Source: an uncultured bacterium | Lineage (GTDB): Bacteria; Actinomycetota; Acidimicrobiia; Spongiisociales; UBA5794 | Length of the DNA stretch: 64,000 nt | Assembly (NCBI GenBank): GCA_963801165.1 | Contig: CAWDDT010000010.1 | Location: forward strand, 64,001 to 128,000 | Direction of reading: 5' to 3' | Shown: in pieces, positions 1-64,000 of the stretch | How the letters are laid out: each line of letters opens with the position of its first letter | Position numbering within the stretch: the first letter of the stretch is position 1 | Translations under genes and position numbers: made by a program | The notes under the pieces: model-generated | Seen by the model: only the letters and a program-made list of their open reading frames with translations | Databases searched by the model: none | What the model was told of the DNA's origin: nothing

Positions 1-3
1 CGG

Positions 4-684
4 GTGGAGGCGAACTACTTTGCCGGAGCGGCGCTGATGCCCGAGGTGTCGCTGGTGCCGTTCCTGCAACGAGCTAAGGACGAGCGGAATCTCGCTGTTG
101 CCGACGTCAGGGACTCGTTCTACGTCTCCTACGAGATGGCGGCGCACCGGTTCACCAACCTCGCCACCAAGCACCTGGGGATTCCGGTCCACTTTGTCAG
201 ATCCGACGAGCGAGGGATCATCTGGAAGGCATACGAGAACAACGGCGTCCCATTTCCGCGCAATTCCGTAGGTGCCATCGAGGGACAGCGGCTGTGCAGG
301 CAATGGGGCACCCGTCAGGCCTTCAAGTCGGAAGACCGCTACTCGATCCGGTTCCAGTACACCGACACTCCCCTCGGGACGTTCTGGTGCGCAACCCGGG
401 TCGAGGAGGCACCCGCGCCGGCGCATGCGGTCACAGTCGGAGTGGCTTTCAAGGATGCCCAGTACTTCCGGGGACGGGAAACGGAGCACCGCTCGGTGTC
501 GCGGTGTCCCGAGGGCCCGTGCTGTCGCCGGCCGAGCGATGAGCTTGCGGCCAGGTGGGATGGTTGGGCGTTTCCGTCGGTGCGTCCCAACAGCCACGTC
601 CTCGCCGCTATGCCGGTCGAGACGATTCCGGGCGTCGACACCACGGAGATCTACGAGTTCCTCGACACCCATTCCAGAGACTGA
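4..684 (+). CDS. XRE-family RamB/ScfR-like transcriptional regulator, C-terminal part (5' truncated by window edge)
   Basis: EANYFAGAALMP and SYEMAAHRFTNLAT motifs plus a Cys-rich C-terminal region typical of ScfR/RamB regulators. Confidence 0.75.
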   Translation: MEANYFAGAALMPEVSLVPFLQRAKDERNLAVADVRDSFYVSYEMAAHRFTNLATKHLGIPVHFVRSDERGIIWKAYENNGVPFPRNSVGAIEGQRLCRQWGTRQAFKSEDRYSIRFQYTDTPLGTFWCATRVEEAPAPAHAVTVGVAFKDAQYFRGRETEHRSVSRCPEGPCCRRPSDELAARWDGWAFPSVRPNSHVLAAMPVETIPGVDTTEIYEFLDTHSRD

Positions 685-758
685 ACGGTCCGCTCACCCG
701 GGAGGAAGTCGCTGCATAGATGCGTGAATTCGCGTCTCGAGTTGCCGACGAGTAAGGG

Positions 759-2468
759 ATGACTCCGGTTCTGATAAGACGTGTAGGTGTCGCACTCGCC
801 GCCGTTGGGGGCGCTGTCGCGTTCGCCCTTGCGTTCGGCATGCTCTCCGCCGACGCCTCGGTCGTGGCGAGCGACGTGGTGTATCCGGTTGTCGCCATCG
901 GTGCCGGTTTGCTGTTGATCGCGGGTGCCTTCAACAGGACCGGGGCGGAGCGGGTTTCATGGCTATTAATCGGATCTGGTGTCGTCCTGCTCGGGCTCGG
1001 CGAGCTCACATGGATCTGGTACGAGCTGGTGCTCGACAGCGAACCGCCGTTCCCCGGGCTCCCCGACATCTTCTACCTTGCAGCGTACCCCGTGCTGGTG
1101 AGCGCCATGTTGGTGACACCCCGGCTCGCAGCCAACCGTTACCAGCGCAGTCAGCAGCTGATAGATGGCGTGGTCATTACGGCAGGTTTGTCTTTCATCA
1201 CCTGGGTCGTGGTGCTCGGGCCGATGTACCGGGCGGCCGGGGAGGGCACACTGGCCGAGTTCATCGTCGGGGCTGCTTACCCCGTGGGCGATGTGCTGGT
1301 CGTGGCCGCTGCGGTGACCATCGGGATAAGAAGGAGCTGGCGTCTCCGCGACCGATCGCTGTGGTGTGTTGTCGGGGCATTGCTGGTGACTGCGATCGGA
1401 GACCTCGTCTACCTCACGGAGAGCTGGTCGGACTCTTACGTGTCCGGCTCGTGGGTAGATGCCACGTGGCTGGGCGCGTACGCGTTGTTTGCCCTCGCGG
1501 CAGTATGGCTCCCGGATGCCGTTGAACGGCGCCGACCTCGTGAGCGGCGGCTGCCGCTTGCTCACGTCCTGATCCCGGCCGCCGTTGTGTTTCTCATTGT
1601 CGGCGTCTATGTCGGCAAGAAGGTGATGGCGGGCGATGTGTCGGGTCTGCCCTACGAGATCGGATTCTCGGTGCTCGGGATGTTCGTCATTGCGCGGATA
1701 CTGGTTGCAGTCGCCGAGGATCGGCATCTCCTCGACACCGAGCGAACCCAGCTCGTATCAGTCGTCTCCCATGAGTTGCGCACCCCTCTGACAGCAGTGC
1801 AGGGGTATTTGGATCTGGTACTGGAGGACTGGGAAGCGCTCTCGGACGCAGAACGCATCGAGATGGTCGGGATCGCCAGAGACGAAGCCGGCCTGGTCAC
1901 TAGGATCGTCACCGATCTCATCGCAACGAGCCGCGACGACCTGCACGCGACGGAGCTGACCATCGAGCCGGTCGACGTTGGTGCTGTCGTGTCCGAGATT
2001 GCGCTTGTTGCGGTCCGGAGGCTGCGGGTCGATATCGAGGTACCGGTCGGAACGACGGTGGGTGCCGACCGGGAACGATTTGCGCAAATCGTCACCAACT
2101 TGCTCAGCAACGCCGATAGGTACGGTGCCAGCCGGGTGGTGTGCGAAGCGCGTCGGGTCAACGGGCATGTCGAGATCGCAGTGCACGACGATGGGTCCGG
2201 TGTCCCGCCGCGGTATCAGGACAGCGTGTGGGAGCTGTTCGAGCGTGGATCGCACCGGTTCGACGCGGCGACGCCCGGCTCCGGTCTCGGTCTTGGCATC
2301 GTGAGATCGCTCGTAGCGGCGCACAGCGGGCAGGTCGGCTATCGCACGTCGGAGATCCTGGGGGGCGCCTGCTTCTGGGTGAGGCTCCCGGCATTGACCG
2401 GGCCGAGCGAGGATCGGGTGGCCGTTGCGGCTGCTGCGGGGTCGCCACGCGTTGCGGCAGACGGGTAG
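759..2468 (+). CDS. Membrane-bound sensor histidine kinase
   Basis: Multi-TM N-terminus; H-box VSHELRTPLT; N-box NLLSNA; DDGSG and GSGLGL G-boxes. Confidence 0.9.
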   Translation: MTPVLIRRVGVALAAVGGAVAFALAFGMLSADASVVASDVVYPVVAIGAGLLLIAGAFNRTGAERVSWLLIGSGVVLLGLGELTWIWYELVLDSEPPFPGLPDIFYLAAYPVLVSAMLVTPRLAANRYQRSQQLIDGVVITAGLSFITWVVVLGPMYRAAGEGTLAEFIVGAAYPVGDVLVVAAAVTIGIRRSWRLRDRSLWCVVGALLVTAIGDLVYLTESWSDSYVSGSWVDATWLGAYALFALAAVWLPDAVERRRPRERRLPLAHVLIPAAVVFLIVGVYVGKKVMAGDVSGLPYEIGFSVLGMFVIARILVAVAEDRHLLDTERTQLVSVVSHELRTPLTAVQGYLDLVLEDWEALSDAERIEMVGIARDEAGLVTRIVTDLIATSRDDLHATELTIEPVDVGAVVSEIALVAVRRLRVDIEVPVGTTVGADRERFAQIVTNLLSNADRYGASRVVCEARRVNGHVEIAVHDDGSGVPPRYQDSVWELFERGSHRFDAATPGSGLGLGIVRSLVAAHSGQVGYRTSEILGGACFWVRLPALTGPSEDRVAVAAAAGSPRVAADG

Positions 2469-2496
2469 CCGGCACCCGACCCCGGCGTATCCCTCG

Positions 2497-2559
2497 GTCG
2501 TAGTGTGAAACCGTCGTAGTGTGAAACCGTCGTAGTGTGAAACCGTCGTAGTGTGAAAC
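2497..2559. repeat. Intergenic tandem repeat, 16-bp unit GTCGTAGTGTGAAACC x4
   Basis: TAGTGTGAAA recurs at 2501, 2517, 2533 and 2549. Confidence 0.95.
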
Positions 2560-2578
2560 GTCCCTTGGCCTGCCTACA

Positions 2579-3013
2579 GTGGCCGATATGGAAGCGATGG
2601 TTGCCGTCGAAGTGCCGCTGATCGGCGACGCCCGGCTCAAGAACTGGGCAAAAGTCGTTGCCAACGTCGACGAATCGAAGGCAAATGGATGGGCCTTCGA
2701 CGGCGAGTTCATAGCGGCCGGGGGCATCCAGGACGTACCGGTCGGGTCGGTTGTGATGGTCTACGGTGAGCGTGGATCGCGCGTCAACCCGCAAATCGAG
2801 GCAAGCGTGTTCGTCGCCAACGGTGACGGGACTCTGTCACTCATCCAGTCGGCGAGTGGGCGGGCTTGGGCGAGAACTCTACGAGACCGCACCGCCGAGC
2901 TGCTGACCGATCGGGCCGATTCGTGGCCGAGTGGTCTGGCCTGGGACGAGAGCTTGATCCATTACAGCGACGGTGCGATTCTCGAAGAGCTGCGCCGTCG
3001 CGGCCTGACATAG
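2579..3013 (+). CDS. Hypothetical protein (start may be ATG 2588)
   Basis: 144-aa ORF with normal composition, directly upstream of the hydrolase gene. Confidence 0.7.
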   Translation: MADMEAMVAVEVPLIGDARLKNWAKVVANVDESKANGWAFDGEFIAAGGIQDVPVGSVVMVYGERGSRVNPQIEASVFVANGDGTLSLIQSASGRAWARTLRDRTAELLTDRADSWPSGLAWDESLIHYSDGAILEELRRRGLT

Positions 3014-3024
3014 GGGTGCGGGAT

Positions 3025-3810
3025 ATGCCATACGCCGAGTTCGATGATGTCCGGCTCCACATAAGACAGCGCGGATCAGGTCCGGTTGCCGTCTTCATCC
3101 ATGGGTTCCCGTTCGACTCGACGATGTGGATCGAGCAACTGGCGGCGCTGGAGGGCTTGCGCCGCTGCATCGCCGTCGACCTGCGTGGCTTCGGGCGCTC
3201 GTCTCCCGTGAGCGGTGATCCGCTGACTATGGAAAGTCACGCGGAAGATCTCGCAGCGGTGCTCGACATCGTTTCGGAGGAGCGCGCTGACATCGTCGGC
3301 CTCTCCATGGGCGGATACGTTGCTCTGGCGTTTGCCGAGTCATACCCGGACCGGATGCGGAGCCTGGCGCTCATCGACACCCGGGCAGGAGCGGACAGCC
3401 CGGAAGGCAAAGCGGGTCGTGATGCGATGGCTCGGCGGGTAGTCAGCGAGGGCAGAGCGGCGTTCGCCGAGTCGATGCAGGCCACCCTCCTCGGCCCGAA
3501 TGCATCGCTGAACGCACGGGCTCGTTTCCGCACGATGGTCGAAGGATGCCCATACGAGACATTGATCGGTGCACTGGCCGGCATGCGTGACCGGCCAGAC
3601 CGGACCTCGACATTGGGCTCGGTGGCGGTGCCGGCGATGGTCATGGTGGGGGACCAGGACGCCGTCACGCCACCCGAGCAGGCCGCCGAGATGGCGGCGG
3701 CGATTCCCGGGGCCACCCTGGTGACAATCGCCGACGCGGGGCATCTGACGCCGGTGGAGCAACCGCAAGCTGTCAGCACGGCTCTCGCCGAGTTTTACCG
3801 GCGAATCTGA
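3025..3810 (+). CDS. Alpha/beta fold hydrolase
   Basis: FIHGFP oxyanion motif, DLRGFGRS, GLSMGG nucleophile elbow, AGH catalytic His; start reassigned to ATG 3025. Confidence 0.9.
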   Translation: MPYAEFDDVRLHIRQRGSGPVAVFIHGFPFDSTMWIEQLAALEGLRRCIAVDLRGFGRSSPVSGDPLTMESHAEDLAAVLDIVSEERADIVGLSMGGYVALAFAESYPDRMRSLALIDTRAGADSPEGKAGRDAMARRVVSEGRAAFAESMQATLLGPNASLNARARFRTMVEGCPYETLIGALAGMRDRPDRTSTLGSVAVPAMVMVGDQDAVTPPEQAAEMAAAIPGATLVTIADAGHLTPVEQPQAVSTALAEFYRRI

Positions 3811-3882
3811 CCGGCGAAGAATGCTTGCGGCATCCACCCTTCGGTATTTACGCTGCGCCCGTCGCTTGCCTGCTGTCGGCCG

Positions 3883-5232
3883 ATGAATGGAGTGGGGTTG
3901 AAGAACGACAAACGCACCATTTTCGGCTGGGCGATGTACGACTGGGCGAACTCGGCGTACATCACCACGGCGGGGGCGATCATCGCCGCATTCTTCACGG
4001 GTGAGATCGTCTCAGACCAGGGTTGGCACGGTCTGAGTGGGGAGACTCTGTGGGCATGGGTGGTCTCGGCGGGGGCGTTGCTCTTGTTCCTGGCAATGCC
4101 GGTCCTCGGTGCGGTTGCAGACTTCAGTGCGGCGAAACGGCGTTACCTGCGCGCCTTTGCTTTCTTCGGCGCCGCGACAACTGTGGTGCTGGCGACGGTA
4201 CCTGCCAACTCGGTGGTGGCATTTCTCGGCGTCTTCCTGCTCACCAATATCGGGTTTGTCGGCGCCAACGTGTTCTATGACGGCTTCCTACCCGACATCT
4301 CGACCGACGCGACGATCGACCGGGTGTCCTCGAAGGGCTATGCGTTCGGCTACATCGGTGGTGGCCTCTATGTGGCGCTGGCGTTTGTGGCGATCAGCCT
4401 CACCAAGAACGATCTCGGTGACGTTCGTCCCGCGATGGTCCGATTGGCCATCGCCGGAGCGGGGGTTTGGTGGGTGGGCTGGTCTCTCTATTGCCTGCGG
4501 TTGTTGCCGGACTCGGGTGAGGCCCAACCGTTGCCCGCCGAGCTGGCAGGAGTTTCAACGGTGGTGGCATACGCCCGGATCGGGTTTGGCCGGACCATGG
4601 CAACCGCCCGCAAGCTGCTCGGTTTCAAGCAGCTCCTACTGTTCGTCATCGCCTTCATGATCTACAACGATGGGACCCAGACTGTCATCAATGTCAGTGG
4701 CGCATACGCCGAGGACACTCTCGGACTCGACACAACCCAGATCATCGTTGCGTTTCTGATCGTCCAGTTCATCGCCTTCGGCGGCGCCCTCTGGTTCGGC
4801 TACCTCTCCGATCGCATCGGGCCGAAGCGCTCCATCCTCATCGCCCTTGTCGTCTGGACCGCTATCGCGATCGGCGGCTACTTCCTCCCGGAAGGCAACG
4901 CCGTGCCGCTCTATCTCCTGGCGGTGGTGATCGGATTCGTGTTGGGTGGCGTCCAGGCGCTTTCCCGTAGTCTGTACGGATCGATGATCCCCGAGGAGGC
5001 TTCTGCGGAGTTCTTCGGGTTCTTCACCGTCTTCTCGAAGTTCTCGGCAATCTGGGGACCGCTGTTGTTTGGCATCGTCAGTGCAGCCACCGACTCGGGT
5101 CGGCCCGCCATCATCTCGATCGTCGTGTTCTTTGCGGTCGGTGGAGTACTGCTGAGCAGAGTGGACATCGACGCCGCCAGACAGTCCAGAGATCGCTGGT
5201 CGTTCGAAGGGGCTACAGCCGAGGCCGAGTAA
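3883..5232 (+). CDS. MFS transporter, UMF1/ATG22-like family
   Basis: GWAMYDWANSAY motif, about 12 TM segments, GGVQALSRSLY. Confidence 0.85.
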   Translation: MNGVGLKNDKRTIFGWAMYDWANSAYITTAGAIIAAFFTGEIVSDQGWHGLSGETLWAWVVSAGALLLFLAMPVLGAVADFSAAKRRYLRAFAFFGAATTVVLATVPANSVVAFLGVFLLTNIGFVGANVFYDGFLPDISTDATIDRVSSKGYAFGYIGGGLYVALAFVAISLTKNDLGDVRPAMVRLAIAGAGVWWVGWSLYCLRLLPDSGEAQPLPAELAGVSTVVAYARIGFGRTMATARKLLGFKQLLLFVIAFMIYNDGTQTVINVSGAYAEDTLGLDTTQIIVAFLIVQFIAFGGALWFGYLSDRIGPKRSILIALVVWTAIAIGGYFLPEGNAVPLYLLAVVIGFVLGGVQALSRSLYGSMIPEEASAEFFGFFTVFSKFSAIWGPLLFGIVSAATDSGRPAIISIVVFFAVGGVLLSRVDIDAARQSRDRWSFEGATAEAE

Positions 5233-5250
5233 ACCGCCAGACACGGTACC

Positions 5251-6483
5251 GTGCCTCGCATGCGGAAACTGGTCGCGATGATTCTCCCCGCCGTGCTGGC
5301 CGCGGCCTGCAGCAGCGGCGAGACCCCGGCGTCGTCGAGCTCTCTGAACACGACAACCGTATCCTCTGGAACGGCGGCCACGACGTCAACTTCCGCTCCC
5401 GATTCCACCACGGCAGGGTCAACGGCGACCACCGCCGCGACGACACAGGCGCTCCGTCCCCTGGCCGACATCGTGCTCGGGAGCACGGAAGTGTGGAACG
5501 GGTTCGAATCGCCTGTATTGATGCTGACGCCACCCAACGACTCGCGGCTGTTTGTCGTGGAACAGCCGGGACGGGTGGACGTGATAGATGGGGGAGCCCC
5601 CGAGGTGTTCTTTGACATCACCGACCGGGTTCGGTTCCAGGGCGAGCAGGGCCTGCTCGGTCTCGCCTTTCCCCCGGATTTTGCAGATAGTGACGTCTTT
5701 TACCTGGACTACGTCAACAACGACGGCGACACAGTCATCGCGTCGATGCGGGCCGATGGCAACGTTGGGCTGGTCGGCTCCCTCACCGAGATATTGCGCA
5801 TCGATCAGCCCGCGGCGAACCACAACGGCGGAATGGTCCAGTTCGGTCCTGACGGCAATCTGTGGATCGGCATGGGTGACGGTGGCGGCGCCAATGATCA
5901 GTTCGGTAACGGGCAGCGGGAAGAGACACCTCTGGCGGCTCTTCTCCGCATCACGGTGGGTCCCGGCGTTGACGGCTATCAGATACCCGGCGGCAACCGG
6001 GCGGGCGAGGTTTGGGCAATCGGCCTGCGCAACCCGTGGCGATGGACCTTCGATGGTAACGATCTGTGGATCGCCGACGTCGGGCAGAACCGTATCGAAG
6101 AGGTGGACCTGATCGATTGGCGAGACGGAACCCCCAACTTCGGTTGGTCGATACAGGAAGGCTCGTCGTGTTTCGGTGGCGGCGACTGTGACAAGACCGG
6201 GCTCGTCCAACCACTGTATGAGTACACCCACGACGAGGGCTGCTCGATCACCGGTGGTTCGGTGTACCACGGCACCGCCATTCCGGAACTGGCCGGTCAG
6301 TTCTTTTTCGGCGACTATTGCGGCGGCTGGGTGCGCAGCATCGACAAGAGCGGCAACGTCAAGGAGTGGTTCCCCGCCCGTACCTTCCCGGGCACGATCG
6401 GCTTCGGGGTCGATGCAGCGGGGGAGATCTACGTGCTGACCAATCAGGGCACGATCAACCGGCTCGTGGAGGCCGGGAACTGA
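5251..6483 (+). CDS. PQQ-dependent sugar dehydrogenase (glucose/sorbosone dehydrogenase family) lipoprotein
   Basis: Lipobox LAAAC, Ser/Thr linker, EQGLLGLAF, NHNGG, GLRNPWR, ADVGQ motifs. Confidence 0.85.
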   Translation: MPRMRKLVAMILPAVLAAACSSGETPASSSSLNTTTVSSGTAATTSTSAPDSTTAGSTATTAATTQALRPLADIVLGSTEVWNGFESPVLMLTPPNDSRLFVVEQPGRVDVIDGGAPEVFFDITDRVRFQGEQGLLGLAFPPDFADSDVFYLDYVNNDGDTVIASMRADGNVGLVGSLTEILRIDQPAANHNGGMVQFGPDGNLWIGMGDGGGANDQFGNGQREETPLAALLRITVGPGVDGYQIPGGNRAGEVWAIGLRNPWRWTFDGNDLWIADVGQNRIEEVDLIDWRDGTPNFGWSIQEGSSCFGGGDCDKTGLVQPLYEYTHDEGCSITGGSVYHGTAIPELAGQFFFGDYCGGWVRSIDKSGNVKEWFPARTFPGTIGFGVDAAGEIYVLTNQGTINRLVEAGN

Positions 6484-6486
6484 GCT

Positions 6487-7137
6487 CTATTCGGCGACCT
6501 CGAGATCGCTGATCGCCGCTCGGAATGCGGCGGCCTCCGCCCTCCGGCTCATGTCGAGCTTGTGCAGCAGCGCCGACACGTAGTTTTTGACGGTCTTCTC
6601 CGCCAGATTCAGCTCGTCTGCGATCTGGCGGTTGGTGAGCCCGTCGGCAATGAGCGAGAGGACCCGACGCTCCTGTGGGGAGAGACGATCTAGCCGTTCG
6701 GCGAGCTGCGCCTCGGCCCCGCCCGTAACGAGGGCAGCTTCTGCCTTTTCGTCGATCACGAGGTCCTCACCGGCAACGACCCTGCGTATGGTGTCGACGA
6801 GCGACTTGAGCGCCATCCGCTTGACCAGATAGCCGGAGGCACCGGCGTCGATGGCGTCGCGGAGCAAATCGAGATCCGCATACGTGGTGAAGATCACGAC
6901 CTTTGTGGCCGGGTGGCTCTCCCTGATCTTGCGAGTCGCATCGATACCGGATCCGTCACCGAGCCGGATGTCCATCAACACGACATCGGGTTCGAGACGA
7001 TCGACGCAGTCGAGAGCGTCGGCACAGTTGCCCGCTTCCGCCACGAGAGTCATATCGCTCTGGCTATCGATGTATGAGGCGACACCCGCCCTGACTACGT
7101 AGTGGTCGTCGACGACCAGAACCCGAATTGCTGCCAT
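6487..7137 (-). CDS. NarL/LuxR-family response regulator, DosR/DevR-like
   Basis: VVDDH...DVVLMDIRL receiver; GLTNRQIA...LAEKTVKNYVS helix-turn-helix typical of DevR. Confidence 0.9.
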   Translation of the reverse strand: MAAIRVLVVDDHYVVRAGVASYIDSQSDMTLVAEAGNCADALDCVDRLEPDVVLMDIRLGDGSGIDATRKIRESHPATKVVIFTTYADLDLLRDAIDAGASGYLVKRMALKSLVDTIRRVVAGEDLVIDEKAEAALVTGGAEAQLAERLDRLSPQERRVLSLIADGLTNRQIADELNLAEKTVKNYVSALLHKLDMSRRAEAAAFRAAISDLEVAE

Positions 7138-7212
7138 ATAGCCATGACCCTAACGCGGGAATAGGCACTTCCGACACCACCACATGCAATTCGGTTTATG
7201 TGAGCGGTCCGG

Positions 7213-7881
7213 CTACTCGTCCGGCCATTCCTCTGCGGGGTATTTTGCGTCGCGATCGGCGATGTGTCGCGCCATGTAGGCCGCCGCCTCGTTGCGGTTG
7301 CGCAGACCGAGTTTTGCCAGAAGCCGGGAAATGTAGTTCTTGACTGTCTTCTCGGCGAGGAACACCCGGTCGGCGATCTCGCGGTTGGTGAGACCGTCGG
7401 CTATGAGCTCCAGGATGCGGATCTCCCGCTCGGAGAGTTGTGAGAACACCGGGTCGCCGACACTGTGGCCCCGTATCTGGTTGAAGAGTTTCGCCGTAGC
7501 CGCCGGGTCGATTACCGAGGTGCCCTCGTTGACGCTGCGGACGGCTTCGACGATACGGCCACCGTCGATTCGCTTCACTAGATACCCGGAGGCACCTGCC
7601 AGGATCGCCTCGTGGACCGTTTCCTCGTCAACGTGCGAGGACAGCATTAGAACCCGAACGTCGGGGAAGCGCTCGACGATCGTACGGCATGCGGTGACAC
7701 CGCTCATGTCGGGCAGACGAACATCCATGATCACGACGTCGGGTGAGTCATAGCCGGCACGGCGGATCGCCGAAGCGCCTGTGGCGGCCTCGCCTGCGAC
7801 TTCGATGTCGTCCTGGGACGAGAGAAGAGCCCGGAGACCCTCTCGCACCACGGGATGATCGTCTACTACCAATACACGCAA
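7213..7881 (-). CDS. Second DosR/DevR-like response regulator
   Basis: VVDDHPVVREG; GLTNREIADRVFLAEKTVKNYIS; start reassigned to TTG 7881. Confidence 0.88.
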   Translation of the reverse strand: MRVLVVDDHPVVREGLRALLSSQDDIEVAGEAATGASAIRRAGYDSPDVVIMDVRLPDMSGVTACRTIVERFPDVRVLMLSSHVDEETVHEAILAGASGYLVKRIDGGRIVEAVRSVNEGTSVIDPAATAKLFNQIRGHSVGDPVFSQLSEREIRILELIADGLTNREIADRVFLAEKTVKNYISRLLAKLGLRNRNEAAAYMARHIADRDAKYPAEEWPDE

Positions 7882-7954
7882 AGTGTTTCCTCTCGCTCCG
7901 TTCCACGCTAGCCAAATGCCCGAACCGCAGTACGTGCCATCCGCCCCGAACCGG

Positions 7955-7968
7955 GGGACATTCGGCCC
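7955..7968. promoter_or_regulatory. DosR-type box GGGAC-ATTC-GGCCC between the divergent regulator and kinase genes
   Basis: One arm mismatch to the GGGAC-N4-GTCCC palindrome of the mycobacterial DosR box. Confidence 0.55.
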
Positions 7969-7997
7969 CAACCAGAACGGCGAGGTATCGTTCGTCC

Positions 7998-9107
7998 ATG
8001 GAATCTACCGCCGAGCGTGACCGCTTCGCCGCATTGCTCGATGCTGCCGCCCAGGTATCGGAGCAGGAAGAGCTACATGGGCTCCTCGAGTCTCTGGTCG
8101 ACATAGCGATGGGTCTTACCGGTGCCGCCTTCGGGGCACTCGGAGTCGTTGGCGCCCACGGCTTCCTCGTCGACTTCATCCACAAGGGGATGCCGAAGGA
8201 GGACGTAGATGCGATCGGTCATCTCCCCCTCGGTCTCGGTTTGCTCGGTGCCATCACCCGTGGCGAGACCATCCGGGTCGACCAGATCTCGTCCCACCCG
8301 GATTCGGCCGGAATGCCGGCGGGCCATCCGGACATGCAGACGTTTCTCGGTGTGCCCTTGCGAACCCGCAACGAGGCGTTTGGGAATATCTACCTGGCGG
8401 GCAAAGCGGACGGCTTCACCGACGACGACGAGCGAACGATCGAAACGTTGTCACTCATTGCAAGTGCCGCAGTGGCCAACGTGCGGATCCACCGCCGGCT
8501 CCGGGAAGCGGCGGTTGCCGAGGATCGCGCCCGGATTGCCCGGGACGTGCACGATGACATCATCCAGGATCTCTTCGCCGTCGGCTTGTCACTGCAGGGT
8601 CTGGCGGATTCGCTCGAAGACGAAAGTGCCAGGAGGGTGGTTGGGACACAGGTCGAGCGCGTTGACGACTGCATAACGTCTTTGCGTCAGTTCATCTTCA
8701 ATCTGCGGCAACCAGGGTCCCACTCGCGCGACCTTGAGATCGAGGTGACCGAGCTTGTAGAGGAGCTAGCTGAGCCCTACTCGGCCGAGGTCGAGGTCGC
8801 CGTCGATTCGCTTGCCGACCGCTTCAGCACCGACATCACCGATGCGGTTCTACACATAGTGAAGGAAGCCACGAGCAACGCGCTCAGACACAGCAACAGC
8901 CCGCTCGTGCGTGTCCTCGTCACCGGAGGGTTCAGCAACCTGTCCGTCTCGGTGATCGACCACGGGATCGGCTTCGACGCCAACCGGTCTCACGAGGGGA
9001 TGGGTCTGGCGAACCTGCAGCAGCGGGCGGCCGATGTCGGCGGCGAGCTCGCAGTCAAGAGCAGCGACAACGGCACGACTGTGAGCCTCGTTCTGCCCAT
9101 TCGCTAG
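7998..9107 (+). CDS. GAF-domain histidine kinase, DosS/DevS-like (HisKA_3)
   Basis: HPDSAGMPAGHPDMQTFLGVP resembles the heme-binding GAF segment of DosS; RIARDVHDDIIQDLFAVGL H-box; start ATG 7998. Confidence 0.88.
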   Translation: MESTAERDRFAALLDAAAQVSEQEELHGLLESLVDIAMGLTGAAFGALGVVGAHGFLVDFIHKGMPKEDVDAIGHLPLGLGLLGAITRGETIRVDQISSHPDSAGMPAGHPDMQTFLGVPLRTRNEAFGNIYLAGKADGFTDDDERTIETLSLIASAAVANVRIHRRLREAAVAEDRARIARDVHDDIIQDLFAVGLSLQGLADSLEDESARRVVGTQVERVDDCITSLRQFIFNLRQPGSHSRDLEIEVTELVEELAEPYSAEVEVAVDSLADRFSTDITDAVLHIVKEATSNALRHSNSPLVRVLVTGGFSNLSVSVIDHGIGFDANRSHEGMGLANLQQRAADVGGELAVKSSDNGTTVSLVLPIR

Positions 9108-9305
9108 TGGTCTGTCGTTCAAGTGGTGCCGGGTATCGCCGTGATGAGCGCCCAGCCCTGCATCGCCGTTGTGGACCACGTCCCGGGGCTGGACCGGAGT
9201 TGTGCAGCACACTCCTCGCACCGCCGGTGCCTTGCCCGTCGTCGTTCTGAGACCGGCCGGAGGGTGTTTGCGAGACCCGTTATCGGGACGAGAAATGGGA
9301 CTTTT

Positions 9306-9319
9306 GGGACTTTCGTCCC
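9306..9319. promoter_or_regulatory. DosR-type box GGGAC-TTTC-GTCCC upstream of the oxidase operon
   Basis: Perfect GGGAC-N4-GTCCC palindrome, with further GGGAC half-sites at 9285, 9297 and 9328. Confidence 0.7.
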
Positions 9320-9437
9320 TGGCGGAAGGGACCAAAAGACTCACCCTCGGGGTATATGCAGGCTCTAATGTAACGCCCGTCGCGACAAGTTGCGACCATG
9401 ATTGTCGACAAAGCCGATCGAGTGAGTGGGGAGGACC

Positions 9438-9587
9438 ATGACAAGTGAAGGCGAGAGCGGCAACGAGACCCAGGAGGAGTTCAAGCCCAGGGGCACCGTT
9501 GCTGTCACTGCCGCATTCGTAGTGGTGATGCTGATCCTCTGGTTCAGCGTTTACGCCATTTTGCTCTCTCGAGGGGCGACGATATGA
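9438..9587 (+). CDS. cbaD: Cytochrome c oxidase ba3-type subunit IIa (49 aa; absent from ORF track)
   Basis: MTSEGESGNETQEEFKPRGTVAVTAAFVVVMLILWFSVYAILLSRGATI resembles Thermus subunit IIa (KPKGA...WLGVYAVFFARG); GGAGG RBS; ATGA overlap with subunit II. Confidence 0.85.
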   Translation: MTSEGESGNETQEEFKPRGTVAVTAAFVVVMLILWFSVYAILLSRGATI

Positions 9588-10141
9588 GTGCGGACGCAGG
9601 CGGCGAGAAGCAGAAGATGCACATCGACGCAACGGAGATGAGCTGGATCCGTACCTCGATCATCGTGCTCGTGCTCTTTGCGATCGCCATCGCCATCGCC
9701 GGTTTCATGCTCGGGATCCAGGTCCCGACCCGGGAGAAGCGGGTCGACCCGAACACGATTGCCAACTCCGCCCCCTGGGCGGCGCCAACCGCCGATGATG
9801 TCGGCGATCCTCGCATCCAGGAGCTGGAACCGGGTGCGAAATACAACATCTACATCGTCGCCCAGATGTGGTTCTACACCCCGAACCAGATTCCGACACC
9901 GGAGTCGGGTATCACGATTCCCAAGGGGTCCGAAGTCACCTTCTACGTGACCTCGAAGGATGTCCAGCACGGGTTCCGGATCGAAGGCACAAACGTCAAC
10001 TTCATGCTGATCCCGGGTCAGGTTTCCACGCTGAAGCACACCTTCGATGAGGCGGGCACATACAACTTCATCTGCACCGAGTACTGCGGTACCGGCCACG
10101 CAGGTATGTCCGGCACGATCACGATCTCTGATACCGAGTAG
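9584..10141 (+). CDS. cbaB: Cytochrome c oxidase ba3-type subunit II (CuA)
   Basis: Single TM helix; DVQHGF and CTEYCGTGHAGM CuA ligands. Confidence 0.93.
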   Translation: MSADAGGEKQKMHIDATEMSWIRTSIIVLVLFAIAIAIAGFMLGIQVPTREKRVDPNTIANSAPWAAPTADDVGDPRIQELEPGAKYNIYIVAQMWFYTPNQIPTPESGITIPKGSEVTFYVTSKDVQHGFRIEGTNVNFMLIPGQVSTLKHTFDEAGTYNFICTEYCGTGHAGMSGTITISDTE

Positions 10142-10154
10142 AGAGGAGGCTCGA

Positions 10155-11864
10155 ATGGTTACTGAAACAACGGCGGCTCCTGTCTACGAGATCAGCAAGA
10201 CGGACAAGAGGTTCATCGGCTGGCACATCTTCATTGCGGTGACCGCACTGACAATCGGGAGCCTCTTTGGCCCACTGCAGGCTCTGGAGCAGGCAGGGAT
10301 AGATCTCTATCCGAAGCTCGACTTCCTGTTCATCCACATGAACGCGATGCCGTCGGCGTACTACCAGGGTCTCACGCTGCATGGGGTGCTGAACGCGCTG
10401 ATTTGGACGACGTTCTTCATCACAGGGTTCTCCACTCTTGCCGTGATCAGGGGTCTGAAGCGTGAGCTGGCGTACCCGCTGCTGAACCGGATCGGGTTCT
10501 GGACGATGGTGGTCGGTCTCGTCACCGCGGCGATCCCGCTGCTGGGCGACAAGGCCAGCGTCCTTTACACGTTCTACCCGCCCCTGCAGGCAGACAAGCT
10601 GTTCTACATCGGTCTGGTTCTGGTGGTTGTCGGGAGCTGGACGGAGGGTTGGGGGTTCTACTTCACCGTCGGCAAGTGGCGTAAGGAGCACCCGGGCGAG
10701 AAGCTGCCGTTTATCACGCTGGCCGTCGTGATCAACATGGTCATGTGGCAAATCGCCACCGTCGGCATCGCCGCCGAGATTCTCGGCCTCATCCTGCCGT
10801 GGGCATTCAACCTGTCAGGCGGTATCGACCCACAAATGTCCCGGACGTTCTTCTGGTTCACCGGACACCCACTTGTGTACTTCTGGCTGCTACCGGCCTA
10901 TGCGTCCTGGTACGGGATGCTTCCCAAGCAGGTCGGCGGCAAGCTATTCAGCAATACGCTGGCGAAACTGGCCTTCTGGCTCTTCCTCCTGCTGTCTGTG
11001 CCCCTCGGCTTCCACCACCAGTTCGTGGATCCGGGCGTTCCGGCCGGATGGAAGTTCATCCACTCGATGCTGACGCTTGGCGTGTTCTTCCCGTCGCTGC
11101 TGACGCTGTTCACCGTGGTGGCGTCGTTGGAATACGGCGCCAGGAAACGCGGAGGAAAGGGCCTCTTTGGGTGGATCCGGGCGCTGCCGTGGGGCGATCC
11201 GTCGGTGGCCGCCCAGCTGCTGGCAGGAATCCTGTTCATGTTCGGAGGCATTAGCGGTCTCGCCAATGCCTCATACAACGTGAACCTGGTGCTGCACAAC
11301 ACCACCTGGGTCCCCGGCCACTTCCACCTGACCGTGGCGTCGGCCGTGACCCTGTCGTTCGTCGGGATGTCGTACTGGCTCGTTCCTCACATCACGGGTA
11401 AACCTCTATGGCGTCCCAAGCTGGCAGTGGCCGGGGCCTGGACGTACTTCGGCGGCATGCTGATCTTTTCGAACGCGATGCACACAGTCGGGCTGCTCGG
11501 GGCGCCGCGGCGCACCCCGCTCGGGCTGGCTCCTTATGTTCCCAGCGAATGGAACGGCCACCTTTTCCGGGTAGCCGTCGGTGGGGCGATCATGTGGATC
11601 GGGCTGATGACGTTCGTCGTTGTCATCGCCGTCACCGCTTTCCAGCGGAAGCGGCTGCCTGCCGGCGAGTTCGTCGATATCCCGGTCGCCGAGTCGCTGG
11701 ACGATCCCAACAACATTCCATTGTGGCTCGACCGATTCAAGCCGTGGCTGATCGCAGCCGCCGTGCTGATCATTCTCGCCTACGGACCCCAGATGTTGGA
11801 TCAGATCTTCGGAATACAGTTGACGTCACCGGGATACATTCCCACATCCCCGGCGTCATTGTGA
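10155..11864 (+). CDS. cbaA: B-family (ba3-type) heme-copper oxidase subunit I
   Basis: YYQGLTLHGVLNA, GHPLVYFW (His-Tyr cross-link pair), GFHHQFVD, HNTTWVPGHFH; start ATG 10155 after GGAGG. Confidence 0.93.
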   Translation: MVTETTAAPVYEISKTDKRFIGWHIFIAVTALTIGSLFGPLQALEQAGIDLYPKLDFLFIHMNAMPSAYYQGLTLHGVLNALIWTTFFITGFSTLAVIRGLKRELAYPLLNRIGFWTMVVGLVTAAIPLLGDKASVLYTFYPPLQADKLFYIGLVLVVVGSWTEGWGFYFTVGKWRKEHPGEKLPFITLAVVINMVMWQIATVGIAAEILGLILPWAFNLSGGIDPQMSRTFFWFTGHPLVYFWLLPAYASWYGMLPKQVGGKLFSNTLAKLAFWLFLLLSVPLGFHHQFVDPGVPAGWKFIHSMLTLGVFFPSLLTLFTVVASLEYGARKRGGKGLFGWIRALPWGDPSVAAQLLAGILFMFGGISGLANASYNVNLVLHNTTWVPGHFHLTVASAVTLSFVGMSYWLVPHITGKPLWRPKLAVAGAWTYFGGMLIFSNAMHTVGLLGAPRRTPLGLAPYVPSEWNGHLFRVAVGGAIMWIGLMTFVVVIAVTAFQRKRLPAGEFVDIPVAESLDDPNNIPLWLDRFKPWLIAAAVLIILAYGPQMLDQIFGIQLTSPGYIPTSPASL

Positions 11865-11891
11865 GCCCTGCGGTCTGGAAGAAACAAGAGC

Positions 11892-14213
11892 TTGAGTAAA
11901 CGCGACGAAGTCCCGCTGGACGGGCCATCAGTCGACTGGCCGCTCCGCACCCGGAACAGGGTACGGAGCGGCTTGCGCGTGCTGGAGCGTTTGAGCCTGA
12001 AAGCGGAACGACCCGTGGGCAAGGCGGTTGGCTCACCCCGTCTCAACCCCTTCTACCACACGGGGACGATCTCGGTCTTTCTGTTTGGGGTGGTGCTGGT
12101 CACCGGGATCTACCTCACCGCGTTCTACCAGTATGGCTTCGCCGACTCCTACAAGGCGGTCGCCGCCATCGAGGCGAACGTGGCCGGCAGGATGGTGCGG
12201 GCGGTTCATCGGTACGCCTCGGTGGCGCTCGTCGTGACGTCTCTGCTCCACGGCTGGCGAACGTTCTTCCAGGATCGGTTCCGTGGCTCGCGTTGGGTCG
12301 CCTGGGTATCGGGTGTGGGGATGATGCTGCTCCTCTGGGTGATCGGCGTCACCGGGTACTGGCTCATATGGGACGAGCGGGCCGAGGTCATCAACCGGGT
12401 GTTTATCAGGGCGATCGACGGGATGACTCTCGGGCTCGACTTCGTCATCGACAGCGTCGTCTCGCCGGTGGCCGGCACGGGCTGGCCCTTCCTGCTGCTG
12501 ATATTCCTGATCCACTTCGGTTTGTCGATGCTGGCCGGCGTCCTCATCTGGGTACACGTCAAGCGTCTCAACCGCGCCAAACTGCTGCCGCCACGTTTCT
12601 GGATGATCCTCATCGGCGGTGCCATCGTGATCGCGGCGGTGGTATGGCCGGTCGGGATGCTGGGCTCGTTTGATCCCAACCGGCTGCCCGGAACCTTCCC
12701 CGTGGACCCGTTCTACCTGTTCTTGATGCCGCTCGGGCTCCGGTGGTCTCCGGGTTGGCTCTGGGGCGGCGTCGTAGTGGTGAGTGCTTTGGTGACCGGG
12801 ATTCCCTGGCTGCTGCGACGCCAACCGCTCGACCCCATCGTCGTGAATGCCGATCGCTGCACGGGGTGCACCCTCTGTGTCGCCGACTGCCCCTACAAGG
12901 CGCTCGAGATGGTGCCTCGCGAGGACGACACGAAGTACCGCCAACTCGCCGTGGTGCTCGAGGATCTATGCGTGGCGTGCGGTATCTGCGTCGGCAGCTG
13001 TCCGACCGAGGCGCTAACGCTGGGCGATCAGCCCGCTGAGGCGTTGTGGGACGAAGTGCGCCATCTCGCCGGGACGGGTGACAGCCCCCGAATCGTGTTG
13101 ACCTGCGAGCGGCACGCGCTACAAGGTGCCGCGACACACGTCGGTGAGGGGGGTCTGGACATCGACGGCAAGCCGGGCCACGTCGTAGCGGTGCCCTGCG
13201 TGGGCATGATTCACCCGGGGCTGGTGGGAGCGGCCCTCGAGGCCGGGGCAGGTGACGTCCAGATCATCGGGTGCCCTCCGGCCGACTGCACCAACCGGGA
13301 GGGAAACGACTGGTTGCAGGCGCGGCTCGACCGGGAGCGGGTCCCCCGTCTCAAACGTGAGTACGTAGACGCACGGATCACCACAGACTGGATACCGCCC
13401 GACTCGTTCGGCGAGGCCGTCGCCAACCCGGGCGGACAGCCGATCGCCGATCCCGAGGAGCGGCCGGATCGGCGCCGTCAGATACCGGCGCTCATCCTCG
13501 TGACCGTCGTCACGCTCGTTTCGATTGCGCTGACCAACATCAGGTTCACTCCGGCTACGGCAGGCGAGACTGTGATCGCTCTCGCCGTCGACCACGAGGG
13601 CGGGGAGCCGCTGATGGGGTTCGAGAACATGAAGCCTGCGGTAGAGGAAGGCATCCCGCCGCGACTCGTTGTCGAGCTAGACGGACGGTCGGTGTTCGAC
13701 AAGACCTATGACGTAGTGCATGCCGACGGTGGTGAGACCGCTCTCGGCTACGACCTGATCGAGGTCGAGCCCGGCCAGCACCAGGTCAAGGTCACCATGT
13801 TTGACCGATCCGACCAACCGGGGGGCTTCGTCGTGTTCGACGACGTCGTTGGGCTGAAGGTCGGTCAGATCTTCAACGTTGCGTTGAACGACGAACCGGT
13901 GACCACAGAGGCCGACGCGGGGCGTTCTCTGTTCATGGAGAACACGTTCGGCGTCAACACGGGGTGCCGGCTGTGCCACTCGCTCGAACCCGGCGTCGTG
14001 TTGGTTGGTCCTTCGCTCGCAGGGGTTGCCACCCGAGCCGAAACCCGGGTGCCCGGCTTGACGGCCGCTGAGTACCTGCGCCAGTCGATCGTCGACCCCA
14101 ACGCTTACGTCGTCGACGGATTCCCCAAAGGTCAGATGTTCCAGAACTTTGCCCAGGTGCTGACCGGGGAGCAGATCGATAGCCTCGTCGCGTTCCTGCT
14201 GACTCTCAAGTAG
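11892..14213 (+). CDS. Fusion protein: cytochrome b + 2x[4Fe-4S] ferredoxin + MvhD/FlpD-like Fe-S domain + TM + cytochrome c
   Basis: Heme b His pairs (HRYAS...LLHGWR; IHFG...WVHVK), CTGCTLCVADCP and CVACGICVGSCP, VPCVGMIHP and GCPPADCTNREG, CRLCH. Confidence 0.85.
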   Translation: MSKRDEVPLDGPSVDWPLRTRNRVRSGLRVLERLSLKAERPVGKAVGSPRLNPFYHTGTISVFLFGVVLVTGIYLTAFYQYGFADSYKAVAAIEANVAGRMVRAVHRYASVALVVTSLLHGWRTFFQDRFRGSRWVAWVSGVGMMLLLWVIGVTGYWLIWDERAEVINRVFIRAIDGMTLGLDFVIDSVVSPVAGTGWPFLLLIFLIHFGLSMLAGVLIWVHVKRLNRAKLLPPRFWMILIGGAIVIAAVVWPVGMLGSFDPNRLPGTFPVDPFYLFLMPLGLRWSPGWLWGGVVVVSALVTGIPWLLRRQPLDPIVVNADRCTGCTLCVADCPYKALEMVPREDDTKYRQLAVVLEDLCVACGICVGSCPTEALTLGDQPAEALWDEVRHLAGTGDSPRIVLTCERHALQGAATHVGEGGLDIDGKPGHVVAVPCVGMIHPGLVGAALEAGAGDVQIIGCPPADCTNREGNDWLQARLDRERVPRLKREYVDARITTDWIPPDSFGEAVANPGGQPIADPEERPDRRRQIPALILVTVVTLVSIALTNIRFTPATAGETVIALAVDHEGGEPLMGFENMKPAVEEGIPPRLVVELDGRSVFDKTYDVVHADGGETALGYDLIEVEPGQHQVKVTMFDRSDQPGGFVVFDDVVGLKVGQIFNVALNDEPVTTEADAGRSLFMENTFGVNTGCRLCHSLEPGVVLVGPSLAGVATRAETRVPGLTAAEYLRQSIVDPNAYVVDGFPKGQMFQNFAQVLTGEQIDSLVAFLLTLK

Positions 14214-14215
14214 CT

Positions 14216-14650
14216 ATGACGTCGATGCGGGCGACGTCGATGCGGGCGAGGTCGATGCGGGCGGCGGCGGCGGCTCTGGTGCTCCTGGTGACCGGATGTG
14301 GGGGAGGCTCCGCCCCGGCTGCGACGGTAGACGTACCGGTGGCGACGCCGCGACCGGTGGAGACGCTTGGCAGAGAGCTCTTTGCTGAGAGGGTGATCGG
14401 CACGAACCCGGGGTGTGTCACCTGTCATTCGCTCGAGGAGGGTGTCACCCTTGTCGGCCCGTCGCTGGCTGGCGTGTCATCACGCATCGAAGGAATGAGC
14501 GATTCCGACTACGTCCGGCAATCCATCGTCGACCCCGATGCCTATGTCGTCCCGGGGTTCACTGCCGGCCAGATGAGTCAGAACTGGGGCGAAGTCCTCA
14601 CCGAGGAGCAGGTCGACAGCCTGGTCGATTTCCTGGTGACGAGCGGCTGA
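14216..14650 (+). CDS. Cytochrome c lipoprotein
   Basis: Lipobox VTGC; CVTCH heme-binding motif; similar to the C-terminal cytochrome c domain of the upstream fusion (VGPSLAGV...RQSIVDP). Confidence 0.88.
   Translation: MTSMRATSMRARSMRAAAAALVLLVTGCGGGSAPAATVDVPVATPRPVETLGRELFAERVIGTNPGCVTCHSLEEGVTLVGPSLAGVSSRIEGMSDSDYVRQSIVDPDAYVVPGFTAGQMSQNWGEVLTEEQVDSLVDFLVTSG
14218..14262 (+). repeat. 15-bp unit GACGTCGATGCGGGC x3 at the gene start (in frame)
   Basis: Encodes MTSMRATSMRARSMRA. Confidence 0.85.
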
Positions 14651-14704
14651 CGGGTCCTGGTCCGCCCTCTAGCCGGGCAAGGCACCCGGCCCCCCCCATG
14701 CCGG

Positions 14705-15133
14705 CTACTTGACCGGGAATGCCTCTTCGGTGCCGCTGGCGCCCTCTCCGGCGACCGTGCGCTCGCCGTGCAGCTCGCCATCGTCGTTGATTTCGTAGCG
14801 GGCGGTACCTTGTGAGGCCGAGTCGAATCCCTGCCACTCGACATCCAACTCGGTGCCGGTGACCGTTCCCTTTCCCGTCTGGATGCTCCCGGTGATGATC
14901 CACTGCATGTTGACGACGTCGGGTTGATCGGTGGCGACGATCTCGAGGGTGCCCCCGTATTCGGTGCCTTCCGGGTCCACCCCGTTTACGTAGTAAGTGC
15001 CGACAAGACTGCCGTCGAAACCCTGCTGCGGGAAGGCGCACGCGGATGCGGTGATGGCGACCAGCAGAGCTAACGTAATAGGAGCCCGTAGCAAGCGGTT
15101 GCGGCGCGGACGCGTTTGGTTGGCAGGGGCCAT
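14705..15133 (-). CDS. Hypothetical lipoprotein
   Basis: Arg-rich N-terminus, hydrophobic stretch, ASAC lipobox, beta-rich mature part; start ATG 15133. Confidence 0.65.
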   Translation of the reverse strand: MAPANQTRPRRNRLLRAPITLALLVAITASACAFPQQGFDGSLVGTYYVNGVDPEGTEYGGTLEIVATDQPDVVNMQWIITGSIQTGKGTVTGTELDVEWQGFDSASQGTARYEINDDGELHGERTVAGEGASGTEEAFPVK

Positions 15134-15203
15134 CGGGTCTCCGGATCGATTGCAGTCGGGGAGTATATATGGAGCCCCGGATGGTGCTTCCACGAGGAGA
15201 CGC

Positions 15204-15872
15204 ATGCGCAAGAAGGTGATCATCGGCTCGGCCATTCCGGTGGTTCTGATCATCGGTGCCGCGGTTGCGTTCGCCGTTTTCCAGCCCATCCAGGTGCTGC
15301 CTCGTATCCGGTTGGCGCCGGGCTATCTGCTGGTGAACCAGGATGGTGAGACCGTGTCCTCCGAGGACGTTCGCGGTGACATCGTCCTCTACGACTTCAC
15401 CTACAGCGGTTGCGGCGACGAGTGCGCAGCGATGAATGACACCATGGCCGCAATTCAGAGCCGTCTCGACGAGATCGACGCCGGCGACACGGATATCAGG
15501 TTCATGACGGTCTCATTCGACCCGGAGCATGACACGCCCGGCGTATTGCGCGACTACGCCGCCACACTCGGCGCCAATACCGCGCAATGGCAGTTCGTCA
15601 CCGGCGACCCGATCCACGTGACCAATGTCGTGAAATCCGGTTTCGAGGTCTATTACCAGCCGCAGCCTGACGGCACGTACACGTTCGCTCCCGTGTTCGT
15701 CCTGGTGGATGGGTGGGGAGTGATCAGGGGTGAGTACCGCTACCAGACCAATGCCTCCGATGCCGACAAGATCGTGCACCACATGGACATCCTCGGCGAG
15801 GAGGTGCGCAATGCACACGGTGCCGCCGCCCTGGCATACGAGGCAGCCCACTTCTTCCTCTGCTACCCATGA
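15204..15872 (+). CDS. SCO1/SenC family protein (atypical)
   Basis: FTYSGCGDEC CxxxC motif, VSFDPEHDTP; start ATG 15204 after GAGGAG. Confidence 0.85.
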   Translation: MRKKVIIGSAIPVVLIIGAAVAFAVFQPIQVLPRIRLAPGYLLVNQDGETVSSEDVRGDIVLYDFTYSGCGDECAAMNDTMAAIQSRLDEIDAGDTDIRFMTVSFDPEHDTPGVLRDYAATLGANTAQWQFVTGDPIHVTNVVKSGFEVYYQPQPDGTYTFAPVFVLVDGWGVIRGEYRYQTNASDADKIVHHMDILGEEVRNAHGAAALAYEAAHFFLCYP

Positions 15873-16483
15873 AAGGTAGGCGTCTCTGGACGGGTATTGC
15901 GGTCGGGCTGCTCGGCGTGCTGGTGGCGTGGTTCGTGATCTTGCCGCATTTCGTCAACAGGGTCCGCCCCCACATCTTCGGGGGGACCGTTGTCCAGTCG
16001 AACCAGAAGGTCCCCAACACCGAGCTCATGTCGGCCAACGGACCGGTCCGGCTCTCCGATTTCGCCGGCAAGTTGCTGGTTGTGTACTTCGGCTACACCT
16101 ACTGCCCGGACGTCTGCCCGGCGACCCTGAGCAAGCTGGCCGATTCCATGGAAATCGTGGGTGACAAGGCAGACGACGTCCAGGTGATAATGGTGTCGAT
16201 CGACCCGGCGCGGGACACACCAGATGTCATACAGGACTACGTGACCCACTTCGATCCCGATTTCCTCGGACTGACCGGTGACGAGGCTTCGGTCAACCTC
16301 GTGGCTACGCTCTTCGGCGTCACCTACCAGCGGGTCGACAATGCAGAGGCCACCAGCTACACGATGGATCACACCTCAACCGTTATCCTCGTCGACCGTG
16401 AGGGATACCTGAAGCTCGTGCTCCCCTTCGAAGGATCAGCGGAGCAGATCGCATCCGACATCGACTTCTTCCTGAGCAAATGA
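15869..16483 (+). CDS. SCO1/SenC family copper chaperone
   Basis: YFGYTYCPDVCP, SIDPARDTP, YTMDHTS. Confidence 0.92.
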   Translation: MKGRRLWTGIAVGLLGVLVAWFVILPHFVNRVRPHIFGGTVVQSNQKVPNTELMSANGPVRLSDFAGKLLVVYFGYTYCPDVCPATLSKLADSMEIVGDKADDVQVIMVSIDPARDTPDVIQDYVTHFDPDFLGLTGDEASVNLVATLFGVTYQRVDNAEATSYTMDHTSTVILVDREGYLKLVLPFEGSAEQIASDIDFFLSK

Positions 16484-17079
16484 ACACAAGACGCTGGATG
16501 ATCCCGGTTGCCGCCCTCCTGGGGGTTCTCGTTGCTTTGCTCGCGCTCTCACTGCGCAGCAAGCCGCACGAGTTCATCGGGACCGTGTTTGCCGATGAGG
16601 AGGTAGCGCCTGATTTCACACTCACCGCAGACAGTGGGGAACCGGCGTCACTCAGCGACTATCGGGGCGACGTTGTCCTGCTCTATTTCGGGTACACGTA
16701 CTGTCCGGACGTCTGCCCGACCGTGCTGGCGAATCTGGCGGCGGTGCGGGAGACGCTGAGTCAAACCGATCGGGATCGGGTCCAGGTGGTGATGGTCTCG
16801 GTCGATCCCGCCCGGGATACTCCGGATGTCTTGCATACGTACCTGGAGCATTTTGATCCTTCGTTTGTGGGGTTCACCGGCTCGAGCGATGAGATCGCCA
16901 AGGTTGCCGCCGCATACAACGTCACCTACGAGGCGCACGAGGGTACCGCCGCAACCGGGTACCTCGTCGATCATTGGGCCGGGTTCTACCTCGTTGATCC
17001 CGGGGGGAACCTGGTCGAGTCATTCAGCTACGGTACGCCTGCTGTAGACGTCGCCGCCGATGTCAGGGAGTGGCTGTGA
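16480..17079 (+). CDS. SCO1/SenC family copper chaperone
   Basis: YFGYTYCPDVCP, SVDPARDTP, YLVDHWA. Confidence 0.92.
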   Translation: MNTRRWMIPVAALLGVLVALLALSLRSKPHEFIGTVFADEEVAPDFTLTADSGEPASLSDYRGDVVLLYFGYTYCPDVCPTVLANLAAVRETLSQTDRDRVQVVMVSVDPARDTPDVLHTYLEHFDPSFVGFTGSSDEIAKVAAAYNVTYEAHEGTAATGYLVDHWAGFYLVDPGGNLVESFSYGTPAVDVAADVREWL

Positions 17080-18014
17080 TGCGAAGAGTGATTCTCGACA
17101 CCGATCCGGGTCAGGACGACGCGTTTGCGATTCTGCTCGCGGTCGCCTCGCCCGAGGATATCGAGCTCCAGGCGCTCACCACCGCCGCCGGCAACGTCAC
17201 CGTGGACAAGACCACCCGCAACGCATTACGACTTCTCGAGCTTGCCGGGGCACCCCAGATCCCGGTGTACCGGGGGTGTTCCCGGCCGATGGTCAACGAG
17301 CTGTTCACGGCCGAGTACGTACACGGGGTGACCGGGCTAGACGGACCCGATCTTCCCGAGCCGCGGTCGGTGGCCGCGTCATTACACGCGGTCGACTATC
17401 TGATCACCGGGCTGACGGCTGCCGGGCCACGATCGGTGACAGTCTGTCTGATCGGTCCGATGACCAATATGGCGATGGCGCTGGTCATGGAGCCCGGGAT
17501 CGCGGACCGGATCGACGAGTTCGTGATCATGGGGGGTAGCTTCCACGCCGGGGGGAACGTCACTCCCGCCGCCGAATTCAACGTGTTTGTCGACCCGCAC
17601 GCCGCCCACGTGGTGCTGACCAGTGGGGTGCCGATCACGATCATGCCGCTCGACGCTACCCACCAGGTACAAGCCACTCCGTCTCGCGCCGCGCGATTCC
17701 GCGAGCTGGGTTCGCCGGTTGGCGAAGCAGTGACGGCAATGCTCGACTTTGCCTCCCGCCATGACATCGCCGAGCGCGGGTTCGGCGGCTACCCGCTTCA
17801 CGATCCGACCGTGATCGCCTATCTGATTGCGCCCGACATCTTCGAGTCTCGTCGGGCGCACGTCTCGGTGGTCACCGACACCGGTCCCGGCCATGGCCAG
17901 ACCATCGCCGATTGGTGGGGCCAAACCGGGATGGAGCCAAACGCCAAGGTGGTCACCTCCGTTGACGCCGACCGGTTTTTCGACCTGCTCACGGAGCGTC
18001 TCGCCCGGTATTGA
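17079..18014 (+). CDS. Inosine-uridine preferring nucleoside hydrolase family
   Basis: DTDPGQDDA, AEFNVFVDPHAA, LHDP. Confidence 0.92.
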   Translation: MRRVILDTDPGQDDAFAILLAVASPEDIELQALTTAAGNVTVDKTTRNALRLLELAGAPQIPVYRGCSRPMVNELFTAEYVHGVTGLDGPDLPEPRSVAASLHAVDYLITGLTAAGPRSVTVCLIGPMTNMAMALVMEPGIADRIDEFVIMGGSFHAGGNVTPAAEFNVFVDPHAAHVVLTSGVPITIMPLDATHQVQATPSRAARFRELGSPVGEAVTAMLDFASRHDIAERGFGGYPLHDPTVIAYLIAPDIFESRRAHVSVVTDTGPGHGQTIADWWGQTGMEPNAKVVTSVDADRFFDLLTERLARY

Positions 18015-18082
18015 ATCCCGGTGCCGACGGCTCGCGCCGGGCAACGCGACAATACGGTTTCGTGTCGGAGGGCCCCATTACC

Positions 18083-18112
18083 ATCGCTATCTATGGGATC
18101 GCTATCTATGGG
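18083..18112 (+). repeat. 15-bp duplication ATCGCTATCTATGGG x2 covering the nurA start codon
   Basis: Exact direct duplication. Confidence 0.85.
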
Positions 18113-19064
18113 TCAGCTCTTTGTGGAAGGATGGGCTCCGGAGTACGGAAGCCCTTATGAGGCCGATGACGCCCTTGCCGATGAGGGAAAGGTGGACGAG
18201 TCGGTCGAAGCCGACGGTCCCTGGGTTCCCATACCCGGGGTAGACGACGGCGTTGCCGAGGTGGCAATCGTCGATGGTGTTCGGCGCATCGACGCCCGGC
18301 TCACCATCGACGAACCGGCCGGTCCTATTCCCGGGATATGCGGAAGCTACGGTGTCGGTGCCGTGATCTGGAATCGGCCCGAGGCAAGGTCGGCGTTCAC
18401 CGAGATCCAGATCGAGCGGCTGGCGGTGTTCGGCAACGGGGCCGGCGCTCCTATCCCCGCCGATGGGCCCGTTATCTACCGATCGGAATCGGTGCCCGAC
18501 TCGGATCCCGGGGCGCTCATCAGACACTTCCACGGTGCGATGCGCAAGGCGGAAGCGCGGTTGTCGGAGCGGTTGGGCCAATCGGGCCTGTTCGTAGTCG
18601 CCGACGGGCCGATCAACGACCTCTCCGCAACAGAGAAGGTCGGCTACATCAAGTCGCACCGGGCCCCGTACCTGTCGGAGCAACGAGCGCCGGTGATCGG
18701 CAGAGTGCGGGCGGGGGAGCGGACGCCGCTGTTCGTTATCGGCAAGGGCGGGCAGTACGAGCGCTACTCGTGGTACCAGCGTCTCGCCGATCTCCCCGGC
18801 GGGCACTCGTGGACCGGGGTGGTCAGGTGTGAGGTGTCGAGCGCACTCCGGCTCGCTCAAGCGATTGCGATCGCCAACCGGACGACGGCGTTGCTGCCGC
18901 TGCTTGCGTCGCAGGCCCACATAGATCCACGGGCTCCGCAGAACCTCGTGCCGATCGCCGCACTCGAGCGCGAATTGAGAAGACGCCTCGGCGACTCCGG
19001 TTTCGTCTACCGTGCTCTGAGGACCGCGGTAGCCGCCGGCAGCAGGGAGGCTCGTGATGGTTGA
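18108..19064 (+). CDS. nurA: NurA-family nuclease
   Basis: AIVDGVRR, VVADGP, GYIKSH motifs and C-terminal APQNLVPIAALERELRR; immediately upstream of herA. Confidence 0.75.
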   Translation: MGQLFVEGWAPEYGSPYEADDALADEGKVDESVEADGPWVPIPGVDDGVAEVAIVDGVRRIDARLTIDEPAGPIPGICGSYGVGAVIWNRPEARSAFTEIQIERLAVFGNGAGAPIPADGPVIYRSESVPDSDPGALIRHFHGAMRKAEARLSERLGQSGLFVVADGPINDLSATEKVGYIKSHRAPYLSEQRAPVIGRVRAGERTPLFVIGKGGQYERYSWYQRLADLPGGHSWTGVVRCEVSSALRLAQAIAIANRTTALLPLLASQAHIDPRAPQNLVPIAALERELRRRLGDSGFVYRALRTAVAAGSREARDG

Positions 19065-20793
19065 CAGCAGCAGCAACGACAACGGGGTCGGGCGAGTCCT
19101 CGGTACCGAGCACACTTCCACCCGCGAGTTCCGTGTTGTCCTCGACGAGACCGAATACCTGCAACTCGACGATCTCGTGGTTGTCCGGACCCAGGTCCCC
19201 AAACAGGGGGAGGTCCGCACCTACGGTGTCGTCACCGAGGTCGCGGCCGTTTACGAGGGCGCCACGTTCGAGAGTGACACGCACCGGATCGCAGTCGACG
19301 GCACGATGCCAGGGGCCAAGGTGAGATCGGCGGAGGTAGCCATCACCCGGGTGGACCCTGAGCTGTGGGTATCCCCCGACCCCGGCGAGAAGGTCGAGCG
19401 GGCCCGGGGGCTGGAGCGGGACAAGGCTCTCTACGTTGATGAGATGGGGCGACCGCTCCCCATCGGCTTGGGACGAGACGGTGAGCCGGTGTTCGTCGAT
19501 CTCGATTTCTTCGACGGTCGCAAGGGCGGCCACATGTCGATCTCGGGGATAAGCGGTGTCGCCACCAAGACCTCGTTTGCCCTGTTCTTTCTGCGCCTCC
19601 TGGCGGCCCGACCCGATGTTCTCGGCGAGGGTGCCGCCAACCTGCGAATCCTCGTCTTCAACGTCAAGGGCGAGGACTTGCTCTGGCTCGACAAGAAGAA
19701 CCGGTACTTCGACCCCGGCGACGCCGACACCTGGCATAGCCTCGGCGTCGAGCCCGGCCCGTTCCCCTCCGTGTCGTTCTGGGCGCCACCGCGGGTGCAG
19801 ACCGGTGACGTAGTCATCCCCGATACCGGCGGACGTCAGGAAGGCGTGGACGCTTTCGGGTGGACGCCACGCGAGTTCATCGACGACGGGTTGTTGCGCT
19901 TCTTGTTCACCGACGCCAGCGACAGTCGCAACCAGATCCCGTTCATAGAGGAGCGCGTGCGGGCGCAGTTGCAGAGGTACGCCGTCGATGTCGCCGGCCG
20001 GCCGGGCGCCGTCGTGCTGCGCGACCCGGTCGAAGGGCACGCCCCCGGAGCCAGCGTCGTGCCCAACCGGGGCGAGCGGATCATCACGGAACTGCGCACG
20101 CTGGTCGACGCGGTCGAGGAGTTCGTCGACCCCGAAGACGGGGAGCCCGATCAGCGTTGGACCGGGCGGGTCCAGGCAGGCACCGTTTCGGCGTTTGTCC
20201 GCCGGCTGCACTCGGCGGCCCATCGTCTCGGGCACCTGGTCAGGGCCGGTGACAGCCGGCAGATCGACCGCAGAGCGGCTCAGGTCACCGTGGTGGCCAT
20301 CCAGACGCTCCACGACCTCGGTCAGCGGTTCGTGGTGGGTGCACTGCTGGCGGAGACGTTTGCCGAGAAGGAGCAAACCGGGCAGCGCCTTCCGCTCTCG
20401 GTGATCGTGCTCGATGAGTTGAACAAATACGCCCCCAGGGAGGGCAGCAGCCCGCTCAAGGAGATGTTGATCGATATTGCCCAGCGGGGGCGGTCGCTGG
20501 GTGTGCTCCTGGTCGGGGCGCAGCAGACCGCGTCGCGGGTGGCTTCGGAGGTGATGGAGAACGCGGCGCTCAGGGTGGCGGGGCGTCTCGACGCCGCCGA
20601 GGCGGAGCGCTCCGAGTACGGCTGGATGCTGCCGTCGACCCGGGCACGGGCACGTCTTCTCAAACCGGGGACGATGGTGGTCAGTCAACCGGCGCTTCCG
20701 GTTCCTCTCGTCGTCGAGTTCCCGTTCCCGCCTTGGGCGACGCGTAAGGAGGAGGTCGACACGGCCGATAGCGACCCGTTTGCCGGGCTGTGA
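19054..20793 (+). CDS. herA: HerA/FtsK-family ATPase
   Basis: N-terminal HAS barrel, variant Walker A SGISGVATKTS, VLDELNKYAP Walker B, RGRSLGV...AQQ. Confidence 0.85.
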   Translation: MMVDSSSNDNGVGRVLGTEHTSTREFRVVLDETEYLQLDDLVVVRTQVPKQGEVRTYGVVTEVAAVYEGATFESDTHRIAVDGTMPGAKVRSAEVAITRVDPELWVSPDPGEKVERARGLERDKALYVDEMGRPLPIGLGRDGEPVFVDLDFFDGRKGGHMSISGISGVATKTSFALFFLRLLAARPDVLGEGAANLRILVFNVKGEDLLWLDKKNRYFDPGDADTWHSLGVEPGPFPSVSFWAPPRVQTGDVVIPDTGGRQEGVDAFGWTPREFIDDGLLRFLFTDASDSRNQIPFIEERVRAQLQRYAVDVAGRPGAVVLRDPVEGHAPGASVVPNRGERIITELRTLVDAVEEFVDPEDGEPDQRWTGRVQAGTVSAFVRRLHSAAHRLGHLVRAGDSRQIDRRAAQVTVVAIQTLHDLGQRFVVGALLAETFAEKEQTGQRLPLSVIVLDELNKYAPREGSSPLKEMLIDIAQRGRSLGVLLVGAQQTASRVASEVMENAALRVAGRLDAAEAERSEYGWMLPSTRARARLLKPGTMVVSQPALPVPLVVEFPFPPWATRKEEVDTADSDPFAGL

Positions 20794-21959
20794 AGGTTCT
20801 GCACACCTCGGACTGGCACGTCGGGAAGAGGCTCGGCCGCTATGACCGGAGCGACGAGTATCGCTCCGTCATCAATGAGGTTGTCACCATCGCCGACGAC
20901 GAGGCGGTTGATCTGGTTCTCCATTCCGGGGACCTCTTCGACCGCCCGGTGCCGCCGATCGAGGCATTGGAGATTGGTCTCACCGGCCTCGTGCAACTCA
21001 CCTCCGGCGGGCGCCGACCCGTGGTCGTCATTGCGGGCAACCATGACTCGTCGGGATTGTTCGAGGCCCTGGCGCCATTCCTGCGTGGGCAGAACATCCA
21101 TCTGGTCGGCAAGATCAAGAGGCCCGAGGGCGGTGGTGTCCTCGACATCGACACCCCGGGTGGTCGTGCGGTCGTCAGTTGCTTCCCGTTCCTGCGCGAG
21201 GGCCGCGCTTTCCACGTCTGGGACGAAGTGTCCGAGCACTACAAGAAGTACGCGGACCGGTTGCGCGCCATCTCCGAGGCATACTCCGCTCATGCGGGCA
21301 AGCTGGCAGGCTCCGACGCTGTGCAGTTCCTTGTGGCCCACTTCCTCGTCGGGGACGTCAGGGTGCACGGTCACGGCGCGCCCCGCGGGGAGCGCTTGTT
21401 GCACATGGGCGAGGCGTACACCGCCACCAGCGAAGCGATCCCTCCCGGTCCCCAGTACGTGGCGATGGGTCACATTCATGCTCCGCAACCGGTTCCCGGC
21501 GCAAAGGTCCCCGCCGAGTATGCCGGCTCGTTGTTGGAGCTCGACTTCGGCGAGGCGGGGGAGAAGAAGCGGGTCGTCATCGTGGAGGCAGAACCAGGGC
21601 GACCTGCGACGGTGCGGTCGGTGCCGCTGTCCGCGGGGAGACGGCTGCTCCGGCTCAACGGGGAGTGGTCAGACCTGATCGGCCGCGACGACGTGTACGA
21701 CAGCTATCTCGATGTCACGGTAGAGACGGCGGGTCCCGATCCCGGGCTGGTTGATCGGGTGCGTGAGGAGTTCGACTACGTGGTCCATGTGCGCGCCGAG
21801 TATCCACGGGCGGAATCCGATGCAGGTCTGCGGGCGGGGAAATCGCTTGTCGAGCTGTACGGTGAGTACTACCTGGAGACCGAAGGCGTTGCGGCCCCCG
21901 ACGAGCTCATCGCCGGGTTCCGCGAGGTCATGGAGGAGGCAGGCTATGCGTCCTCTTGA
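20790..21959 (+). CDS. sbcD: Exonuclease SbcD (Mre11 homolog)
   Basis: LHTSDWHVG, SGDLFD, IAGNHD, YVAMGHIH. Confidence 0.92.
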   Translation: MKVLHTSDWHVGKRLGRYDRSDEYRSVINEVVTIADDEAVDLVLHSGDLFDRPVPPIEALEIGLTGLVQLTSGGRRPVVVIAGNHDSSGLFEALAPFLRGQNIHLVGKIKRPEGGGVLDIDTPGGRAVVSCFPFLREGRAFHVWDEVSEHYKKYADRLRAISEAYSAHAGKLAGSDAVQFLVAHFLVGDVRVHGHGAPRGERLLHMGEAYTATSEAIPPGPQYVAMGHIHAPQPVPGAKVPAEYAGSLLELDFGEAGEKKRVVIVEAEPGRPATVRSVPLSAGRRLLRLNGEWSDLIGRDDVYDSYLDVTVETAGPDPGLVDRVREEFDYVVHVRAEYPRAESDAGLRAGKSLVELYGEYYLETEGVAAPDELIAGFREVMEEAGYASS

Positions 21960-24447
21960 GCTGCGGGTACGCAACTTCCGGTCGTATTCCGGGGAGCACG
22001 TCTTCGATTTCGCCGACAGGCATCTCGTTGCGATCGTGGGCCCGATCGGGAGCGGCAAGTCGTCGATTCTCGATGCGATCGTCTTCGCTCTCTACGGGCG
22101 GACCCCGCGACTCGGCACCAATACGAAGGCCTTGATCAACCAGCGCGCCGCCGATGCGGCTGTCTCGCTGCGGTTCGAGGTAGAGGGCGAGCTGTGGGAG
22201 GTAACCCGCTCGATACGGATCAAGGGTGCCAGCCGTCATGCGATGTACCGCTACGAGGATCCGGACGGCGAACCGGTCGAGAAGCTGACGATGGAATCCG
22301 AAGTGAGCGAGAAGGTCGTCGAGCTGCTCGGCCTCGAATACAGCGCGTTCGAACGGTCCGTCCTTCTTGCTCAAGGACGCTTCGCCGAATTTCTTCAGGC
22401 ACCGCCACGGGATCGGGATCGGGTTCTCAAGGGCGTCTTTGGTCACGATCGTGTTGATCGGATGAAGGCGTTGGCAAAGGAACGCAGCGAGCTTGCCGGG
22501 GCCGAGCTCGACAAGGTGGGTGTGAGGCTGGAGAGGTTCGACGAGATCGCTGAGCGCCTCGAGCGAAATAATGTCGAGCTCGGTGAGGTACGCGAAAGCC
22601 ACCAGCGGCTTGTCGGCATTGCCGCCACCGACGCCGAGTTGGCCGAGCGGAGCGAAAAGGCAGGTAGGACACTGGACGCAGTGGTAAAACGCCGCACGAT
22701 GCTCGAGGAGCAGGTCACCCGGCTCCCCGACATCGGGACGACGGAGCGTGCGATTTCAGAGGCGAGCGCCGCGGGGCGACGCCGTGCGGACTTTGCCAAA
22801 GCCCTCGAAGAGGCCCAGCAACGGCTCCAGGCCGCCGATGGGGCTCTGCAAAGGGCGAACGAGCAGGACGAGCCGGTGGTACTGGAGCGAGCGGCCGGTC
22901 TTCTTGCCGCCGGTGAGCCGCAACTCAAGGCCGTCGTCGAAGCCGACCGGAGGGCCAAGCGGGCCGAAGCGGATCTCGCCGAGGCGGCGAAGAGGGAGGA
23001 GGCCGCGGCCGGGGAGCTTCACGAGGTGGAGCACCGCCGGGACGTCACTCTGGGCAGGGCGGCCGAGGCCGCCAAGATCTTCGAGGAGGCCGGGGCGGCG
23101 CTCGAGCGGGGTCGTCACGCCAACATGGCGGCGACGCTGCGCGCCGGTCTCGAGGTGGAGGAGCCCTGTCCGGTCTGCCACCAGACCGTCGTCGAGATAC
23201 CCGACCTTCCCGAGGACTCCAGGCTCGAGGAGTTGGAGGACGTCTTTGCGTCTGCGCGGCGCACGAAGGGCGATATGGACAAGGCGCACACGGATGCGCT
23301 GACCGCACTCGAGCGGGTCAAGGGCGGTGTTCGGTCGGCACACGATGGGGTGGAGGCCGCCCGAGCCCGGTTAGCCGGTGCCCGCGACGACGCCACCCGG
23401 GCGCGAGGCGATCTGGAGGAGACCAACCTCCGGCTGGAGAAGATTCTCGGTTCGGGCGATGCGAGTGAGCACCTGGAGAGGAGAAAGCGTGCTTACAACG
23501 ATCTGGTAGCTGCGCGAGACGCCGCCCAGCGCCGGGCCGACCAGATACGCGGCGATCACAACCAGGCGATCCTCGACGAGCAGAACGCAGCGAGGTCGCT
23601 CCAGGATCTGAGCATGCTGCTCAGCGACCTGGCGGCCCGGCTCGAGGTCGACGTCGAGATCGGAGACAGCCCACAATCGCTTGCGGACGCGCTGGTCGCC
23701 TTGCGCACAACGTGGTCCGAGCTGACCACCAGCCTGCGCACCGAGCAGACCGATGCGGAATCCGAGCTGACCGGGATCGCCCGGGAGCGGGCCGAGTTGT
23801 ACGCCGCTGCCGGCGTCACCGGCGACATCCCCTCGGCCGTTGCGGTCGCCGCCGATCGGATCGAACGCCTGGAGAGCGCGATCAGCGCAGACGAGACCGA
23901 GCTCGGCAAGGCGGCTGACCTTGTTGCCGCCCGGGCCACGCTGCAGAGCACGGCCGAAGTCTTCTCGAGGATCAACCGCGACTTGACCGACTCGCGTTTT
24001 GTCCGCTTTCTACTCGACGACGAGCGAGCCCGCCTCGCCGAGCTGGGCAGCGAGCACTTCCAGCGCCTGTCGGCAGGCAGGTATCGGTTCGCCGACGACC
24101 AGTTTGCCATTCTCGACCTCACCGCGGCCGACGCAACCCGGCGCGCCGACAGTCTCTCGGGTGGCGAGACGTTCCTGGCCTCTCTTGGGCTGGCGCTCGC
24201 CCTCGCCGAGATGGTCGCCGGGACGGGTGGGCGGCTTGACGCCTTCTTCCTCGACGAGGGGTTCGGCACCCTCGATCCGGAGCATCTCGACCTGGCGATG
24301 GAGGGGGTCGAGACCCTGGTCGCCGAGCGTTCCGACCGGCTGGTGGTCCTCGTCAGCCACGTCCCCGAGTTGCGGGAGCGCATCGAGGATCTGATCGTTT
24401 TGGAGCGCAACCCCGTCACTGGAGATACCAGGGTCCTGAGCGGCTAA
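21946..24447 (+). CDS. sbcC: SbcC (Rad50 homolog) SMC-like ATPase
   Basis: GPIGSGKSS, coiled coil with CPVC zinc hook, LSGGE signature, FLDEGFGTLD; start ATG 21946. Confidence 0.92.
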   Translation: MRPLELRVRNFRSYSGEHVFDFADRHLVAIVGPIGSGKSSILDAIVFALYGRTPRLGTNTKALINQRAADAAVSLRFEVEGELWEVTRSIRIKGASRHAMYRYEDPDGEPVEKLTMESEVSEKVVELLGLEYSAFERSVLLAQGRFAEFLQAPPRDRDRVLKGVFGHDRVDRMKALAKERSELAGAELDKVGVRLERFDEIAERLERNNVELGEVRESHQRLVGIAATDAELAERSEKAGRTLDAVVKRRTMLEEQVTRLPDIGTTERAISEASAAGRRRADFAKALEEAQQRLQAADGALQRANEQDEPVVLERAAGLLAAGEPQLKAVVEADRRAKRAEADLAEAAKREEAAAGELHEVEHRRDVTLGRAAEAAKIFEEAGAALERGRHANMAATLRAGLEVEEPCPVCHQTVVEIPDLPEDSRLEELEDVFASARRTKGDMDKAHTDALTALERVKGGVRSAHDGVEAARARLAGARDDATRARGDLEETNLRLEKILGSGDASEHLERRKRAYNDLVAARDAAQRRADQIRGDHNQAILDEQNAARSLQDLSMLLSDLAARLEVDVEIGDSPQSLADALVALRTTWSELTTSLRTEQTDAESELTGIARERAELYAAAGVTGDIPSAVAVAADRIERLESAISADETELGKAADLVAARATLQSTAEVFSRINRDLTDSRFVRFLLDDERARLAELGSEHFQRLSAGRYRFADDQFAILDLTAADATRRADSLSGGETFLASLGLALALAEMVAGTGGRLDAFFLDEGFGTLDPEHLDLAMEGVETLVAERSDRLVVLVSHVPELRERIEDLIVLERNPVTGDTRVLSG

Positions 24448-24477
24448 TCGCTCCGCGGTGCCGGTGAGCGATCTACT

Positions 24478-25923
24478 ATGCAAATGATGCAGAAGCCCGA
24501 GTTCCCCATCATTATCCAAGGCGGCATGGGAGTCGCCGTCTCCAATTGGCGTCTCGCCAATGCGGTGTCCCGTCTCGGACAGATGGGGGTGGTTTCCGGG
24601 ACCGCACTCGACGTTGTTCTGGTGCGCCGCTTGCAGACCGGTGATATCGGCGGGCACCTACGCCGGGCTGCGGCGCAATTCCCGGTGCCTGATGTGGTCA
24701 AACGCGTGTTCGACAGGTACTTCATCGAGGGTGGCAAGCAACTCAAGGAGCGCTTCAAGAGCAACCCGATGGGTCGGTTGAGGCCTTCCCGTAACGTGCT
24801 CGACCTCCAGGTCCTTTCCAACTTCATCGAGGTGTTTCTGGCCAAGGAGGGCCACGACGGGATGGTAGGCGTCAACCTGCTCACCAAGATCCAGGGCCCG
24901 ACCATCCCCTCGCTCTACGGGGCGATGCTGGCCGGGGTCGACGCGGTGCTGATGGGTGCCGGGATCCCCAGGGAGATCCCGGGTGTGCTCGATAGGTTGG
25001 CCGACGGAGAGCCGGCGGAAATCAAGCTCGATGTCAAGGATGCGGACAAGGAAAAGCCTTTCCGGCTGCGCTTCGACCCTGCAGAGTATTGGAACGCCAT
25101 TGCCCCCAAGCTGAAGCGCCCCAAGTTCTTCCCCATCATCTCATCGGCTGTTCTCGCCAAGATGCTCGCAAAGAACGCGACCGGGGAGGTCGAAGGGTTC
25201 ATCGTCGAGGGTCCCACCGCGGGCGGTCACAACGCACCACCACGCGGCAAGCTCGAGTTGTCAGACGAGGGCGAGCCCGTATACGGCGAGCGGGACGTTG
25301 CCGACCTCGAGGCGATCGCCAAGGTCGGTCTTCCGTTCTGGCTGGCCGGTGGCTACGCCGAGCCAGAGCGTGTCGCGGAAGCGCTTGCCGCCGGAGCGAC
25401 CGGCGTGCAGGTGGGAACGGCGTTTGCCTATTCCGAGGAATCGGGGTTCTCCGAAGAGATCAAGAGATCGGTGATCGCCAAGAGCCGGCAGGGTACGGTG
25501 GGTGTCTTCACCGACCCGCTCGCCTCGCCGACCGGCTTCCCATTCAAGGTCGTTCCCCTGGTCGACACGATGTCCGAGGAGACCATCTATGCCAAGAGGG
25601 AGCGGGTCTGCGACCTCGGGTATCTCCGAACCCCGTACAAGATCGACGACGAGACCGTGGGTTGGAGATGCCCCGCCGAGCCGATACGTGATTTCGTGCG
25701 CAAGGGCGGCGACGAAGCCGACACGGTCGGTAGGAAATGCGTCTGCAACGCACTGCTCGCAAGCATCGAGTTCGGCCAGACCCAGGTGAGTGGTGAGCCG
25801 GAGTTGCCGCTGGTAACTTCCGGTGACGATGTCGCAGAAGTTGCACGATTTCTCAAGCCGGGCGCCGACACTTACACGGCTGCCGACGTGATCGACTACC
25901 TGCTACGGGACGTCACCGTCTGA
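24478..25923 (+). CDS. Nitronate monooxygenase / FabK-like flavin oxidoreductase
   Basis: IIQGGMGVAVS, EGPTAGGH, GVQVGTAF. Confidence 0.8.
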   Translation: MQMMQKPEFPIIIQGGMGVAVSNWRLANAVSRLGQMGVVSGTALDVVLVRRLQTGDIGGHLRRAAAQFPVPDVVKRVFDRYFIEGGKQLKERFKSNPMGRLRPSRNVLDLQVLSNFIEVFLAKEGHDGMVGVNLLTKIQGPTIPSLYGAMLAGVDAVLMGAGIPREIPGVLDRLADGEPAEIKLDVKDADKEKPFRLRFDPAEYWNAIAPKLKRPKFFPIISSAVLAKMLAKNATGEVEGFIVEGPTAGGHNAPPRGKLELSDEGEPVYGERDVADLEAIAKVGLPFWLAGGYAEPERVAEALAAGATGVQVGTAFAYSEESGFSEEIKRSVIAKSRQGTVGVFTDPLASPTGFPFKVVPLVDTMSEETIYAKRERVCDLGYLRTPYKIDDETVGWRCPAEPIRDFVRKGGDEADTVGRKCVCNALLASIEFGQTQVSGEPELPLVTSGDDVAEVARFLKPGADTYTAADVIDYLLRDVTV

Positions 25924-25926
25924 GGG

Positions 25927-27063
25927 ATGGGACCACTAGCAGGCGTCCGTGTCATCGAACTTGCGGGTATCGGCCCCGCCCCGTTTGCGGCCATGCTGCT
26001 CGGCGATTTGGGCGCCGATGTCGTCCGGGTCGACAGGCCCGGTCCCGCCGCATTCACCGGCCTGGAGAGCGTCACCGGGCGGAACCGACGCTCGATCGCT
26101 TTGGATTTGAAGAACCCCCAGGCGATTGAGGTCGCTCTGGACCTGGTGGCAACTGCCGACGTTCTCCTCGAGGGCATGCGCCCCGGGGTCACCGAGCGGC
26201 TCGGGCTCGGGCCCGAGCGGTGTATGGAACGCAACCCGGGACTCGTGTACGGAAGAATGACCGGTTGGGGTCAGCAGGGTCCTAACCAGGACCGGGCGGG
26301 TCACGACATCAACTACATCGCGCTCGCCGGTGCCCTGGGAGCGATAACAGGAAGTGACGGCAAGCCCGTGGTTCCCCTCAATCTGGTCGGTGACTTCGGT
26401 GGTGGATCTCTGTTTCTCGTGGTGGGTGTGCTGGCGGCATTGGTCGAGCGCGGCTCTTCGGGGCGTGGTCAGGTGATCGACGCTGCAATGGTCGATGGTG
26501 TCGCTTCGCTCACGACCATGTTCCACGAGTTGCGGGCGCTGGGTCTGTGGGGCGAGAAACCAGGGAACAACCTCCTCGACGGGGGGGCACCCTTCTACGA
26601 CACATACGAGACAGCGGACGGTAGCTGGATGTCGGTCGGAGCCCTGGAGCCGCAGTTCTTTGCGGTCCTGCTCGAACGTCTTGCGATAGAGGGGTTCCCG
26701 GTAGCCGCCCAGTACGACCGGACACGCTGGCCGGAGTTGCGTCACCAGATCGATACGGTGTTTCGAACCCACACCCGCGATGAGTGGGCAACGATCTTCG
26801 GTGACAGCGATGCCTGCGTGTGGCCCGTGCTTGCTCTCGAGGAGGCTCCCGCCCATCCAGCGAACGTAGCGCGCGGTGTGTTCGCCGACGTTGCCGGCGT
26901 TGTCCAGCCGGGGGTGGCACCGCGATTCTCGCGGAGCAGTGATCGCACACTTCGACCGGCGCCCGATCCGGGTGCGGATACCGGGACGTTGCTGTCCGGG
27001 CTGGGATACGCACCGGATCGGATCGCCGACCTGCATGCCACGGGTGCTGTCTTCTCGGCGTGA
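25927..27063 (+). CDS. CaiB/BaiF CoA-transferase III family (alpha-methylacyl-CoA racemase-like)
   Basis: LAGIGPAPF, AGHDINY, GDFGGG, NLLDGGAPFY. Confidence 0.9.
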   Translation: MGPLAGVRVIELAGIGPAPFAAMLLGDLGADVVRVDRPGPAAFTGLESVTGRNRRSIALDLKNPQAIEVALDLVATADVLLEGMRPGVTERLGLGPERCMERNPGLVYGRMTGWGQQGPNQDRAGHDINYIALAGALGAITGSDGKPVVPLNLVGDFGGGSLFLVVGVLAALVERGSSGRGQVIDAAMVDGVASLTTMFHELRALGLWGEKPGNNLLDGGAPFYDTYETADGSWMSVGALEPQFFAVLLERLAIEGFPVAAQYDRTRWPELRHQIDTVFRTHTRDEWATIFGDSDACVWPVLALEEAPAHPANVARGVFADVAGVVQPGVAPRFSRSSDRTLRPAPDPGADTGTLLSGLGYAPDRIADLHATGAVFSA

Positions 27064-27099
27064 CCTCCCGACGATCCAGGGGCATGCGCCACCGGTAGC

Positions 27100-28518
27100 A
27101 TGGAGCGAAAGGAGGCCTCTGTGAGACGCATTCTCATCAAGGGCGGCACGGTTGTCACCGCTGCCGAGACCATGCGAGCAGACGTGCTCATCGAGGGGGA
27201 GAAGGTCGTGGCCCTACTCGGCGAGGAGGCGCTCGACGTGACCGGAGCCGAGATCATTGCCGCTTCGGGCAAGCTCGTGTTTCCCGGCTCGGTGGATGCG
27301 CATACGCACATGGAGATACCCTTCGGGGCGGCCACCTCGAAAGACACATTCGAGACGGGAACACGGGCCGCGGTCTGGGGCGGCACTACCACGATCATCG
27401 ACTTCCCCATTCAGATGAAGGGCGACTCACTGATCGGGAGTTTCGAGGAGACGATGGCCAAAGCGGCCGCTGGCTCGGCGATCGACTTCGGTCTGCACCA
27501 GATTGTCGGCGACGTCAACGAAGAGTCGCTGGCGGAGCTCGACGTGGTGTTCAAGGAGGGTGTCACCTCATACAAGCTCTTTACCGCATACCCGGGTGTG
27601 TATTACTCAACGGATGCCGAGGTGGTCCAGGTCATGCAGTGGGCCGCGGGCAACGGCTCCACGATCCTGATGCATGCCGAGAACGGGTCGGTGATCGATC
27701 TACTGCGCGAGCAGGCGGTTGCGCGGGGCGACACGGCTCCGCTATACCACGCGTTGACCCGTCCCGCCGAGCTCGAGGGTGAGGCCGCTCATCGCACGAT
27801 CTTGCTCGCGGAGTTGACCGGTGCTCCGCTGTATATCGTTCACATCAGCGCCAAACAGGTGGTTGCGGAGATCGCTGCCGCCCGGGCGCGGGGGAGCTAC
27901 GTATTCGGCGAGACCTGCCCGCAATACCTGTTCCTCGAGCTGTCGATGCTGGACCAGGGTTTCGAGGGTGCGAAATACGTCTGCTCACCGCCGCTGCGGG
28001 ATCCTGCGGACGGGCACCAGGCCGCATTGTGGCGTGCTCTCGCCAACAACGACCTCCAGGTGGTGGCGACGGACCACTGCCCGTTCGATTTCGAAGGGCA
28101 GAAGACGCTGGGCAGGCATGATTTCACCAAGATCCCGAACGGGTTGCCTGTCGTCGAGCACCGCTTTCCGTTGATGATCCACGCCGCCCTGGCCGAAAAG
28201 CGGTTCACGCTCAACCGCATGGTTGATGTCTCGGCGACGGCGCCGGCCAAGATGTTTGGCCTCTACCCCCGGAAGGGCACGATCGCCGTTGGATCGGACG
28301 CGGACCTGGTCATCGTCGATCCCGATGCAACCGACACCATCTCTGTCGCAACCCACCACATGAACGTTGACTACTCGTGCTTCGAAGGCATGGAGCTGAC
28401 GGGGAGGATAGAGACGGTGGTATCCCGGGGGGATGTCCTCGTCTCCGACGGCGAATATCACGGCCGGCCGGGACGTGGCCGCTACCTGAAGAGAGGTCCC
28501 AATCAGCTCGTGCCGTGA
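27100..28518 (+). CDS. hydA: Dihydropyrimidinase / D-hydantoinase
   Basis: DAHTH, GVTSYK, MHAENG, ATDHCPF, IPNGLP. Confidence 0.9.
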   Translation: MERKEASVRRILIKGGTVVTAAETMRADVLIEGEKVVALLGEEALDVTGAEIIAASGKLVFPGSVDAHTHMEIPFGAATSKDTFETGTRAAVWGGTTTIIDFPIQMKGDSLIGSFEETMAKAAAGSAIDFGLHQIVGDVNEESLAELDVVFKEGVTSYKLFTAYPGVYYSTDAEVVQVMQWAAGNGSTILMHAENGSVIDLLREQAVARGDTAPLYHALTRPAELEGEAAHRTILLAELTGAPLYIVHISAKQVVAEIAAARARGSYVFGETCPQYLFLELSMLDQGFEGAKYVCSPPLRDPADGHQAALWRALANNDLQVVATDHCPFDFEGQKTLGRHDFTKIPNGLPVVEHRFPLMIHAALAEKRFTLNRMVDVSATAPAKMFGLYPRKGTIAVGSDADLVIVDPDATDTISVATHHMNVDYSCFEGMELTGRIETVVSRGDVLVSDGEYHGRPGRGRYLKRGPNQLVP

Positions 28519-28723
28519 CCGGGGTTCAAGAAATCCTGCCGGAAATGCCGATAGCGATTTCGTGGAAGCAATGCAGCGGGTCATGAGATTGTCAGTGCTG
28601 GCCAGGACGGTAGCCGCCGGTCACTACCAGGTGCCGGCCGAATATGTCGCGGATGCGATTTTGGCGGGCAAATGGAGAAACGACCCTGACGAGTAGCGCC
28701 GTCTTTGCGAATCTGCGAAGCGA

Positions 28724-29644
28724 TTACCCGACCCGTTCCGGCGTCTCGCTGCTCGCAGGGACCCGTTCCCCCAGCTTGCCAAGGGCGATGACGAGACCGA
28801 AGGCGATTACGGCGAGCGCAGTCACGCCGACCGCGTTCGCGCCCGGTGCCCCGAGGACCGTGCTGTCCAACCCGTCGGGCCACGGCCACAGGACGCGCAT
28901 CGAGCCCGCCATCAGACCGATCAGGGCGGCAACGATCGTGTCGTGGTGATGCTCGAGCGACCAGCTCAGCACCTGGGAGAAGAGCGCGAGACCCAGCACC
29001 ATGCCGGCCGCAAACACGATCAGCGTCACCAGCGACCTGTCGTTGACGGCAGCGATCACGGGCCCATACATCCCGAGGATCACGAGGAGGAACGACCCGC
29101 TTATTCCGGGGAGGATCATGGCGCAGATGGCCACAGCCCCCGACAGGAAGAACGCCCACAACGCCGGGTTGGTGAGCTGGCCCACGGTTTCCTCCGAGGT
29201 GCCCTCACGGAGCCCGAGCAATACGAACATGATGACCGCGACCGCTACCAGGATGCCTACCGTCCTCGCGTCCCACCGTTTGACGAGTCTCCAGGCGATG
29301 ACGACGGAGCCTGCGATGAGGCCGGAGAACAACCCGGCCATCTCCTCGGGGTGGTCCTGGAGCAGGTTCGAGATGAGCTTGGCGAGCGTCAACACAGCGA
29401 GGAGGATCCCGGTGACCAGCGGAACGAGGAACCACCAATCGACCCTCTTGGCCCAGTGACGGGCCCCGGCGAGGTCGCCCCGCACCATCTTCCCGAGCGC
29501 CGAGCTACCGGAGCGGATCGAATCGATGAGACGCTCGTATATACCGAGAACGAGGGCGATCGTTCCGCCGGAAACGCCGGGAACGACATCGGCGGCCCCC
29601 ATCAGGAAGCCGCGCACAACATGTAACGGGGTTTTGCGGATCAC
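28724..29644 (-). CDS. DUF368 family membrane protein
   Basis: GAADVVPGVSGGTIA and AMILPGISGS motifs; start GTG about 29644. Confidence 0.88.
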   Translation of the reverse strand: MIRKTPLHVVRGFLMGAADVVPGVSGGTIALVLGIYERLIDSIRSGSSALGKMVRGDLAGARHWAKRVDWWFLVPLVTGILLAVLTLAKLISNLLQDHPEEMAGLFSGLIAGSVVIAWRLVKRWDARTVGILVAVAVIMFVLLGLREGTSEETVGQLTNPALWAFFLSGAVAICAMILPGISGSFLLVILGMYGPVIAAVNDRSLVTLIVFAAGMVLGLALFSQVLSWSLEHHHDTIVAALIGLMAGSMRVLWPWPDGLDSTVLGAPGANAVGVTALAVIAFGLVIALGKLGERVPASSETPERVG

Positions 29645-29657
29645 GAGTGAGGATTGT

Positions 29658-29690
29658 AGAGGTGGCGCCGGCACATGCGGCGCCACCTCT
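29658..29690. terminator. Hairpin with 13-bp perfect stem, downstream of the minus-strand spondin gene
   Basis: AGAGGTGGCGCCG-7 nt loop-CGGCGCCACCTCT. Confidence 0.65.
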
Positions 29691-29722
29691 GACCGGTAAT
29701 GGGCGAATCGTTGCTGTAGGAG

Positions 29723-30669
29723 TCAGCCATTGGTGATAGTCACCGTGACCGCTCCGGCGTAGCCGTCGACTGCAGTGATCGGGGCACCCTGGTCGTCGCC
29801 CGTGTTGGGAGCCGCCTGGCGGGGACCTTGATTGGCGCCCTGCCCGGGTGTCTCGTCGACCTCGGTTCCGGCGTCCCAGAGCGAGACCATGTCGCTGATG
29901 TCGCCGGTGATCGGCGTCCCATCGTCGGCGAACAGGGCAATGCCGCTGGAGTCGGGAGCAAAGAACCAGTCATTGGATTCGATGAACATAGTTGCGAATG
30001 ACAGGTAGTCGCCGGGTGTGGCATCGAAGGTGAAGCTGTAGCTACCACCAGGAAGGGCGGGGCCCGGCTCGGCTGCGCCGTCCGGAGTGTTGAACACTGC
30101 GGCAACAGCAACGGTGCTCACGTCGGACAGGGTGGCAACGAGAGTGCTCGGGTCGCCGTCCTCAGCCAGCGACTCCAGCCCCTCGCCGCGATCGGCCGTT
30201 CCTTCGGCGAAGAGGGTATCCATCGATGTATGCACGACGTACGCCCCGGGAGCCAACGGGGTAGCCAACCCGGCACTATCGGAGTTATTCGTGATAGTGA
30301 CTGTGAACGCGGCGGCGTCGTGACTATCATTGATCCATCGGCCATTGATCCATCGGCCATTGATTCGTCGGCCATTGATTCGTCGGTCATTGATTCGTCG
30401 GCCATTGATTCGTCGGTCATGGTGTCGTCGGTCATGGTGTCGTCGGTCATGGTGTCGTCGGTCATGTTGTCGTCGGTCATGGTGTCGTCGGTCATGTTGT
30501 CGTCGGTCATGTTGTCGTCGGTCATCTGATCGCTTGCCGTGGTCGTGTTCTGATTACTCGCCGCTGCGGTGGTTGTTGTTGTGGTGGTGGACTGGGAACC
30601 GCTATCGCTCGTTCCCCCACACGCGGCGAGAAGCAGAACTACGGCGAGAATCAATGCGAGTCTTCGCAT
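29723..30669 (-). pseudogene. Spondin_N-domain lipoprotein with Met-rich pentapeptide repeats, split by a 1-nt frameshift near 30328
   Basis: Lipobox LAAC and repeat tract in one frame; DSHDAAAFTVTITN...TPLAPG...SFATMFIESNDWF...WDAGTEVD in another frame; one added G (ATG[G]AT) restores a single ORF. Confidence 0.75.
30328..30525 (-). repeat. 15-bp coding tandem repeat x13 (M-[TA]-D-[DEG]-[TNS])
   Basis: Units such as GTCATGGTGTCGTCG visible on the + strand. Confidence 0.95.
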
Positions 30670-30750
30670 GGCACCTCCTGGTTTGGTGCGCTGCATGATC
30701 GAGCGGGGAGGTTGCCGGACTCTTACCGGCTCATTGCTGTTCGGTTAACG

Positions 30751-31929
30751 TCAGTTTGGGAGATCGAATTCGACCACGCCGCCCGGTCCCGGCTCTGCGT
30801 GAATGGCGCCGCCGAGTGCGGTCACGAAGCGGTGTGCGATGGCCAGACCCAGGCCGGTGCCGGCACCGTCCCTCGTGCGAGCCGCGTCGGCTCGCGTAAA
30901 GCTGTCGAACGCACGATCGACGAAGTTCGCGGGGAAGCCGTCACCGTTGTCGGTGACCCGGACTAAGACCCGATCGGCGGCGCCCAGGGTCACGACCACG
31001 TGCCCGGCGGAGTGGCGAATTGCATTGTCGATGAGGTTGCGCATCACCCGGCCCAGAGCCTCAGGGGCCGTCACGGTCGTGATGGACCCGGGTGCATCGA
31101 GTTCTACGACGACGCCTAGTCGTCGCGCCGTCGGTCTGAGGACCTCGATCGCCTCGTCGGCGACTTCGGTCACATCGACGGGCTGCAAGTTCAGTTCCAC
31201 GGCTCCCGCCTCGAGGCGGGCCAGAAGGAAGATATCGTCGACGAGTCGGTGCAGCGCAGTGACATCGCGTTCCATCGACTTGAGATATCGGTCGGTGTCT
31301 GTGGCTACGCCGTCTTGAAGGGCTTCAACAGCCGCCTGGAGCGATCCGAGCGGGCTGCGCAGATCGTGACCCACCGCGGTGAGGAACTCGCGGCGAGCTG
31401 CCTCGTCGCTCTCTCGGCGACGCTGCGCCGTGTGGAGATCTGCCGCCATGGCATCGAATGCTCCGGCCAGTGACCCGACCTCATCCGATCTGGCAACGGA
31501 GGTGGTCGCCTCGAAGTTGCCGGAGGCTACCTGCTGTGCCGCCGACGCGATCTGGCGGAGGTCGGAGGTCATCGGGCGGGACACTGCGTATGCGAACCCG
31601 AATGAGGCTACGAAACCGAAGCCAATAACCACCAGCAACAACTGGAGATCGTGTGGCGACAAGAACATCTCACGCGCCGCGAGCACCGCGGTACCGGCCA
31701 CGATGAGGAAAGACGTCATTCCTATCGCAACCATAGAGAAGCGGATGGATCTGACCCGGCGTGACCAGCGGGGCAGGAGGAGTACGGCGAGTGCGGCAAC
31801 CGCGGCCAGGGCGAGAAACACCGACGCGAGCCGGATCCGCTCCGGTGGCGATGGGTGCATCGTGATCTCGAAGAGCCAGAGTGCAAACACCACGGCTGCC
31901 GGTAGCCAGAGGAAGCCTTTGTATCTCAT
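30751..31929 (-). CDS. HAMP-domain sensor histidine kinase (BaeS-like)
   Basis: DEVGSLA HAMP, GHDLRSPL H-box, NLIDNAIRH, GTGLGL; start ATG 31929. Confidence 0.9.
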   Translation of the reverse strand: MRYKGFLWLPAAVVFALWLFEITMHPSPPERIRLASVFLALAAVAALAVLLLPRWSRRVRSIRFSMVAIGMTSFLIVAGTAVLAAREMFLSPHDLQLLLVVIGFGFVASFGFAYAVSRPMTSDLRQIASAAQQVASGNFEATTSVARSDEVGSLAGAFDAMAADLHTAQRRRESDEAARREFLTAVGHDLRSPLGSLQAAVEALQDGVATDTDRYLKSMERDVTALHRLVDDIFLLARLEAGAVELNLQPVDVTEVADEAIEVLRPTARRLGVVVELDAPGSITTVTAPEALGRVMRNLIDNAIRHSAGHVVVTLGAADRVLVRVTDNGDGFPANFVDRAFDSFTRADAARTRDGAGTGLGLAIAHRFVTALGGAIHAEPGPGGVVEFDLPN

Positions 31930-32014
31930 CGTTTGCAATATTTCATCGTTTGCAATATTTCATCGTTGGAAATATTTCATCGTTGGAAATATTTCATCGT
32001 TGGAAATGTCTCAT
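31927..32014 (-). repeat. 17-bp tandem repeat x5 between response-regulator stop and kinase start; each unit is a 6-codon mini-ORF
   Basis: Minus-strand ATG at 32014, 31997, 31980, 31963, 31946 and 31929; unit such as ATGAAATATTTCCAACG. Confidence 0.95.
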
Positions 32015-32700
32015 GGCTCGAACTTATAGCCAACACCCCACACGGTTGTGATCCACCGTGGATTCTCCTGGTCCGTCTCGAGCTTGCGGCGCAGCCGCCG
32101 GACGTGGACCGTCACGGTGGAGGGGTCCTGCCAATCGGCCGACGAATCCCAGACCTGTTCCAGCAGCTGTCCGCGCGAGAACACCTGGCGCGGGGACCGG
32201 GCGAGAAACGCCAGGAGGTCGAACTCCTTGGGTGTCATCTCGAGCTCGTTTCCGTCGAGCGTCACCACCCGGGCAGGCTCGTCGATCCGTAGACCGGTGA
32301 ACTCGAGAACTTCGGCGGGTTTGTCCGTTGCCGAGGACCGGCGCAACACCGATCGAACGCGAGCGACCAGCTCGCGTGGCGAGAAGGGTTTGACGACATA
32401 GTCGTCTGCGCCGAGCTCGAGACCGAGAACCCGATCGGTCTCCTCGGTTCTGGCGGTGAGCAGGATCACCGGGATGTCGCGTTTGCGCCGCAGCTCTGTG
32501 AGCACCGAGAAGCCGTCGATTTCGGGAAGCATCACGTCGAGAACGATGAGATCGGGAGGGGATTCCTCGATGCATTTGAGGGCGGCCCGCCCTGTGCCGG
32601 CCTCGTCAACATGGAAGCCTTCCCGCTCCAAATAGGCGACGACCACCTCGCGTACCATCGGCTCGTCGTCGACTACCAGTATCTGTTCGTTGTCGGTCAT
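32011..32700 (-). CDS. OmpR-family response regulator
   Basis: VVDDE, LDVMLP, GADDYVVKPF, TVTVHVRRLRRK, TVWGVGY; start ATG 32700. Confidence 0.92.
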   Translation of the reverse strand: MTDNEQILVVDDEPMVREVVVAYLEREGFHVDEAGTGRAALKCIEESPPDLIVLDVMLPEIDGFSVLTELRRKRDIPVILLTARTEETDRVLGLELGADDYVVKPFSPRELVARVRSVLRRSSATDKPAEVLEFTGLRIDEPARVVTLDGNELEMTPKEFDLLAFLARSPRQVFSRGQLLEQVWDSSADWQDPSTVTVHVRRLRRKLETDQENPRWITTVWGVGYKFEP

Positions 32701-32861
32701 TGTCGGAATCATATGACTTCTAACCAGAATCCTCGGGAGAAACAATCCCAGTTCCTCGAATGTTCACCTCCGAGAGAGCTCGGGAAAACCGGGGTGGTCA
32801 TCTGACAACGCGCAAAGTAGTGTGGTGAGTACGAGGCGTATTTGGGCTGAGCGCGGGGGAT

Positions 32862-33689
32862 ATGGTCTTGGACGAGCGATGTGTGCTTTGCGGCGAAGCC
32901 GCTGCAGTGCGTGTGCGGGGGACGAGTTTCTGCGCCGCTTGCGGTTTGGGCCAGTACTCGAATAGTGCGTCATCACCACGCCGCCTGCGCCGCCGGTCAC
33001 GTCGCGCCGCATTCCTCGCCGTTTTCTCTTCCGGTCTGTTCGTGAAGGTCCTGCTGGGCGCCGTTGCCCTGGCCGCGGTGGGGGGAGCGGCAGCAGCAAC
33101 GGTGATAGACAACGAGGTCTCGGAACCGCGCAGCCCGGGGATCGTTGCCGACCAGACGATCCCAACCACGATCCCCGAGACTGCAGCTGCCGGCTCGGCC
33201 GTGGTGGCGCTGACGACGACTGATTCCGTAGCGTCCCCGACGGTAGACGCGGCCGTGGCTGAATACGTGGCGGCTGTTCGGGCGTGGGCAGACTGCATTT
33301 CGGGAGCAGCGTCGACGCACATCGGGACGGGGTTCGATCCCGATATCGTATGTCCCGACACACCGTATCCCGGAGACTTCGGTTTGGCCGGCGACCCCGC
33401 CGATCCGCCCGCTGCCGGGGTGGATCCCGGAGATTCGGAGAATGCGCCCGGTCATGATGGTGTTGGTCCGGGTAACTCGGAGAGTGCGCCCGGTCATGAT
33501 GGTGTTGGTCCGGGTAACTCGGAGAGTGCGCCCGGTCATGATGGTGTTGGTCCGGGTAACTCGGAGAATGCGCCCGGTCATGATGATGCCGGTCCGGGTA
33601 ACTCGGAGAATGCGCCCGGTTTCGGTGATGGCGGCTCAGGCAATTCCGACAAAGCGCCCGGCACCTTCGAGAGTGGCCTCAACGCATAG
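32862..33689 (+). CDS. Hypothetical membrane-anchored protein: N-terminal CxxC/CxxC, TM helix, C-terminal 14-aa repeats
   Basis: CVLC...CAAC; hydrophobic segment; PGNSE(S/N)APGHDGVG repeats. Confidence 0.65.
   Translation: MVLDERCVLCGEAAAVRVRGTSFCAACGLGQYSNSASSPRRLRRRSRRAAFLAVFSSGLFVKVLLGAVALAAVGGAAAATVIDNEVSEPRSPGIVADQTIPTTIPETAAAGSAVVALTTTDSVASPTVDAAVAEYVAAVRAWADCISGAASTHIGTGFDPDIVCPDTPYPGDFGLAGDPADPPAAGVDPGDSENAPGHDGVGPGNSESAPGHDGVGPGNSESAPGHDGVGPGNSENAPGHDDAGPGNSENAPGFGDGGSGNSDKAPGTFESGLNA
33426..33662 (+). repeat. 42-bp coding tandem repeat, about 5.5 copies
   Basis: CCGGGTAACTCGGAGAGTGCGCCCGGTCATGATGGTGTTGGT units. Confidence 0.95.
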
Positions 33690-33793
33690 GAGCGTGTTGA
33701 ACCACTGCCTGTCGTTCCGGCGCCGCGAAGATGCGGCACCAGCCGGCGGGAGATCCCGGGGGCAAGCCTCTTCATCGGCTACGCTCGCTCTTC

Positions 33794-34621
33794 ATGCCCT
33801 CGTCGCGATGGTCCTCCCATGATGTACTGGCCGATGCCGCAGCAGCTCGGAGCTATCCGAAGATCCCGGTGACCCGTGACCTGCCGCTTGTTCATCGACC
33901 CAGCAGGGTCTCAGGCCGGGTCGTCGCCTTCACGCCCGGTCAGAGAGTCGTTCTCTGTGACGAGGACGGCAATCTTCACGAGTTCAAACCCCATCCGGGT
34001 GTGCTCCTGTACCGAGGCAAGCCTGTTGAGCTGATACCCGGTGAATGGCGTAGCGATGCCCCGTCACGGTTGACCGCATCAGGGTCGATCGATCCCGGTC
34101 GGGTTGCCGCTAAAACGGCCCGCGCCAGCCGGATATGGGTGGAGGGCATCCATGATGCGGAGTTGGTCGAGAAGGTGTGGGGTGACGATCTGCGGGTTGA
34201 GGGGATCGTGGTAGAGCCGTTGCACGGCGCCGATGACGTCGTCGCCGCGGTGCGTGCATTCCAACCGAACCGAACGAGACGGCTCGGCATCTTGCTCGAT
34301 CATCTCGTCGCCGGTTCGAAGGAATCCCGGATCAGCGCGGCAGTGGGCGATAGCAACGTTCTCGTGTGCGGGCATCCATACGTGGACGTGTGGCAGGCGG
34401 TGAAACCCGGCGTCCTCGGTATCCAGAACTGGCCGGAGATACCGCCGGGCAAGCCGTGGAAGGACGGTGTCATCAGCGCCCTCGGGCGTCGCCAGGAACC
34501 CGGCGCGTTCTGGCGGGAAGTCCTCGACCGGGTCGGCTCCTATCGCGACATCGAGACGCCCCTTGTGAACGCGGTTGAGCAGTTGATCGACTTTGTGACG
34601 GTTCCCCGGTCCCCGAAGTGA
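33794..34621 (+). CDS. DUF3097 family protein (actinobacterial)
   Basis: [57 protein letters not shown]. Confidence 0.8.
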
Positions 34622-34661
34622 CGTTGCGCTTCTGGCGCATCTATGGGGTACATTCGCACCT

Positions 34662-35117
34662 ATGCGCGTCGTGATCCAACGTGTCTCTGAGGCATCTGTC
34701 TCCGTAGACGGCTCTGTCGTCGGTGAGATCGGTCCCGGGCTGCTGGTGCTGCTCGGGGTCGGAGATGGTGACGGCCCCACGGACGCAGCGGCTCTGGTCG
34801 ACAAGATGCTGGATCTCCGCATTTTTCCCGACGAGGAGGGCCGGATGAACCTGTCGGTGGTCGACGTCGGAGGCGCTGTGCTCGTGGTCAGCCAGTTCAC
34901 CCTGCTTGCCGACGTTCGCAAGGGTCGGCGACCTTCATTCACCGCCGCGGCCGCTCCCGAGCAGGCATCCGGTCTGGTGGACGAGGTCGTCGCCCTGATC
35001 ACAGCCAGAGGAGTTCCTGTGGCGACCGGTGAGTTCGGGGCGATGATGCAGGTGAACCTCGTCAACTCCGGTCCGGTCACGATCGTGGTCGACGTTGCGG
35101 GCGGACGTGTTCAGTGA
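34662..35117 (+). CDS. dtd: D-aminoacyl-tRNA deacylase
   Basis: [25 protein letters not shown]. Confidence 0.95.
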
Positions 35118-38100
35118 GCCGTGAAGGCAGAACCTGCGGGACAGAACTTGATGAAGTCGCAGGAGTAGCACGCCTGTGACGGCGTCTGCGGGTATTCAGG
35201 ACCTGCGGCCTGTCCGAGAAGAGCCTCGAGGTGTCTGCGAGCTGTTGCCAGCCAGGACGCGTCGGCTGCGACGGTCACCTCCTCGAGATCGCCGCCTCCC
35301 AGATAGGCAAACGTGACCCTGATGGCTTGTGGCGGTTCGGGGGATAGCGCCTTGTCGATTGCCGCTACCCCATATGCCTCCAGCTGCACGATGGCTGCCG
35401 GGTTGCCCCTGTTACGGCCGGACTTGAAGTCGACGATCTCCCACACCCCCGGGTGTGGCTCATAGACGGCGTCGATGCGTCCCCTGATCCTGCCCGAAGA
35501 GAGGCCGATGTCAATCGGCGTCTCGACGAAGCGTGGCCGGGCGTCGGCGAACCGGGACGCGAGGTACACGCTATAGGGATCGGGGCCGTTGCCGGGAGGC
35601 TCGTCGGAATCGGTCACGTCATAGAGATCGTCGCTTATCTCGTCGAGCGGCATCTCGCCCCTGCCGTGCAGCTCGATGCGGCGGTGCACCTTGACGCCGC
35701 GTCGCATGGCCGCTGCCTGGCGACGTGGGAGCGGCTCGACCTCGGACCAGTAGAAACGCTGCGGGCACTGGGCAAGCGTCACGAGACCGGTTACAGAGGT
35801 ATCCACACCGGTTTCCTCCGACCGGGGCGGGGGAGGCTCAGGCATGTCGTCGAGGATCATCCGCATCTGGTCCACGGCCGCATCGTAAGACGTCGGATCC
35901 GCCCCGACCAGACTCTCCGGCCACCCGGTGTCGGCGAGCGTTGCCCGCAGCGCGTTCTCCCACCCGGTAGGAAAGAGCGGGTCGGGGGCGCCGGCAGCCG
36001 GCACGATCGACAAAGTCGCAGGGCGTTCCCCCGGATCGGCGGCTCGGACGTTCAGCGTGATCCCCGGGGCTCGGCCCACCGCATCGAGGATAGGGCTCGG
36101 GGGCTTTGGCCTCTGGGCCGTGCCGTACCAGTGTGCACCCGTCAGGTAGAGGCGTCGCTTGGCGCGGGTGACCGCCACATAGGCGGTACGCCATTCCTGC
36201 CGGTCGCGCACCGTACGCAGCGCAACCTGCCGCTCGTCATCGTCCAGCTCGGGATCGACCGGGGCCTCGAGACGCAGCCCGTATGGCACGAATCGAGCCT
36301 TGCTGACGGGATCGTCCAATGTGCCCCTGTCGAACGGGAACACCCCCTTGGCCAGGGTGGGGATGAAGACGGTGTCCCATTCGAGCCCTTTGGCACGGTG
36401 CGCGGTCAATAGCACCACAGCATCCTCTGAGCCGACGTTGGCCGTGTCGAGCTCGGCCGCCGAGCGTTCATCGACGATTAGCTCGAGATAGGCGAGAAAC
36501 GCCTGGAGGGTCGGTCTACCCCGAAGCGGGCTCCACTCCTCGGCGAGGTCGAGGAAGCGGAACAGGTTGACCCGGGCCGTCAACGCCGAGCCCGGATCCC
36601 TGGCTTCCACTTCGTTCCACATCCCTGTCTCGTCGAGAATCCGTCTGCACAGATCGACGAGCGACGAGCCCTGAGCCAGCTCGAGGAACCTCCGGTAGAG
36701 CTTTCGGAACGAGACGAGCCTGCTTCTCGCCTCGGGGCGGATACCGTCGATTTCCTCGAGCTGGTCGATTGCCTCAACAAGCGGCCACCCGAGATCGGGA
36801 TCATCTCCGAGCAGAGCACGATTGGGTCTGATCCAGCGGCTCAGCGGTGCCAGGTCGCGCAACCCGAGACGGTAGGCAGGCCCCAGCAGGATCCGTGCCA
36901 GAGCGATGGAATCCCCCGGTCGGTCGATTGTCCGCAGCCATGCGTGCAGATCGGCCACTTCGGGCAGATCGAGCAGGCCGCCGAGAGAGCCAACCTCGAC
37001 GGGGACGTCGAGTGCCTGGAGAGCGTCGCGCACGAGACCCATGTCACTGTTCTTGCGAAAGATGACGGCCATCTCGTTCCAGGCAACGTGCTCTTCCTCG
37101 TGGAGGCGGACTATTTCCTCGGCGATCCAGTCGGCTTCTGCAACGGTGGTCCTGAAGAATTCGGCAGCGACCGATCCGGGCGGTGCGGTTGCGATCGGAC
37201 GCAGCGGAGCAAACTGCGCGTCCCCGTACAGCTCGACGCGAAGCTCGTGAGCCGCCGCCAGGATTGCCGATCCCGAGCGTCGGTTCTCGGTCAGCGACAG
37301 GGTTGTTGCCGGAGTGCCGTCTTGCTCGGGGAAATGTACGGGGAAGTCGTCGAAGTTGGTGATCGACGCTCCGCGCCACTCGTATATCGTCTGGTCGGTG
37401 TCGCCCACCGCGGTCACCGGGAAACCGTCGCCAAAGACGGCACGGAGCAGCTCACGCTGTGCCGGATCCGTGTCCTGATACTCGTCGAGCAGGGCAACCT
37501 CGTAGCGCTGCCGGACCCGAGATGCGATCTCGAGGTGCCCGGTGAGTAGCTGGTGGGTGAGCCGGATCAGGTCTCCGTAGTCGAGGACCCCGAGCTCGCG
37601 TTTCGCCGCGTCGTAGCGCTGCACGATGCCGGCGAGTTCCAGCCGCTGGAGCGAGACGTCGTCGTCTCCACCCTTTGCAATCAATTCGCTGGCGGTGAGC
37701 AGGTTCCGAGCCAGCTGACCGCTGAGGTCGACAGCGGCATCGACCCGGGCAGGGATCCACGTCAGATCGAGCACTTCGTAGGAGCCTGTGGCGATTGCTT
37801 CATGGAACAGCTGTCTGACATACCCCGGGCCGACCACCTCGGTGTCGCGCTCGACGCCGATGATCGCACCGAACTCCTGAAGGATGCTGTACGCGAAGCC
37901 GTGATAGGTGGTCACCTCGACCTCGCGCCCGGATTCGGCCAGGAGCGATAGCACTTCGCGCAGCCTGCCGGCAAGCTCATCAGCCGCCTTGTTGGTGAAT
38001 GTGATGCCGATGGCGCGCTCCGGGCTGAGACCACCCTCGACCAGGTGAGCCAGACGGTGAACGATGGTGGTGGTCTTGCCGGTGCCTGCCCCGGCAATGA

Positions 38101-38164
38101 CCCGCAACGGCCGGAGCGGATAGCCGATGATCGCCTTCTGTTCTGGAGTCGGGACGAAGTTCAT
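35111..38164 (-). CDS. adnB: AdnB-type UvrD helicase + PD-(D/E)XK nuclease
   Basis: [29 protein letters not shown]...VDFKSG, C-terminal Cys cluster; ATGA overlap with upstream gene. Confidence 0.85.
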
Positions 38165-41151
38165 GCGAAACCCGGTCCGCCCTCGGCCCACGCCGGGCAT
38201 ACCTGGCGAAGCGAGCAACGTTCACAGTGGGTGCCCGGTTTCGGTGTCCAATCCTCGGATCGGATGCCTTCGGCGGCCAGCTGCAGGCGAGCTTCGACAT
38301 GGCTGAGAAGACCCATGTCGAACTTGCGTGTGGTGACACCCCTGGTCCCGTGCATCGGGTACCAGAGCTCGGCCCCGACTACCGGCCCGTGTGCATCGAG
38401 ATCCGAGTCGCGGTCGACGGCAAGCGCATAGAAGCCAAGCTGCAGGGATTCAGCGGCTTCTGCGATCTGAACGGGGTGCTTGCTGGTCTTGTAGTCGACA
38501 ATGGTCAAACCACCTGGTCCGCTGTCGATTCGGTCGATGCGACCGGTCCATTTGATGCCACCGACCTCGGCCTCGACGGTTCGCTCGAGGTCGAGGGCGC
38601 GACGCTTCCTGGTGGGCCAATTCTCGTAGAGACGGATCAACCCGTCGTGACCACGGTTCAGCCAGGAGTCGGCAAACGGACGGCCCCCGTAGTCGTTGGG
38701 GTCGAATCGCTCCCCGAGCTCGGTGAGAGCCGCGTCCAGCGTGCTGTGCTCTCGCCCCTGGTCGCGGGCGGTGCGTTCCACCGTCTCGAGAACATCGTGG
38801 ATCAGCGTACCGAAGTCAGCGTGGAGCGACGTGTCGGATCCGACTTTGAGACGGCGCTCGAGGGCATACCGTCGCGGGCAGTCCTCATACATTTGTGCCT
38901 GCGAGGGGGAGAGCACCACCTGGTCACCAATCAGGCCGTCGTCGGGTCCCCGGTCCCGGACACCGTTGAAGTCGGCAGCGGGGCGCAGCCCCCACTCCTC
39001 GCCGATGGCGAGGACTCGAAGGGCGGCGAGACGTGCCGGTCGCGGCGCAGCCACATCGACCAGGCAGCGACGCAGCGCGGCTTCGGCTTCGTGAGCCGTG
39101 ACAGGGAGCCGGCCACCCTCCGCGGGATGCGTTGGAGGGCACACGCTCACCCGGCCGGGTGGTCGGCCCGCATCGACCCCCACCCGGGCGGCGATTGTGG
39201 TGAAGAAGCGGCTGGGGCGGCCGGGTGCCTCGTCGAGACCACGTGCGGTGGCGGTCCAGATGACCCGGCGTCGGGCGCGGGTCATCGCCGTGTACGCCAA
39301 CCGGCTCTCCTCGCGAAGCCGGAAAGTCCGGTACTCCGCGGTATCAGCGGGGACGTGGGGCAACAGGTGTCGTACGCCGAGCAGCGAGTCCCGCGTACGG
39401 AGATCGGGAAATACCCCGTCAACTGCGTCGGCGATGAAGACCACGTCGAGTTCCAGCCCTTTTGCCTGGTGAAGAGTGGTCAGCGTGAGATAGTCGCCCT
39501 CCGGTCGGCGGTAGCTGAGCAGCGGCTGGGCTTCGAAATCCTCGCTCTCGGCGAGGCGGCGGTACTCGAGAAGTGTTCCCTGTGGATTGCGCTCCTCCCA
39601 GCGAACGAGCACCTGGGCCAACGATCGCCACGCCGCTCGCTCCTCAGCAGCCGCGGGGTCGGCAATGAGGCTCTCGACGCCGGGCAGAGTGCTCCACAGT
39701 TGCCACAGTCCATCGACGGCGGGAACGCTGGTGGCCCACCCGGGATCCTCGAGGAGGTCGGCGAGCCGGGACCACCCGGGGAGGGTCTCCCGGATCGCAC
39801 GAGACCAGGATGCGCTGACCCTGGCCTCCCGCTCCAGCGATCGAAACGCGCCGATTGTCAACCCGACTCGCGATCCGAGAAGCACCCGCCGCATTGCATT
39901 CTCCGCGGCGGTCGGCCCGTCGCATCCCGAAGCCGCGACGGCGAGGTCGAGTAGGAAGCGGACTGCGGGCTGGTCGGTGAGCCGGCTACCCGGTAGCTCG
40001 TGCGGTATGTGGCGGCGCTCCAACGCCCGGGAGAGGTCGGCAAGGAGCCGGCGTTTGCTGCGGACGAACACGCCGATTCGGCGGTAGGGGATACCTTCTG
40101 TGAGGTGGAGCCGTTGCGCCTCGGCCGATATCCATTCCGCTTCCTCGACTTGCTGGTCGAACCGGTACGCATCCACGACTCCCCGACCGGGGGCCGGGTG
40201 CACGGTTCCGGTCGCACCGGGAAGATCGCCGGTGGTCACTGCCACTGCCGCATCGAGGATGGCGGCCGGTGTGCGAAACGAGGTCGTCAGCAAGAAGCGG
40301 ATGGCGGGGGTTTCGGACGAGCCGAAATCATCCTCGAACGCGGCGACGTTCTCGACCGTGGCGCCCCGAAAGCTGTATATCGATTGGTAGGGGTCGGCGG
40401 CGGCGAGCGTGTGGCTGCCACCGCGTTGGAGTGCCTGCAGCAGCCGGACCTGGGCCGTCGTCGTGTCCTGGTATTCGTCAACCAGCACGTAGGTCTCAGT
40501 GTGCGCCGCAGCGAGGACGCCCTCTTCGAGCAGCGCGACGGCAGTGGAGATGAGAGTGCCGTAGTCGATGCGCCCCAGCTTGCGCAGCGCCCGTTGGTAT
40601 GTCGCGAGAAACTCCGGCAAACCGCGCCAATCGGCGCGCTCGAAACGGGCGATGGACTCGGGTGTGTTCATCTGCTCGGCTGAGCGCAAAATGAAGTCGG
40701 TCACCTCACCGGCAAAAGTCCGTGTGCCGAGAAGCTCGGCGAAGGCAGGGGACCAGGCGCGGCGGTCATCTTCTACCAGCAGTTCGTGCATCAGCGACAC
40801 CTGCTCGGGACCGGTGAGTATCTGCGGGTTCTCGCCCCATCCAGCGGCGACGCTGTTGATCTCGACCAGACGCGCAGCATAGGAGTGGAAGGTGGCGACA
40901 TCGAGAGCGCCGAGCGTATGGGTGATGCTCTGTCGAATCCGGCTGCGAACCTCGGCAACGCCGCGTCGGGAGAACCCGAGGACGGTGATCTGCTCAGGTC
41001 GTACCCCGGCAGCCGTGAGCAGATGGGTGGCCCGGCGGACCAGAAACTCCGTCTTTCCGGTCCCCGGACCGCCGACTACGAGCTGTGGGCCTGCGATGTG
41101 GGCCACGGCCTCCGGCCAGCCGTCGGGGTCGATCGAGATGGGGTCGTTCAC
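38161..41151 (-). CDS. adnA: AdnA-type UvrD helicase + PD-(D/E)XK nuclease
   Basis: GGPGTGKT, VDEYQD, HQAKGLE, GRIDRID...VDYKTS, CxxC; GTG start 41151 overlaps the upstream stop. Confidence 0.82.
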   Translation of the reverse strand: MNDPISIDPDGWPEAVAHIAGPQLVVGGPGTGKTEFLVRRATHLLTAAGVRPEQITVLGFSRRGVAEVRSRIRQSITHTLGALDVATFHSYAARLVEINSVAAGWGENPQILTGPEQVSLMHELLVEDDRRAWSPAFAELLGTRTFAGEVTDFILRSAEQMNTPESIARFERADWRGLPEFLATYQRALRKLGRIDYGTLISTAVALLEEGVLAAAHTETYVLVDEYQDTTTAQVRLLQALQRGGSHTLAAADPYQSIYSFRGATVENVAAFEDDFGSSETPAIRFLLTTSFRTPAAILDAAVAVTTGDLPGATGTVHPAPGRGVVDAYRFDQQVEEAEWISAEAQRLHLTEGIPYRRIGVFVRSKRRLLADLSRALERRHIPHELPGSRLTDQPAVRFLLDLAVAASGCDGPTAAENAMRRVLLGSRVGLTIGAFRSLEREARVSASWSRAIRETLPGWSRLADLLEDPGWATSVPAVDGLWQLWSTLPGVESLIADPAAAEERAAWRSLAQVLVRWEERNPQGTLLEYRRLAESEDFEAQPLLSYRRPEGDYLTLTTLHQAKGLELDVVFIADAVDGVFPDLRTRDSLLGVRHLLPHVPADTAEYRTFRLREESRLAYTAMTRARRRVIWTATARGLDEAPGRPSRFFTTIAARVGVDAGRPPGRVSVCPPTHPAEGGRLPVTAHEAEAALRRCLVDVAAPRPARLAALRVLAIGEEWGLRPAADFNGVRDRGPDDGLIGDQVVLSPSQAQMYEDCPRRYALERRLKVGSDTSLHADFGTLIHDVLETVERTARDQGREHSTLDAALTELGERFDPNDYGGRPFADSWLNRGHDGLIRLYENWPTRKRRALDLERTVEAEVGGIKWTGRIDRIDSGPGGLTIVDYKTSKHPVQIAEAAESLQLGFYALAVDRDSDLDAHGPVVGAELWYPMHGTRGVTTRKFDMGLLSHVEARLQLAAEGIRSEDWTPKPGTHCERCSLRQVCPAWAEGGPGFA

Positions 41152-41966
41152 GACGTCGCGGGTTGGCCCGGATCGGTTGCAAAAGCCGGGCACCGATCCT
41201 GGAACTGGCACCAGTTGCACAGCTTGCCCGGTCTTGCGGGGAAGTCGTTGTTGATGATGGCCCGGTTTATGGCCGCCCAGAGTGCCTCGAGCTTGCGCCG
41301 GGTTGCGTCGAGTTGCTGGTCGCTAACCGGGATCTCGTACACCGTGGGCCGGCCCAGGTACATGAGCCGCAAACGTACCGGGGTGCGCCCGGTGCGCGCC
41401 CTGATGAGCAGCGCGTAGATCTTCAATGCGAAGAAGGCGGGAATGGCGTACCGCTCGGGTGGGGCCGAGCCGGTCTTGTAATCGGTGATGACCAGACCGT
41501 CCGGTTCCTCTTCCATCCGATCGAGAATGCCGCGGATGGTTATCTCGCCGAGCTCCTCGGTCATGTCGAGCTCCCGATCGACCGGATCAAACGAGGTTGG
41601 ATCCTCGATCACGAAGTAGTTGGCGAGCACCGACAGACTATCGATGCCCCAGGCTCGCTCCTCCTCGACGGTGTCGAAGAGACCGGGGAACTCCTCGTCG
41701 CGCAGCTCGACCCATGCCTTGCGAAACAGCTCGTAGAGCGTTTCCGGGGTGCGGTTCTTCGGGGCGAGATCGAACAGCCGCTGCAGGGCGAGGTGAGCGG
41801 TCGTACCCCGGGCCTGATACACGGTGGGGGGCACCTCGATCTTGTCGATTGCCTTGTACTTGAACAGAAGCGGGCACACTTTGAAGTCCCCGGCCCGCGA
41901 GGGAGACAGCGTTTCGAGGATCGGAGCCGCAATTGTCTGTGTCGTGGTGTGATTTGTAGCTGTCAT
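41148..41966 (-). CDS. RecB-family PD-(D/E)XK exonuclease (standalone)
   Basis: LSPSRAGDFKVCPL, RGILDRM...TDYKTG, LCNWCQFQDRCP; start ATG 41966. Confidence 0.85.
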   Translation of the reverse strand: MTATNHTTTQTIAAPILETLSPSRAGDFKVCPLLFKYKAIDKIEVPPTVYQARGTTAHLALQRLFDLAPKNRTPETLYELFRKAWVELRDEEFPGLFDTVEEERAWGIDSLSVLANYFVIEDPTSFDPVDRELDMTEELGEITIRGILDRMEEEPDGLVITDYKTGSAPPERYAIPAFFALKIYALLIRARTGRTPVRLRLMYLGRPTVYEIPVSDQQLDATRRKLEALWAAINRAIINNDFPARPGKLCNWCQFQDRCPAFATDPGQPATS

Positions 41967-42006
41967 CGCCTTTCGACTATACGCCGCGCCACCGACAAGA
42001 ACCACA

Positions 42007-42032
42007 CGCGTGTAGTTATCGCGTGTAGTTAT
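42007..42032. repeat. 13-bp duplication CGCGTGTAGTTAT x2
   Basis: Exact direct duplication. Confidence 0.85.
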
Positions 42033-42044
42033 CGACAGGGAGAT

Positions 42045-42119
42045 CGCGAAATATTTGCCGAATTCGCGAAAACGAACCAGCCATCCAACTTGACTGCACA
42101 AAGCGGTCGGGCGTACGTT
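42045..42119 (+). promoter_or_regulatory. Putative sigma70-type promoter of ncRNA-1 with tandem CGCGAAA upstream motifs
   Basis: CGCGAAA 42045 and 42065; TTGACT 42090; 18-nt spacer; TACGTT 42114. Confidence 0.7.
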
Positions 42120-42124
42120 ATCGG

Positions 42125-42876
42125 TCCTCGAGGCTCCGACCATGGCGGAGTGGTTCTCGGAAGGAAAGGGATTGGGAAACCGGCCCTCTCCGGCACCGGG
42201 AACAACGGGATGGATACATCCCGAAGGGCACCCGGTCCCCCGGCGGAACTCCGGTTCCGGCGGAACCGAGGGTCCACGTCCGAGAGGCTTCGGCCTCGAA
42301 GACAACAGGTTGAACGGGTTTCGGCCCGGGAAACCGACAGGGCTCCGGCTCTGTCACCCGCCCTGCTACGGCAGAGCAAACCGGGAGGGCTTCGGCCCGA
42401 CCAGAAGGCCTCGGAGGGTGAAATCCTCCGAAGCAACGGGCGGCCTTCGGGCCACCCGGTCCTCCGAGTGAGGCGCACCGCCGCTGCGGTTGGGACTACG
42501 GTCTCACCACAGCGGGCAGACGTAACACGAAGGTGGACGAAACGCCGAGGCAATCGGCGGGACGAGGGTTTCCTCGGTGAGGGCAACGCCCGATCCGAGA
42601 AGGCTGCCGGGTCAAACCGAGCGGCAAGCCCTCCGACCAAGGGTTGCAGCGGTTTCCCCTGGTGGGAGCTTCGGCGCCCGCTAGCGGAGACGGCACGGCC
42701 GGCTGTACCGGGCTTCGGTCCGGTGACGACCGGGCGGGCCGGTGGGTGTCCTAACGGCCATCTACAAAGCAGCGGCTGGAAGCGGCCCGACTCCTCACGG
42801 AGAAGGTGCCCGACCAGAAGCGAGGATCCCCGAGAGGGTGGCGACTCCGGTCAAAACTCCCTCGGGGTTTCCTTTT
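42125..42876 (+). ncRNA. Putative large structured non-coding RNA (about 750 nt), family not recognised
   Basis: At least 11 UNCG-capped hairpins on the + strand plus other stems; upstream promoter; terminal long stem followed by a T-run; no credible CDS. Confidence 0.8.
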
Positions 42877-43005
42877 GTCACGAGGTTTGTCACGAGGTTT
42901 GTCACGAGGTTTGTCACGAGGTTTGTCACGAGGTTTGTCGCGAGGTTTGTCGCGAGGTTGTCGCGAGGGTTGCCGCGGAGGTTGCCGCGGAGGGTTGTCG
43001 AGAGG
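42874..43005. repeat. 12-bp tandem repeat TTTGTC(A/G)CGAGG, about 11 copies, degenerating rightwards
   Basis: Five exact TTTGTCACGAGG, two TTTGTCGCGAGG, then diverged copies. Confidence 0.95.
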
Positions 43006-43022
43006 GCTCGAAGCCTGTCGTT

Positions 43023-43679
43023 TCAGGTACACCCATCGAGCGGCTGGAGCAGCGTCACGGTGTCGTTGTCGTCCGACCCGCTCAGCAGACCCCGGAAGCC
43101 GGCAGAGACGGCCCGAAACGACCACACATCGAGTACCGCGTCTCCCTCGACCACCATATCGGCGCCGAATGCACTGCGGAGCGCGGCGACGGTCGTTCCG
43201 AGCCCAACGCCCTGTTCGGTCGTCAGGTCTAGACCACGCGGATCGATGCCGCCCTCGTTCTCGGAGAAGTCGTAACCGTAGGTATACGTGTAGAAGTATC
43301 CACCGAGGTCGGGAGCGCCGTCGTCGATGAAGATGGTCACGAGGCTACCCCAGCCGATGGCCCGCATCGTCGAGCCGGGGCACGAGCCATAGGCGTTCGG
43401 CTCCGACGGTATCCAGCCGCTATCCAGATCGGGGCCACCGACGAGTGCGGCGATGTCGTCCACGACCGTGTCAGGAGCGAGCCCGAAGCTCACCTCGCCG
43501 AGACCGTCGGGGGAGAGGGCTAGCTTCACCAGCGGGGCCGGGACCGTCGTTGTCGAATCCTGCGCGGCTCCGCATCCAGTGAGAAGGACGCACATGAGCA
43601 TCGCCGCGACTCGACGTCCCGCCGCCGGTCGAGCCCGGGCTGCCCGGGTGCACCCGACGATCCGCTTCTCTCGAGCCAA
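43023..43679 (-). CDS. Hypothetical lipoprotein (start uncertain, possibly about 43601)
   Basis: LLTGC lipobox followed by an acidic globular domain. Confidence 0.65.
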   Translation of the reverse strand: MAREKRIVGCTRAARARPAAGRRVAAMLMCVLLTGCGAAQDSTTTVPAPLVKLALSPDGLGEVSFGLAPDTVVDDIAALVGGPDLDSGWIPSEPNAYGSCPGSTMRAIGWGSLVTIFIDDGAPDLGGYFYTYTYGYDFSENEGGIDPRGLDLTTEQGVGLGTTVAALRSAFGADMVVEGDAVLDVWSFRAVSAGFRGLLSGSDDNDTVTLLQPLDGCT

Positions 43680-43765
43680 CTAGTACCTCCGGCGAGGACA
43701 CTACACCGGGACCCGGAAGGTCCCCTGCGCACGGGCTCTGGGCCGGATCGGGACCCCGGGGCACA

Positions 43766-43807
43766 TGAGTTCGGTGAGTGAATTCGGCGAGTGAGTTCGG
43801 CGAGTGA
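43766..43807. repeat. 13-bp repeat TGA(G/A)TTCGG(T/C)GAG x3
   Basis: Units at 43766, 43779 and 43792. Confidence 0.85.
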
Positions 43808-43870
43808 TAAGGAGGATTCGGTCGACTATTCGCGCCTGATCCGGGTATCGGAGCGGCGCCACGATCGGGT

Positions 43871-43945
43871 CGCGAAACAAAGCGGGAAAGCGCGAAATCA
43901 AGACACGGTTTTGGCTTGACCGCGGCATGGGCTACGCACTAACTT
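43871..43945 (+). promoter_or_regulatory. Putative sigma70-type promoter of ncRNA-2, same architecture as the ncRNA-1 promoter
   Basis: CGCGAAA 43871 and 43891; TTGACC 43916; 18-nt spacer; TAACTT 43940. Confidence 0.7.
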
Positions 43946-43951
43946 GGCTTT

Positions 43952-44218
43952 AGTCGATGAGGCGGGAAACCGCAGCAGAGACTCCAGGCCTCGCAAGGGG
44001 TTCTGGGATCTGGACGAGTCACCGGGCCGCGAGGTCGGGTGGCGACACCGCAAGGAAAGTCCGGGGACGAGCCCCAGTGGTTCGGCCTCACGGGCTGCGA
44101 AGGATCGCTGATCGGGACTTCGGTCCTGAGAGGCATCTCGGTTGAGCCGCAAGGTTCCGACCGAGAAGAGAGCCCCGAGAGGGTCGACGCTTCGGCGAGA
44201 ACTTTCTCGGGGTTTCTC
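43952..44218 (+). ncRNA. Putative structured non-coding RNA (about 270 nt), family not recognised
   Basis: Five GNRA and three UUCG hairpins; 3' stem homologous to that of ncRNA-1; upstream promoter. Confidence 0.75.
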
Positions 44219-44336
44219 GCGTCCGTAGTGGGCCGGACGACCAAAAACGCCGGCATCTGGCTCAAGGAATCGAGCGATCCGAAAATCTGCAAGCGGTGAT
44301 TGCGCGCGGCCAGGTCGAACGTCGTATCATTGCGCC

Positions 44337-44969
44337 ATGGCTTTTCCAGAGAACATCCTCACGGAAGATGAGACGATCGTCAGTCAGTTTCGACCGCACT
44401 GGAGGATGCTCGCCATCCCTGTGCTGTGGTTTATCGCCGGCATTGTTGCCATAGTCCTCGTGTCGGTCTATTCCTGGCTCGACGACTATTCGATCATCCG
44501 CTGGATCCTGATCGCAGCGCTAGTGCTTGCTTTGTTCCCGCTGGTGGTAAGCCCCGTTCTCCGGTGGGTGTTCACGTCCTACGTTCTCACCAGCGAGCGG
44601 CTGATGACGAGGACCGGGATGATCGCTCGCAGCGGCATCGAGTTGCCGCTGGCCAGCATCAACGACGTGCGCTTTCACCAGACGGTTCTCGAGCGTGTGC
44701 TGAAGTCGGGCGACCTCGTAATCGAGTCGGCAGGTGAGAGCGGGCAGAGCAGGTTCACCGATATCCCGCGCCCTGAGGAGTTCCAATCGCTGCTGTACCG
44801 GACCCGGGAACAGCAGCAACACAACAGCGCCGTAGAGCAGTCGGCAAAGGCCGCCGAAGTGACCCGCGACCCAACCGAGGAGTTGGAGAGAGCTGCCCGA
44901 CTACGCGATGACGGGGTGCTCTCTGAGGAGGAGTTCCAAGCCATGAAGCAGCGCATCCTCGGGACGTAG
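44337..44969 (+). CDS. Bacterial PH-domain membrane protein with C-terminal SHOCT domain
   Basis: RPHW, YVLTSERL...INDVRFHQTVLER, GVLSEEEFQAMKQRIL. Confidence 0.8.
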   Translation: MAFPENILTEDETIVSQFRPHWRMLAIPVLWFIAGIVAIVLVSVYSWLDDYSIIRWILIAALVLALFPLVVSPVLRWVFTSYVLTSERLMTRTGMIARSGIELPLASINDVRFHQTVLERVLKSGDLVIESAGESGQSRFTDIPRPEEFQSLLYRTREQQQHNSAVEQSAKAAEVTRDPTEELERAARLRDDGVLSEEEFQAMKQRILGT

Positions 44970-45128
44970 CGCTGCCGAGCCCAAACCGGGTTCGGGCTAT
45001 TCGTGGTCACCCGCAACCTGTACATTGTCTCCAGGAGACTGCGGAGCACATGTCGTGGCCGCGTGCCGCGCCATCGCCGCGCGTGACCAGAACCGGCATC
45101 GCTCAGCAGACCAATAGGAGGACGATGC

Positions 45129-45593
45129 ATGTCTGCTGAAAAGCTTCGTGAGTACCTCCTGACCCGCGGTGTGCCCTACGAGGTGCACGAGCACCCTCTC
45201 GCCTTCACGACGTCCCGCGTCGCGGAAGTCGAGCACATTCCCGGCAAGGACATTGCCAAGCCGGTCATCCTCATGGCCGACGACCACTTCGTGATGGCAG
45301 TTGTCCCGGGCCACAAGCACGTCGATCTCAACAAGGCGAGGTCTGCCCTCGGCTGTGAGAGCGTGCGGCTGGCAGAGGAATCAGAGTTCGCCGCTGCGTT
45401 CGCCGACTGCGAGCGCGGTGCCGAGCCACCGCTCGGGCATCTCTACGGCATGGAGACCGTCGTTGATCTGCGTCTCGATGCACCAAGGATCACGTTCCGT
45501 GGTGGGAGCCACACCCAGACGATCACGATGGGGATGGAGGACTACAGGACGGCCGCAAACGCCGTCATGGGTGACGTCGCGGCCGGTCGCTGA
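45129..45593 (+). CDS. YbaK/ProX-like aminoacyl-tRNA editing domain protein
   Basis: IAKPVIL, DCERGAEPPLG, GGSHTQTI. Confidence 0.82.
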   Translation: MSAEKLREYLLTRGVPYEVHEHPLAFTTSRVAEVEHIPGKDIAKPVILMADDHFVMAVVPGHKHVDLNKARSALGCESVRLAEESEFAAAFADCERGAEPPLGHLYGMETVVDLRLDAPRITFRGGSHTQTITMGMEDYRTAANAVMGDVAAGR

Positions 45594-45639
45594 CCGGCAC
45601 GCTACGACCGGGGTGAGCGGGGACTGTTTTAGCGCGTCG

Positions 45640-46863
45640 CTACGTGCGATCGAACCGTGCGACGCATTCGATATGGAAGGTCTGCGGGAACATGTCGACC
45701 GGCGTGACAGTCGACAGCTCGTAGCCGGCCGCAGCCAGGAGCGCGGTGTCTCTGGCGAGGCTGGCCGGGTCACAGGAGACATAGACGAGGGTGCGCGGTT
45801 CCGCCGCGGTGACCGCTGCGATCCCGGTTTCGCCGAGACCCTTGCGCGGTGGGTCGGCGATGGCGACGTCCCAGTACTCGCCGATCCCCTCGATGGCACG
45901 TTCGAGGGTGTCGCCGATCACCCGGTAGTCCGCGACTCGGGCGCGGTTCAGGTTGGCCTGGAGGTCATGTGCAGCCGTCTCGTCGACCTCGACGGCGACG
46001 ACCCGGCCTGCGCTTCGCCCGACCGCCGCGGCAAAGAGGCCTCCGCCGGCGTACGTATCGAGCAGCGTGTCGTCGGAGCCGACGCCGGCGGCGGTATCAA
46101 CAAGGCGTACGAGCTCTTCCGCCCCGGCGGTGTTGTTCTGGAAGAACGAGAGGCCCGTGACGCGAAAGGGGAGCCCGGCAACGGTCTCCTCGAGCACGGG
46201 CTCGCCGTGTACGGCCCGGAGCCGCCCGTCCTCGACGACGGCGACGCGACATCCCCACGATGACGCCTGAGGCGGCAGCGGGCCGGTCACGATCGCCAGC
46301 GTTTCCCCTGTCGTCGTTGCGGTGCGCAGCGTTATCGCGGTTGCAGCACCGAGGTCACCGAGGTCGACGAAAAGCGATGCGAGGGCGGGGTCGAGTAGCG
46401 AGCACTCGTGCAGGGGGACCAGCCGGCGCGAACCTCGTGCGTACAGCGCCGGCCGCCCGCCAACCACCCGGTAATCCATACGGTTGCGATAGCCGTAGGG
46501 CGGACCGGGAGCAACCGTAGGCGAGACGGGTGGGTCGGGATGGCGGCCCAGGTGAGCCAGCTGACCGATCACGACCGAGCGTTTCCATTCGAGTTGTGCA
46601 GCGTAGGCGCCGTGCTGCCACTGACAACCCCCGCACTCGCCGAAATGCCGACACCGCGGCGTCACCCGATCCGGTGAGGGCTCGTCGACGGTGGTCAACC
46701 TGATCGTGCCCCACGACGGTTTGTCGCGCTCGATCGAGCCGGTGATCGTTTCTCCCGGAAGGGCACCATCGACGAAATACGTTTTGCCGTCGACGCGGGC
46801 GACAGCCGAGCCGCCGTGAGCCATATCGGTCGTCCTCGTATGTATCTGGTCGCCGATGCTCAC
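45640..46863 (-). CDS. rlmD: 23S rRNA (uracil-5)-methyltransferase RlmD/RumA family
   Basis: TRAM domain, CRHFGECGGCQWQH, SFFQNN, DPPRKG, YVSCDPASLARD, DMFPQTFHIE. Confidence 0.88.
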   Translation of the reverse strand: MSIGDQIHTRTTDMAHGGSAVARVDGKTYFVDGALPGETITGSIERDKPSWGTIRLTTVDEPSPDRVTPRCRHFGECGGCQWQHGAYAAQLEWKRSVVIGQLAHLGRHPDPPVSPTVAPGPPYGYRNRMDYRVVGGRPALYARGSRRLVPLHECSLLDPALASLFVDLGDLGAATAITLRTATTTGETLAIVTGPLPPQASSWGCRVAVVEDGRLRAVHGEPVLEETVAGLPFRVTGLSFFQNNTAGAEELVRLVDTAAGVGSDDTLLDTYAGGGLFAAAVGRSAGRVVAVEVDETAAHDLQANLNRARVADYRVIGDTLERAIEGIGEYWDVAIADPPRKGLGETGIAAVTAAEPRTLVYVSCDPASLARDTALLAAAGYELSTVTPVDMFPQTFHIECVARFDRT

Positions 46864-46898
46864 TCCTGTCGCTGCGAAGGCAGACTACCCTCCGTCCG

Positions 46899-47255
46899 AT
46901 GCTTGCCTTTCATCATGCGTGGTTTTTCGTCGCGGTGATCACGACCGGTGTGGTCGGTCTGTGGGGAACCGTCCTCGGCTTCGCCAAACGCCCGGCACCC
47001 CCGCTGTTCCGGTACGCCCGCTGGGCCGCGTTCGGAACAATGGGGATCCAGGTGTCGGCCGGTCTGGTCCTGTACGGCAGGGGGCTCCGGCCCCAGAACG
47101 CATTTCACGTCTTCTACGGTGTGGTGATCGTCTTCACCTTCGCCATCGCCTACATATACCGCGTCCAGCTCGACCGAAGGCCCGAACTGTTCTACGGTTT
47201 GTTGCTTCTTTTTGTCATGGGCCTGGGCCTGCGGGCATGGGCGAACGTGCACTGA
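46899..47255 (+). CDS. Small integral membrane protein (about 4 TM)
   Basis: Hydrophobic 118-aa ORF, FHVFYG motif. Confidence 0.7.
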   Translation: MLAFHHAWFFVAVITTGVVGLWGTVLGFAKRPAPPLFRYARWAAFGTMGIQVSAGLVLYGRGLRPQNAFHVFYGVVIVFTFAIAYIYRVQLDRRPELFYGLLLLFVMGLGLRAWANVH

Positions 47256-47321
47256 TCAGAAAAGACCGCCGTTCCCTGAGTACGATGCGGTCCTGTTCCA
47301 GATCGGCCCTGAGGAGGCGCA

Positions 47322-48107
47322 ATGCTGCTCGAAGGAAAACGACTCGTAATCACCGGTGTGCTAACCGATGACTCAATCGCGTTCCACACGGCACGAGTCG
47401 CTCAGGAACAGGGTGCGAAGCTCGTTCTGACCGGGTTCGGACGAGCCATGCGGCTGACCCAGCGCGCCGCCAAACGGCTGCCCGTCCCGCCCGACGTCCT
47501 CGAGCTCGACATCAACAGCGAGGACGACATGAAGAGCCTCGTTGCCGATCTGACGACACGGTGGGGCGCCGTCGACGGTGCACTCCATGCGATCGCATAT
47601 GCGCCCGGCGATGCCCTCGGCGGCAACTTCATGACCACGCCGGCTGAGAGCGCGGCTACGGCGTTTCTCACATCTGCCTTCTCGTACAAGACCCTTGCCG
47701 TCGGCCTTCGCCCGCTGCTCCAGGCTGCAGGCGGGGGATCGCTTGTCGCCCTCGATTTCGACAACACCCAGGCGTGGCCGCTCTACGACTGGATGGGCGT
47801 CGCCAAGGCCGGTCTCCAGGCGGTGACCCGATACCTCGCACGGTACCTGGGCCCCGACGACATCCGGGTGAACGCCGTTGCGGCCGGGCCGCTCAGCACC
47901 GTCGCCGCAAAATCGATCCCACATTTCGAGGTGTTCGAAAGGGAGTGGGCGGTGCGTGCTCCGCTGGGCTGGGACGTCGCCGACGCGACTCCGGTAGCTC
48001 AGATGGTTGCGGTCCTACTGTCGGACTGGTCGGCGATGACCACCGGCGAGGTCGTTCACGTCGACGGCGGCTTTCACGCGATAGCGGCGGGTTCCGAGCC
48101 CTCGTAG
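47322..48107 (+). CDS. fabI: Enoyl-ACP reductase FabI/InhA
   Basis: LEGKRLVITGVLTDDSIAF, YDWMGVAKA, TTGEVVHVDGG; GAGGAGG RBS. Confidence 0.93.
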   Translation: MLLEGKRLVITGVLTDDSIAFHTARVAQEQGAKLVLTGFGRAMRLTQRAAKRLPVPPDVLELDINSEDDMKSLVADLTTRWGAVDGALHAIAYAPGDALGGNFMTTPAESAATAFLTSAFSYKTLAVGLRPLLQAAGGGSLVALDFDNTQAWPLYDWMGVAKAGLQAVTRYLARYLGPDDIRVNAVAAGPLSTVAAKSIPHFEVFEREWAVRAPLGWDVADATPVAQMVAVLLSDWSAMTTGEVVHVDGGFHAIAAGSEPS

Positions 48108-49936
48108 CGGACCCGGGCGTTCTTGGCCAGTGCCACGGTGAAGGTGGCGCCGCCGCCCGAGGTGGGCTGGAACCAGACCCGTCCCCCGATAACCTCGGAG
48201 AGGCCACGAACGATCGACAACCCAAGTCCGGTACCGCCGGCCGACCTGGTGTAGTGAGGGGCGAGCTGAGTGAACCGATCGAAGATGTGATCGTGTAACT
48301 CGTACGGGATTCCCTCGCCGTGATCGATCACCGAGATCCAGATTTCGTTTCCGTTGAGCATTGCGATGATGTCGATCGGGCTCCCCGGTGCATATTTGAG
48401 CGCGTTGCCGACGAGATTCACAAGGATCCGCTGTAGGTGATCGGGATCGGTCTCCACCGAATCCACACCCGGGCCCATCTGCACGTAGGTGACCTCGGCG
48501 GCGTCCGGGATGTGGGCGACGGTGTCCTCGATGAAGTCCTGGAGGTGAATGAGCTCGGGGCGGACGGGCAAGGCCTTGTTGTCGAGCCGGGAAACAACGA
48601 GGAGGTCTTCGATCAACGATCTGAGCCGGTTCGCCTGGCGGCTGGCCGTGTCGATCAACTGCTGAGCGCTCGGATCCGGGTGAGCGAGCTGGGGGCGTTG
48701 CAGCGTGCTGAGAGAGCCGATGATGGCAGTCAACGGCGTGCGCAGCTCGTGGCTGACCACACTGACGAAGTCGGTCTTCAGCTGGGCGAGCTCCATTGCC
48801 TTCTGGCTCGTCTCCTGAGCCTCCTCGTAGCGAGCCAGCTGGTTGAGCACGAGCGCAGACGGTCCTGCCAGAGACTCCAGGAGGGCGAGATCGCCGACGG
48901 TGAAATGGCTGTCGCGCTTCTCGGCGGTTATCAGCACGCCGATGGGTCGGGACTCGATGCGCAAAGGAACGGCGGCGATCTCGTGGCTGCCGAGCTCGAG
49001 CAGGAAGGCGTCCGCCTCGTCCGCGTTCTCCTCGAGGTTGGTGAACACAGCCGGCTCACCGCTCGTGAACACCTTCTGGGCGATGCTCGGCTGAGTCAGC
49101 GGCAGCGAGTAACCCTCGGCGCGCAACGTCTGGCCGGCCACCCAGATCGGGGACATCACTTCCAACGCCTCCTGATCGCGCCGGTACAGCAGTACGACGC
49201 CCACCCTGGCCTCGACCGCATTGGCTACGCGTCCCACCAGCTCGGGGAGTACCTCTGACAGGTTGCTGCCGATGCCGATCGTCCGGGAGACGTCGTACAG
49301 CCGCTGCAGCTCCTGTTCCTGTTCGGACAGGTACATCTCACGCGCCTCGAACGTGAAAACCCGCCGGGCGGCTTCCTCGACGTGGCGATGCAGGTTGCCG
49401 GCGCCGACGGCGACCAGGGTTGCGGCGATGGAGAACGCGACGATCCGCCACAGCCGTGTGTCCGAGCTGATGTCCGCTGCTCCTGTGATGAGCGCAAAGG
49501 CACCGGTCGCGGCGATGGCGACTCCGGCGACGTAGACCCCGCGGAGAGAGATCAAGGCAGGGAGGATGGTCGCGGCGAGGATAGCGATGGCGACGACCGT
49601 GGCGTCTGCGTTGGCGCCGAGCAGCACCACGGCCATGACGATCAGGAACGACCAGAAGAGAATGGTGAGGTCCGCCACGATCGACCGCAAGATCCGGGGC
49701 CAGGGAGCGATGGTGAGCAACACGAGCGCGACCCCGAATGCGGGAAAGCTGGCTCCGAGCAGCGACTTGTCCGCACGGCTGCGGGCGACGCCGACCGCGA
49801 TGTACGCAATCCAGTTGAGGGCGAGAACGATGTAGACCGCACGCACCCTGTGCCTGATTGGGGGTATCTCCGATGTCAAGTGAGACCTTCCCACAGTATT
49901 CGATGTAGCCCTCTCGCCACGGTAACCTCTTTGCAT
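48074..49936 (-). CDS. Membrane GAF-domain sensor histidine kinase (start uncertain, likely downstream of 49936)
   Basis: TM region, GAF domain, VSHELRTPLT, NLVGNALKY, GTGLGL. Confidence 0.85.
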   Translation of the reverse strand: MQRGYRGERATSNTVGRSHLTSEIPPIRHRVRAVYIVLALNWIAYIAVGVARSRADKSLLGASFPAFGVALVLLTIAPWPRILRSIVADLTILFWSFLIVMAVVLLGANADATVVAIAILAATILPALISLRGVYVAGVAIAATGAFALITGAADISSDTRLWRIVAFSIAATLVAVGAGNLHRHVEEAARRVFTFEAREMYLSEQEQELQRLYDVSRTIGIGSNLSEVLPELVGRVANAVEARVGVVLLYRRDQEALEVMSPIWVAGQTLRAEGYSLPLTQPSIAQKVFTSGEPAVFTNLEENADEADAFLLELGSHEIAAVPLRIESRPIGVLITAEKRDSHFTVGDLALLESLAGPSALVLNQLARYEEAQETSQKAMELAQLKTDFVSVVSHELRTPLTAIIGSLSTLQRPQLAHPDPSAQQLIDTASRQANRLRSLIEDLLVVSRLDNKALPVRPELIHLQDFIEDTVAHIPDAAEVTYVQMGPGVDSVETDPDHLQRILVNLVGNALKYAPGSPIDIIAMLNGNEIWISVIDHGEGIPYELHDHIFDRFTQLAPHYTRSAGGTGLGLSIVRGLSEVIGGRVWFQPTSGGGATFTVALAKNARVRYEGSEPAAIA

Positions 49937-50954
49937 GGCTCGTGTGCTTCTGTTGTTCGGCGGCAGGTCGGCCGAACATGAGGTTTCATGTGTATCGGCT
50001 GTCGCTGTCCTGAACGCCCTGCGTGACGCAGGGCACCAGGTTATATCGGTTGGGATCGATCATTCGGGATCCTGGTTCCTCGCCGACGATGGCCGCAACC
50101 CGATGGTGGCTGCCGGGCGGCCCGTCTCGTTCCGGGTTCCCGAAGGAAGACTGCTCGTGGGCAACGACGAGATCCTCTTCGATATTGCCTTTCCGGTGCT
50201 GCACGGTCCATACGGCGAGGATGGTTCGATCCAGGGCATGTTCGAGATGTCCGGCACGGCGTTTGTCGGCTGCGGGGTGACCGCATCGGCGCTGGCAATG
50301 GAGAAGGACTTCGCCAAACAGATCTTCACCCAGCAGCGCATCCCAACAGCTAGATGGCTGGCGTTCACCGCAGATGACTTTGCCAATCCGGCCGCCGTTG
50401 TCGCGTCGGTGACGCGGCACCTCGGGTTGCCGGTGTTCGTCAAGCCTGCCGAGTTGGGGTCCTCGGTCGGCGTGAGTAAGGCCAGCACCGAGGGAGATCT
50501 CAAGGACGGCATCAGGGAAGCGCTCCGCTACGGCTCCAAGGTGGTTGTGGAGGAATCCGTGGACGGGCGCGAGATCGAAGTCGCCGTTCTCGGCGGTCAG
50601 GCGTCGGTGCCGGGTGAGATCAGGATCGAGACTGAGTGGTACGACTACAACACGAAGTACAACGATGACACCAGCGAGTTCGTTGCCCCGGCACGGTTGA
50701 CCCCGCCGCAATCGACCACGGTCCGGGAGATGGCTGAACGGGCCTACGCCGCTCTCGGCTGTAAAGGTTTGGCCAGGGTCGATTTCTTCTTCGAGGAGCG
50801 GGGGCGCGGGTTCTTGATCAACGAGGTGAACACCATGCCCGGATTCACACCCATCTCCGGGTTTCCGACGATGTGGCAAGCGACCGGGATGAGCTACGAA
50901 GAACTCTGCGACGAACTGGTGCAACTCGCCCTCCGCGGCGAATCGCGGACATAG
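49935..50954 (+). CDS. ddl: D-alanine--D-alanine ligase
   Basis: FGGRSAEHEVS, LHGPYGEDG, VKPAELGSSVG, NEVNTMPGFT. Confidence 0.95.
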   Translation: MARVLLLFGGRSAEHEVSCVSAVAVLNALRDAGHQVISVGIDHSGSWFLADDGRNPMVAAGRPVSFRVPEGRLLVGNDEILFDIAFPVLHGPYGEDGSIQGMFEMSGTAFVGCGVTASALAMEKDFAKQIFTQQRIPTARWLAFTADDFANPAAVVASVTRHLGLPVFVKPAELGSSVGVSKASTEGDLKDGIREALRYGSKVVVEESVDGREIEVAVLGGQASVPGEIRIETEWYDYNTKYNDDTSEFVAPARLTPPQSTTVREMAERAYAALGCKGLARVDFFFEERGRGFLINEVNTMPGFTPISGFPTMWQATGMSYEELCDELVQLALRGESRT

Positions 50955-50975
50955 CTCAATCCCGGACACTCAGGC

Positions 50976-51209
50976 TCAGAGCCGCACAACCGGGCAGGTC
51001 AGAGTTCTGGTGATGCCCTCCACAGCTTGGATCCGGGCTACGACGAGCTTCCCGAGCGAATCGACGTCTTCCGCCTGGGTATGGACGACCGCATCGTAGG
51101 GACCGGTCACTGCCTCGCTCGCGATGACTCCTGGAATCTCGCCAATCCGCTGTGCTACTTCTGCAGCTTTGCCGACCTCGGTTTGGATCAGGACGTAAGC
51201 CTCAACCAC
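50976..51209 (-). CDS. Lrp/AsnC ligand-binding domain protein
   Basis: MVEAYVLIQTEVGKA, VTGPYD, GITRTLTCPVV. Confidence 0.88.
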   Translation of the reverse strand: MVEAYVLIQTEVGKAAEVAQRIGEIPGVIASEAVTGPYDAVVHTQAEDVDSLGKLVVARIQAVEGITRTLTCPVVRL

Positions 51210-51331
51210 GGGCCCTCCTCGTGAAGTGGTCTACAAACATGATACCCACGATCGCACTGGTGCACAGGCCCGGATTTGTGTGCCGCCGGGCGGCACATTG
51301 CAGTTTCCTGCGGAAACTGCCGGTCCGCGGC

Positions 51332-51541
51332 TCACCTACCGTCGGCGCCGAACCGGAGGTTGTTTGCCACCAATGCCCCGTCGACATCGTTGGCGTCGAA
51401 AACGACTCGCTGTCCCTGCCGGAGCATGCGGAACGGAGAACCTTGGAGCGATCCGGGTCGAAGCTCGACCTCGTCGCCGTCATCACGACGGATAACACCG
51501 ATTCCGCTGGCGGGATCGTATGCCTTGACCACACCTTGCAT
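51332..51541 (-). CDS. Cold-shock-domain-like (OB-fold) protein
   Basis: MQGVVKAYDPASGIG...LRQGQRVVF; 2 nt after the rpmB stop. Confidence 0.7.
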   Translation of the reverse strand: MQGVVKAYDPASGIGVIRRDDGDEVELRPGSLQGSPFRMLRQGQRVVFDANDVDGALVANNLRFGADGR

Positions 51542-51543
51542 GG

Positions 51544-51732
51544 TCAGGCCTTCTGTACTTTCCCGGCCTTGAGACACGACGTGCAAACTCGCACCCGTTT
51601 GGAATTGCTGCCGTGCTTGACCCGGACACGCTGGATGTTGGGCAGCCAACGCCGGCTCGACCGTTTGTGAGAGAAGCTGACTTGTTTGCCGACCCACGGC
51701 TCTTTGCCGCAGACCTCGCATCGATATGCCAT
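51544..51732 (-). CDS. rpmB: 50S ribosomal protein L28 (zinc-binding type)
   Basis: CEVCGK...SHKRSSRRWLPNIQ...VCTSCLKAGK. Confidence 0.96.
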   Translation of the reverse strand: MAYRCEVCGKEPWVGKQVSFSHKRSSRRWLPNIQRVRVKHGSNSKRVRVCTSCLKAGKVQKA

Positions 51733-51878
51733 GACGGGGAAACCTCCTGAGGCGGCGGGCGAGTGTACCAGCGTTTTACCTCGATCCCGAATGCCGCGGC
51801 CCGGTTATGGGTACACCAGAGAACACCCCGGGGACGAGATGCACATGAACCATACCAAATGCTGATACGTTCTCAACC

Positions 51879-54071
51879 ATGGCAGGCAGATCCCTCTCAT
51901 ATCTATCCGGGATACCGGTCGAGCGGGTCAAGGACATCGGGCCGGCGACCGTCAAGAAGCTGAACAAGGCGGGGATCCGGTCTGTGACCGATCTCTTGTT
52001 CCACGTGCCTCGCCGCTACCTCGACCGGTCGCAGCTGTTCGATCTCTCTGACGTCCCACTCGACGAAGAGGTTACGGTCGGCGGGACCGTGACCAAGGTC
52101 GACCAACGCCGGCTGTCGAAGAACCGTCTGATGACCAAGGCCTTGATCACCGACGGCACGAACGTGATCACCTGCACCTGGTTTCGCAAGTACATGAAAC
52201 TGAACCAGGGAGCCGTCATACTGCTCTCAGGCAAGGTCGAGCGGTGGCAGGGCCTGCTGCAGATGAAGAACCCGGATTTTGAGTTCTGGGGGACCGACGA
52301 TGCCCTGGTGACCGGGCGCATCGTTCCGGTACATCCCCAGGTGGGCGGGTATCGGCCCTGGCAGATGAGACAGGCGATCGACAACGCACTGAAGCGCTCC
52401 CAGCCGATCACCGAGGTGCTCCCGCTGGAGATCCTGGCCCGGGTGGGCCTGATGGATCGGGACGCAGCATTCAGTGCCATCCATTTCCCGGACTCGTGGG
52501 ACGAGGCGAAGCAGGCGCGCCGTCGTCTCGTCTTCGACGAGCTGTTCCGTCTCGAGATCTCGCTGGCAATGCAAAAGCAGCAACAGATCGCCGACGCAAC
52601 CGGCATCAGACACGATCCGGCCCGCGAGACGGTGGGACAGTTCGTATCTGCCCTGCCCTACGAGCTCACCGGCGCCCAGACGAGGGCTATCGGTGAGATT
52701 CAGAAAGATATGGCAGCGCCGCATCCGATGCACCGGCTGCTACAGGGCGAGGTTGGCTCGGGCAAGACAGTGGTGGCGGTCACGGCCCTCCTAACCGCGG
52801 TGCAGAGCGGGTACCAGGGTGCGGTGATGGCTCCTACCGAGGTTCTGGCAGAGCAGCACTATCTCGGGATTCGTGACCTCCTCGAAGCCGCCGGGCTGGC
52901 GCCGGGTTACGTGGATCCGGCCGGCAGCGCAGGGACGGAGAGTCTGTTTGCGCCGGACACGGCGGGCGAGACCGCCGATATGCCGATGGTCAAGCTAGCG
53001 TTGCTGACTTCCAACAGCGCCGAGGTCAACTACCTGCCGCCGGGGAAGGCGACACGCTCCGATGTGCTGGCGGGGATTGCCCGTGGCGAGGTCGATCTGG
53101 TCGTCGGGACACACTCGCTGATTCAGGAAGGCGTGGCGTTCTACCGGCTCGGGCTCGCCGTCGTCGATGAACAGCACCGGTTTGGCGTCTATCAGCGTGT
53201 GCAACTGCGTGAGAAGGCGGCCGACTACGACCCGGATCTGCTCATCATGACCGCAACGCCGATTCCGCGGACGCTGTCGATGACTCTGTACGGCGATCTC
53301 GACGTATCCGTGCTCGACGAGATGCCCCCGGGCCGGATCCCGGTGCGAACAGTCCATGTGACGCGAACGGGCCCGGCGCTGGCGCAGGTGTACGACCTGG
53401 TGCGATCTCAGGTGGGTGCCGGGCGCCAGGCGTTCGTGGTGTGCCCGCTCGTGGAGGAAAGCGAGAAACTCGAAGTGAAGTCGGCCACCGAGGAGCACGA
53501 ACGGCTGCGCGGGATCTTCCCCGATCTCAGGTTGGGGTTGATCCACGGTCAGCTGCGTCCCGCCGAGAAGGACGATGTGATGCATCGATTCCGGGAGGGC
53601 GAGGTCGACGTCCTGGTGGCGACGACGGTCATCGAGGTCGGCATCGACATCCCGAACGCCACTCTCATGATCATCGAGGACGCGGATCGGTTCGGGCTCA
53701 GCCAGCTGCACCAGCTCCGGGGCCGGGTCGGGCGGGGCGAGCACGCTTCCACGTGTGTCTTGATCGCCGGGCCGACCACGCCGCAAGGCGAGGAGAGGAT
53801 CAAGGCGATGGTGGCTACGACCGACGGCTTTCGGCTCGCCGAGGAGGATCTGCGAATCAGGGGTCAGGGCACGGTTTTTGGTGAGCGGCAGGCGGGGATG
53901 AAGGATCTGAGGTTGGCCGACATCTTGCGCGATGCCGACCTGTTGGTGCAGGCTCGTGCCGAGGCATTCGATCTCGTCGCGGGCGACCCGAAGCTGGATC
54001 GGCATCAGCCGATACGTGACGAGGTCGTGGCGATGTTGGGTGACGATGTCGAGTGGTTGTTCCGATCATGA
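51879..54071 (+). CDS. recG: ATP-dependent DNA helicase RecG
   Basis: LLQGEVGSGKT, DEQHRFG, MTATPIPRTL, QLHQLRGRVGRG. Confidence 0.96.
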   Translation: MAGRSLSYLSGIPVERVKDIGPATVKKLNKAGIRSVTDLLFHVPRRYLDRSQLFDLSDVPLDEEVTVGGTVTKVDQRRLSKNRLMTKALITDGTNVITCTWFRKYMKLNQGAVILLSGKVERWQGLLQMKNPDFEFWGTDDALVTGRIVPVHPQVGGYRPWQMRQAIDNALKRSQPITEVLPLEILARVGLMDRDAAFSAIHFPDSWDEAKQARRRLVFDELFRLEISLAMQKQQQIADATGIRHDPARETVGQFVSALPYELTGAQTRAIGEIQKDMAAPHPMHRLLQGEVGSGKTVVAVTALLTAVQSGYQGAVMAPTEVLAEQHYLGIRDLLEAAGLAPGYVDPAGSAGTESLFAPDTAGETADMPMVKLALLTSNSAEVNYLPPGKATRSDVLAGIARGEVDLVVGTHSLIQEGVAFYRLGLAVVDEQHRFGVYQRVQLREKAADYDPDLLIMTATPIPRTLSMTLYGDLDVSVLDEMPPGRIPVRTVHVTRTGPALAQVYDLVRSQVGAGRQAFVVCPLVEESEKLEVKSATEEHERLRGIFPDLRLGLIHGQLRPAEKDDVMHRFREGEVDVLVATTVIEVGIDIPNATLMIIEDADRFGLSQLHQLRGRVGRGEHASTCVLIAGPTTPQGEERIKAMVATTDGFRLAEEDLRIRGQGTVFGERQAGMKDLRLADILRDADLLVQARAEAFDLVAGDPKLDRHQPIRDEVVAMLGDDVEWLFRS

Positions 54072-54610
54072 GGATCATCGCCGGGTCGGCGCGCAGCCGG
54101 CGGTTGCAGGCACCACAGGGGCAGACGACCCGTCCGATGACCGATCGTGTCCGCGAATCGCTGTTCTCGTCGATCGCCGCCTGGATTCCGGGCAGTGTCG
54201 TTTTCGACCTCTACGCCGGGACGGGGGCGATGGGGCTCGAGGCGCTGAGCCGCGGGGCTGCTGCGGTCACGTTCGTCGAACGCGACCGGCGTGCGCTTGG
54301 CGCACTTCGTAGCAACATTGAGGTGGTCGGGCTCGGCGGTTCGGTCGTTGCGGGTGACGTCGACGTTTTTTTGGACGGGACCAAAGAGGTATGCGACCTG
54401 GCGTTCGTTGACCCCCCATATGCCGTAACGCTACCGTCGCTCGTGGAGACGGTCACGAGGCTGCCTCGAGTGATGGCGTACGGTGGGTTGGTGATCGTGC
54501 ATCGTCGGTCCGGGGAGCAGCCACCGGCCGGTATCGCCTCACTCAACCTGGTGGAGGAGCGGTCATACGGAAGTGCCGTACTCTGGCGGTATACAAAGGA
54601 GCGGCCTTGA
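54068..54610 (+). CDS. rsmD: 16S rRNA (guanine966-N2)-methyltransferase
   Basis: MRIIAG, TRPMTDRVRESLF, DLYAGTGAMGLEALSRGA, DPPY. Confidence 0.93.
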   Translation: MRIIAGSARSRRLQAPQGQTTRPMTDRVRESLFSSIAAWIPGSVVFDLYAGTGAMGLEALSRGAAAVTFVERDRRALGALRSNIEVVGLGGSVVAGDVDVFLDGTKEVCDLAFVDPPYAVTLPSLVETVTRLPRVMAYGGLVIVHRRSGEQPPAGIASLNLVEERSYGSAVLWRYTKERP

Positions 54611-54644
54611 AAGCGAAGCGGCTTTGAAAGCGAGGCGACCGTGA
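54607..54644 (+). repeat. 17-bp repeat x2 forming coupled mini-ORFs between rsmD and coaD
   Basis: TTGAAAGCGAAGCGGCT / TTGAAAGCGAGGCGACC / GTGA. Confidence 0.8.
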
Positions 54645-55120
54645 TAGCGGCGTTGGTTCCCGGAAGTTTTGATCCCCCGACCAAGGGTCATCTCGACGTC
54701 ATAGAGCGGTGTGCTGGTCTATTCGATCGGGTCCTCGTCGCCATTGTCGAGAACCCGGCCAAAGCACCGATGTTCACCACCGAGGAGCGGGTCGAGATGC
54801 TCGAGAAGTGCGTGGCGAGCTGGCCAAATGTCGAGGTCGGCTCGTTCTCCGGGCTGCTTGTCGACTATTGCGCTCAGGAGGGCATCGATGTCATCGTGAA
54901 GGGTCTGCGGGCGATGACCGACTTCGACTACGAGTTCCAGATGTCACAGATGAACCGTCATTTGAGCGGAATTGTGACGCTTTTCGTGGCAACTAAGGCA
55001 GAATACGGGTATCTATCGTCGTCTCTGGTGAAGCAGGTTGCCGAGCTGGGGGGTGCGGTCGACAAGCTCGTGCCGCCGATCGTGGTCGCAGCAATAGAAG
55101 AACGGTTAGCGAATGAGTGA
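54641..55120 (+). CDS. coaD: Pantetheine-phosphate adenylyltransferase
   Basis: PGSFDPPTKGH, KGLRAMTDFDYE, LSSSLVK. Confidence 0.96.
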   Translation: MIAALVPGSFDPPTKGHLDVIERCAGLFDRVLVAIVENPAKAPMFTTEERVEMLEKCVASWPNVEVGSFSGLLVDYCAQEGIDVIVKGLRAMTDFDYEFQMSQMNRHLSGIVTLFVATKAEYGYLSSSLVKQVAELGGAVDKLVPPIVVAAIEERLANE

Positions 55121-55694
55121 CCAACCGCAAACAGATCCGCCGCCCATTCCGGGTGACGTGCTCGATCTGGTAGAGCAGACACAGGGTGACGTCAGGGCAG
55201 CCCTCGATCAGCTGATCGTCGAGGTGGAGGCAGCGAAGAACGTGCCGCTTTCCAACAGCGTCATGCTTCCCCGCGAGGAGTTCATCGAGCGGATGCGCTC
55301 CATCCGGTCGGCAGTCGATCGGATGCTGGGCGACGCGGTCGTCGGCATGCCCGAGGAGCTACGGGCCGCCCGCTGGATGGTGCGCGAGCGTGAGGCCTAC
55401 ATCGCCCGTACCAACGAGAGTGCCCGCGAGATGATCGCCAAGGCGAAACAGCGCAGCGAGGACCTCGTCTCGGAGAGCTACATAGTCGCCGAGGCGGTGG
55501 AGGAAGCCAACACCCTGGTACGTAATGCCGAGAAGCAGGCGGAGCGAATCCGGCTCGAGGCCGAGGATGTGGCCGAACGCTCGCTTTCCGAGGCCGAGAC
55601 GGTGCTGGGCGAGTTGCTCCGGTATGTACACGAGTCGCGGGCGGCGCTACACGAGCCGCTGCCACCAGCAGACGACGTTCCCATCTCGCAGTGA
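55113..55694 (+). CDS. Coiled-coil protein typically between coaD and yceD (SepIVA/YlbL-region-like)
   Basis: AKNVPLS...MPEELRAARWMVRERE; synteny. Confidence 0.7.
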   Translation: MSDQPQTDPPPIPGDVLDLVEQTQGDVRAALDQLIVEVEAAKNVPLSNSVMLPREEFIERMRSIRSAVDRMLGDAVVGMPEELRAARWMVREREAYIARTNESAREMIAKAKQRSEDLVSESYIVAEAVEEANTLVRNAEKQAERIRLEAEDVAERSLSEAETVLGELLRYVHESRAALHEPLPPADDVPISQ

Positions 55695-56197
55695 GGGACC
55701 AGCCGTTCGAGTTCCACCTCGGCGATCTACGCTCCGGCAGGTCCGCACCACGCACGCTCAGTGGCCGGGTTGCCGTCGACTGGCGTGTCGAGCTGTCACG
55801 GGTCCTCACCGAACCGCCTTTATTCTTCGAGCTCGAGGTGGCGCAGGTCCCCGGTGGCATGTCTGTGTCCGGCGTCATCGAGGCGGCGCTGGCGCATAGC
55901 TGCTACCGCTGCCTCACTGAATGGACCGAAGAGGTCGTCCGCGATGTTGCCCAGATGCTGGTCAGCGGGGGCGATGAGGACGACGACTACCGGATCACAA
56001 GTGACACATACGACTTCGAGGATATGATCCGTGACGAGTTGATGTTGTCGCTTCCAATCGCCCCACTATGCGGTCCCGATTGTGAGGGACTTGTTGTGGA
56101 GGCGGGAAGCGACTTGAATACGAATCTCTCCGAAGACGAGGCTGTTTCCGGCTCGCCCTTTTCGGTTCTCAAAGATCTATTGGATAGTGGGGAATGA
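55691..56197 (+). CDS. yceD: YceD/DUF177 family protein
   Basis: CYRCL and LCGPDCEGL; upstream of rpmF. Confidence 0.85.
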   Translation: MRDQPFEFHLGDLRSGRSAPRTLSGRVAVDWRVELSRVLTEPPLFFELEVAQVPGGMSVSGVIEAALAHSCYRCLTEWTEEVVRDVAQMLVSGGDEDDDYRITSDTYDFEDMIRDELMLSLPIAPLCGPDCEGLVVEAGSDLNTNLSEDEAVSGSPFSVLKDLLDSGE

Positions 56198-56218
56198 TCC
56201 CCGAAGGACGAGGCTCCC

Positions 56219-56392
56219 ATGGCGGTCCCAAAGAAGAAGATGTCGCGCTCCCGTACCCGGCGGCGTAAGGCCGAATGGAAGGTGACTGCGCCCGCCACCG
56301 TCGCATGTCAGCGGTGTGGCTCACAGCACCTTCCGCACCGGGTGTGCCCTAACTGCGGCACCTACGATGGGCGCGAGGTAATCGAGACCTAG
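56219..56392 (+). CDS. rpmF: 50S ribosomal protein L32 (57 aa; absent from ORF track)
   Basis: MAVPKKKMSRSRTRRRKA...CQRCG...PHRVCPNCGTYDGREV. Confidence 0.97.
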   Translation: MAVPKKKMSRSRTRRRKAEWKVTAPATVACQRCGSQHLPHRVCPNCGTYDGREVIET

Positions 56393-56408
56393 ACAGGACG
56401 CAGATACC

Positions 56409-57392
56409 GTGGCCACCATCGCTATCGATGCCATGGGCGGCGACAACGCCCCCGAGGAGATCGTCCACGGTGGTGTCGATGCGTCGGCTCGCGGTCATGA
56501 CGTTGTGCTCGTCGGCGACCGTGCCCGGATCGAGCCGATTCTGACCGCGGCGGGCGCGGACATTCGCATCGTTCACGCCAGCGAGATGATCGAGATGTCG
56601 GACGATCCCGCGGTGGCGATCCGGGAGAAACGCGACGCATCGATTTCGGTCTCGGCCCGGCTCGTCAAGACGGGTGAAGTCGACGGTCTGGTCTCGGCAG
56701 GCTCGACCGGGGCCGCGCTCGCAGCGGCAACTTTCATGATCGGGAGGCTCCCGGGTGTCTCCCGTCCCGCAATTGCCTCGTATTTCCCGTCCGGCTCCGT
56801 CGTCATCGACATGGGCGCCAACCTCTCGGTGCGACCCACCGATCTCGTTCAGTTTGCGGTGATGGGCGCCGCGCTCGCCCGGGCTCACTACGGCGTTGCC
56901 GAGCCGACCGTAGGTCTGCTCAATATCGGTTCCGAGGCCGGCAAAGGGCGAGTCCTCGAGAAGGACGCGTACGTCTTGCTCGAGAAATTCCCGGGTCTGG
57001 ACTTCATCGGCAACGTAGAGGGGACAGATCTGGCCAAGGCCAGATGCAACGTGATCGTCTGCGACGGCTACACGGGTAACGTCCTGCTGAAGACCGCCGA
57101 AGGCGTCGCCCGTATGGTTCTCGCGCTGGTCCTCGAGGCCGTGTCCGGTCCCGAGTACGCCGAGGCCGTACAGACCCTCGCTCCGGCCGTGTTCGGGTTA
57201 CGCGAGCGACTGAACCCCGAGAGACACGGCGGCGCACATCTGCTCGGTGTCAAGGGTGTCGTGGTGATCACGCACGGCTCTTCGACACGGGTGTCGATCA
57301 CCCATGCGGTCGATACCGCGGTGGAAGCAGCCGAGGGCAAGGTACCGGATATGATCGCTGCCGACCTGGCCGCCGGCCGGGGCTCGCAGTGA
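56409..57392 (+). CDS. plsX: Phosphate acyltransferase PlsX
   Basis: IAIDAMGGDNAP, VSAGSTGA, DMGAN, GNVEG, CDGYTGNVLLKTAEG. Confidence 0.95.
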   Translation: MATIAIDAMGGDNAPEEIVHGGVDASARGHDVVLVGDRARIEPILTAAGADIRIVHASEMIEMSDDPAVAIREKRDASISVSARLVKTGEVDGLVSAGSTGAALAAATFMIGRLPGVSRPAIASYFPSGSVVIDMGANLSVRPTDLVQFAVMGAALARAHYGVAEPTVGLLNIGSEAGKGRVLEKDAYVLLEKFPGLDFIGNVEGTDLAKARCNVIVCDGYTGNVLLKTAEGVARMVLALVLEAVSGPEYAEAVQTLAPAVFGLRERLNPERHGGAHLLGVKGVVVITHGSSTRVSITHAVDTAVEAAEGKVPDMIAADLAAGRGSQ

Positions 57393-58069
57393 CGGGCCCG
57401 ACCGAGCTCGAAACGGCGCTTGGCTACCGGTTCGCATCGAGCGACCTCGCCGCACTGGCGTTGACCCACCGATCGTATGCCGCAGAGCATGGGCTCGATG
57501 TCTCCTACGAGCGTCTCGAGTTTCTCGGCGATGCCGTCCTCCAGCTGGCGGTGACCCGACATCTGTACGACACCTATCCGCAGCTCGCCGAGGGCGAACT
57601 GGCCAAGGTACGGGCGGCGGTGGTCAACCAGAAGGCGCTTGCGATGATCGCCAGGCAGCTCGGCCTTGGGGACCATCTCCTGCTTGGTCAGGGCGAGATG
57701 CATTCCGGGGGGCGCGACAAGGACTCGATACTGGCCGATGTCGTCGAGTCGCTGCTTGGCGCCATCTACCTCGACGGTGGTTATCTGCCGGTCGCCACGA
57801 TCGTGCTCGATCTTCTGGTCCCGCAGATTGAGGAACGGGCGGCTGCGCCGGGCGAACTCGACTTCAAGACCCGACTGCAGGAGGAGCTTGCGCAGCAAGG
57901 TTTGCAGCCACGATATGAGATCAGTGAGAGCGGGCCCGACCATGCCAAGGAGTTCACTGCAGCGCTGTGGATCGACGGTGAGCTGGTAGCCAACGGCAGC
58001 GGGACGTCCAAGAAACGGGCGGAGCAGGCCGCCGCCGAGGTGGCCTCCGAGAAGTTGCACAGGGCCTGA
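57389..58069 (+). CDS. rnc: Ribonuclease III
   Basis: ERLEFLGDAVL signature plus dsRBD. Confidence 0.97.
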   Translation: MTGPTELETALGYRFASSDLAALALTHRSYAAEHGLDVSYERLEFLGDAVLQLAVTRHLYDTYPQLAEGELAKVRAAVVNQKALAMIARQLGLGDHLLLGQGEMHSGGRDKDSILADVVESLLGAIYLDGGYLPVATIVLDLLVPQIEERAAAPGELDFKTRLQEELAQQGLQPRYEISESGPDHAKEFTAALWIDGELVANGSGTSKKRAEQAAAEVASEKLHRA

Positions 58070-58072
58070 GCC

Positions 58073-58903
58073 GTGCCGGAGCTACCCGAAGTCGAGACGA
58101 CTCGTCGCAGTCTCGTACCAGTGCTGGAAGGTGCCGAGATCTCGGCCGTGGTGGTGGGGAGGCCCCGTATGGTCCGTCGGCAGGACAACGCTGATGATTT
58201 CGCACGGCGGTTGCTCGGGCAGCGGATCGAATCGGTCGGCAGACATGGGAAGTTCCTGCTGACCGACCTCGGTAACGGCATGATCTGGGTCACACATCTC
58301 GGTATGTCCGGTCGTATCAGCCTGGTCGATCACGATGCGCCCGTCGTCAAGCACTCGAATGTGATCGTGGCGCTTTCCGGTGGAACCGACTTTCGATTCG
58401 TTGATCCGCGCACCTTCGGATTCGTTGCCGTCTTCACTCCCGAAGAGCTGGCCGAGTCGTCGATGGGGAGGCTGGGACGCGATGCCCTCACTGATCTGCC
58501 CACGAGTCGCGAGCTCGCGGCGATGCTGGCCGGGAGGCAGGCGCCGATGAAGGCGCTGCTGCTCGACCAATCGTTGCTTGCGGGTATAGGCAACATCTAT
58601 GCCGACGAAAGCCTGCATCGAGCTGCGATCTCGCCGCTGCGAGCGGGAGGCGAACTCGACCGCGATGAGGTTGCACGCCTGCGCCGCGCGATAGCCACGA
58701 CCCTGCAGAACGCCCTGAGGTCGGGTGGTACCTCCCTCGACGATCTCGCCTACCTGCTTCCCGACGGGCGCACCGGGGACTACATGGCCCGGTTGCGCGC
58801 CTACGGCAGGGAAGGGGATCGGTGCCGCCGCTGTGGTGGGGAGATCGTCCGCACCCTCGTTCGTGCTCGGAGTTCGTTCTGGTGCCCGCAGTGCCAGACA
58901 TGA
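58073..58903 (+). CDS. mutM: Formamidopyrimidine-DNA glycosylase
   Basis: MPELPEVET, HLGMSG, GIGNIYADE, C-terminal zinc finger. Confidence 0.96.
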   Translation: MPELPEVETTRRSLVPVLEGAEISAVVVGRPRMVRRQDNADDFARRLLGQRIESVGRHGKFLLTDLGNGMIWVTHLGMSGRISLVDHDAPVVKHSNVIVALSGGTDFRFVDPRTFGFVAVFTPEELAESSMGRLGRDALTDLPTSRELAAMLAGRQAPMKALLLDQSLLAGIGNIYADESLHRAAISPLRAGGELDRDEVARLRRAIATTLQNALRSGGTSLDDLAYLLPDGRTGDYMARLRAYGREGDRCRRCGGEIVRTLVRARSSFWCPQCQT

Positions 58904-58968
58904 CCGATGCCGGTGAATGGCATGTGGTAATCACATTCGTGTGATTCGGTTGGTAAGCTCACGACACC

Positions 58969-61900
58969 GTGTTTCTCAAGACTCTATCTCTGGCCGGCTT
59001 CAAGTCCTTTGCCAATCGCACCCGTCTCGATTTCGAGGAGGGTGTGAACGTCGTGGTCGGGCCCAATGGCTCGGGCAAGTCAAACCTCCTCGACGCACTC
59101 GCCTGGGTGATGGGAACCCAGGCGACAAGGGCGCTGCGCACCGAGAAGATGGAAGACGTGATCTTCGCCGGGACCGCTACCCGGCCCGAGTTGGGCAGAG
59201 CCGAGGTCACGGTGACCTTCGACAACTCGGACGGTTTCCTTCCCATCTCGCTCAGCGAGGTCAGGATGACCCGTCGGTTGTTCCGCGATGGGAGCTCGGA
59301 GTACGAGCTGAACGGGGCCCCGTGCCGGCTTCTCGATCTCCATGAGCTGCTGTCGGATGGCGGCGTCGGCCGGAGCCAGCACGTCCTTGTCGGGCAGGGT
59401 CAAATCGGGTCGATCCTCAACGCCCGCCCTCTCGAGCACAGGGCGGTCATCGAAGAGGCGGCAGGCGTCACCAAACACAAGAACAGGCGGGATCGAGCGG
59501 TGCGCCGACTCGAGCAGACCGAGGTCGACCTGAACCGGCTCAACGACATACTCGATCAGCAGCGCTCCCGGTTGCGGCCGTTGAAACGACAAGCGAACGC
59601 TGCCGAGCGACACGGGTCGGTGAAGGCGGAGATAAGGGCGTTGCACCTGTGGATCGGGGCCGAGAAGTTGCGCACGCTGCGCCGGCGTAAGGCGGGTGCG
59701 TCCGCCGAGCATGCCACGCTCACCGCCGAGAGCGAGACCGACGGTGCCGAGCTACGCACGCTGCGTGACGAGCTCGGCGCGCTTCAGGGTGAGGCTACCG
59801 GGGTGGGCCGGGCACTCGAGCGTGATACCTCAGCGGCGGCGCGTCTAGAGACCGTGTTGGAGCGGTTCTCCCGGATCGCCATGGTCGCCCGGGAGCGCCG
59901 TCTCAGCCTGGAGAGCAGACAGCGCGGGGCCGGAGAGCGGCGCACCGACCTCATGCTGGAGGTCCGGCAACTCGAAGAGGACATCAAGACAACACGGGCC
60001 GCTGCCGAGAGCGCCGCGGCGCTCTCGGATGGCAGGGAATCCGCGCTGCGTCAACTCGAGGACGAGGAGCGCTCGCTTGCCGAGCAGATCCAGCTGCCGG
60101 CCGAGGGCGTTGTCGCCAACCTGCGGGGCGACCTGCGTTCCCTCGAGACCGCAGCAGAGCGTGATGCCCGCGAGGCAGAGGCGCTCGGCCGAAGGCGCGA
60201 GTTCATCGTGGCCCGCCTGGCCGAGGAGGAGACCGACGCCGACACCCTGATCGCTTCGATCCACGAAACCGACGCCGCGGTTACCGGAGCCCAGCGGGCC
60301 TATGCGGCGGCGAGCGAGGCTGCGGCAGCGAGCCGGGAGCGGCTCGAGAACCTGGATGGTATGCGGCGCGAGATGCAGATCGCGGTTGCCGGGGCGCGCG
60401 CTCACGTAGAGGCGTTGGAATCGGCGTTGGAGGGGCTGATTGACCCGGCGGCCCGGGAGCGAGCCAGCGGCGCGGATGGGGTGACGGGCACCCTGGTCGC
60501 CCGTCTAGACGTCCCGGTCGAACTGGCGCACGCGGTCGACGGTGCGCTCGGCCAGTGGCGGGACGCTCTCGCCATCCGCGATCGTTCATCGCTGCAGGAG
60601 GCCGTCTCCGGTTTGAAGGCCGAAGGACTGGGAGGTGTCGGTTTCGTCGTGAGCGGCGACGGTGCGCTAGCGCCGGCTCGGGCGGTTGCCGCGGAATGGG
60701 GTGTTGACGCCCTCGTCGACCTCCTCGGAGGGAACGCCGACATCGCGCTCGCGATCGGGTTGCTGGGCGATGTGGTGGTGGCCGAAGGTTGGTCGTCCGC
60801 CTGGGGCATCGTCTCGCGACACCCCGACGTGCGTGCCGTCACGCCTGAAGGTGACGTAATCACCGAGCGGGGGATGTGGCTGGCTCAGCCCGACGGGGCC
60901 GGCCCGGCGGCGCTCGAAGCCGCGGGCGTGAATCTCGAGGGAGCCGAGTTCGAACTGGCCCGCGCCGGGGCTCGTAGTGTTTCAGCCCAGCGGGAGTTCG
61001 ACGATCTCCGGCAGCGGGAGAGGAGCGCTCTCGAGGCCCTCGAGGAGCTCGAGGCGAGGCTGGCCGGGCACACCGAGGCTCTGGCACTGAACGAGCGGGC
61101 TCGGGCTGCAAGCGGTGAGGAACTCGAGCGAGTAGACGCCCGATCGGCCGCCATCGCTGCGGCCGAAACAGCCCGCATCGAGCGTCTCACTGAGTTGCGT
61201 AACCGGATCGAGGAGTTCGAGGGTGAGGAGCGGTCCCGCCAGCAGGCCTGGGAGGCCCTCACCCGGCGTCGCGACGAGGTCGCCAGACGTCGCGACGATG
61301 CCAGGCGGCTCAGTGAAGAAGTCACTCGTGAGCATGCCGGCGCCGTCGAGCGTCTTCGTATGCTGGAGAACCGGCTGGCGACCGCGCGCTCCGAACTGGC
61401 CGCGGCGGATGACAGCCCGATCGATCCCGACCACATCACCCGGTTGGACCGGATCGAAGCAGACGCCAAGCGCGCCATGGACGTTGTGCGCTCCCACGTG
61501 GCGGCGTTGCGGGGGCGGCAACTGGCGCTGCGCAGCGAGATGGGCGAGGCCGACGAGCGGCTGGCCGCGGCGTATGAGCGGCAGACCGAGCTCGAGACAC
61601 GCGTGACGACTGCGAGAGAGCGGATGTCGGCGCTCTCGATCGAACTGGCCGAGATAGCGGTGCGCGACGAGTCCGTGGCCGAGGGTCTCCGGCGTGACGC
61701 CGACGCCGGCGAAGATGTGGCTCTGGCGGCGCCCCGGCCCGACCTCGAAGATGAGGCGACGGCACAGGACAGGTTGCAGTCTTTGGAGGCACAGTTGCGG
61801 CGCATGGGGCCGATCAACCCCCTGGCCGCACAGGAGTATGAGGAGCTGGCTGCACATGTCGAGTTGCTCGAAAGTCAGCTCGGGGATCTCGAGGACTCTC

Positions 61901-62409
61901 GAGCCGAGCTTCGGAAGGTTATCAGGGCGCTCGATGACGAGATGGCAACGTTGTTCCATGAGGCGTATGAAGAGATCTCTGCCTTCTATGAGGAGAACTT
62001 CTCCCTTGTGTTCCCGGGCGGGAAGGGTCGGCTGACGCTCACGGATCCGGGAGAGCTCCTGGAGACCGGGGTCGACATCCAGGCCCAGCCGATGGGGAAG
62101 AAGGTGGGCAAGCTGAGCTTGCTGTCGGGTGGTGAGAAGTCCCTGGCGGCGCTGGCCTTCCTCTTTGCCGTGTTCCGCGCCCGCCCCTCGCCGTTCTACG
62201 TCCTCGATGAGGTCGAGGCTGCGCTGGATGACGCCAACCTGAGACGTTTCCTGCGGTTGGTCGACACCCTCAGGGAGAGCGCCCAGGTGATCATCATCAC
62301 CCACCAGCAGCAGACCATGCAGTCTGCCGACATCCTCTATGGCGTGACCATGGAGCCCGGTGAATCATCCAAGGTCATCGCCAAACGCCTCCACGAGCAT
62401 TCCACATAG
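58969..62409 (+). CDS. smc: Chromosome segregation protein SMC
   Basis: GFKSFA, VGPNGSGKSN, hinge and coiled coils, LSGGEKS, LDEVEAALDD. Confidence 0.95.
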   Translation: MFLKTLSLAGFKSFANRTRLDFEEGVNVVVGPNGSGKSNLLDALAWVMGTQATRALRTEKMEDVIFAGTATRPELGRAEVTVTFDNSDGFLPISLSEVRMTRRLFRDGSSEYELNGAPCRLLDLHELLSDGGVGRSQHVLVGQGQIGSILNARPLEHRAVIEEAAGVTKHKNRRDRAVRRLEQTEVDLNRLNDILDQQRSRLRPLKRQANAAERHGSVKAEIRALHLWIGAEKLRTLRRRKAGASAEHATLTAESETDGAELRTLRDELGALQGEATGVGRALERDTSAAARLETVLERFSRIAMVARERRLSLESRQRGAGERRTDLMLEVRQLEEDIKTTRAAAESAAALSDGRESALRQLEDEERSLAEQIQLPAEGVVANLRGDLRSLETAAERDAREAEALGRRREFIVARLAEEETDADTLIASIHETDAAVTGAQRAYAAASEAAAASRERLENLDGMRREMQIAVAGARAHVEALESALEGLIDPAARERASGADGVTGTLVARLDVPVELAHAVDGALGQWRDALAIRDRSSLQEAVSGLKAEGLGGVGFVVSGDGALAPARAVAAEWGVDALVDLLGGNADIALAIGLLGDVVVAEGWSSAWGIVSRHPDVRAVTPEGDVITERGMWLAQPDGAGPAALEAAGVNLEGAEFELARAGARSVSAQREFDDLRQRERSALEALEELEARLAGHTEALALNERARAASGEELERVDARSAAIAAAETARIERLTELRNRIEEFEGEERSRQQAWEALTRRRDEVARRRDDARRLSEEVTREHAGAVERLRMLENRLATARSELAAADDSPIDPDHITRLDRIEADAKRAMDVVRSHVAALRGRQLALRSEMGEADERLAAAYERQTELETRVTTARERMSALSIELAEIAVRDESVAEGLRRDADAGEDVALAAPRPDLEDEATAQDRLQSLEAQLRRMGPINPLAAQEYEELAAHVELLESQLGDLEDSRAELRKVIRALDDEMATLFHEAYEEISAFYEENFSLVFPGGKGRLTLTDPGELLETGVDIQAQPMGKKVGKLSLLSGGEKSLAALAFLFAVFRARPSPFYVLDEVEAALDDANLRRFLRLVDTLRESAQVIIITHQQQTMQSADILYGVTMEPGESSKVIAKRLHEHST

Positions 62410-62480
62410 GCCAGCACACTCCGGTTTCATGCGGACACTCGACGCCGCCGCGGCAGCCGATATCCGGAGTCCGATGGTGA

Positions 62481-62825
62481 TCAGGAGGTTCTGTCGCCCA
62501 TCGCGAGTGCGTCGCGCAGCACCGCCACCCGCTCTGGTACCACGCTGAACCAGGCCCACTTGCCGCGCTGTTCACGCTCGAGCAATCCGGCGTCGGCCAG
62601 GATCGAGAGATGGTGCGACACGGTGGGCTGGCTGCGTCCTACGGGTGTCGGGAGATCACAGGCGCACATCTCACCACCCGGTGCGCTGGCGATGAGACTG
62701 AGCAAGCGCAGCCGGATGGGATCGGAAAGGACCTTGAACGCGGCCGCGAGGTCATCGGCCTCGGCGGCGCCGACCGCGGTGACGAGCACCGGCTCGCAGC
62801 ATGGTTGGATCACGTTGACGTCCAT
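62481..62825 (-). CDS. arsR: ArsR/SmtB-family metalloregulator
   Basis: N-terminal PCC, FKVLSDPIRLRLL, EMCACDL, SQPTVSHHL; start ATG 62825. Confidence 0.88.
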   Translation of the reverse strand: MDVNVIQPCCEPVLVTAVGAAEADDLAAAFKVLSDPIRLRLLSLIASAPGGEMCACDLPTPVGRSQPTVSHHLSILADAGLLEREQRGKWAWFSVVPERVAVLRDALAMGDRTS

Positions 62826-62846
62826 GGCATCCACCTTACCAGACGT

Positions 62847-62898
62847 ATTGACGAACGTCGATGTGTCTGTTAACTTCATATCGAAGGTCATCTATATG
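62847..62898. promoter_or_regulatory. Putative ArsR operator region (imperfect palindromes)
   Basis: TTGACG-AA-CGTCGA and CATATCGA...TCTATATG between the divergent arsR and arsM units. Confidence 0.45.
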
Positions 62899-63081
62899 AG
62901 GAGGCAATCATGCGACTGCTTGCACGGACCGGACAACGGATGGCATCGGCGAAACTCGAGCGCGGAGTTCGGCGAAGCGTATGGCCAGGTGTGCGACTCG
63001 ACCTGCCGGGCCAACGCCCGCCGCGATGCCTGGATGACGGATGCCGCCCGGATCAGCGGCACCTATTCGAGGACGGTCTGA
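62896..63081 (+). CDS. Small Cys-containing ORF upstream of arsM (possibly frameshifted)
   Basis: GQVCDSTCRANARRD; its TGA overlaps the arsM ATG; the strong RBS precedes an out-of-frame ATG at 62910. Confidence 0.4.
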   Translation: MRRQSCDCLHGPDNGWHRRNSSAEFGEAYGQVCDSTCRANARRDAWMTDAARISGTYSRTV

Positions 63082-63827
63082 TGGCCGACTCGGGGCGACC
63101 CACCATCGACGACGTGAGGGAACGGTATGCAGACGCCGCAAACCGCGCCACCGACTCCTGCTGTGGCGACGATTGTTGTGCCGGTGACGAGGACTTCGGC
63201 TCCCGTCTCTACCGCGCCGAGGACATAGCGACCCTGCCGCGGAACGCGACGAACGCAAGCCTTGGTTGCGGCAATCCGATCGCCGTGGCCGAGCTACGCG
63301 AAGGGGAGACGGTGCTCGATCTCGGTTCGGGCGGAGGCATCGATGTTCTGCTGTCGGCGCGACGAGTCGGGCCGACGGGTTTCGTATACGGTCTCGACAT
63401 GACCGACGAGATGTTGGAGTTGGCTCGACACAACCAGCGTGACTCTGGCGTGGAGAATGTCGAGTTTCTGAAGGGCGTCATCGAGGAGATACCTCTTCCC
63501 AAGGACTCTGTCGACGTGGTGATCTCCAACTGCGTTATCAACCTCTCTCTGGACAAGCCGAAGGTCCTTGCCGAGATGGCGCGTGTGCTTCGTCCCGGGG
63601 GCCGAATCGGCATCACCGACGTGGTTGCGGACAATGGCCTCACCGATGCCGATCGCCGGGAGCGGGGGGACTGGGTCGGGTGCATTGCCGGAGCCCTGTC
63701 TTTCGAGGAGTACGAGAACGGGCTGCGCACGGCGGGATTCACCGACATCACGGTTGAGTCGTCCCACGTCGTCGCCGATGGCATGCACTCCGCAATCGTG
63801 CGCGCCGTGCGCCGTCCCCACGACTGA
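63081..63827 (+). CDS. arsM: Arsenite methyltransferase
   Basis: SCCGDDCC, SLGCGNP, LDLGSGGGID, ISNCVINL, WVGCIAGA. Confidence 0.9.
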   Translation: MADSGRPTIDDVRERYADAANRATDSCCGDDCCAGDEDFGSRLYRAEDIATLPRNATNASLGCGNPIAVAELREGETVLDLGSGGGIDVLLSARRVGPTGFVYGLDMTDEMLELARHNQRDSGVENVEFLKGVIEEIPLPKDSVDVVISNCVINLSLDKPKVLAEMARVLRPGGRIGITDVVADNGLTDADRRERGDWVGCIAGALSFEEYENGLRTAGFTDITVESSHVVADGMHSAIVRAVRRPHD

Positions 63828-63934
63828 GGCTACGTCGCTCTCTCCTGTGCGGGGCGGAAATGCTGCGCGAGACTCTGCTCGGACGATTCCGGGTAATCTG
63901 CAGGCGAGTCTGATCTGCCCCGGAGGGCCTATCA

Positions 63935-64000
63935 ATGGAGTGGTACTACGTCGTCGTCGCGCTCGCCCTGGTCGCGCTGGTCGCGTTCTTTGTCGTCCGC
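63935..64000 (+). CDS. N-terminal membrane anchor of a truncated CDS, possibly FtsY
   Basis: GGAGG RBS then MEWYYVVVALALVALVAFFVVR; ftsY commonly follows smc (inference only). Confidence 0.4.
   Translation, partial: MEWYYVVVALALVALVAFFVVR

Follow-up and report, generated by a model that had tools for sequence, protein, structure and literature searches.

The window, that is, the whole stretch of 64,000 nucleotides that was analyzed, contained a set of forward-strand ORFs in the order coxIIa-coxB-coxA, a fusion ORF, a cytochrome c lipoprotein ORF, and three SCO ORFs. Upstream of this operon, a reverse-strand ORF (6487..7137) was predicted to encode a NarL/LuxR-family response regulator (Pfam Response_reg and GerE; the best NCBIfam matches, MadR and NarL, were under their cutoffs), and a forward-strand ORF (7743..9107) was predicted to encode a GAF-domain histidine kinase of the HisKA_3 type (Pfam GAF_2, HisKA_3, and HATPase_c). 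The palindrome GGGACNNNNGTCCC had one copy in the window, which is not significant alone (at least one match in 22 of 100 shuffles).

The first oxidase gene, coxIIa (9438..9587, forward strand), encodes the 49-aa, single-helix subunit IIa of ba3-type oxidases (PF08113 CoxIIa, 33.9 bits; cutoff, 20.7) and had been overlooked in the initial annotation. It was followed by coxB (9584..10141, forward strand; PF00116), encoding subunit II with a CuA site whose ligands (H129, C164, C168, H172, and M175) were invariant in 21 sequences, and by coxA (10152..11864, forward strand; PF00115, 308.7 bits), encoding subunit I of a B-family heme-copper oxygen reductase. The coxA reading frame was open from 10047, with the Met at 10152 as the likely start, and the active-site motif GHPLVYFWLLP contained the cross-link Tyr. 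With the cross-link Tyr, CuA, and subunit IIa all present, the neighboring oxidase is a B-family (ba3-type) heme-copper oxygen reductase. Downstream of the fusion ORF, the lipoprotein ORF (14216..14650, forward strand; PF00034, 31.2 bits; lipobox VTGC) encodes a paralogue of the fused cytochrome c, with 61% identity to fusion residues 666 to 771, in agreement with the initial annotation. Three tandem ORFs for SCO1/SenC copper chaperones (14997..15872, 15869..16483, and 16480..17079, forward strand; PF02630 in each) came next. A Pfam scan of the neighboring genes found neither a cytoplasmic electron-donor gene in the operon nor Hdr or hydrogenase families among the scanned neighbors of the fusion.

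The fusion ORF (11892..14213, forward strand, TTG start) encodes a 773-aa cytochrome b/Fe-S/cytochrome c membrane protein. A frame artifact was ruled out by a GC3 of 0.83 and by full-length relatives; conservation was counted in an alignment of 95 such relatives. Residues 36 to 308 (11997..12815) form a six-helix di-heme cytochrome b with helices A to F and an ef loop carrying VDPF. This assignment was based on Pfam (PF00033 on residues 48 to 223, 47.4 bits; cutoff, 27.2), PDB profile search (best match, cytochrome b6; E = 3e-30), Foldseek (best matches, QcrB/cytochrome b; E = 4e-7 over about 290 to 320 columns, helices E and F included), and conserved His residues. The four heme-ligand His residues lie on helices B and D with a 13-residue spacing; H106, H120, and H222 were found in 95/95 relatives and H208 in 94/95, the single exception being a local misalignment. 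Residues 316 to 380 (12837..13031) form a cytoplasmic 2×[4Fe-4S] ferredoxin domain, in which Fer4 matched twice (residues 316 to 376) and the CxxCxxCxxxCP motifs at 323 and 360 contributed eight Cys residues invariant among the relatives; it matched the HdrA C terminus and polyferredoxins. A cytoplasmic MvhD/FlpD-type domain follows at residues 397 to 509 (13080..13418; PF02662 on residues 402 to 504, 40.3 bits; cutoff, 22.3), matching the MvhD chains 9sw2_D and 5odc_D in the PDB profile search. Its four-Cys site (C405, C436, and C461 invariant, C466 in at least 90% of relatives) is assigned a [2Fe-2S] cluster by homology.

A seventh transmembrane helix, which is present in the structural model and preceded by an RRR stretch, leads from the cytoplasm to the periplasm at residues 527 to 547 (13470..13532). 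Beyond it lie a periplasmic beta-sandwich, assigned to no named family, that carries a conserved H568 (residues 554 to 669, 13551..13898; strands at 560 to 667 in the model) and a periplasmic class I cytochrome c with ligands C692, C695, H696, and M749 (residues 673 to 773, 13908..14213). Evidence for the latter came from Pfam, PDB profile search (1w2l_A, E = 1.7e-12), fold search, and the alignment, in which the CxxCH (CRLCH at 692) was found in at least 90% of relatives and M749 in 86/95. The Pfam Cytochrom_C match (residues 676 to 773) was slightly below its cutoff (20.5 versus 21.3 bits), and the class I assignment was settled by the fold search, in which the domain matched 7zs0_A (Z = 12.1) and the caa3 cytochrome c domain 1w2l_A (Z = 11.9, 34% identity). 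Profile searches thus confirmed the cytochrome b, Fer4, and FlpD domains, whereas the cytochrome c domain was confirmed by fold. All 14 Cys residues of the protein lie inside cofactor motifs.

The AlphaFold model of the fusion was confident (pLDDT, 89.8; pTM, 0.85), with six helices, the cytoplasmic Fe-S part, the helix at 527 to 547, the beta-sandwich, and the cytochrome c domain (673 to 769) in this order; the pLDDT dropped at residues 685 to 687, directly before the heme-binding CxxCH. Loop K+R counts agreed with the modeled topology, and the predicted layout permits electron passage between cytoplasm and periplasm. From the sequence, the initial annotation had read four heme-b His residues, a variant at the PEWY position, two CxxCxxCxxxCP clusters, an MvhD/FlpD-like Cys set, a transmembrane helix, and a C-terminal CxxCH, and each of these features was upheld. 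It had overlooked the beta-sandwich. A VIA-align fold search with the sandwich returned only generic Ig-like matches to unrelated membrane-protein domains (best Z, 8.0), a Pfam scan of the domain alone gave no named family (only DUF4399, E = 0.011), and Atlas features gave no named family at scores of 0.84 or lower. It was homologous to stand-alone TM-plus-beta proteins adjoining short forms of the family (hhalign probabilities, 92.8 and 96.5; Atlas).

The fusion family comprised 775 representative clusters (library sequences clustered at 50% identity, with one representative each) in at least six phyla. COX1 was present in 70/80 related loci; in 9 of the 10 others, the contig broke off within 2.1 kb. 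Where 5 kb or more of upstream sequence was available (46 loci), COX1 lay upstream in 45 (long forms, 13/13; mid forms, 2/2; short forms, 30/31). The fusion was found in 10/201 sampled genomes of the class Acidimicrobiia; a close COX1 (at least 63% identity) was present in nine sampled genomes of the class and directly adjacent to the fusion in 9/9, and distant B-type COX1 copies (45 to 46% identity; G108, G123, and G018:C29) had no adjacent fusion. This cross-phylum linkage is strong and supports a functional tie between the family and CuA heme-copper enzymes, and it backs the link to the B-family oxidase proposed in the initial annotation. On gene order and sequence, the family, almost always encoded beside these enzymes, probably supplies them with electrons.

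Cytochrome c-bearing fusions occurred in Acidimicrobiia/Actinomycetes and Chloroflexota records. Forms without cytochrome c were mostly from Proteobacteria and other phyla and stood beside Tyr-less, NOR-like enzymes; the short-form clusters had neither a cytochrome c on the protein nor a Rieske protein. This distribution would fit a tethered cytochrome c in cells unable to retain a soluble carrier. BenC-like reductases oxidize NADH. At one locus (L038), a cytochrome b with the HxG and DWF signatures of the fusion formed a single protein with a BenC-like reductase (2Fe-2S/FAD/NAD; 207.7 bits) and adjoined a Fer4/MvhD form, which favors electron flow from cytoplasm to periplasm. For ammonia oxidizers, norSY-senC-orf1 is in use as the name of the sNOR gene cluster (PMC4940428); the orf1 product might be a short form of the family.

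The leading interpretation, held with somewhat less than even confidence, is that the fusion serves a single subclade of CuA heme-copper enzymes, here of the ba3 type, as its dedicated redox partner and carries electrons outward from a cytoplasmic donor. It draws on the cofactor ligands conserved in the 95 relatives, on the modeled arrangement of Fe-S clusters inside and cytochrome c outside, and on the COX1 linkage (45/46 loci and 9/9 class genomes). We infer a direction of flow, a donor, an oxidase contact, and a physiological role as follows. A low-potential cytoplasmic donor, not encoded in the operon, would reduce the MvhD-type cluster, from which electrons would pass through the two [4Fe-4S] clusters to the inner heme b and across the membrane to the outer heme b. 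The outer heme would then reduce the fused cytochrome c, the paralogous lipoprotein cytochrome c, or both, with the seventh helix and the beta-sandwich linking the outer face of cytochrome b to the tethered domain, and either cytochrome c could deliver electrons to CuA of the ba3-type oxidase. The cytochrome c domain of caa3 passes electrons to CuA, and the likeness of the fused domain to this subunit II domain, together with the full set of CuA ligands in CoxB, suggests the same role here. A complex prediction for the CoxB CuA domain (residues 50 to 185) and the fused cytochrome c scored 0.01 against a mark of 0.32 and speaks neither for nor against binding.

Flow from low-potential Fe-S clusters through the b hemes to cytochrome c and CuA would be downhill, and outward movement of electrons would be favored by the membrane potential. 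Such a wire would also dissipate that potential and so conserve less energy than the cell's own bc route. On this reading, electrons would reach oxygen without the Rieske/bc complexes and perhaps without the quinone pool, and the fusion would serve a high-affinity oxidase as a redox valve. Also counted against the redox-partner reading were the position of short-form genes among assembly genes (heme O synthase and SCO), the lack of a gene for a cytoplasmic donor in the operon, and the invariant D272 and periplasmic-side loop residues described below.

An unlikely but credible alternative is that the fusion is a quinol:cytochrome c oxidoreductase without a Rieske protein, which approximates the "non-canonical complex III" of the initial annotation. 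Menaquinol would be oxidized at a retained Qo-like pocket, with the tethered cytochrome c accepting the first electron in place of the Rieske head; the other electron would pass via the outer and then the inner heme b to the Fe-S chain, or else cytoplasmic electrons from the Fe-S chain would reduce quinone at the inner side. The entire cytochrome b is kept, the four-helix heme bundle as well as the ef loop and helices E and F, and Kao and Hunte (2014, PMC4122944) argue that a whole cytochrome b with its Qo motif can serve other complexes. At the PEWY position the fusion has V-D-P-F, of which only D272, at the place of the acid, was invariant (95/95 relatives); the short forms carry [LV]DW[FY]. 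The periplasmic-side loops were strongly conserved as well (W149, G152, G155, Y156, W157, D161, R163, P253, G255, L276, and P280 invariant). D272 and these residues would be superfluous for a bare wire and suggest a retained quinol or docking site, and the pLDDT dip at 685 to 687 may point to flexibility in this part of the cytochrome c domain. Against this alternative, the Trp of the Qo motif was kept in only 10/95 relatives, compared to 96% conservation in canonical cytochrome b (Kao and Hunte 2014, PMC4122944), and Pfam gave no Cytochrom_B_C (PF00032) match on the fusion protein. The short forms, having neither cytochrome c nor a Rieske protein, would lack an obvious first acceptor, and the three cytoplasmic clusters would have no role in quinol oxidation alone.

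Canonical complexes in the same genomes also weigh against it. In the genome profile search, the Rieske family (PF00355) had no match on the window's contig (C10), consistent with the earlier statement that the cluster lacks a Rieske gene, and five matches on contigs C4, C5, C9, and C11. A check for qcrCAB elsewhere found qcrC-qcrA-qcrB adjoining ctaE and two further loci with split cytochrome b6, subunit IV, Rieske, and cytochrome c genes. These three Rieske/cytochrome b loci had been overlooked in the initial annotation. All five tested fusion-bearing relatives likewise had a canonical cytochrome b with a nearby Rieske gene. Because canonical Rieske/cytochrome b genes were present in 6/6 genomes, the fusion is an addition to the bc complexes and not a replacement, and the proposal of a complex III substitute was rejected.

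A role in assembly or maturation, in which the fusion would be a transmembrane reductase for CuA/CuB metal-centre assembly (for example, reducing Cu(II) or the thiols of SCO or CuA), is rather improbable. CcoG, the cupric reductase of cbb3 oxidases, is analogous in logic, and the combination of a membrane part, 2×[4Fe-4S], and a periplasmic beta-sandwich resembles its layout. SCO/SenC genes stood beside the family gene in 37/46 loci with at least 5 kb upstream, three SCO genes directly follow the fusion operon genes in the window, and a UbiA-family heme O synthase gene adjoined the family gene at two loci (L039 and L068). Pfam gave no FixG_C, Fer4_18, or Fer4_5 match at an E value of 0.1 or lower, however, and two b hemes with a full cytochrome b would be elaborate for a chaperone; the caa3-like fused cytochrome c and the second cytochrome c gene better fit substrate-level electron supply. 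Reverse or bifurcating operation, in which oxidase-pulled quinol oxidation would send the second electron inward via the b hemes to the Fe-S clusters and make a low-potential cytoplasmic reductant, is very improbable: Fe-S modules of the MvhD and HdrA-like kinds typically occur in bifurcating complexes and menaquinone energetics are conceivable in principle, but inward electrons would run against the membrane potential, the ubiquinone span in Proteobacteria would be too small, the module of the BenC-type relative normally oxidizes NADH, and the fusion has no flavin or HdrA-like bifurcating site by Pfam.

The redox-partner reading can be extended, though only tentatively, to a family of hard-wired conduits built on a bc-type cytochrome b, in which a cytoplasmic reductase module would feed two b hemes and then CuA-type O2 or NO reductases without a Rieske protein or a required quinone step. 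The module would be Fer4 plus MvhD, or 2Fe-2S/FAD/NAD in the relative at L038. H56 of the fusion (92/95 relatives) sits where cytochrome b6 has the heme ci-binding Cys35 and could mark a rebuilt junction between the inner heme and the first cluster. Such conduits would represent a branch of aerobic and denitrifying respiration that is widespread but unrecognized. B-family oxidases and Tyr-less, NOR-like heme-copper enzymes are important under low oxygen and in the production of nitrous oxide, and to our knowledge, their electron supply is known in few organisms. A conserved fusion partner would fill a gap in these chains and would be an example of a full cytochrome b that functions in the absence of a Rieske protein. 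The fusion also offers a concrete target for asking whether electrons from a cytoplasmic reductant can bypass the bc complexes on their way to a terminal oxidase.

Among known systems, the closest is the PDWF-FeS clade of cytochrome b named by Kao and Hunte (2014, Genome Biol Evol, PMC4122944) from three sequences, those of Magnetospirillum magneticum AMB-1, Turneriella parva, and Alicycliphilus denitrificans. It shares with the fusion a cytochrome b joined to 4Fe-4S and MvhD domains in a cluster without a Rieske gene, and the Alicycliphilus ferredoxin-flavin reductase fusion placed in the clade is comparable in architecture to the L038 protein. The Qo motif of the clade is PDWF/PDWY, in contrast to VDPF in the window and [LV]DW[FY] in the short forms. 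As far as its available text goes, the published account includes no seventh helix, beta-sandwich, fused cytochrome c, heme-copper link, or function. The core cytochrome b/Fe-S/MvhD architecture is thus already in print without a function, and the fused cytochrome c and the oxidase link are absent from that text. A literature search for a characterized member of the family returned only this paper and a table entry in PMC8756737, and seven supplementary files of Murali et al. (2024), in their accessible text, make no mention of cytochrome b, ferredoxin, 4Fe-4S, or MvhD. The objection that the architecture is an already characterized complex therefore does not apply, since the PDWF-FeS clade has a name but is uncharacterized.

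Rieske-cytochrome b complexes (b6f, bc1, and actinobacterial bcc) share the four His residues, the 13-residue spacing, the fold, and the acidic residue of the ef loop. Unlike them, the fusion lacks both a Rieske partner and a third helix of the subunit IV type, its inner side is joined to Fe-S domains, and H56 takes the place of b6 Cys35. The C-terminal Fer4-plus-MvhD part of HdrA2 (Methanosarcina) matched fusion residues 317 to 501 (70.6 bits) with the four-Cys site kept; in contrast to Mvh-Hdr complexes, the fusion has no HdrA flavin domain, its cluster has no HdrB/C or hydrogenase, and its module is joined to a membrane-bound cytochrome in an aerobic electron transport chain. The cytochrome c of caa3 subunit II (1w2l) and the diheme Kustd1711 (7zs0) have the same class I fold (Z = 11.9 and 12.1; 27 to 34% identity), but caa3 carries its cytochrome c on subunit II, whereas the fusion carries it on the cytochrome b protein. 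The fusion differs from the CcoG/FixG cupric reductase by having no FixG-type Fer4 or FixG_C Ig-like domains (Pfam, E of 0.1 or lower). NADPH oxidase and ferric reductase wires combine a cytoplasmic reductase module, two stacked b hemes, and an external acceptor; their heme domain is unrelated and the comparison is an analogy only, but the logic is alike and is clearest in the BenC-type relative.

ORFs predicted to encode CoxIIa (window positions 9438 to 9587; PF08113, 33.9 bits), the CuA subunit CoxB (9584 to 10141), CoxA (10152 to 11864; PF00115, 308.7 bits), a 773-aa cytochrome b fusion protein (11892 to 14213), a cytochrome c lipoprotein directly after it (14216 to 14650), and three SCO1/SenC proteins (14997 to 17079) formed, in this order, a plus-strand operon at 9438 to 17079. 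CoxA carried GHPLVYFWLLP, including the cross-link Tyr, and CoxB had a complete set of CuA ligands, invariant among 21 sequences; together these features identify the putative enzyme as an oxygen reductase of the B family (ba3 type) that depends on cytochrome c. The three tandem SCO1/SenC paralogues had stop/start overlaps, and the first contained an N-terminal extension of ~100 residues without an assigned family.

Upstream of the operon were ORFs annotated as a NarL/LuxR-type response regulator (6487 to 7137, minus strand) and a GAF histidine kinase (7743 to 9107), as well as a 137-aa ORF to which no family was assigned. A perfect palindrome, GGGACTTTCGTCCC, was located at 9306 to 9319, ~120 bp 5' of coxIIa, and resembles a DosR/DevR box; it was matched once in the window, and 22 of 100 shuffles gave at least one match. 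The palindrome and the nearby NarL-type regulator and GAF histidine kinase (6487 to 9107) hint at control of the operon by hypoxia or NO. Beyond the operon, two large ORFs of 347 and 579 aa (18021 to 20793; GC3, 0.75 and 0.84) matched no Pfam family and were followed by SbcD- and SbcC-like genes.

The initial annotation of the fusion as a single chain of cytochrome b, ferredoxin, MvhD, and cytochrome c was borne out. Cytochrome_B (residues 48 to 223; 47.4 bits versus a cutoff of 27.2), two Fer4 units (316 to 376), and FlpD/MvhD (402 to 504; 40.3 bits versus 22.3) exceeded Pfam cutoffs; Cytochrom_C (676 to 773) scored 20.5 bits, slightly below its cutoff of 21.3, and this module was established by fold, with similarity to class I cytochromes c (Z of 12.1 to 7zs0_A and 11.9 to 1w2l_A, the latter at 34% identity) when residues 520 to 773 were modeled separately. 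Residues 317 to 501 aligned with the C-terminal Fer4 and MvhD part of HdrA2 (NCBIfam). The best PDB profile match for residues 36 to 231 was cytochrome b6 (E = 3e-30); the Fe-S part matched HdrA C termini, polyferredoxins, and MvhD chains 9sw2_D and 5odc_D, and the matches for the C terminus were diheme Kustd1711 and the caa3 oxidase cytochrome c domain.

A confident AlphaFold2 model built from 95 sequences (pLDDT, 89.8; pTM, 0.85) contained six helices (A, 53 to 77; B, 97 to 126; C, 132 to 158; D, 198 to 223; E, 235 to 251; F, 287 to 302), a cytoplasmic Fe-S/MvhD part (316 to 511), a seventh helix (527 to 547), a beta-sandwich (560 to 667), and a helical cytochrome c (673 to 769), and loop charges agreed with the positive-inside rule. 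Foldseek aligned the first ~300 residues, over 290 to 320 columns, with QcrB/cytochrome b from the bcc, bc1, and b6f complexes (E from 4e-7). Matches to the beta-sandwich were limited to generic Ig-like domains (Z ≤ 8.0).

All 14 Cys residues of the fusion lay within cofactor motifs. Among 95 aligned relatives, heme ligands H106, H120, and H222 were kept in all, and H208 was kept in 94, the remaining sequence being locally misaligned. All eight [4Fe-4S] Cys residues, as well as C405, C436, and C461, were invariant, C466 and CxxCH were present in at least 90%, and M749 was present in 86. The variant noted at the PEWY (Qo motif) position was confirmed as VDPF, with D272 in 95/95 relatives and Trp in only 10/95; forms without cytochrome c (short forms) had [LV]DW[FY]. 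H56 (92/95 relatives; also His in a BenC-type relative) aligned to Cys35 of cytochrome b6, the CxGG-motif residue that binds heme ci (Kao and Hunte 2014, PMC4122944). The equivalent residues in the split cytochromes b6 of the same genome were C (CLGG) on contig C11 and Y on contig C9.

A word-index search returned 1,042 proteins (E ≤ 1e-3) among 8,000 candidates scored. Full-length relatives (45 to 97% identity) derived from Acidimicrobiia, Actinomycetota, and Chloroflexota MAGs and, where named, were called "hydrogenase iron-sulfur subunit" or "4Fe-4S binding protein." An exhaustive profile search of 1.84 billion representatives yielded 775 (E ≤ 1e-30); most of the best 150 stopped near profile position 640 to 673, past the beta-sandwich and without cytochrome c, with fewer extending to cytochrome c and some ending after MvhD. 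Relatives were encoded in 319 stretches of species genomes, from which 80 loci were kept and searched by tblastn with window proteins as queries. COX1 was found in 70/80 loci and, where at least 5 kb of upstream DNA was available, in 45/46 (long forms, which contain cytochrome c, 13/13; mid, 2/2; short, 30/31), L072 being the one that lacked it; in nine of the 10 COX1-negative loci, the upstream DNA was <2.1 kb. The fusion was found in 10 of 201 sampled genomes of the class (E ≤ 1e-30), all within the taxonomic order to which the window belongs; nine encoded a close COX1 (63 to 74% identity), which the fusion directly adjoined in every case, and farther B-type COX1 copies (45 to 46% identity; G108, G123, and G018:C29) had no fusion alongside. 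The initially annotated association with B-family oxidases recurs, and, as judged from these neighborhoods, the linkage of the fusion family to CuA-type heme-copper enzymes is tight and ancient.

The active site was read in 69 loci whose COX1 match spanned it. GHPLVY occurred in 26; the partners there were long forms, except in L032 and L034, where a contig end truncates the form, and in L035, where the form lacks cytochrome c. The other 43 carried GH[SP][SA]QQ[IV]N, without the Tyr; Murali et al. 2024 (PMC11214002) take loss of this residue as the mark of NO-reductase-like families, and these neighbors are putative sNOR enzymes. In six short-form loci, a Pfam scan gave the order coxB, coxA, (UbiA heme O synthase), SCO, and cytochrome b/Fer4/FlpD. 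Adjoining the short form was a ~170-aa protein with one transmembrane helix and a beta domain, homologous to fusion residues 525 to 670 (hhalign probability, 92.8 and 96.5; also in Atlas rows). One locus (L038) encoded a 670-aa protein (4399 to 6411) in which cytochrome b is joined to a BenC-like 2Fe-2S/FAD/NAD reductase; a Fer4/MvhD form and a Tyr-less heme-copper enzyme were encoded in the same cluster. Two short-form clusters also contained a second, short and very divergent COX1-like protein (L038:8484-9905, 473 aa, PF00115, 39 bits; L064:3125-4402, 425 aa, PF00115, 58 bits).

The same genome (4.55 Mb, 98% complete) contained three Rieske/cytochrome b loci and an A-family oxidase. The qcrCAB genes were present on contig C5 (ctaE-qcrC-qcrA-qcrB). 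The second locus (G000:C9:34000-44000, ORFs 1857 to 6642) encoded a cupredoxin and a 676-aa GltD-like Fe-S flavoprotein (Fer4_20, Pyr_redox_2, and two Fer4), followed by cytochrome b6, subunit IV, Rieske, and cytochrome c; we take it to resemble anammox-type bc complexes carrying an NAD(P) oxidoreductase subunit. The third (G000:C11:256000-268000) encoded its own 147-aa 2x[4Fe-4S] ferredoxin, cytochrome b6, subunit IV, Rieske, and a 532-aa multiheme cytochrome c, beside and divergent from a cbb3-like oxidase (fused COX1 and FixO). All five tested fusion-carrying relatives had a canonical cytochrome b gene and a Rieske gene within ~2 kb; in two, a canonical cytochrome b6 and Rieske pair lay 4 to 5 kb upstream of the ba3-fusion cluster (G023:C1:1455806-1457327 and G082:C8:169102-170586).

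Based on its cofactor sites, topology, fold, linkage to CuA-type enzymes, and coexistence with bc complexes, the fusion is taken as a putative dedicated redox partner of the oxidase. Electrons would pass from a low-potential Fe-S chain inside, through two b hemes across the membrane, to a CuA-donor-like cytochrome c outside; this arrangement, and the NADH-oxidizing module at the same place in the L038 fusion, suggest outward flow, the downhill direction. The main alternative is that the fusion oxidizes quinol, as the invariant Asp (D272) and conserved outer loops might suggest. A role in oxidase assembly, to which the neighboring SCO and heme O synthase genes could point, is also kept under consideration. 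The initially proposed replacement of complex III is ruled out by the Rieske/cytochrome b loci that coexist with the fusion in this genome and in the five relatives tested.

A full-text literature search for the fusion architecture returned nothing beyond one protein of this kind in an appendix table of PMC8756737 and the "PDWF-FeS clade" of Kao and Hunte 2014 (PMC4122944), whose clade description gives neither function nor oxidase link. As described there, that clade groups three cytochrome b proteins that carry fused Fe-S or flavin modules, without a Rieske gene (Table S8 of that study).

What the first reader, a model, noticed from the sequence alone, without database searches (positions are those of the whole stretch)
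42125..42876. Unrecognised ~750-nt highly structured RNA (ncRNA-1) saturated with UNCG tetraloops
Seen: this interval has no credible CDS but at least 11 hairpins capped by UNCG loops on the + strand: GGAAC-TCCG-GTTCC 42245, GAGGC-TTCG-GCCTC 42284, CGGGT-TTCG-GCCCG 42315, GACAGGGC-TCCG-GCTCTGTC 42336, CTGC-TACG-GCAG 42363, GGGC-TTCG-GCCC 42387, GGCC-TTCG-GGCC 42442, GGGAC-TACG-GTCTC 42492, GC-TTCG-GC 42668, ACCGGGC-TTCG-GTCCGGT 42707 and GAC-TCCG-GTC 42843. Other stems include CGGGATG-GATA-CATCCCG 42206 and TCGGAGG...CCTCCGA 42411. Stems contain G-U pairs and are nested in longer helices (ACCGGG/CCCGGT, CCGCTG/CAGCGG). Established: c(UNCG)g loops and G-U tolerance are hallmarks of stable folded RNA and are strand-specific. 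Inference: a stand-alone large ncRNA of ribozyme or scaffold size (in the size range of GOLLD, ROOL or OLE) that I cannot match to rRNA, tmRNA, RNase P, SRP or group I/II introns.
Basis: partly seen in the sequence, partly recalled or inferred. Interest (0 to 1): 0.9.

Follow-up and report, generated by a model that had tools for sequence, protein, structure and literature searches.

The report
Giant hairpin-rich RNA of Acidimicrobiia
This is a real non-coding RNA of about 750 bases, found in RNA libraries and matching no family in the RNA-family database searched; it is the oversized member of a family of RNAs seen in only one order of Acidimicrobiia bacteria, and its job is still unknown.

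Summary
Window 42125-42876 (+) carries 10 UNCG hairpins with stems of 3 bp or more, against 0 on the minus strand and a genome background of 1.04 per kb. It folds far better than shuffles (z -6.1). It has no conserved ORF and no Rfam match.

- **Conservation:** 13 of 14 other genomes of the genus have an ortholog. Of 189 pairs, 78 show compensatory changes, against 41 in shuffles and 20-24 in slid controls.
- **Expression:** salt-marsh metatranscriptome contigs cover 42134-42836 at depth 296-1755.
- **Family:** RNA1 belongs to an order-restricted family that shares three things. These are two upstream CGCGAAA boxes, a TTGAC-N18-TAnnTT promoter, and a near-invariant 3' hairpin-plus-U-tail module. 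The family sits at a syntenic locus between a PD-(D/E)XK nuclease/AdnAB operon and a bPH_2 gene.
- **Size and regulation:** the RNA at this position ranges from about 110 to about 860 nt. RNA1 is the genus-specific expanded form. The same boxes precede dnaA.

Function is unknown. My best guess is a very stable trans-acting protein-binding RNA. CsrA and a 6S shape were tested and not supported.

The parts
42045..42071 (+). Two direct CGCGAAA boxes (42045-42051 and 42065-42071), 20 nt start to start, centred near -60 and -80 of RNA1. Putative activator or UP-like site, lying in the divergent region shared with the PD-(D/E)XK gene.
   Evidence: The same double box precedes RNA2, dnaA and a LexA-box gene. 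It also precedes 106 of the 126 family members that have at least 1000 nt of upstream sequence held.
42090..42119 (+). Core promoter: -35 TTGACT (42090-42095), an 18-nt spacer, and -10 TACGTT (42114-42119).
   Evidence: One search gives the coordinates. TACGTT is nearly invariant in the 14 orthologs. RNA2 has the same layout, TTGACC-N18-TAACTT. The E. coli-consensus scan did not call it. Reading TAnnnT as an actinobacterial -10 element is my own knowledge.
42126..42876 (+). RNA1, the finding: a predicted primary transcript of about 750 nt.
   Evidence: The start is inferred from the -10 element and the end from the U-tail. RNA contigs span 42134-42836. No Rfam match.
42125..42228 (+). Conserved 5' domain (helices 1-5). 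It comprises a 5'-terminal hairpin starting at the first bases, a purine-rich internal loop CGGAAGGAA-GGA, a GGGAAACC tip and a GNRA hairpin.
   Evidence: Many columns are invariant. An nhmmer profile of this domain hits only 3 other loci.
42229..42432 (+). Variable array of short hairpins, mostly capped by C(UUCG)G. The number of hairpins differs between species.
   Evidence: hairpin-sized insertions and deletions, with stems that covary (helices 6-13). A relative's contig replaces 153 nt here with 124 other letters (table 5).
42433..42821 (+). Conserved 3' domain (helices 14-32), including two multi-branch sub-domains at 42563-42634 and 42692-42765. The motif GCCCGACCAGAAG occurs twice, at 42395 and 42808.
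42822..42876 (+). 3' module. It reads GAGGAU-CCCCGAGAGGG-U-[GGCGAC UCCG GUC]-AAAACUCCCUCGGGG-UUUCCUUUU. It is a long composite hairpin whose base pairs an upstream purine run with the U-tail. Inferred role: intrinsic terminator and 3'-end protection.
   Evidence: Helices 33 and 34. The tail-to-purine pairs covary (columns 1068-1072 with 1116-1120). A covariance model of the module scores 67.2 bits here. There are only two copies in the genome.
43871..44218 (+). RNA2, the sister gene. Boxes at 43871-43877 and 43891-43897, -35 at 43916-43921, -10 at 43940-43945, a transcript of about 265 nt from about 43952 to about 44218, and the 3' module from 44165.
   Evidence: RNA contigs span 43963-44181. 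Found in 14 of 14 other genomes of the genus. No Rfam match.
41148..41966 (-). PD-(D/E)XK nuclease gene, divergent from RNA1. It is followed on the minus strand by two UvrD-helicase + PD-(D/E)XK genes (38161-41220 and 35111-38218; AdnAB-like). Conserved left border of the RNA locus.
   Evidence: Pfam. Homolog present in 68 of 117 family loci.
44337..44969 (+). bPH_2 + SHOCT membrane-protein gene, starting about 120 nt after the RNA2 terminator. Conserved right border of the RNA locus.
   Evidence: Pfam. Homolog present in 63 of 117 family loci. Layout.

Best explanation
RNA1 is a genuine stand-alone non-coding RNA of about 750 nt. It is transcribed from its own promoter (two CGCGAAA boxes, TTGACT-N18-TACGTT) and ends at a conserved hairpin-plus-U-tail module.

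It is the genus-specific, hairpin-expanded occupant of 'position A' in an RNA locus conserved across one order of Acidimicrobiia. The layout is: AdnAB / PD-(D/E)XK nuclease, divergent from RNA-A, then RNA-B, then the bPH_2 gene. All members keep the promoter boxes and the 3' module. Their bodies are built of tetraloop-capped hairpins, evolve fast, and range from about 110 to about 860 nt.

**How it most likely works (inferred, not shown).** Both ends are locked in helices and the body is made of hyperstable hairpins, so the RNA should be long-lived and accumulate to high levels. It would act in trans as a protein-binding RNA, either titrating or scaffolding a partner still to be identified. 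The conserved 5' and 3' domains and the shared 3' module would be the contact surfaces, and the variable hairpin array a tolerated expansion. Its synthesis would be coupled by the shared upstream boxes to dnaA and, in this genus, to a LexA-box gene. That coupling points to growth or replication state.

I put the identity claim (real, expressed, structured, unclassified ncRNA that belongs to this family) at 0.95 or higher, and the protein-binding mechanism at about 0.35.
For: **Shown**

- *Structure beyond chance and specific to one strand:*.
- *Covariation:* 189 pairs, 96.1% of cells paired. 78 pairs have double changes, against 41.1 +/- 3.8 in shuffles (0 of 500 as high) and 20-24 in slid controls.
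- *Non-coding:*.
- *No known family:*.
- *RNA libraries:* contigs from 4 salt-marsh runs lie on 42134-42836 with 1 differing letter, at contig depth 296-1755. On 43963-44181 the depth is 265-686. The contigs on the neighbouring bPH_2 gene have depth 2.3-3.6. Contig depth is a poor measure of expression.
- *Strand from adapters:* all 8 adapter remnants at contig ends have one orientation. Under the usual dUTP convention that places both RNAs on the + strand (the adapter identities are my recall).
- *Family promoter:* the double box occurs 5 times in the 4.55-Mb genome. Two of those copies precede RNA1 and RNA2. It is present upstream of 106 of 126 modules.
- *Family 3' module:* the strict pattern matches 87 of 401 genomes of the class, all within the window's order (109 sampled besides G000), with 0 hits for a reversed-pattern control. 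The covariance model gives 57-75 bits, twice per genome, in all 5 genomes of the order among 151 of the phylum, and only 27-39 bits in 3 others.
- *Synteny:*.
- *Body is genus-specific:*.
- *Co-regulation:* the boxes precede dnaA in 21 of 30 loci and the LexA-box gene in 6 of 8 loci of the genus. They are absent from the rRNA, RNase P, tmRNA and SRP promoters.

**Inferred**

- Stability from paired ends: helix 1 starts at the first transcribed bases, and the U-tail pairs with an upstream purine run, with covariation.
- The overall pattern of 1-4 paralogs per genome (sometimes in tandem), a common upstream site, a common terminator and poorly conserved hairpin bodies is that of protein-titrating RNAs such as CsrB/RsmZ. 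That comparison rests on my own knowledge.
Against: - No partner protein is identified.
- The one candidate I could test, CsrA, is not co-distributed with the family. RNA1 has no excess of GGA over TCC (21 against 21), and only 4 of its GGA motifs are predicted unpaired.
- Hfq and Ro60/TROVE were not found in the genome.
- Neither RNA1 nor RNA2 folds as a 6S-like rod.
- No motif other than tetraloops is shared by the 118 bodies sampled, so no common binding site in the bodies is evident. Only the 3' module is common to all.
- Abundance rests on assembled contigs, not raw reads. True 5' and 3' ends were not measured, and the contigs stop at the start of the 3' hairpin.
- Many family counts come from loci picked with a sequence pattern. 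The apparent invariance of the module in those loci is therefore partly by construction, although the BLAST hits show the same conservation.
Confidence: 0.5

Rival explanations
1. RNA1 and its relatives are base-pairing riboregulators. Conserved single-stranded loops act as seeds on mRNAs, as in the actinobacterial 6C RNA, and the rest of the RNA gives stability.
For: The common form at position A, about 145 nt long, looks like a classic sRNA. It has three hairpins plus a terminator, and an invariant apical stretch in 18 of 18 sequences aligned (CYGGGGGCCCGCUUUCCYGG, where Y is C or U), which is C/U-rich. Unpaired positions in the family are rich in A and G and could pair. The family has sRNA-like promoters and terminators.
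Against: RNA1 lacks that invariant loop. Its GGCCCG stretch sits inside a stem (helix 31). Most RNA1 loops are closed UNCG or GNRA tetraloops, which are poor seeds. 750 nt is far more than a seed carrier needs. No target was sought or found.
Confidence: 0.2
2. RNA1 is an RNA-centred machine of the OLE, ROOL or GOLLD type: a large RNA with a defined tertiary fold, possibly a homo-oligomer or a ribozyme.
For: The size, the many covarying helices, the multi-branch sub-domains, and the invariant junction nucleotides in the 5' domain (about 100 nt) and 3' domain (about 390 nt). It also sits at high contig depth.
Against: The body is conserved only within one genus. The RNA at the same position is about 145 nt in most of the order. 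The middle third gains and loses hairpins freely, which is unlike a tightly packed fold. My scan found no supported long-range helices or pseudoknots. There is no Rfam match to any large-RNA family.
Confidence: 0.12
3. RNA1 and/or RNA2 are the 6S or Ms1 equivalent of this order: abundant RNAs that bind RNA polymerase.
For: No 6S RNA (RF00013) was found in the 98%-complete genome. Like 6S and Ms1, the RNAs are abundant in contigs, evolve fast in sequence and are fixed in synteny.
Against: Neither RNA folds as a long rod with a central bubble. Ms1 synteny is with a HAD-IB hydrolase and an oxidoreductase (PMC9130861; passages read), which differs from this locus. That paper's main text never mentions Acidimicrobiia (0 occurrences). 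Its supplements could not be read.
Confidence: 0.1
4. The product matters little and the transcription unit acts in cis. It might be a strongly transcribed promoter-terminator cassette that insulates or regulates the divergent AdnAB/nuclease operon or the downstream bPH_2 gene, or RNA-B might be a leader of bPH_2. The hairpins would merely prevent R-loops.
For: The promoter and terminator are far better conserved than the bodies. The boxes lie in the region shared with the divergent nuclease gene. RNA-B always ends 80-400 nt before bPH_2 on the same strand.
Against: Within the genus the RNA1 body is under clear purifying and compensatory selection. RNA1 has no downstream gene on its own strand, because the next gene converges on it. 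Both ends are built for RNA stability.
Confidence: 0.06
5. It is not an RNA gene: a degenerate protein gene, a mobile element or an assembly artefact.
For: Long open frames cross the region (715 aa on +, 203 aa on -), as is usual in high-GC DNA.
Against: No frame is conserved. The module has no match in viral contigs. There is a single copy at a syntenic site. It was assembled independently from 4 RNA runs and in 13 other genomes.
Confidence: 0.02

Closest known systems
OLE, ROOL and GOLLD (large 'ornate' bacterial ncRNAs of unknown or partly known function)
   Same: Size class (roughly 600-800 nt). Many covarying helices. A stand-alone gene. No obvious function. High abundance (recalled for OLE and ROOL). 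The abstract of PMC12286853 was seen in a search listing.
   Different: No similarity to their Rfam models. Found in Acidimicrobiia rather than Firmicutes, phages or the rumen. Not phage-associated. The body is conserved only within a genus, with a freely varying hairpin array. It belongs to a size-variable family defined by promoter and terminator modules.
CsrB / CsrC / RsmX-Y-Z protein-titrating RNAs
   Same: Several paralogs per genome. Sizes that differ several-fold between lineages. A common upstream activator site. Rho-independent terminators. Bodies made of repeated hairpins with little sequence conservation. The Csr/Rsm features are from my own knowledge.
   Different: The defining GGA-in-loop repeats are absent from RNA1. 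CsrA occurs in only 14 of the 109 sampled genomes of the order besides G000, and is common in orders that lack the RNAs. If there is a titrated partner, it is another protein.
6S RNA and actinobacterial Ms1 RNA
   Same: Abundant, stable, poorly conserved in sequence and fixed in synteny. The genome lacks a recognisable 6S.
   Different: No rod-with-bubble architecture. Different flanking genes from Ms1. RNA1 is two to four times longer.
GlmY / GlmZ-type sister sRNAs
   Same: Two related RNA genes that share an upstream activator-site arrangement and a conserved terminator (recalled).
   Different: No sequence or structural likeness. RNA1 and RNA2 share only the promoter, a short element before the terminator (CCGACC-R-GAAG) and the 3' module.

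Membership tests
Any Rfam 15 family (including OLE, GOLLD, ROOL, raiA, HEARO, group I/II introns, RNase P, tmRNA, SRP and 6S) | The covariance-model score reaches the family's gathering threshold. | tested here: not met
   0 matches at gathering score in the 64-kb window. In 41900-43100 the best permissive match is dauA at 22.4 bits, against a threshold of 45, E 0.7. There were 0 matches in 18 related loci totalling 143 kb.
6S RNA | A long, mostly double-stranded rod with a large central bubble, and a match to RF00013. | tested here: not met
   RF00013 has no match in the whole genome. The MFE and consensus folds of RNA1 and RNA2 are multi-hairpin, not rods.
Ms1 RNA (Actinobacteria) | Conserved synteny with a HAD-IB hydrolase (phosphoserine phosphatase) and an oxidoreductase. 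| tested here: not met
   The flanking genes here are a PD-(D/E)XK nuclease, an ORF with no Pfam match, and bPH_2. The Ms1 synteny phrases come from PMC9130861 (passages read).
Ms1 RNA (Actinobacteria) | Sequence or structure similarity to a known Ms1, and binding to the RNA polymerase core. | not tested
Binding needs an experiment.
CsrB/Rsm-type CsrA sponge | Many GGA motifs exposed in hairpin loops. | tested here: not met
   RNA1 has 21 GGA and 21 TCC, and 4 of the GGA are predicted mostly unpaired. Its loops are UNCG or GNRA. Across 120 family bodies GGA is enriched (4.15 per 100 nt, against 1.69 for TCC), but it sits in purine-rich linkers.
CsrB/Rsm-type CsrA sponge | Co-occurrence with CsrA. 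| tested here: not met
   CsrA by family within the order: f1 4/25, f3 10/48, f9 0/12, f12 0/9, f5 0/3, f6 0/5. It is frequent in orders that lack the RNAs (f21 20/21, f28 17/17) (compared).
Group II intron (ORF-less) | A domain V/VI match, an intron-encoded protein, or flanking exons. | tested here: not met
   No Intron_gpII match even at E 10 or better. The RNA has its own promoter and terminator and lies between genes rather than inside one.
Cis-regulatory leader or riboswitch | A regulated gene downstream on the same strand. | tested here: not met
   The next gene after RNA1 (43023-43679) is on the opposite strand. For RNA2 this stays open, because bPH_2 follows on the same strand.
Order-specific 'box-promoter / 3'-module' RNA family (defined in this report) | Two CGCGAAA boxes about 20 nt apart upstream of TTGAC-N18-TAnnTT. 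| tested here: met
   Boxes at 42045 and 42065, -35 at 42090 and -10 at 42114. The same arrangement is seen in L016-L021 and upstream of 106 of 126 modules.
Order-specific 'box-promoter / 3'-module' RNA family (defined in this report) | The 3' module CCCCGAGRGGG-[hairpin]-YYCUCGGGG-U-tail. | tested here: met
   Located at 42828-42870. It scores 67.2 bits with model R1 and matches the pattern.
Order-specific 'box-promoter / 3'-module' RNA family (defined in this report) | Syntenic position between the PD-(D/E)XK/AdnAB genes and bPH_2. | tested here: met
Intrinsic (Rho-independent) terminator | A GC-rich hairpin followed by a U-tract, and transcripts that end there. | tested here: inconclusive
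   The hairpin and UUUCCUUUU tail are present and conserved. The simple scan caught only its inner part. RNA contigs stop at 42824-42836, which is the start of the hairpin, so the true 3' end is not shown.

The most novel reading that the evidence does not exclude
An entire order of Acidimicrobiia carries a previously undescribed modular class of abundant RNAs. A fixed 'chassis' (activator boxes shared with the dnaA promoter, plus a near-invariant 3' handle) surrounds a free-evolving hairpin body, which in this genus has grown about five-fold into a 750-nt RNA with its own conserved domains. In this reading the family is a new riboregulatory system. It would be tied to replication or DNA-damage state, consistent with its boxes also preceding dnaA and a LexA-box gene and lying beside the AdnAB operon. 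It would work through a protein that recognises the shared 3' handle. RNA1 would then be a large RNP or RNA assembly comparable to OLE, ROOL or GOLLD, but with an evolutionary path from a 145-nt sRNA that can be traced.
Probability: 0.3. Interest if true: 0.85.

Novelty: new variant of a known kind. Interest (0 to 1): 0.74.

Why it matters
- **A rare kind of RNA.** Large structured bacterial RNAs without a known function are few, and each one solved so far has revealed new biology. This one comes with more handles than usual: a family of at least 150 sampled members, a defined promoter element, a defined 3' handle and conserved neighbours. There is also a natural size series from about 110 to about 860 nt at one genomic position, which shows which parts are dispensable.
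- **A lead on gene regulation.** The same upstream element also precedes dnaA. That points to an unrecognised regulator of replication-linked genes in Acidimicrobiia, a widespread and mostly uncultured group for which I found no described ncRNA in the five literature searches run here.
- **Practical use.** Annotation pipelines currently leave these loci blank. The models made here (alignments A1-A4, covariance model R1) could seed new Rfam families.

Tried and rejected
- **Known RNA families.** Rfam scans of the window, the two RNA regions and 18 related loci found nothing.
- **Divergent housekeeping RNA.** RNase P, tmRNA, SRP and 16S are present elsewhere in the genome, so RNA1 and RNA2 are not diverged copies of them.
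- **CsrA sponge.** CsrA exists in this genome. Its distribution does not follow the RNA family, and RNA1 lacks exposed GGA repeats. Rejected.
- **Hfq and Ro60/TROVE as partners.** Neither was found in the genome, which is 98% complete.
- **6S or Ms1.** The shape and the synteny do not fit.
- **Coding.** Rejected.
- **Phage or mobile element.** The module has 0 matches in viral contigs. The genome holds only the two syntenic copies.
- **Promoter and terminator scan.** The E. coli-type consensus scan found no promoter, and it caught only the inner part of the terminator hairpin. It was not informative for this organism.
- **Long-range helices.** A scan for covarying helices joining distant parts of RNA1 gave only noise typical of GC-rich sequence.
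- **Shared body motif.** A k-mer search over 118 bodies found only tetraloop words.
- **Homology of RNA1 to other position-A RNAs.** nhmmer profiles of the three RNA1 domains hit only L052, L060 and L078 among 123 loci. Orthology with the 145-nt form therefore rests on position, promoter and terminator alone.
- **Third double box.** The one at C9:383076 lies inside a protease-like CDS and is taken as chance.
- **Literature.** Five searches found no description of these RNAs or of the box: Ms1 with synteny; Acidimicrobiia with noncoding RNA and tetraloop; Acidimicrobiales with small RNA and metatranscriptome; CGCGAAA with Actinobacteria; large noncoding RNA with GOLLD, ROOL and Actinomycetota. 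Only listings and abstracts were seen, apart from passages of PMC9130861.
- **Uncovered stretches in the RNA runs.** In one search no contig of the four runs lay on 41300-42118, 42938-43873 or 44225-44341. It is not proof that these stretches are silent, because contigs drop rare sequence.
Full report
**1. The observation**

The interval 42125-42876 reads as the first-stage reader described it.
- A script that asks for at least 3 stacked pairs around a TNCG loop finds 10 such hairpins on the + strand and none on the minus strand. That is 13.3 per kb, against 1.04 per kb per strand genome-wide.
- The + strand folds to -426.8 kcal/mol (z -6.1 against dinucleotide shuffles) and the minus strand to -389.0 (z -5.8).
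- The z-score alone therefore does not decide the strand. The UNCG loops, the invariant G-U pairs, the promoter and the terminator do.

**2. Not a known RNA, and not coding**
- No Rfam 15 family reaches its threshold anywhere in the 64-kb window.
- A permissive scan of 41900-43100 gives only chance-level matches; the best is dauA at 22.4 bits against a threshold of 45, E 0.7.
- The genome's RNase P RNA, tmRNA, SRP RNA and 16S rRNA lie on other contigs. A 6S RNA was not found.
- Long open frames cross the region, as in any high-GC DNA, but none is conserved. Of 1986 pairwise indel runs among the orthologs, only 238 are multiples of three. The ORF from the single conserved ATG is 31-229 aa long and loses its frame after about nine codons.

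**3. Conservation and covariation**
- BLAST over 40 relatives found the RNA1 body in 13 of the 14 other genomes of the genus. The exception is G010, which is 82% complete and has 310 contigs.
- Four of these are full-length matches at 68-73% identity. The rest matched in pieces, with the 5' end (about 100 nt) and the 3' part (about 330 nt) conserved and the middle diverged.
- In the 14-sequence alignment A1 the aligned stretches, which include about 30 nt of flank, are 687-890 nt long. The differences are whole hairpins gained or lost.
- RNAalifold predicts 192 pairs. On 189 of them, after I removed 3 spurious pairs that reach outside the transcript:
  - 96.1% of cells are standard pairs;
  - 78 pairs show changes on both sides, against 41.1 +/- 3.8 when partners are shuffled (0 of 500 as high) and 20-24 when partners are slid by 1-3 columns.
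- The structure was derived from the same alignment, which favours it, but the margin is large.
- The architecture is as follows (window coordinates):
  - a 5' domain at 42125-42228;
  - a variable array of mostly C(UUCG)G-capped hairpins at 42229-42432;
  - a 3' domain at 42433-42821 with two multi-branch sub-domains;
  - a terminal composite hairpin at 42822-42876.

**4. Transcription**
- Twenty-four salt-marsh metatranscriptome runs hold 6-35% of the sampled words of 42000-44300. They carry 24 study codes, but all date from 2020 and one habitat, so they may be one campaign.
- I laid four of them on 41300-44800.
  - Contigs of 571-704 nt lie on 42134-42836 with a single differing letter, at contig depth 296-1755.
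  - Contigs of 168-250 nt lie on 43963-44181 at depth 265-686.
  - Contigs on the neighbouring bPH_2 gene have depth 2.3-3.6.
- These are assembled contigs, so depth is a rough figure and true ends cannot be read from them.
- Eight contig ends carry Illumina adapter remnants, and all eight are in one orientation. By my recall of the adapter sequences they are the read-1 adapter at the low-coordinate ends and the read-2 adapter at the high-coordinate ends.
- This means the libraries are stranded and both RNAs come from the same strand. Under the common dUTP convention that strand is +.
- The contigs begin 8-17 nt after the predicted starts. They stop at the first bases of the 3' hairpin. That could reflect poor priming in a very stable hairpin, or processing.

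**5. A family, not a singleton**
- The last 45 nt or so of RNA1 recur at 44173-44215, at the end of a second structured + strand region, RNA2 (about 43952-44218; z -4.7).
- RNA2 is conserved in all 14 other genomes of the genus, with 17 of 93 predicted pairs showing double changes.
- In other genera the same 3' module ends RNAs with quite different bodies. Upstream of each lies the same promoter arrangement: two CGCGAAA boxes about 20 nt apart, then TTGAC(N), 18 nt, TAnnTT.
- The window's genome has exactly two modules and five double boxes. Two of those precede RNA1 and RNA2.
By their record titles nearly all are Acidimicrobiia or Actinomycetota MAGs. Six are labelled Acidobacteriota and at least two (Faecalibacterium, Lawsonibacter) are labelled Firmicutes. 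I take the Firmicutes hits as chance; two of the Acidobacteriota-labelled contigs carry the full syntenic locus, so their labels look doubtful.
- Those stretches hold 157 modules. Of the 126 with at least 1000 nt upstream, 106 have a double box.
- In an even sample of the class, the module pattern occurs in 87 of 401 genomes, all in the window's order:
  - families with the module: f1 22/25, f3 41/48, f9 10/12, f12 5/9, f5 3/3, f6 5/5;
  - families of the order without it: f10 0/5, f11 0/2;
  - none in the 291 genomes of other orders, and none for the reversed control pattern;
  - copy number is 1-4 per genome.
- A covariance model of the module (R1, from 70 sequences) scores 57-75 bits, twice per genome, in all 5 genomes of the order among 151 of the phylum. 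It gives only 27-39 bits in 3 others.
- No viral contig has the module.
- Because many loci were selected with the pattern, the invariance of the module in them is partly by construction. The BLAST hits are independent of the pattern and show the same conservation.

**6. Synteny and size series**
- Homologs of the window's PD-(D/E)XK nuclease, AdnB-like helicase-nuclease and bPH_2 protein occur in 68, 51 and 63 of the 117 loci.
- The usual order is: AdnB, nuclease, then (divergently) RNA-A, RNA-B, then bPH_2.
- RNA1 occupies position A and RNA2 position B.
- The distance from the second box to the module start is 117-783 nt at position A among the 36 units classed there. One further row, at 1102 nt, is a second module measured from the same box. 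At position B the distance is 238-614 nt (34 units). Five more units met both criteria.
- The commonest form at position A is an RNA of about 145 nt with three hairpins plus the module. Its apical stretch is invariant in all 18 sequences aligned (CYGGGGGCCCGCUUUCCYGG, where Y is C or U).
- Profiles of the three RNA1 domains hit only L052, L060 and L078 among 123 loci. The 750-nt body is therefore specific to the genus or its closest kin.
- The link to the small form rests on position, promoter and terminator, not on alignable sequence.
- Within RNA1, short words recur (GCCCGACCAGAAG twice; GGGCUUCGGCCCG-like three times). That fits growth by local duplication.

**7. The promoter boxes define a small regulon**
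- Of the three remaining double boxes in the genome, one lies in the intergenic region upstream of dnaA. One lies upstream of a gene preceded by a LexA-type box (CGAACGTGTGTTCG). One lies inside a coding region and is probably chance.
- The dnaA-upstream double box is present in 21 of 30 relatives' loci. That is every family-f1 locus except one truncated locus, and none of the 9 loci from other families.
- The box before the LexA-box gene is present in 6 of 8 loci of the genus.
- The rRNA, RNase P, tmRNA and SRP promoters lack the boxes.
- The boxes of RNA1 also lie only 79-105 nt from the start codon of the divergent nuclease/AdnAB operon.
- I infer a factor, unidentified, that couples these RNAs to replication or repair genes. 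No paper in the library links this motif to a regulator.

**8. Mechanism**

What is shown: an RNA that is conserved, structured and present at high contig depth. Its first bases and its U-tail are both base-paired. The pairing of the tail with an upstream purine run covaries in RNA1 and in the small form.

What is inferred:
- long life and accumulation;
- action in trans, because no gene follows RNA1 on its strand;
- a protein partner that reads the shared 3' module and/or the conserved domains, with the hairpin array as a tolerated expansion.

The resemblance to CsrB/Rsm RNAs is one of organisation only. CsrA is present in this genome but does not track the family, and RNA1 has no exposed GGA repeats. 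Hfq and Ro60 were not found. A 6S/Ms1-like role cannot be excluded, but the fold and synteny do not fit. A base-pairing role is plausible for the 145-nt form and less so for RNA1. I give the protein-binding reading about 0.35, base-pairing 0.2, an OLE/ROOL-type RNA machine 0.12, a 6S/Ms1 analogue 0.1 and a cis-acting cassette 0.06.

**9. Novelty and verdict**

I found no database family and no paper describing these RNAs. The evidence is the Rfam and the literature, where I saw listings and abstracts only, plus passages of PMC9130861.

The kind of object, a structured bacterial ncRNA, is known. The modular family, the roughly six-fold range of box-to-module distance at one locus (117-783 nt) and the promoter element shared with dnaA are new.

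Noticed in passing
window 43871-44218 (+): A second ncRNA (RNA2, about 265 nt) with the same box-promoter and 3' module as RNA1. It has a highly conserved core (GGGAAGUCCGGGG...CCCCACGGGC). It is covered by RNA contigs at 43963-44181, is conserved in 14 of 14 other genomes of the genus, and has no Rfam match. It ends about 120 nt before the bPH_2 gene on the same strand, so a leader role is not excluded.
   Followed up: partly
G000:C5:497824-497850 (L022/L183), upstream of dnaA: The same double CGCGAAA box lies in the intergenic region about 260 nt upstream of the longest dnaA open frame. It is present in 21 of 30 relatives' dnaA loci, all of them in family f1. This suggests an unknown regulator shared by dnaA and the RNA genes.
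   Followed up: partly
G000:C9:406036-406110 (L023/L214): A 269-aa protein of no clear family (weak DUF4349 match) is preceded by a conserved LexA-type box (CGAAC-N4-GTTCG) in 17 of 19 homologous loci. In 6 of 8 loci of the genus it is also preceded by the double CGCGAAA box. It looks like an SOS gene drawn into the same regulon.
   Followed up: partly
window 42874-43005: A 12-nt tandem repeat (TTTGTCRCGAGG, about 11 copies) starts inside the RNA1 U-tail and fills the gap to the converging gene. None of the 13 orthologous loci has it, so it is a strain-specific microsatellite. In L016 a different short repeat (AGTCTCC-like) follows the position-A terminator.
   Followed up: partly
window 42007-42034: A perfect 13-nt direct repeat (CGCGTGTAGTTAT, 2.2 copies) lies between the nuclease gene start and the RNA1 boxes. 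Its role is unknown; it may be an operator of the divergent operon.
   Followed up: no
loci L033, L041, L048, L050, L054, L067, L069, L073, L074, L086, L088, L103, L106, L110, L113, L121, L126, L128: The common position-A RNA, about 145 nt long. It has three hairpins plus the module, and an invariant apical sequence (CYGGGGGCCCGCUUUCCYGG, where Y is C or U) containing the palindrome GGGCCC. 21 of 47 predicted pairs show double changes. It is a good candidate for a base-pairing or dimerising sRNA.
   Followed up: partly
G028:C104:109442-110587; G321:C69:160765-162192; G414:C24:20168-20735: Some genomes carry three tandem family members whose 3' modules are identical (G028, G321) or differ at a few bases (G414), spaced 263-693 nt apart. 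These look like recent local duplications.
   Followed up: no
G000:C11:429832-429987 (L213): A clear CsrA homolog (92.9 bits) in an actinobacterial genome. Its distribution in the class is patchy (95 of 401 genomes) and unrelated to the RNA family. Its neighbours were not annotated; a flagellar fliW-csrA context is possible.
   Followed up: partly
window 42224: All four RNA runs read G where the genome has A, inside RNA1. In three runs this holds at the full depth of the covering contig; in X1 it holds at 295.9 of a total depth of 729.1. It may be a strain difference or an A-to-I type edit. Without a DNA run of the same population the two cannot be told apart.
   Followed up: no
window 42227-42381 (run X1, record 2): One RNA contig (depth 433) matches both sides of this stretch but has 124 other letters in place of 153. 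It is a co-occurring relative with a different hairpin array, which shows that the variable region differs between populations in one sample.
   Followed up: no
loci L040, L055, L067, L069, L096, L099: Contigs whose record titles say 'uncultured Acidobacteriota' carry the module. L067 and L069 also carry the full syntenic locus with the nuclease and bPH_2 genes. The taxonomic labels of these MAGs look doubtful.
   Followed up: no

Follow-up and report, generated by a model that had tools for sequence, protein, structure and literature searches.

An abundant structured non-coding RNA of the Acidimicrobiales framed by paired promoter-upstream boxes and a conserved terminator hairpin

In a contig of an uncultured bacterium of the Acidimicrobiia (CAWDDT010000010.1, assembly GCA_963801165.1), a stretch of about 270 nt dense in GNRA and UUCG tetraloops lies upstream of a PH-domain gene, which raises the question of whether it is transcribed as an RNA in its own right or as the leader of that gene. 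An initial annotation, made from the letters of the DNA, had offered both an independent small stable RNA and a large cis-regulatory leader, and had pointed to a sibling RNA farther upstream. Here the locus was analysed within a window of 64,000 nt (the whole stretch of DNA studied, to which the coordinates refer), in related genomes and in metatranscriptomes.

A free-standing gene for a structured RNA

Positions 43952–44218 of the plus strand constitute a stand-alone gene whose product is an abundant, stable and highly structured non-coding RNA of ~265 nt (ncRNA-2), as delimited by conservation and borne out by its fold (z −4.6) and by exact RNA contigs. Full-length matches were found in 14/14 same-genus genomes with 74–83% identity, and in the genus alignment the conserved stretch opens at the promoter −10 and closes after the U-tract. 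The promoter expected by the initial annotation was recovered at 43916..43945 (plus strand) as a −35 TTGACC (43916–21), an 18-nt spacer and a −10 TAACTT (43940–45), a pair conserved in 15/15 genus sequences; the −35 reads TTGACC in 14/15 and TTGCCG in the remaining one, and the −10 keeps TAnnnT in 15/15. From the promoter spacing, the RNA is predicted to start at ~43952/43953. The long terminal stem expected at the other end corresponds to a terminator hairpin (44167–44219). Both elements were found via conservation, being unlisted in a simple sigma-70 promoter scan and in a terminator scan, respectively; the latter missed the hairpin because it demands 5 T in 8, the U-tract being UUUCUC. Two unpublished genomes (G039 and G050) enter the tallies of genus matches, of R2 matches, of the ncRNA-1 body and of boxes and dnaA given here and below, and no claim depends on them.

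The plus strand of ncRNA-2 folds with a minimum free energy of −146.9 kcal/mol compared with −121.1 ± 5.6 for 200 shuffles, 0 of which equalled it (z −4.60); the reverse strand gave a z of −0.77. In the consensus built from 15 sequences of the genus, pairing was kept in 97.6% of pair cells and 20/85 pairs showed compensatory changes, compared with 9.9 ± 1.9 in shuffles (0/500 reaching 20) and 2–11 in slid controls. G.U or U.G was the commonest combination in 10/85 consensus pairs, three of these in 15/15 sequences; since such pairs would become A.C mismatches on the opposite strand, the fold is assigned to the plus strand. It comprises eight helices, or 11 local helices as counted in the 15-sequence consensus, including one junction, mostly capped by GNRA or UUCG loops and without a rod closing the 5′ end onto the 3′ end. 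Specifically, H1 (43953..43982) is a stem of 10 pairs, 2 of them compensatory, with an internal loop and a GAAA loop at 43966–69, and H2 (43988..44001, GCAA loop 43993–96) has 5 pairs, 2 compensatory. The covariation consensus then gives a central multi-helix junction (44007..44106), closed by GAUCU/GGAUC, that holds H3 (44020–41, GCGA loop 44029–32, 3 compensatory pairs), H4 (44047–56, GCAA loop 44050–53, also from the consensus) and H5 (44059–95, loop CCAGU 44074–78), the last being near-invariant in the genus with 8/14 pairs that never vary. Between the junction and the terminator lie H6 (44108..44134, UUCG loop 44119–22; 10 pairs, 5 compensatory) and H7 (44137..44165, GCAA loop 44149–52; 11 pairs, 4 compensatory), all helices being on the plus strand. 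H6 is retained in matches at family and order level and H7 in matches at order level, the order-wide pair counts deriving from a model-fitted alignment. Seven of the eight tetraloops counted by the initial annotation cap covariation-supported helices; the eighth, the TTCG at 44081, belongs to the 3′ arm of H5. One genus member (G012) carries an additional 21-nt GAAA-capped hairpin immediately 3′ of H1.

Exact ncRNA-2 contigs were present in 3/4 salt-marsh metatranscriptome runs, extending from 43963/43966 to 44172/44181 at a depth of 265–686, in runs that had been selected for holding this stretch and from contigs that cannot reveal strand, true ends or quantitative level. The surroundings gave depths of 0–3.6 for flanking genes, 0 for the bins 42952–43919 and 2.3–3.6 for the downstream gene, contig depths and uncovered bins counting as weak evidence by the caveats of the tool. 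The remaining run, X20, yielded no exact ncRNA-2 contig; a relative was represented there by a 37-nt piece alone. Adapter-like letters stand directly at both ends of the ncRNA-2 contigs, which start ~10 nt past the predicted start and end at the foot of the terminator; because of this end point, a processed form without the terminator hairpin may exist.

The PH-domain gene that the initial annotation placed 120 nt downstream is found 118 nt away, on the plus strand at 44337–44969, and encodes 210 aa with bPH_2 (PF03703, E 9.9e-17) and SHOCT domains. Counted with its own −10-like TATCAT (44325–30), which stands 6 nt before the ATG at 44337, this gene occupies 44325..44969 and lies outside ncRNA-2. 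A TAnnnT motif is found 5–8 nt before the bPH_2 ATG in 41/44 distinct loci, and the mRNA looks leaderless. The presence of this leaderless-type −10 argues that ncRNA-2 is not the leader of bPH_2. If ncRNA-2 were a leader or attenuator acting in cis, its conserved hairpin serving as expression platform, this would fit the co-orientation and short distance of the two genes and the adjacency of RNA and bPH_2 maintained at many loci of the order; an alternative pairing is also conceivable, between UCUCGG in the 5′ arm of H7 and CCGAGA in the terminator arm. However, a −10 so close to the ATG leaves no space for a leader, the RNA contigs end at the terminator with bPH_2 depth ~100-fold lower, tandem RNA copies each have their own promoter, and in family f10 and genome G065 the RNA is not adjoining bPH_2. 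The alternative pairing lacks covariation support, a G→A change of the H7 arm in 3/15 genus sequences being compensated inside H7 and not in the invariant terminator arm, and the locus does not fit the layout of a riboswitch or attenuator, in which a conserved sensor precedes a terminator with a competing antiterminator and the downstream gene depends on read-through. The putative platform is also the most conserved part and the putative sensor the least, the reverse of the riboswitch pattern. A leader function is thus highly improbable, whereas the conserved promoter and terminator of its own, the covariation and the discrete abundant metatranscriptome contigs bear out the independent small stable RNA.

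A family defined by its terminator and its setting

The 3′ terminator module of ncRNA-2 (44167..44219, plus strand; model R1, 78.4 bits, E 1e-17) comprises an A/G-rich flank, a 5′ arm CCCCGAGAGGG (44173–83), an internal loop, an inner UUCG hairpin that covaries (44189–96, loop 44191–94), a 3′ arm CUUUCUCGGGG (44202–12) and the U-tract (44213–18). Its shared features are an invariant CCCCGAG/CUCGGGG stem of 7 pairs, an invariant G.U, a purine-rich internal loop and a covarying YUCG hairpin, with the core pairs and the one G.U pair being invariant in 29/29 and 31/31 sequences of two alignments. This hairpin is the sole sequence-conserved part of the RNA across the order, and its conservation could partly reflect insulation of the neighbouring promoter. 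The genome itself contains two strong R1 matches only, both at this locus (ncRNA-1 and ncRNA-2).

ncRNA-2 is a member of an undescribed RNA family, absent from Rfam 15, that is carried by most of the genomes sampled from the order Acidimicrobiales (Acidimicrobiia). Its signature is a pair of CGCGAAA boxes, set 20–21 nt apart ahead of a −35/−10 promoter, together with the module CCCCGAGAGGG...CUCGGGGUUU as terminator; the two frame bodies of variable length, with a median span of 348 nt from the first box to the terminator end. R1 matched 35/36 sampled order genomes and, elsewhere in the class, gave just 4 weak matches among 114 genomes; model R2 matched 121/151 order genomes, often twice and at most six times per genome. 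The members occur as 1–6 tandem genes, with a separate promoter for each copy. On one side lies a PD-(D/E)XK nuclease/AdnAB-like operon and on the other, in most cases, a bPH_2 gene; here the flanks comprise the PD-(D/E)XK nuclease, the bPH_2+SHOCT gene and a protein of 218 aa that has no match in Pfam. The site beside the nuclease operon is syntenic across the order and also in f10 and, co-directionally, in G065, a genome of another order that looks like a true relative. Weak R1 matches in three further genomes (G133, G173 and G115) were rejected, and are taken as ordinary terminators because they have neither boxes nor a PD-(D/E)XK neighbour in the stretch examined. Since the ncRNA-2 body diverges fast outside the genus and the order-wide pair counts are model-fitted, it is chiefly promoter, terminator and synteny that carry the grouping into one family. 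A look-alike of a RecA-independent damage promoter upstream of the PD-(D/E)XK gene was dropped, a strict regex matching 8/50 distinct loci.

The sibling proposed by the initial annotation, ncRNA-1 (42045..42881, plus strand, body ~700–750 nt), was delimited from its boxes, promoter, terminator module and RNA contigs. It resembles ncRNA-2 at its ends, with boxes at 42045–51 and 42065–71 and the same terminator module (42810–42881); its promoter consists of a −35 TTGACT (42090–95) and a −10 TACGTT (42114–19). The relationship stops there: the bodies are unrelated, R2 matches ncRNA-1 only through positions 222–272, and the ncRNA-1 body was rejected as a relative since the terminator alone matches. 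By BLAST this body was found in the genus only (13/14), apart from one 29-nt match.

The boxes of ncRNA-2 are two copies of CGCGAAA upstream of the promoter (43871–77 and 43891–97; 43871..43897, plus strand), 20 nt apart from start to start. Exact paired-box sites number 4 only in the whole 4.55-Mb genome, an exact pair lies upstream of 83/92 testable terminator modules at other loci, and the box pattern occurs in 58/61 relatives, a reversed control giving 1 match overall. A box pair ~240–410 nt upstream of the dnaA match was found in 13/15 genus genomes and, among the matches listed, in 14 more genomes of family f1, to which the window belongs, the identity of dnaA being confirmed by Pfam in G000, G016 and G180; among the matches listed, none outside family f1 other than G180 had the exact pair at dnaA. 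ncRNA-2 is thus a gene with a putative promoter signal in common with the replication initiator gene dnaA. In G016 the paired box also precedes a gene for class II ribonucleotide reductase (nrdJ by Pfam) and, in another genome, a gene with a 5′-nucleotidase C-terminal domain. The recurrence of the same box at these three kinds of gene suggests that RNA output is tied to replication and nucleotide supply. The boxes could, however, be phased A-tract or UP-like elements instead of a factor site.

Known RNA families and alternative readings

Rfam 15 gave 0 matches for the whole window at the gathering threshold, four weak chance matches in 41000–45500 at E up to 10, none of them within ncRNA-2, one chance miRNA match when nine homologous loci were scanned with E up to 1, and weak chance matches only for the dnaA and C9 loci. 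Of the identities suggested for checking by the initial annotation, RNase P, 6S and raiA were not borne out. The RNase P model (RF00010) had no match at ncRNA-2, the genome's RNase P RNA being on another contig, at C6:602542–602922 (267.9 bits), and the raiA motif (RF03072) had none, either in the region (E up to 10) or in the genome; its model being silent in all controls, little weight falls on the genome-wide negative. The 6S model (RF00013) matched neither in the window nor in the genome at E up to 1; it fires in 5/14 controls and its silence says little, because it also fails on the Corynebacterium control. A literature search with most subscription journals outside its scope found no description of the ncRNA-2 family and no published RNA biology for the order.

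Several known RNAs share part of this architecture. The CsrB/RsmX-Y-Z sponges are hairpin series of variable length with a Rho-independent terminator and paralogues in variable number, sometimes in tandem; their promoters rely on an upstream activator site, and their loops present a repeated protein-binding GGA motif. In ncRNA-2, in contrast, the loops are stable tetraloops of generic type (GCAA, GAAA, UUCG) and there is a single conserved 3′ hairpin. OLE, GOLLD, ROOL and HEARO, large structured RNAs without an assigned function that came out of comparative genomics and metatranscriptomics, are tetraloop-rich, covarying and lineage-restricted, with a conserved core and high expression in environmental RNA, but ncRNA-2 is much smaller, is without an Rfam match and has a body conserved only within genus or family. 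The raiA RNA (RF03072) is described in PMC10861870 as a structured RNA of ~200 nt without an assigned function and with its own gene, reported in Actinomycetota, Acidimicrobiia among them, and judged not to be cis-regulatory; unlike raiA, which the same paper presents as single-copy and typically without terminator stems, the ncRNA-2 family is terminator-defined and often multi-copy.

A further parallel is Ms1 (MTS2823) of Actinomycetia, an abundant stand-alone RNA of ~300 nt with a sigma-70-type promoter, a Rho-independent terminator and a single-gene unit according to the available part of PMC4191392. That ncRNA-2 is the order's functional counterpart of 6S/Ms1, an abundant RNA polymerase-binding RNA that buffers transcription with growth phase, would agree with its abundance in situ, its single-gene transcription unit and its size near that of Ms1 (304 nt; PMC4191392), and with a genome without an RF00013 match in an order of the Actinomycetota, a phylum with Ms1 in the part of PMC9130861 at hand. 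The structure argues otherwise: 6S and Ms1 are defined by a long rod-like hairpin whose central bubble is required for binding of RNA polymerase (PMC4191392), and rod and bubble are both missing from the ncRNA-2 consensus, which is a covariation-backed chain of local hairpins with one junction. Nor do the neighbours fit, the Ms1 flanks given in PMC9130861 being an oxidoreductase and either a HAD-IB hydrolase or an 'inhibition of morphological differentiation' gene, a comparison in which Ms1 enters by description only. The paired CGCGAAA boxes, conserved terminator sequence and tandem copies belong to the ncRNA-2 family and are undescribed for Ms1 in the accessible parts of PMC4191392 and PMC9130861. 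Such a counterpart is considered quite unlikely.

A base-pairing sRNA acting in trans, with a conserved single-stranded segment that pairs with mRNAs (e.g. of replication or repair) and a body and terminator that merely stabilize it, is unlikely, if not without attractions. As in the ncRNA-2 family, genes of several sRNA families have tandem paralogues and a promoter and terminator of their own, and the genus alignment contains unpaired conserved purine-rich stretches in junctions, e.g. GGAAGGG and GAGAAGG. Yet nearly all of ncRNA-2 is locked in helices (85 pairs in ~265 nt), the unpaired stretches are short and not conserved past the genus, and the one part whose sequence is kept order-wide is the terminator hairpin. 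It is scarcely credible that the region encodes a small protein, belongs to a repeat or mobile element, or yields transcriptional noise driven by a strong promoter: table-11 ORFs of 55–117 aa do overlap it on both strands and RNA copy number differs among genomes, but many 1–2-nt indels in the genus alignment break every frame, the ATG at 43957 is not kept and the substitutions track base pairing. The two module copies of the genome both lie at this locus, in a position syntenic order-wide, and a mobile or phage origin was rejected, the module pattern having 0 matches in viral contigs and BLAST of the genome finding no further ncRNA-2 copies.

A proposed role in trans

The preferred reading is that ncRNA-2 is an abundant structured RNA with its own promoter and terminator, from a new family, which acts in trans and most likely binds or sequesters a protein; a probability of roughly 55% is assigned to it. 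With the box signal of dnaA included, we infer a trans-acting, protein-binding RNA that would be co-regulated with replication genes. The invariant 3′ hairpin would probably combine terminator, 3′-end protection and docking site, the fast-evolving hairpin body may supply bulk or secondary contacts, and synthesis would be set by a putative factor reading the paired CGCGAAA boxes.

A more extended proposal, which is tentative and rather doubtful as a whole, makes ncRNA-2 and its relatives the RNA branch of a small regulon linked to replication, in which one factor would act through the boxes at dnaA, ribonucleotide reductase and the RNA genes, and the RNAs would dock a candidate RNA-binding protein via the 3′ hairpin. 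The docked protein would then be a functional stand-in for terminator binders of the Hfq/ProQ type; we know of no such binders and no general sRNA chaperone in this phylum. Through this protein, the RNAs, made in very large amounts, could tune replication, repair or growth state. If the regulon exists, it would add a new regulatory RNA class and a new protein partner in a large and mostly uncultured lineage, the Acidimicrobiia being widespread in soils, sediments and waters, and, should the RNAs turn out to act as sponges or to regulate replication or repair, they would form a new class beside 6S, Ms1 and raiA.

The paired box and conserved terminator make a clear signature, so that members of the family are easy to annotate in MAGs, and because the box is common to dnaA it offers a direct handle on a putative replication-tied transcription factor and its regulon. 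The order-wide invariant terminator hairpin is likewise a candidate, open to testing, for the place where an RNA-binding protein docks. The RNAs of this locus, which are without an Rfam match, are among the organism's few features visible in the salt-marsh metatranscriptomes, far above neighbouring mRNAs; under the same caveats on contig depth as for ncRNA-2, the ncRNA-1 contigs extend from 42134/42143 to 42824/42831 at a depth of 72–1755.

Structure and transcription signals of ncRNA-2

The stretch at window positions 43952-44218 of the plus strand, described in the initial annotation as a tetraloop-rich structured RNA, is real: its sequence agrees with that description and its fold is strand-specific, with -146.9 kcal/mol on the plus strand versus -121.1 +/- 5.6 kcal/mol for 200 dinucleotide shuffles (z -4.60, no shuffle as good) and a z of only -0.77 for the reverse complement. 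BLAST searches of 60 relatives and the source genome (GCA_963801165.1) gave full-length matches in 14/14 same-genus genomes at 74-83% identity. The RNAalifold consensus of 15 sequences contained 85-88 pairs in 11 helices, laid out 5' to 3' as H1, H2, a junction closed by GAUCU/GGAUC that encloses H3, H4 and H5, then H6, H7 and the terminator. In the trimmed genus alignment, standard pairs made up 97.6% of 1274 cells, and double-sided changes were present in 20 pairs versus 9.9 +/- 1.9 in column shuffles (observed value met by 0/500) and 2-11 when partners were slid by 1-3 columns. Seven of the eight tetraloops originally claimed cap helices of this covariation-supported consensus, namely GAAA 43966-69, GCAA 43993-96, GCGA 44029-32, GCAA 44050-53, UUCG 44119-22, GCAA 44149-52 and UUCG 44191-94 (all plus strand); the eighth, TTCG at 44081, lies in a stem arm of H5, the loop of which is the pentaloop CCAGU at 44074-78. 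At ten pairs G.U or U.G was the commonest state, three of them in 15/15 sequences, which fits an RNA read from the plus strand only. In one member of the genus, H1 is followed by an additional 21-nt hairpin with a GAAA loop. A coding reading was rejected because frequent 1-2-nt indels in the genus alignment disrupt all reading frames.

In the same 15 sequences, the conserved block runs from a TAnnnT hexamer to just past the U-tract. The -35 element, 17-18 nt upstream of TAnnnT, is TTGACC in 14/15 sequences and TTGCCG in one, and is itself preceded by a conserved block containing CGCGAAA. In the window, the CGCGAAA boxes are at 43871-77 and 43891-97, the putative -35 at 43916-21, the putative -10 at 43940-45, the predicted start at about 43952/3 and the predicted terminator, a 17-pair hairpin followed by UUUCUC, at 44167-44219 (all plus strand). 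These promoter and terminator calls are based on conservation; a simple sigma-70/terminator scan missed both.

A terminator module and paired boxes shared across the order

The final ~60 nt of ncRNA-2 have a match at the end of its hairpin-rich sibling of ~700-750 nt, ncRNA-1 (42045-42881, plus strand), which has boxes, a TTGACT-18-TACGTT promoter and the module as in ncRNA-2, and a body conserved in the genus only (13/14, BLAST). The ncRNA-2 3' end further matches 1-3 adjacent places in 48/61 relatives, the genomes in this and all other counts being related to one another and so not independent; the unpublished genomes G039 and G050 enter the tallies only. In an alignment of 29 modules, the CCCCGAG/CUCGGGG stem and a G.U pair never varied; the internal loop was rich in purines, the inner hairpin, closed by a YUCG loop, covaried, and the U-tract was able to pair with the A/G-rich 5' flank. 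The covariance model built from this alignment, R1, found just the two RNA ends in the source genome (78.4 and 69.8 bits). Across a class-wide sample, it matched 35/36 genomes of the window's order, provisionally taken as Acidimicrobiales within the class Acidimicrobiia, and gave only four matches, all weak, in 114 genomes from other orders.

The full-length model, R2, matched 121/151 genomes of the order, often with two copies and with up to six in tandem. H2, the junction, H6, H7 and the terminator are all retained in G255, G016, G018 and G034, which belong to the same family; in remoter members the retained part is chiefly H6, H7 and the terminator, or the body is a different one of about 150-470 nt. 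The order-wide alignment was 92.8% paired with 74 pairs showing double changes, figures that lean towards the model that fitted it. The main gap is the family f10 (2/18), in which the RNA gene, present singly next to the PD-(D/E)XK gene, has the boxes seen elsewhere and a shorter form of the terminator. At loci L024 (G060:C69), L047 (G256) and L049 (G273), three to six RNA genes follow one another in tandem, every one having separate boxes, promoter and terminator, and some copies being identical (693-nt units in G060, RNAs of about 160 nt in G273).

Throughout the order, the RNA genes sit between the bPH_2 gene and a minus-strand, AdnAB-like helicase-nuclease operon headed by the PD-(D/E)XK nuclease gene. 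G065, a genome of a different order in the class, has an RNA of ~290 nt directly upstream of and co-directional with the PD-(D/E)XK gene (L113, G065:C77:46000-48400, minus strand), with four hairpins that have GGCAAC loops, a terminator resembling the family's and no CGCGAAA boxes. The pairing of RNA and nuclease genes may predate the order.

Outside the window, an exact CGCGAAA-N13/14-CGCGAAA pair precedes 83/92 distinct testable modules, with 186-932 nt (median 348) from the first box to the module end. The pattern is present in 58/61 genomes, versus one match in total for a reversed control. In the source genome CGCGAAA occurs at 0.055 per kb and the exact pair at four sites in 4.55 Mb: before ncRNA-1, before ncRNA-2, 264 nt before dnaA (pair G000:C5:497824-497850, dnaA C5:498088-499539), and upstream of a gene for a 269-aa protein of unknown function (G000:C9:406036-406062), a site conserved in the genus. 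By coordinates matched to a DnaA search, the dnaA match is preceded by the pair, at a distance of about 240-410 nt, in at least 13/15 genus genomes and likewise in at least 14 further genomes of the family, f1; outside the family, among the matches listed, it was at dnaA only in G180. Elsewhere it precedes a class II ribonucleotide reductase (G016) and a gene for a product with a 5'-nucleotidase C-terminal domain (G180); the paired-box loci include L101, L104, L105 and L108. A pair of direct repeats spaced by two turns of the helix, just upstream of the -35, would suit a putative activator site, and the box-linked genes resemble a small regulon of replication and nucleotide genes.

Expression and the bPH_2 neighbour

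Nine of the 20 listed runs containing part of 42000-44400 are salt-marsh metatranscriptomes, and four were mapped on 41500-45100; the runs were picked because they contain this stretch, and their contigs give neither strand, exact ends nor true level. Contigs over ncRNA-2 were identical to the window in three of the four runs (X11, 43964-44181, depth 265; X12, 43966-44172, depth 686; X15, 43963-44180, depth 609), X20 having just a 37-nt piece of a relative; variants with 4-6 differences reached depths of 302-1960. ncRNA-1 was covered in 4/4 runs by a 571-710-nt contig from 42134/42181 to 42737/42831 (depth 72-1755). The bins 41500-42104 and 42952-43919 had depth 0 in all four runs, so the signal is RNA, not DNA. 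ncRNA-2 is an abundant structured RNA, independently transcribed. Its contigs begin ~10 nt past the predicted start and end at the base of the terminator hairpin. Random-primed libraries tend to yield such shortened ends, and the letters abutting both ends of the X12 and X15 contigs resemble sequencing adapters; 3' processing may be an alternative source of the 3' end.

The alternative raised initially, a cis-regulatory leader of bPH_2, is unlikely. In 41/44 distinct loci a TAnnnT hexamer lies 5-8 nt before the bPH_2 ATG (hexamer to ATG of the bPH_2 + SHOCT gene at 44325-44337 in the window, plus 43 other loci), against a chance expectation estimated at roughly 6%. Since this leaves no room for a Shine-Dalgarno sequence, the bPH_2 mRNA is probably leaderless, with its own promoter downstream of the RNA terminator. 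The gene arrangements in f10 and G065 fit such a separate promoter, tandem RNA copies carry one promoter apiece, the ncRNA-2 contigs stop at the terminator, and the alternative H7-terminator pairing lacks covariation; together these points argue against a cis role. Contigs over bPH_2 were found in two of the four runs, at depth 2.3-3.6.

Within ncRNA-1, RNA contigs have G for the window's A at 42224 (entire depth in X12 and X15, partial in X11 and X20), which could be strain variation or editing. Relatives' RNA contigs drop or swap 120-153 nt within 42227-42433 (joints 42227>42381, and 42312>42433 with 140 other letters between), so that variants with different inserted hairpins co-occur in the same samples.

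Known RNAs, possible role and flanking DNA

No Rfam 15 family matches ncRNA-2 or its relatives. It is not RNase P, one of the initially suggested families, the RNase P RNA being elsewhere in the genome; 6S and raiA models had no match in the source genome, with both controls weak for the phylum. The descriptions of Ms1 drawn on here (PMC4191392, PMC9130861) give it two defining features, a long hairpin that opens into a central bubble and particular flanking genes, neither of which is present at the ncRNA-2 locus, and in the account of raiA RNAs consulted (PMC10861870) these are single-copy and typically without associated terminator stems. The ncRNA-2 family is undescribed in the literature searched, its signature being the order-wide promoter and terminator. 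In gene organisation, we take the closest analogy to be sponge RNAs of the CsrB/RsmX-Z type, from which the family differs in having no repeated loop motif. We put about even odds on a combined reading in which ncRNA-2 would act in trans, its invariant 3' hairpin would serve in termination, stability and putative docking, the binding partner of the RNA possibly being a protein, RNA polymerase or mRNAs, and its output would be coupled to the dnaA-linked box regulon. The hairpin may be more than a terminator because order-wide invariance of its arms and G.U is unneeded for termination alone.

ncRNA-1 and ncRNA-2 are separated within the genus by 1.3-5.8 kb of variable DNA, which may therefore be a hot spot for insertions. 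A 12-nt tandem repeat, TTTGTCACGAGG / TTTGTCGCGAGG (~11 copies, 42874-43005), begins immediately behind the ncRNA-1 terminator, and the ncRNA-2 boxes are preceded, at a distance of ~65 nt, by TGAGTTCGGCGAG x3.2 (43766-43807). On the minus strand, 9 nt upstream of the PD-(D/E)XK start codon (gene start 41966), TTGTCGGTG-N8-TATAGT (41972-41995) resembles the mycobacterial RecA-independent DNA-damage promoter; a strict regex for it matched in only 8/50 distinct loci. Between this gene start and the ncRNA-1 boxes lies a further tandem repeat, CGCGTGTAGTTAT x2.2 (42007-42034).
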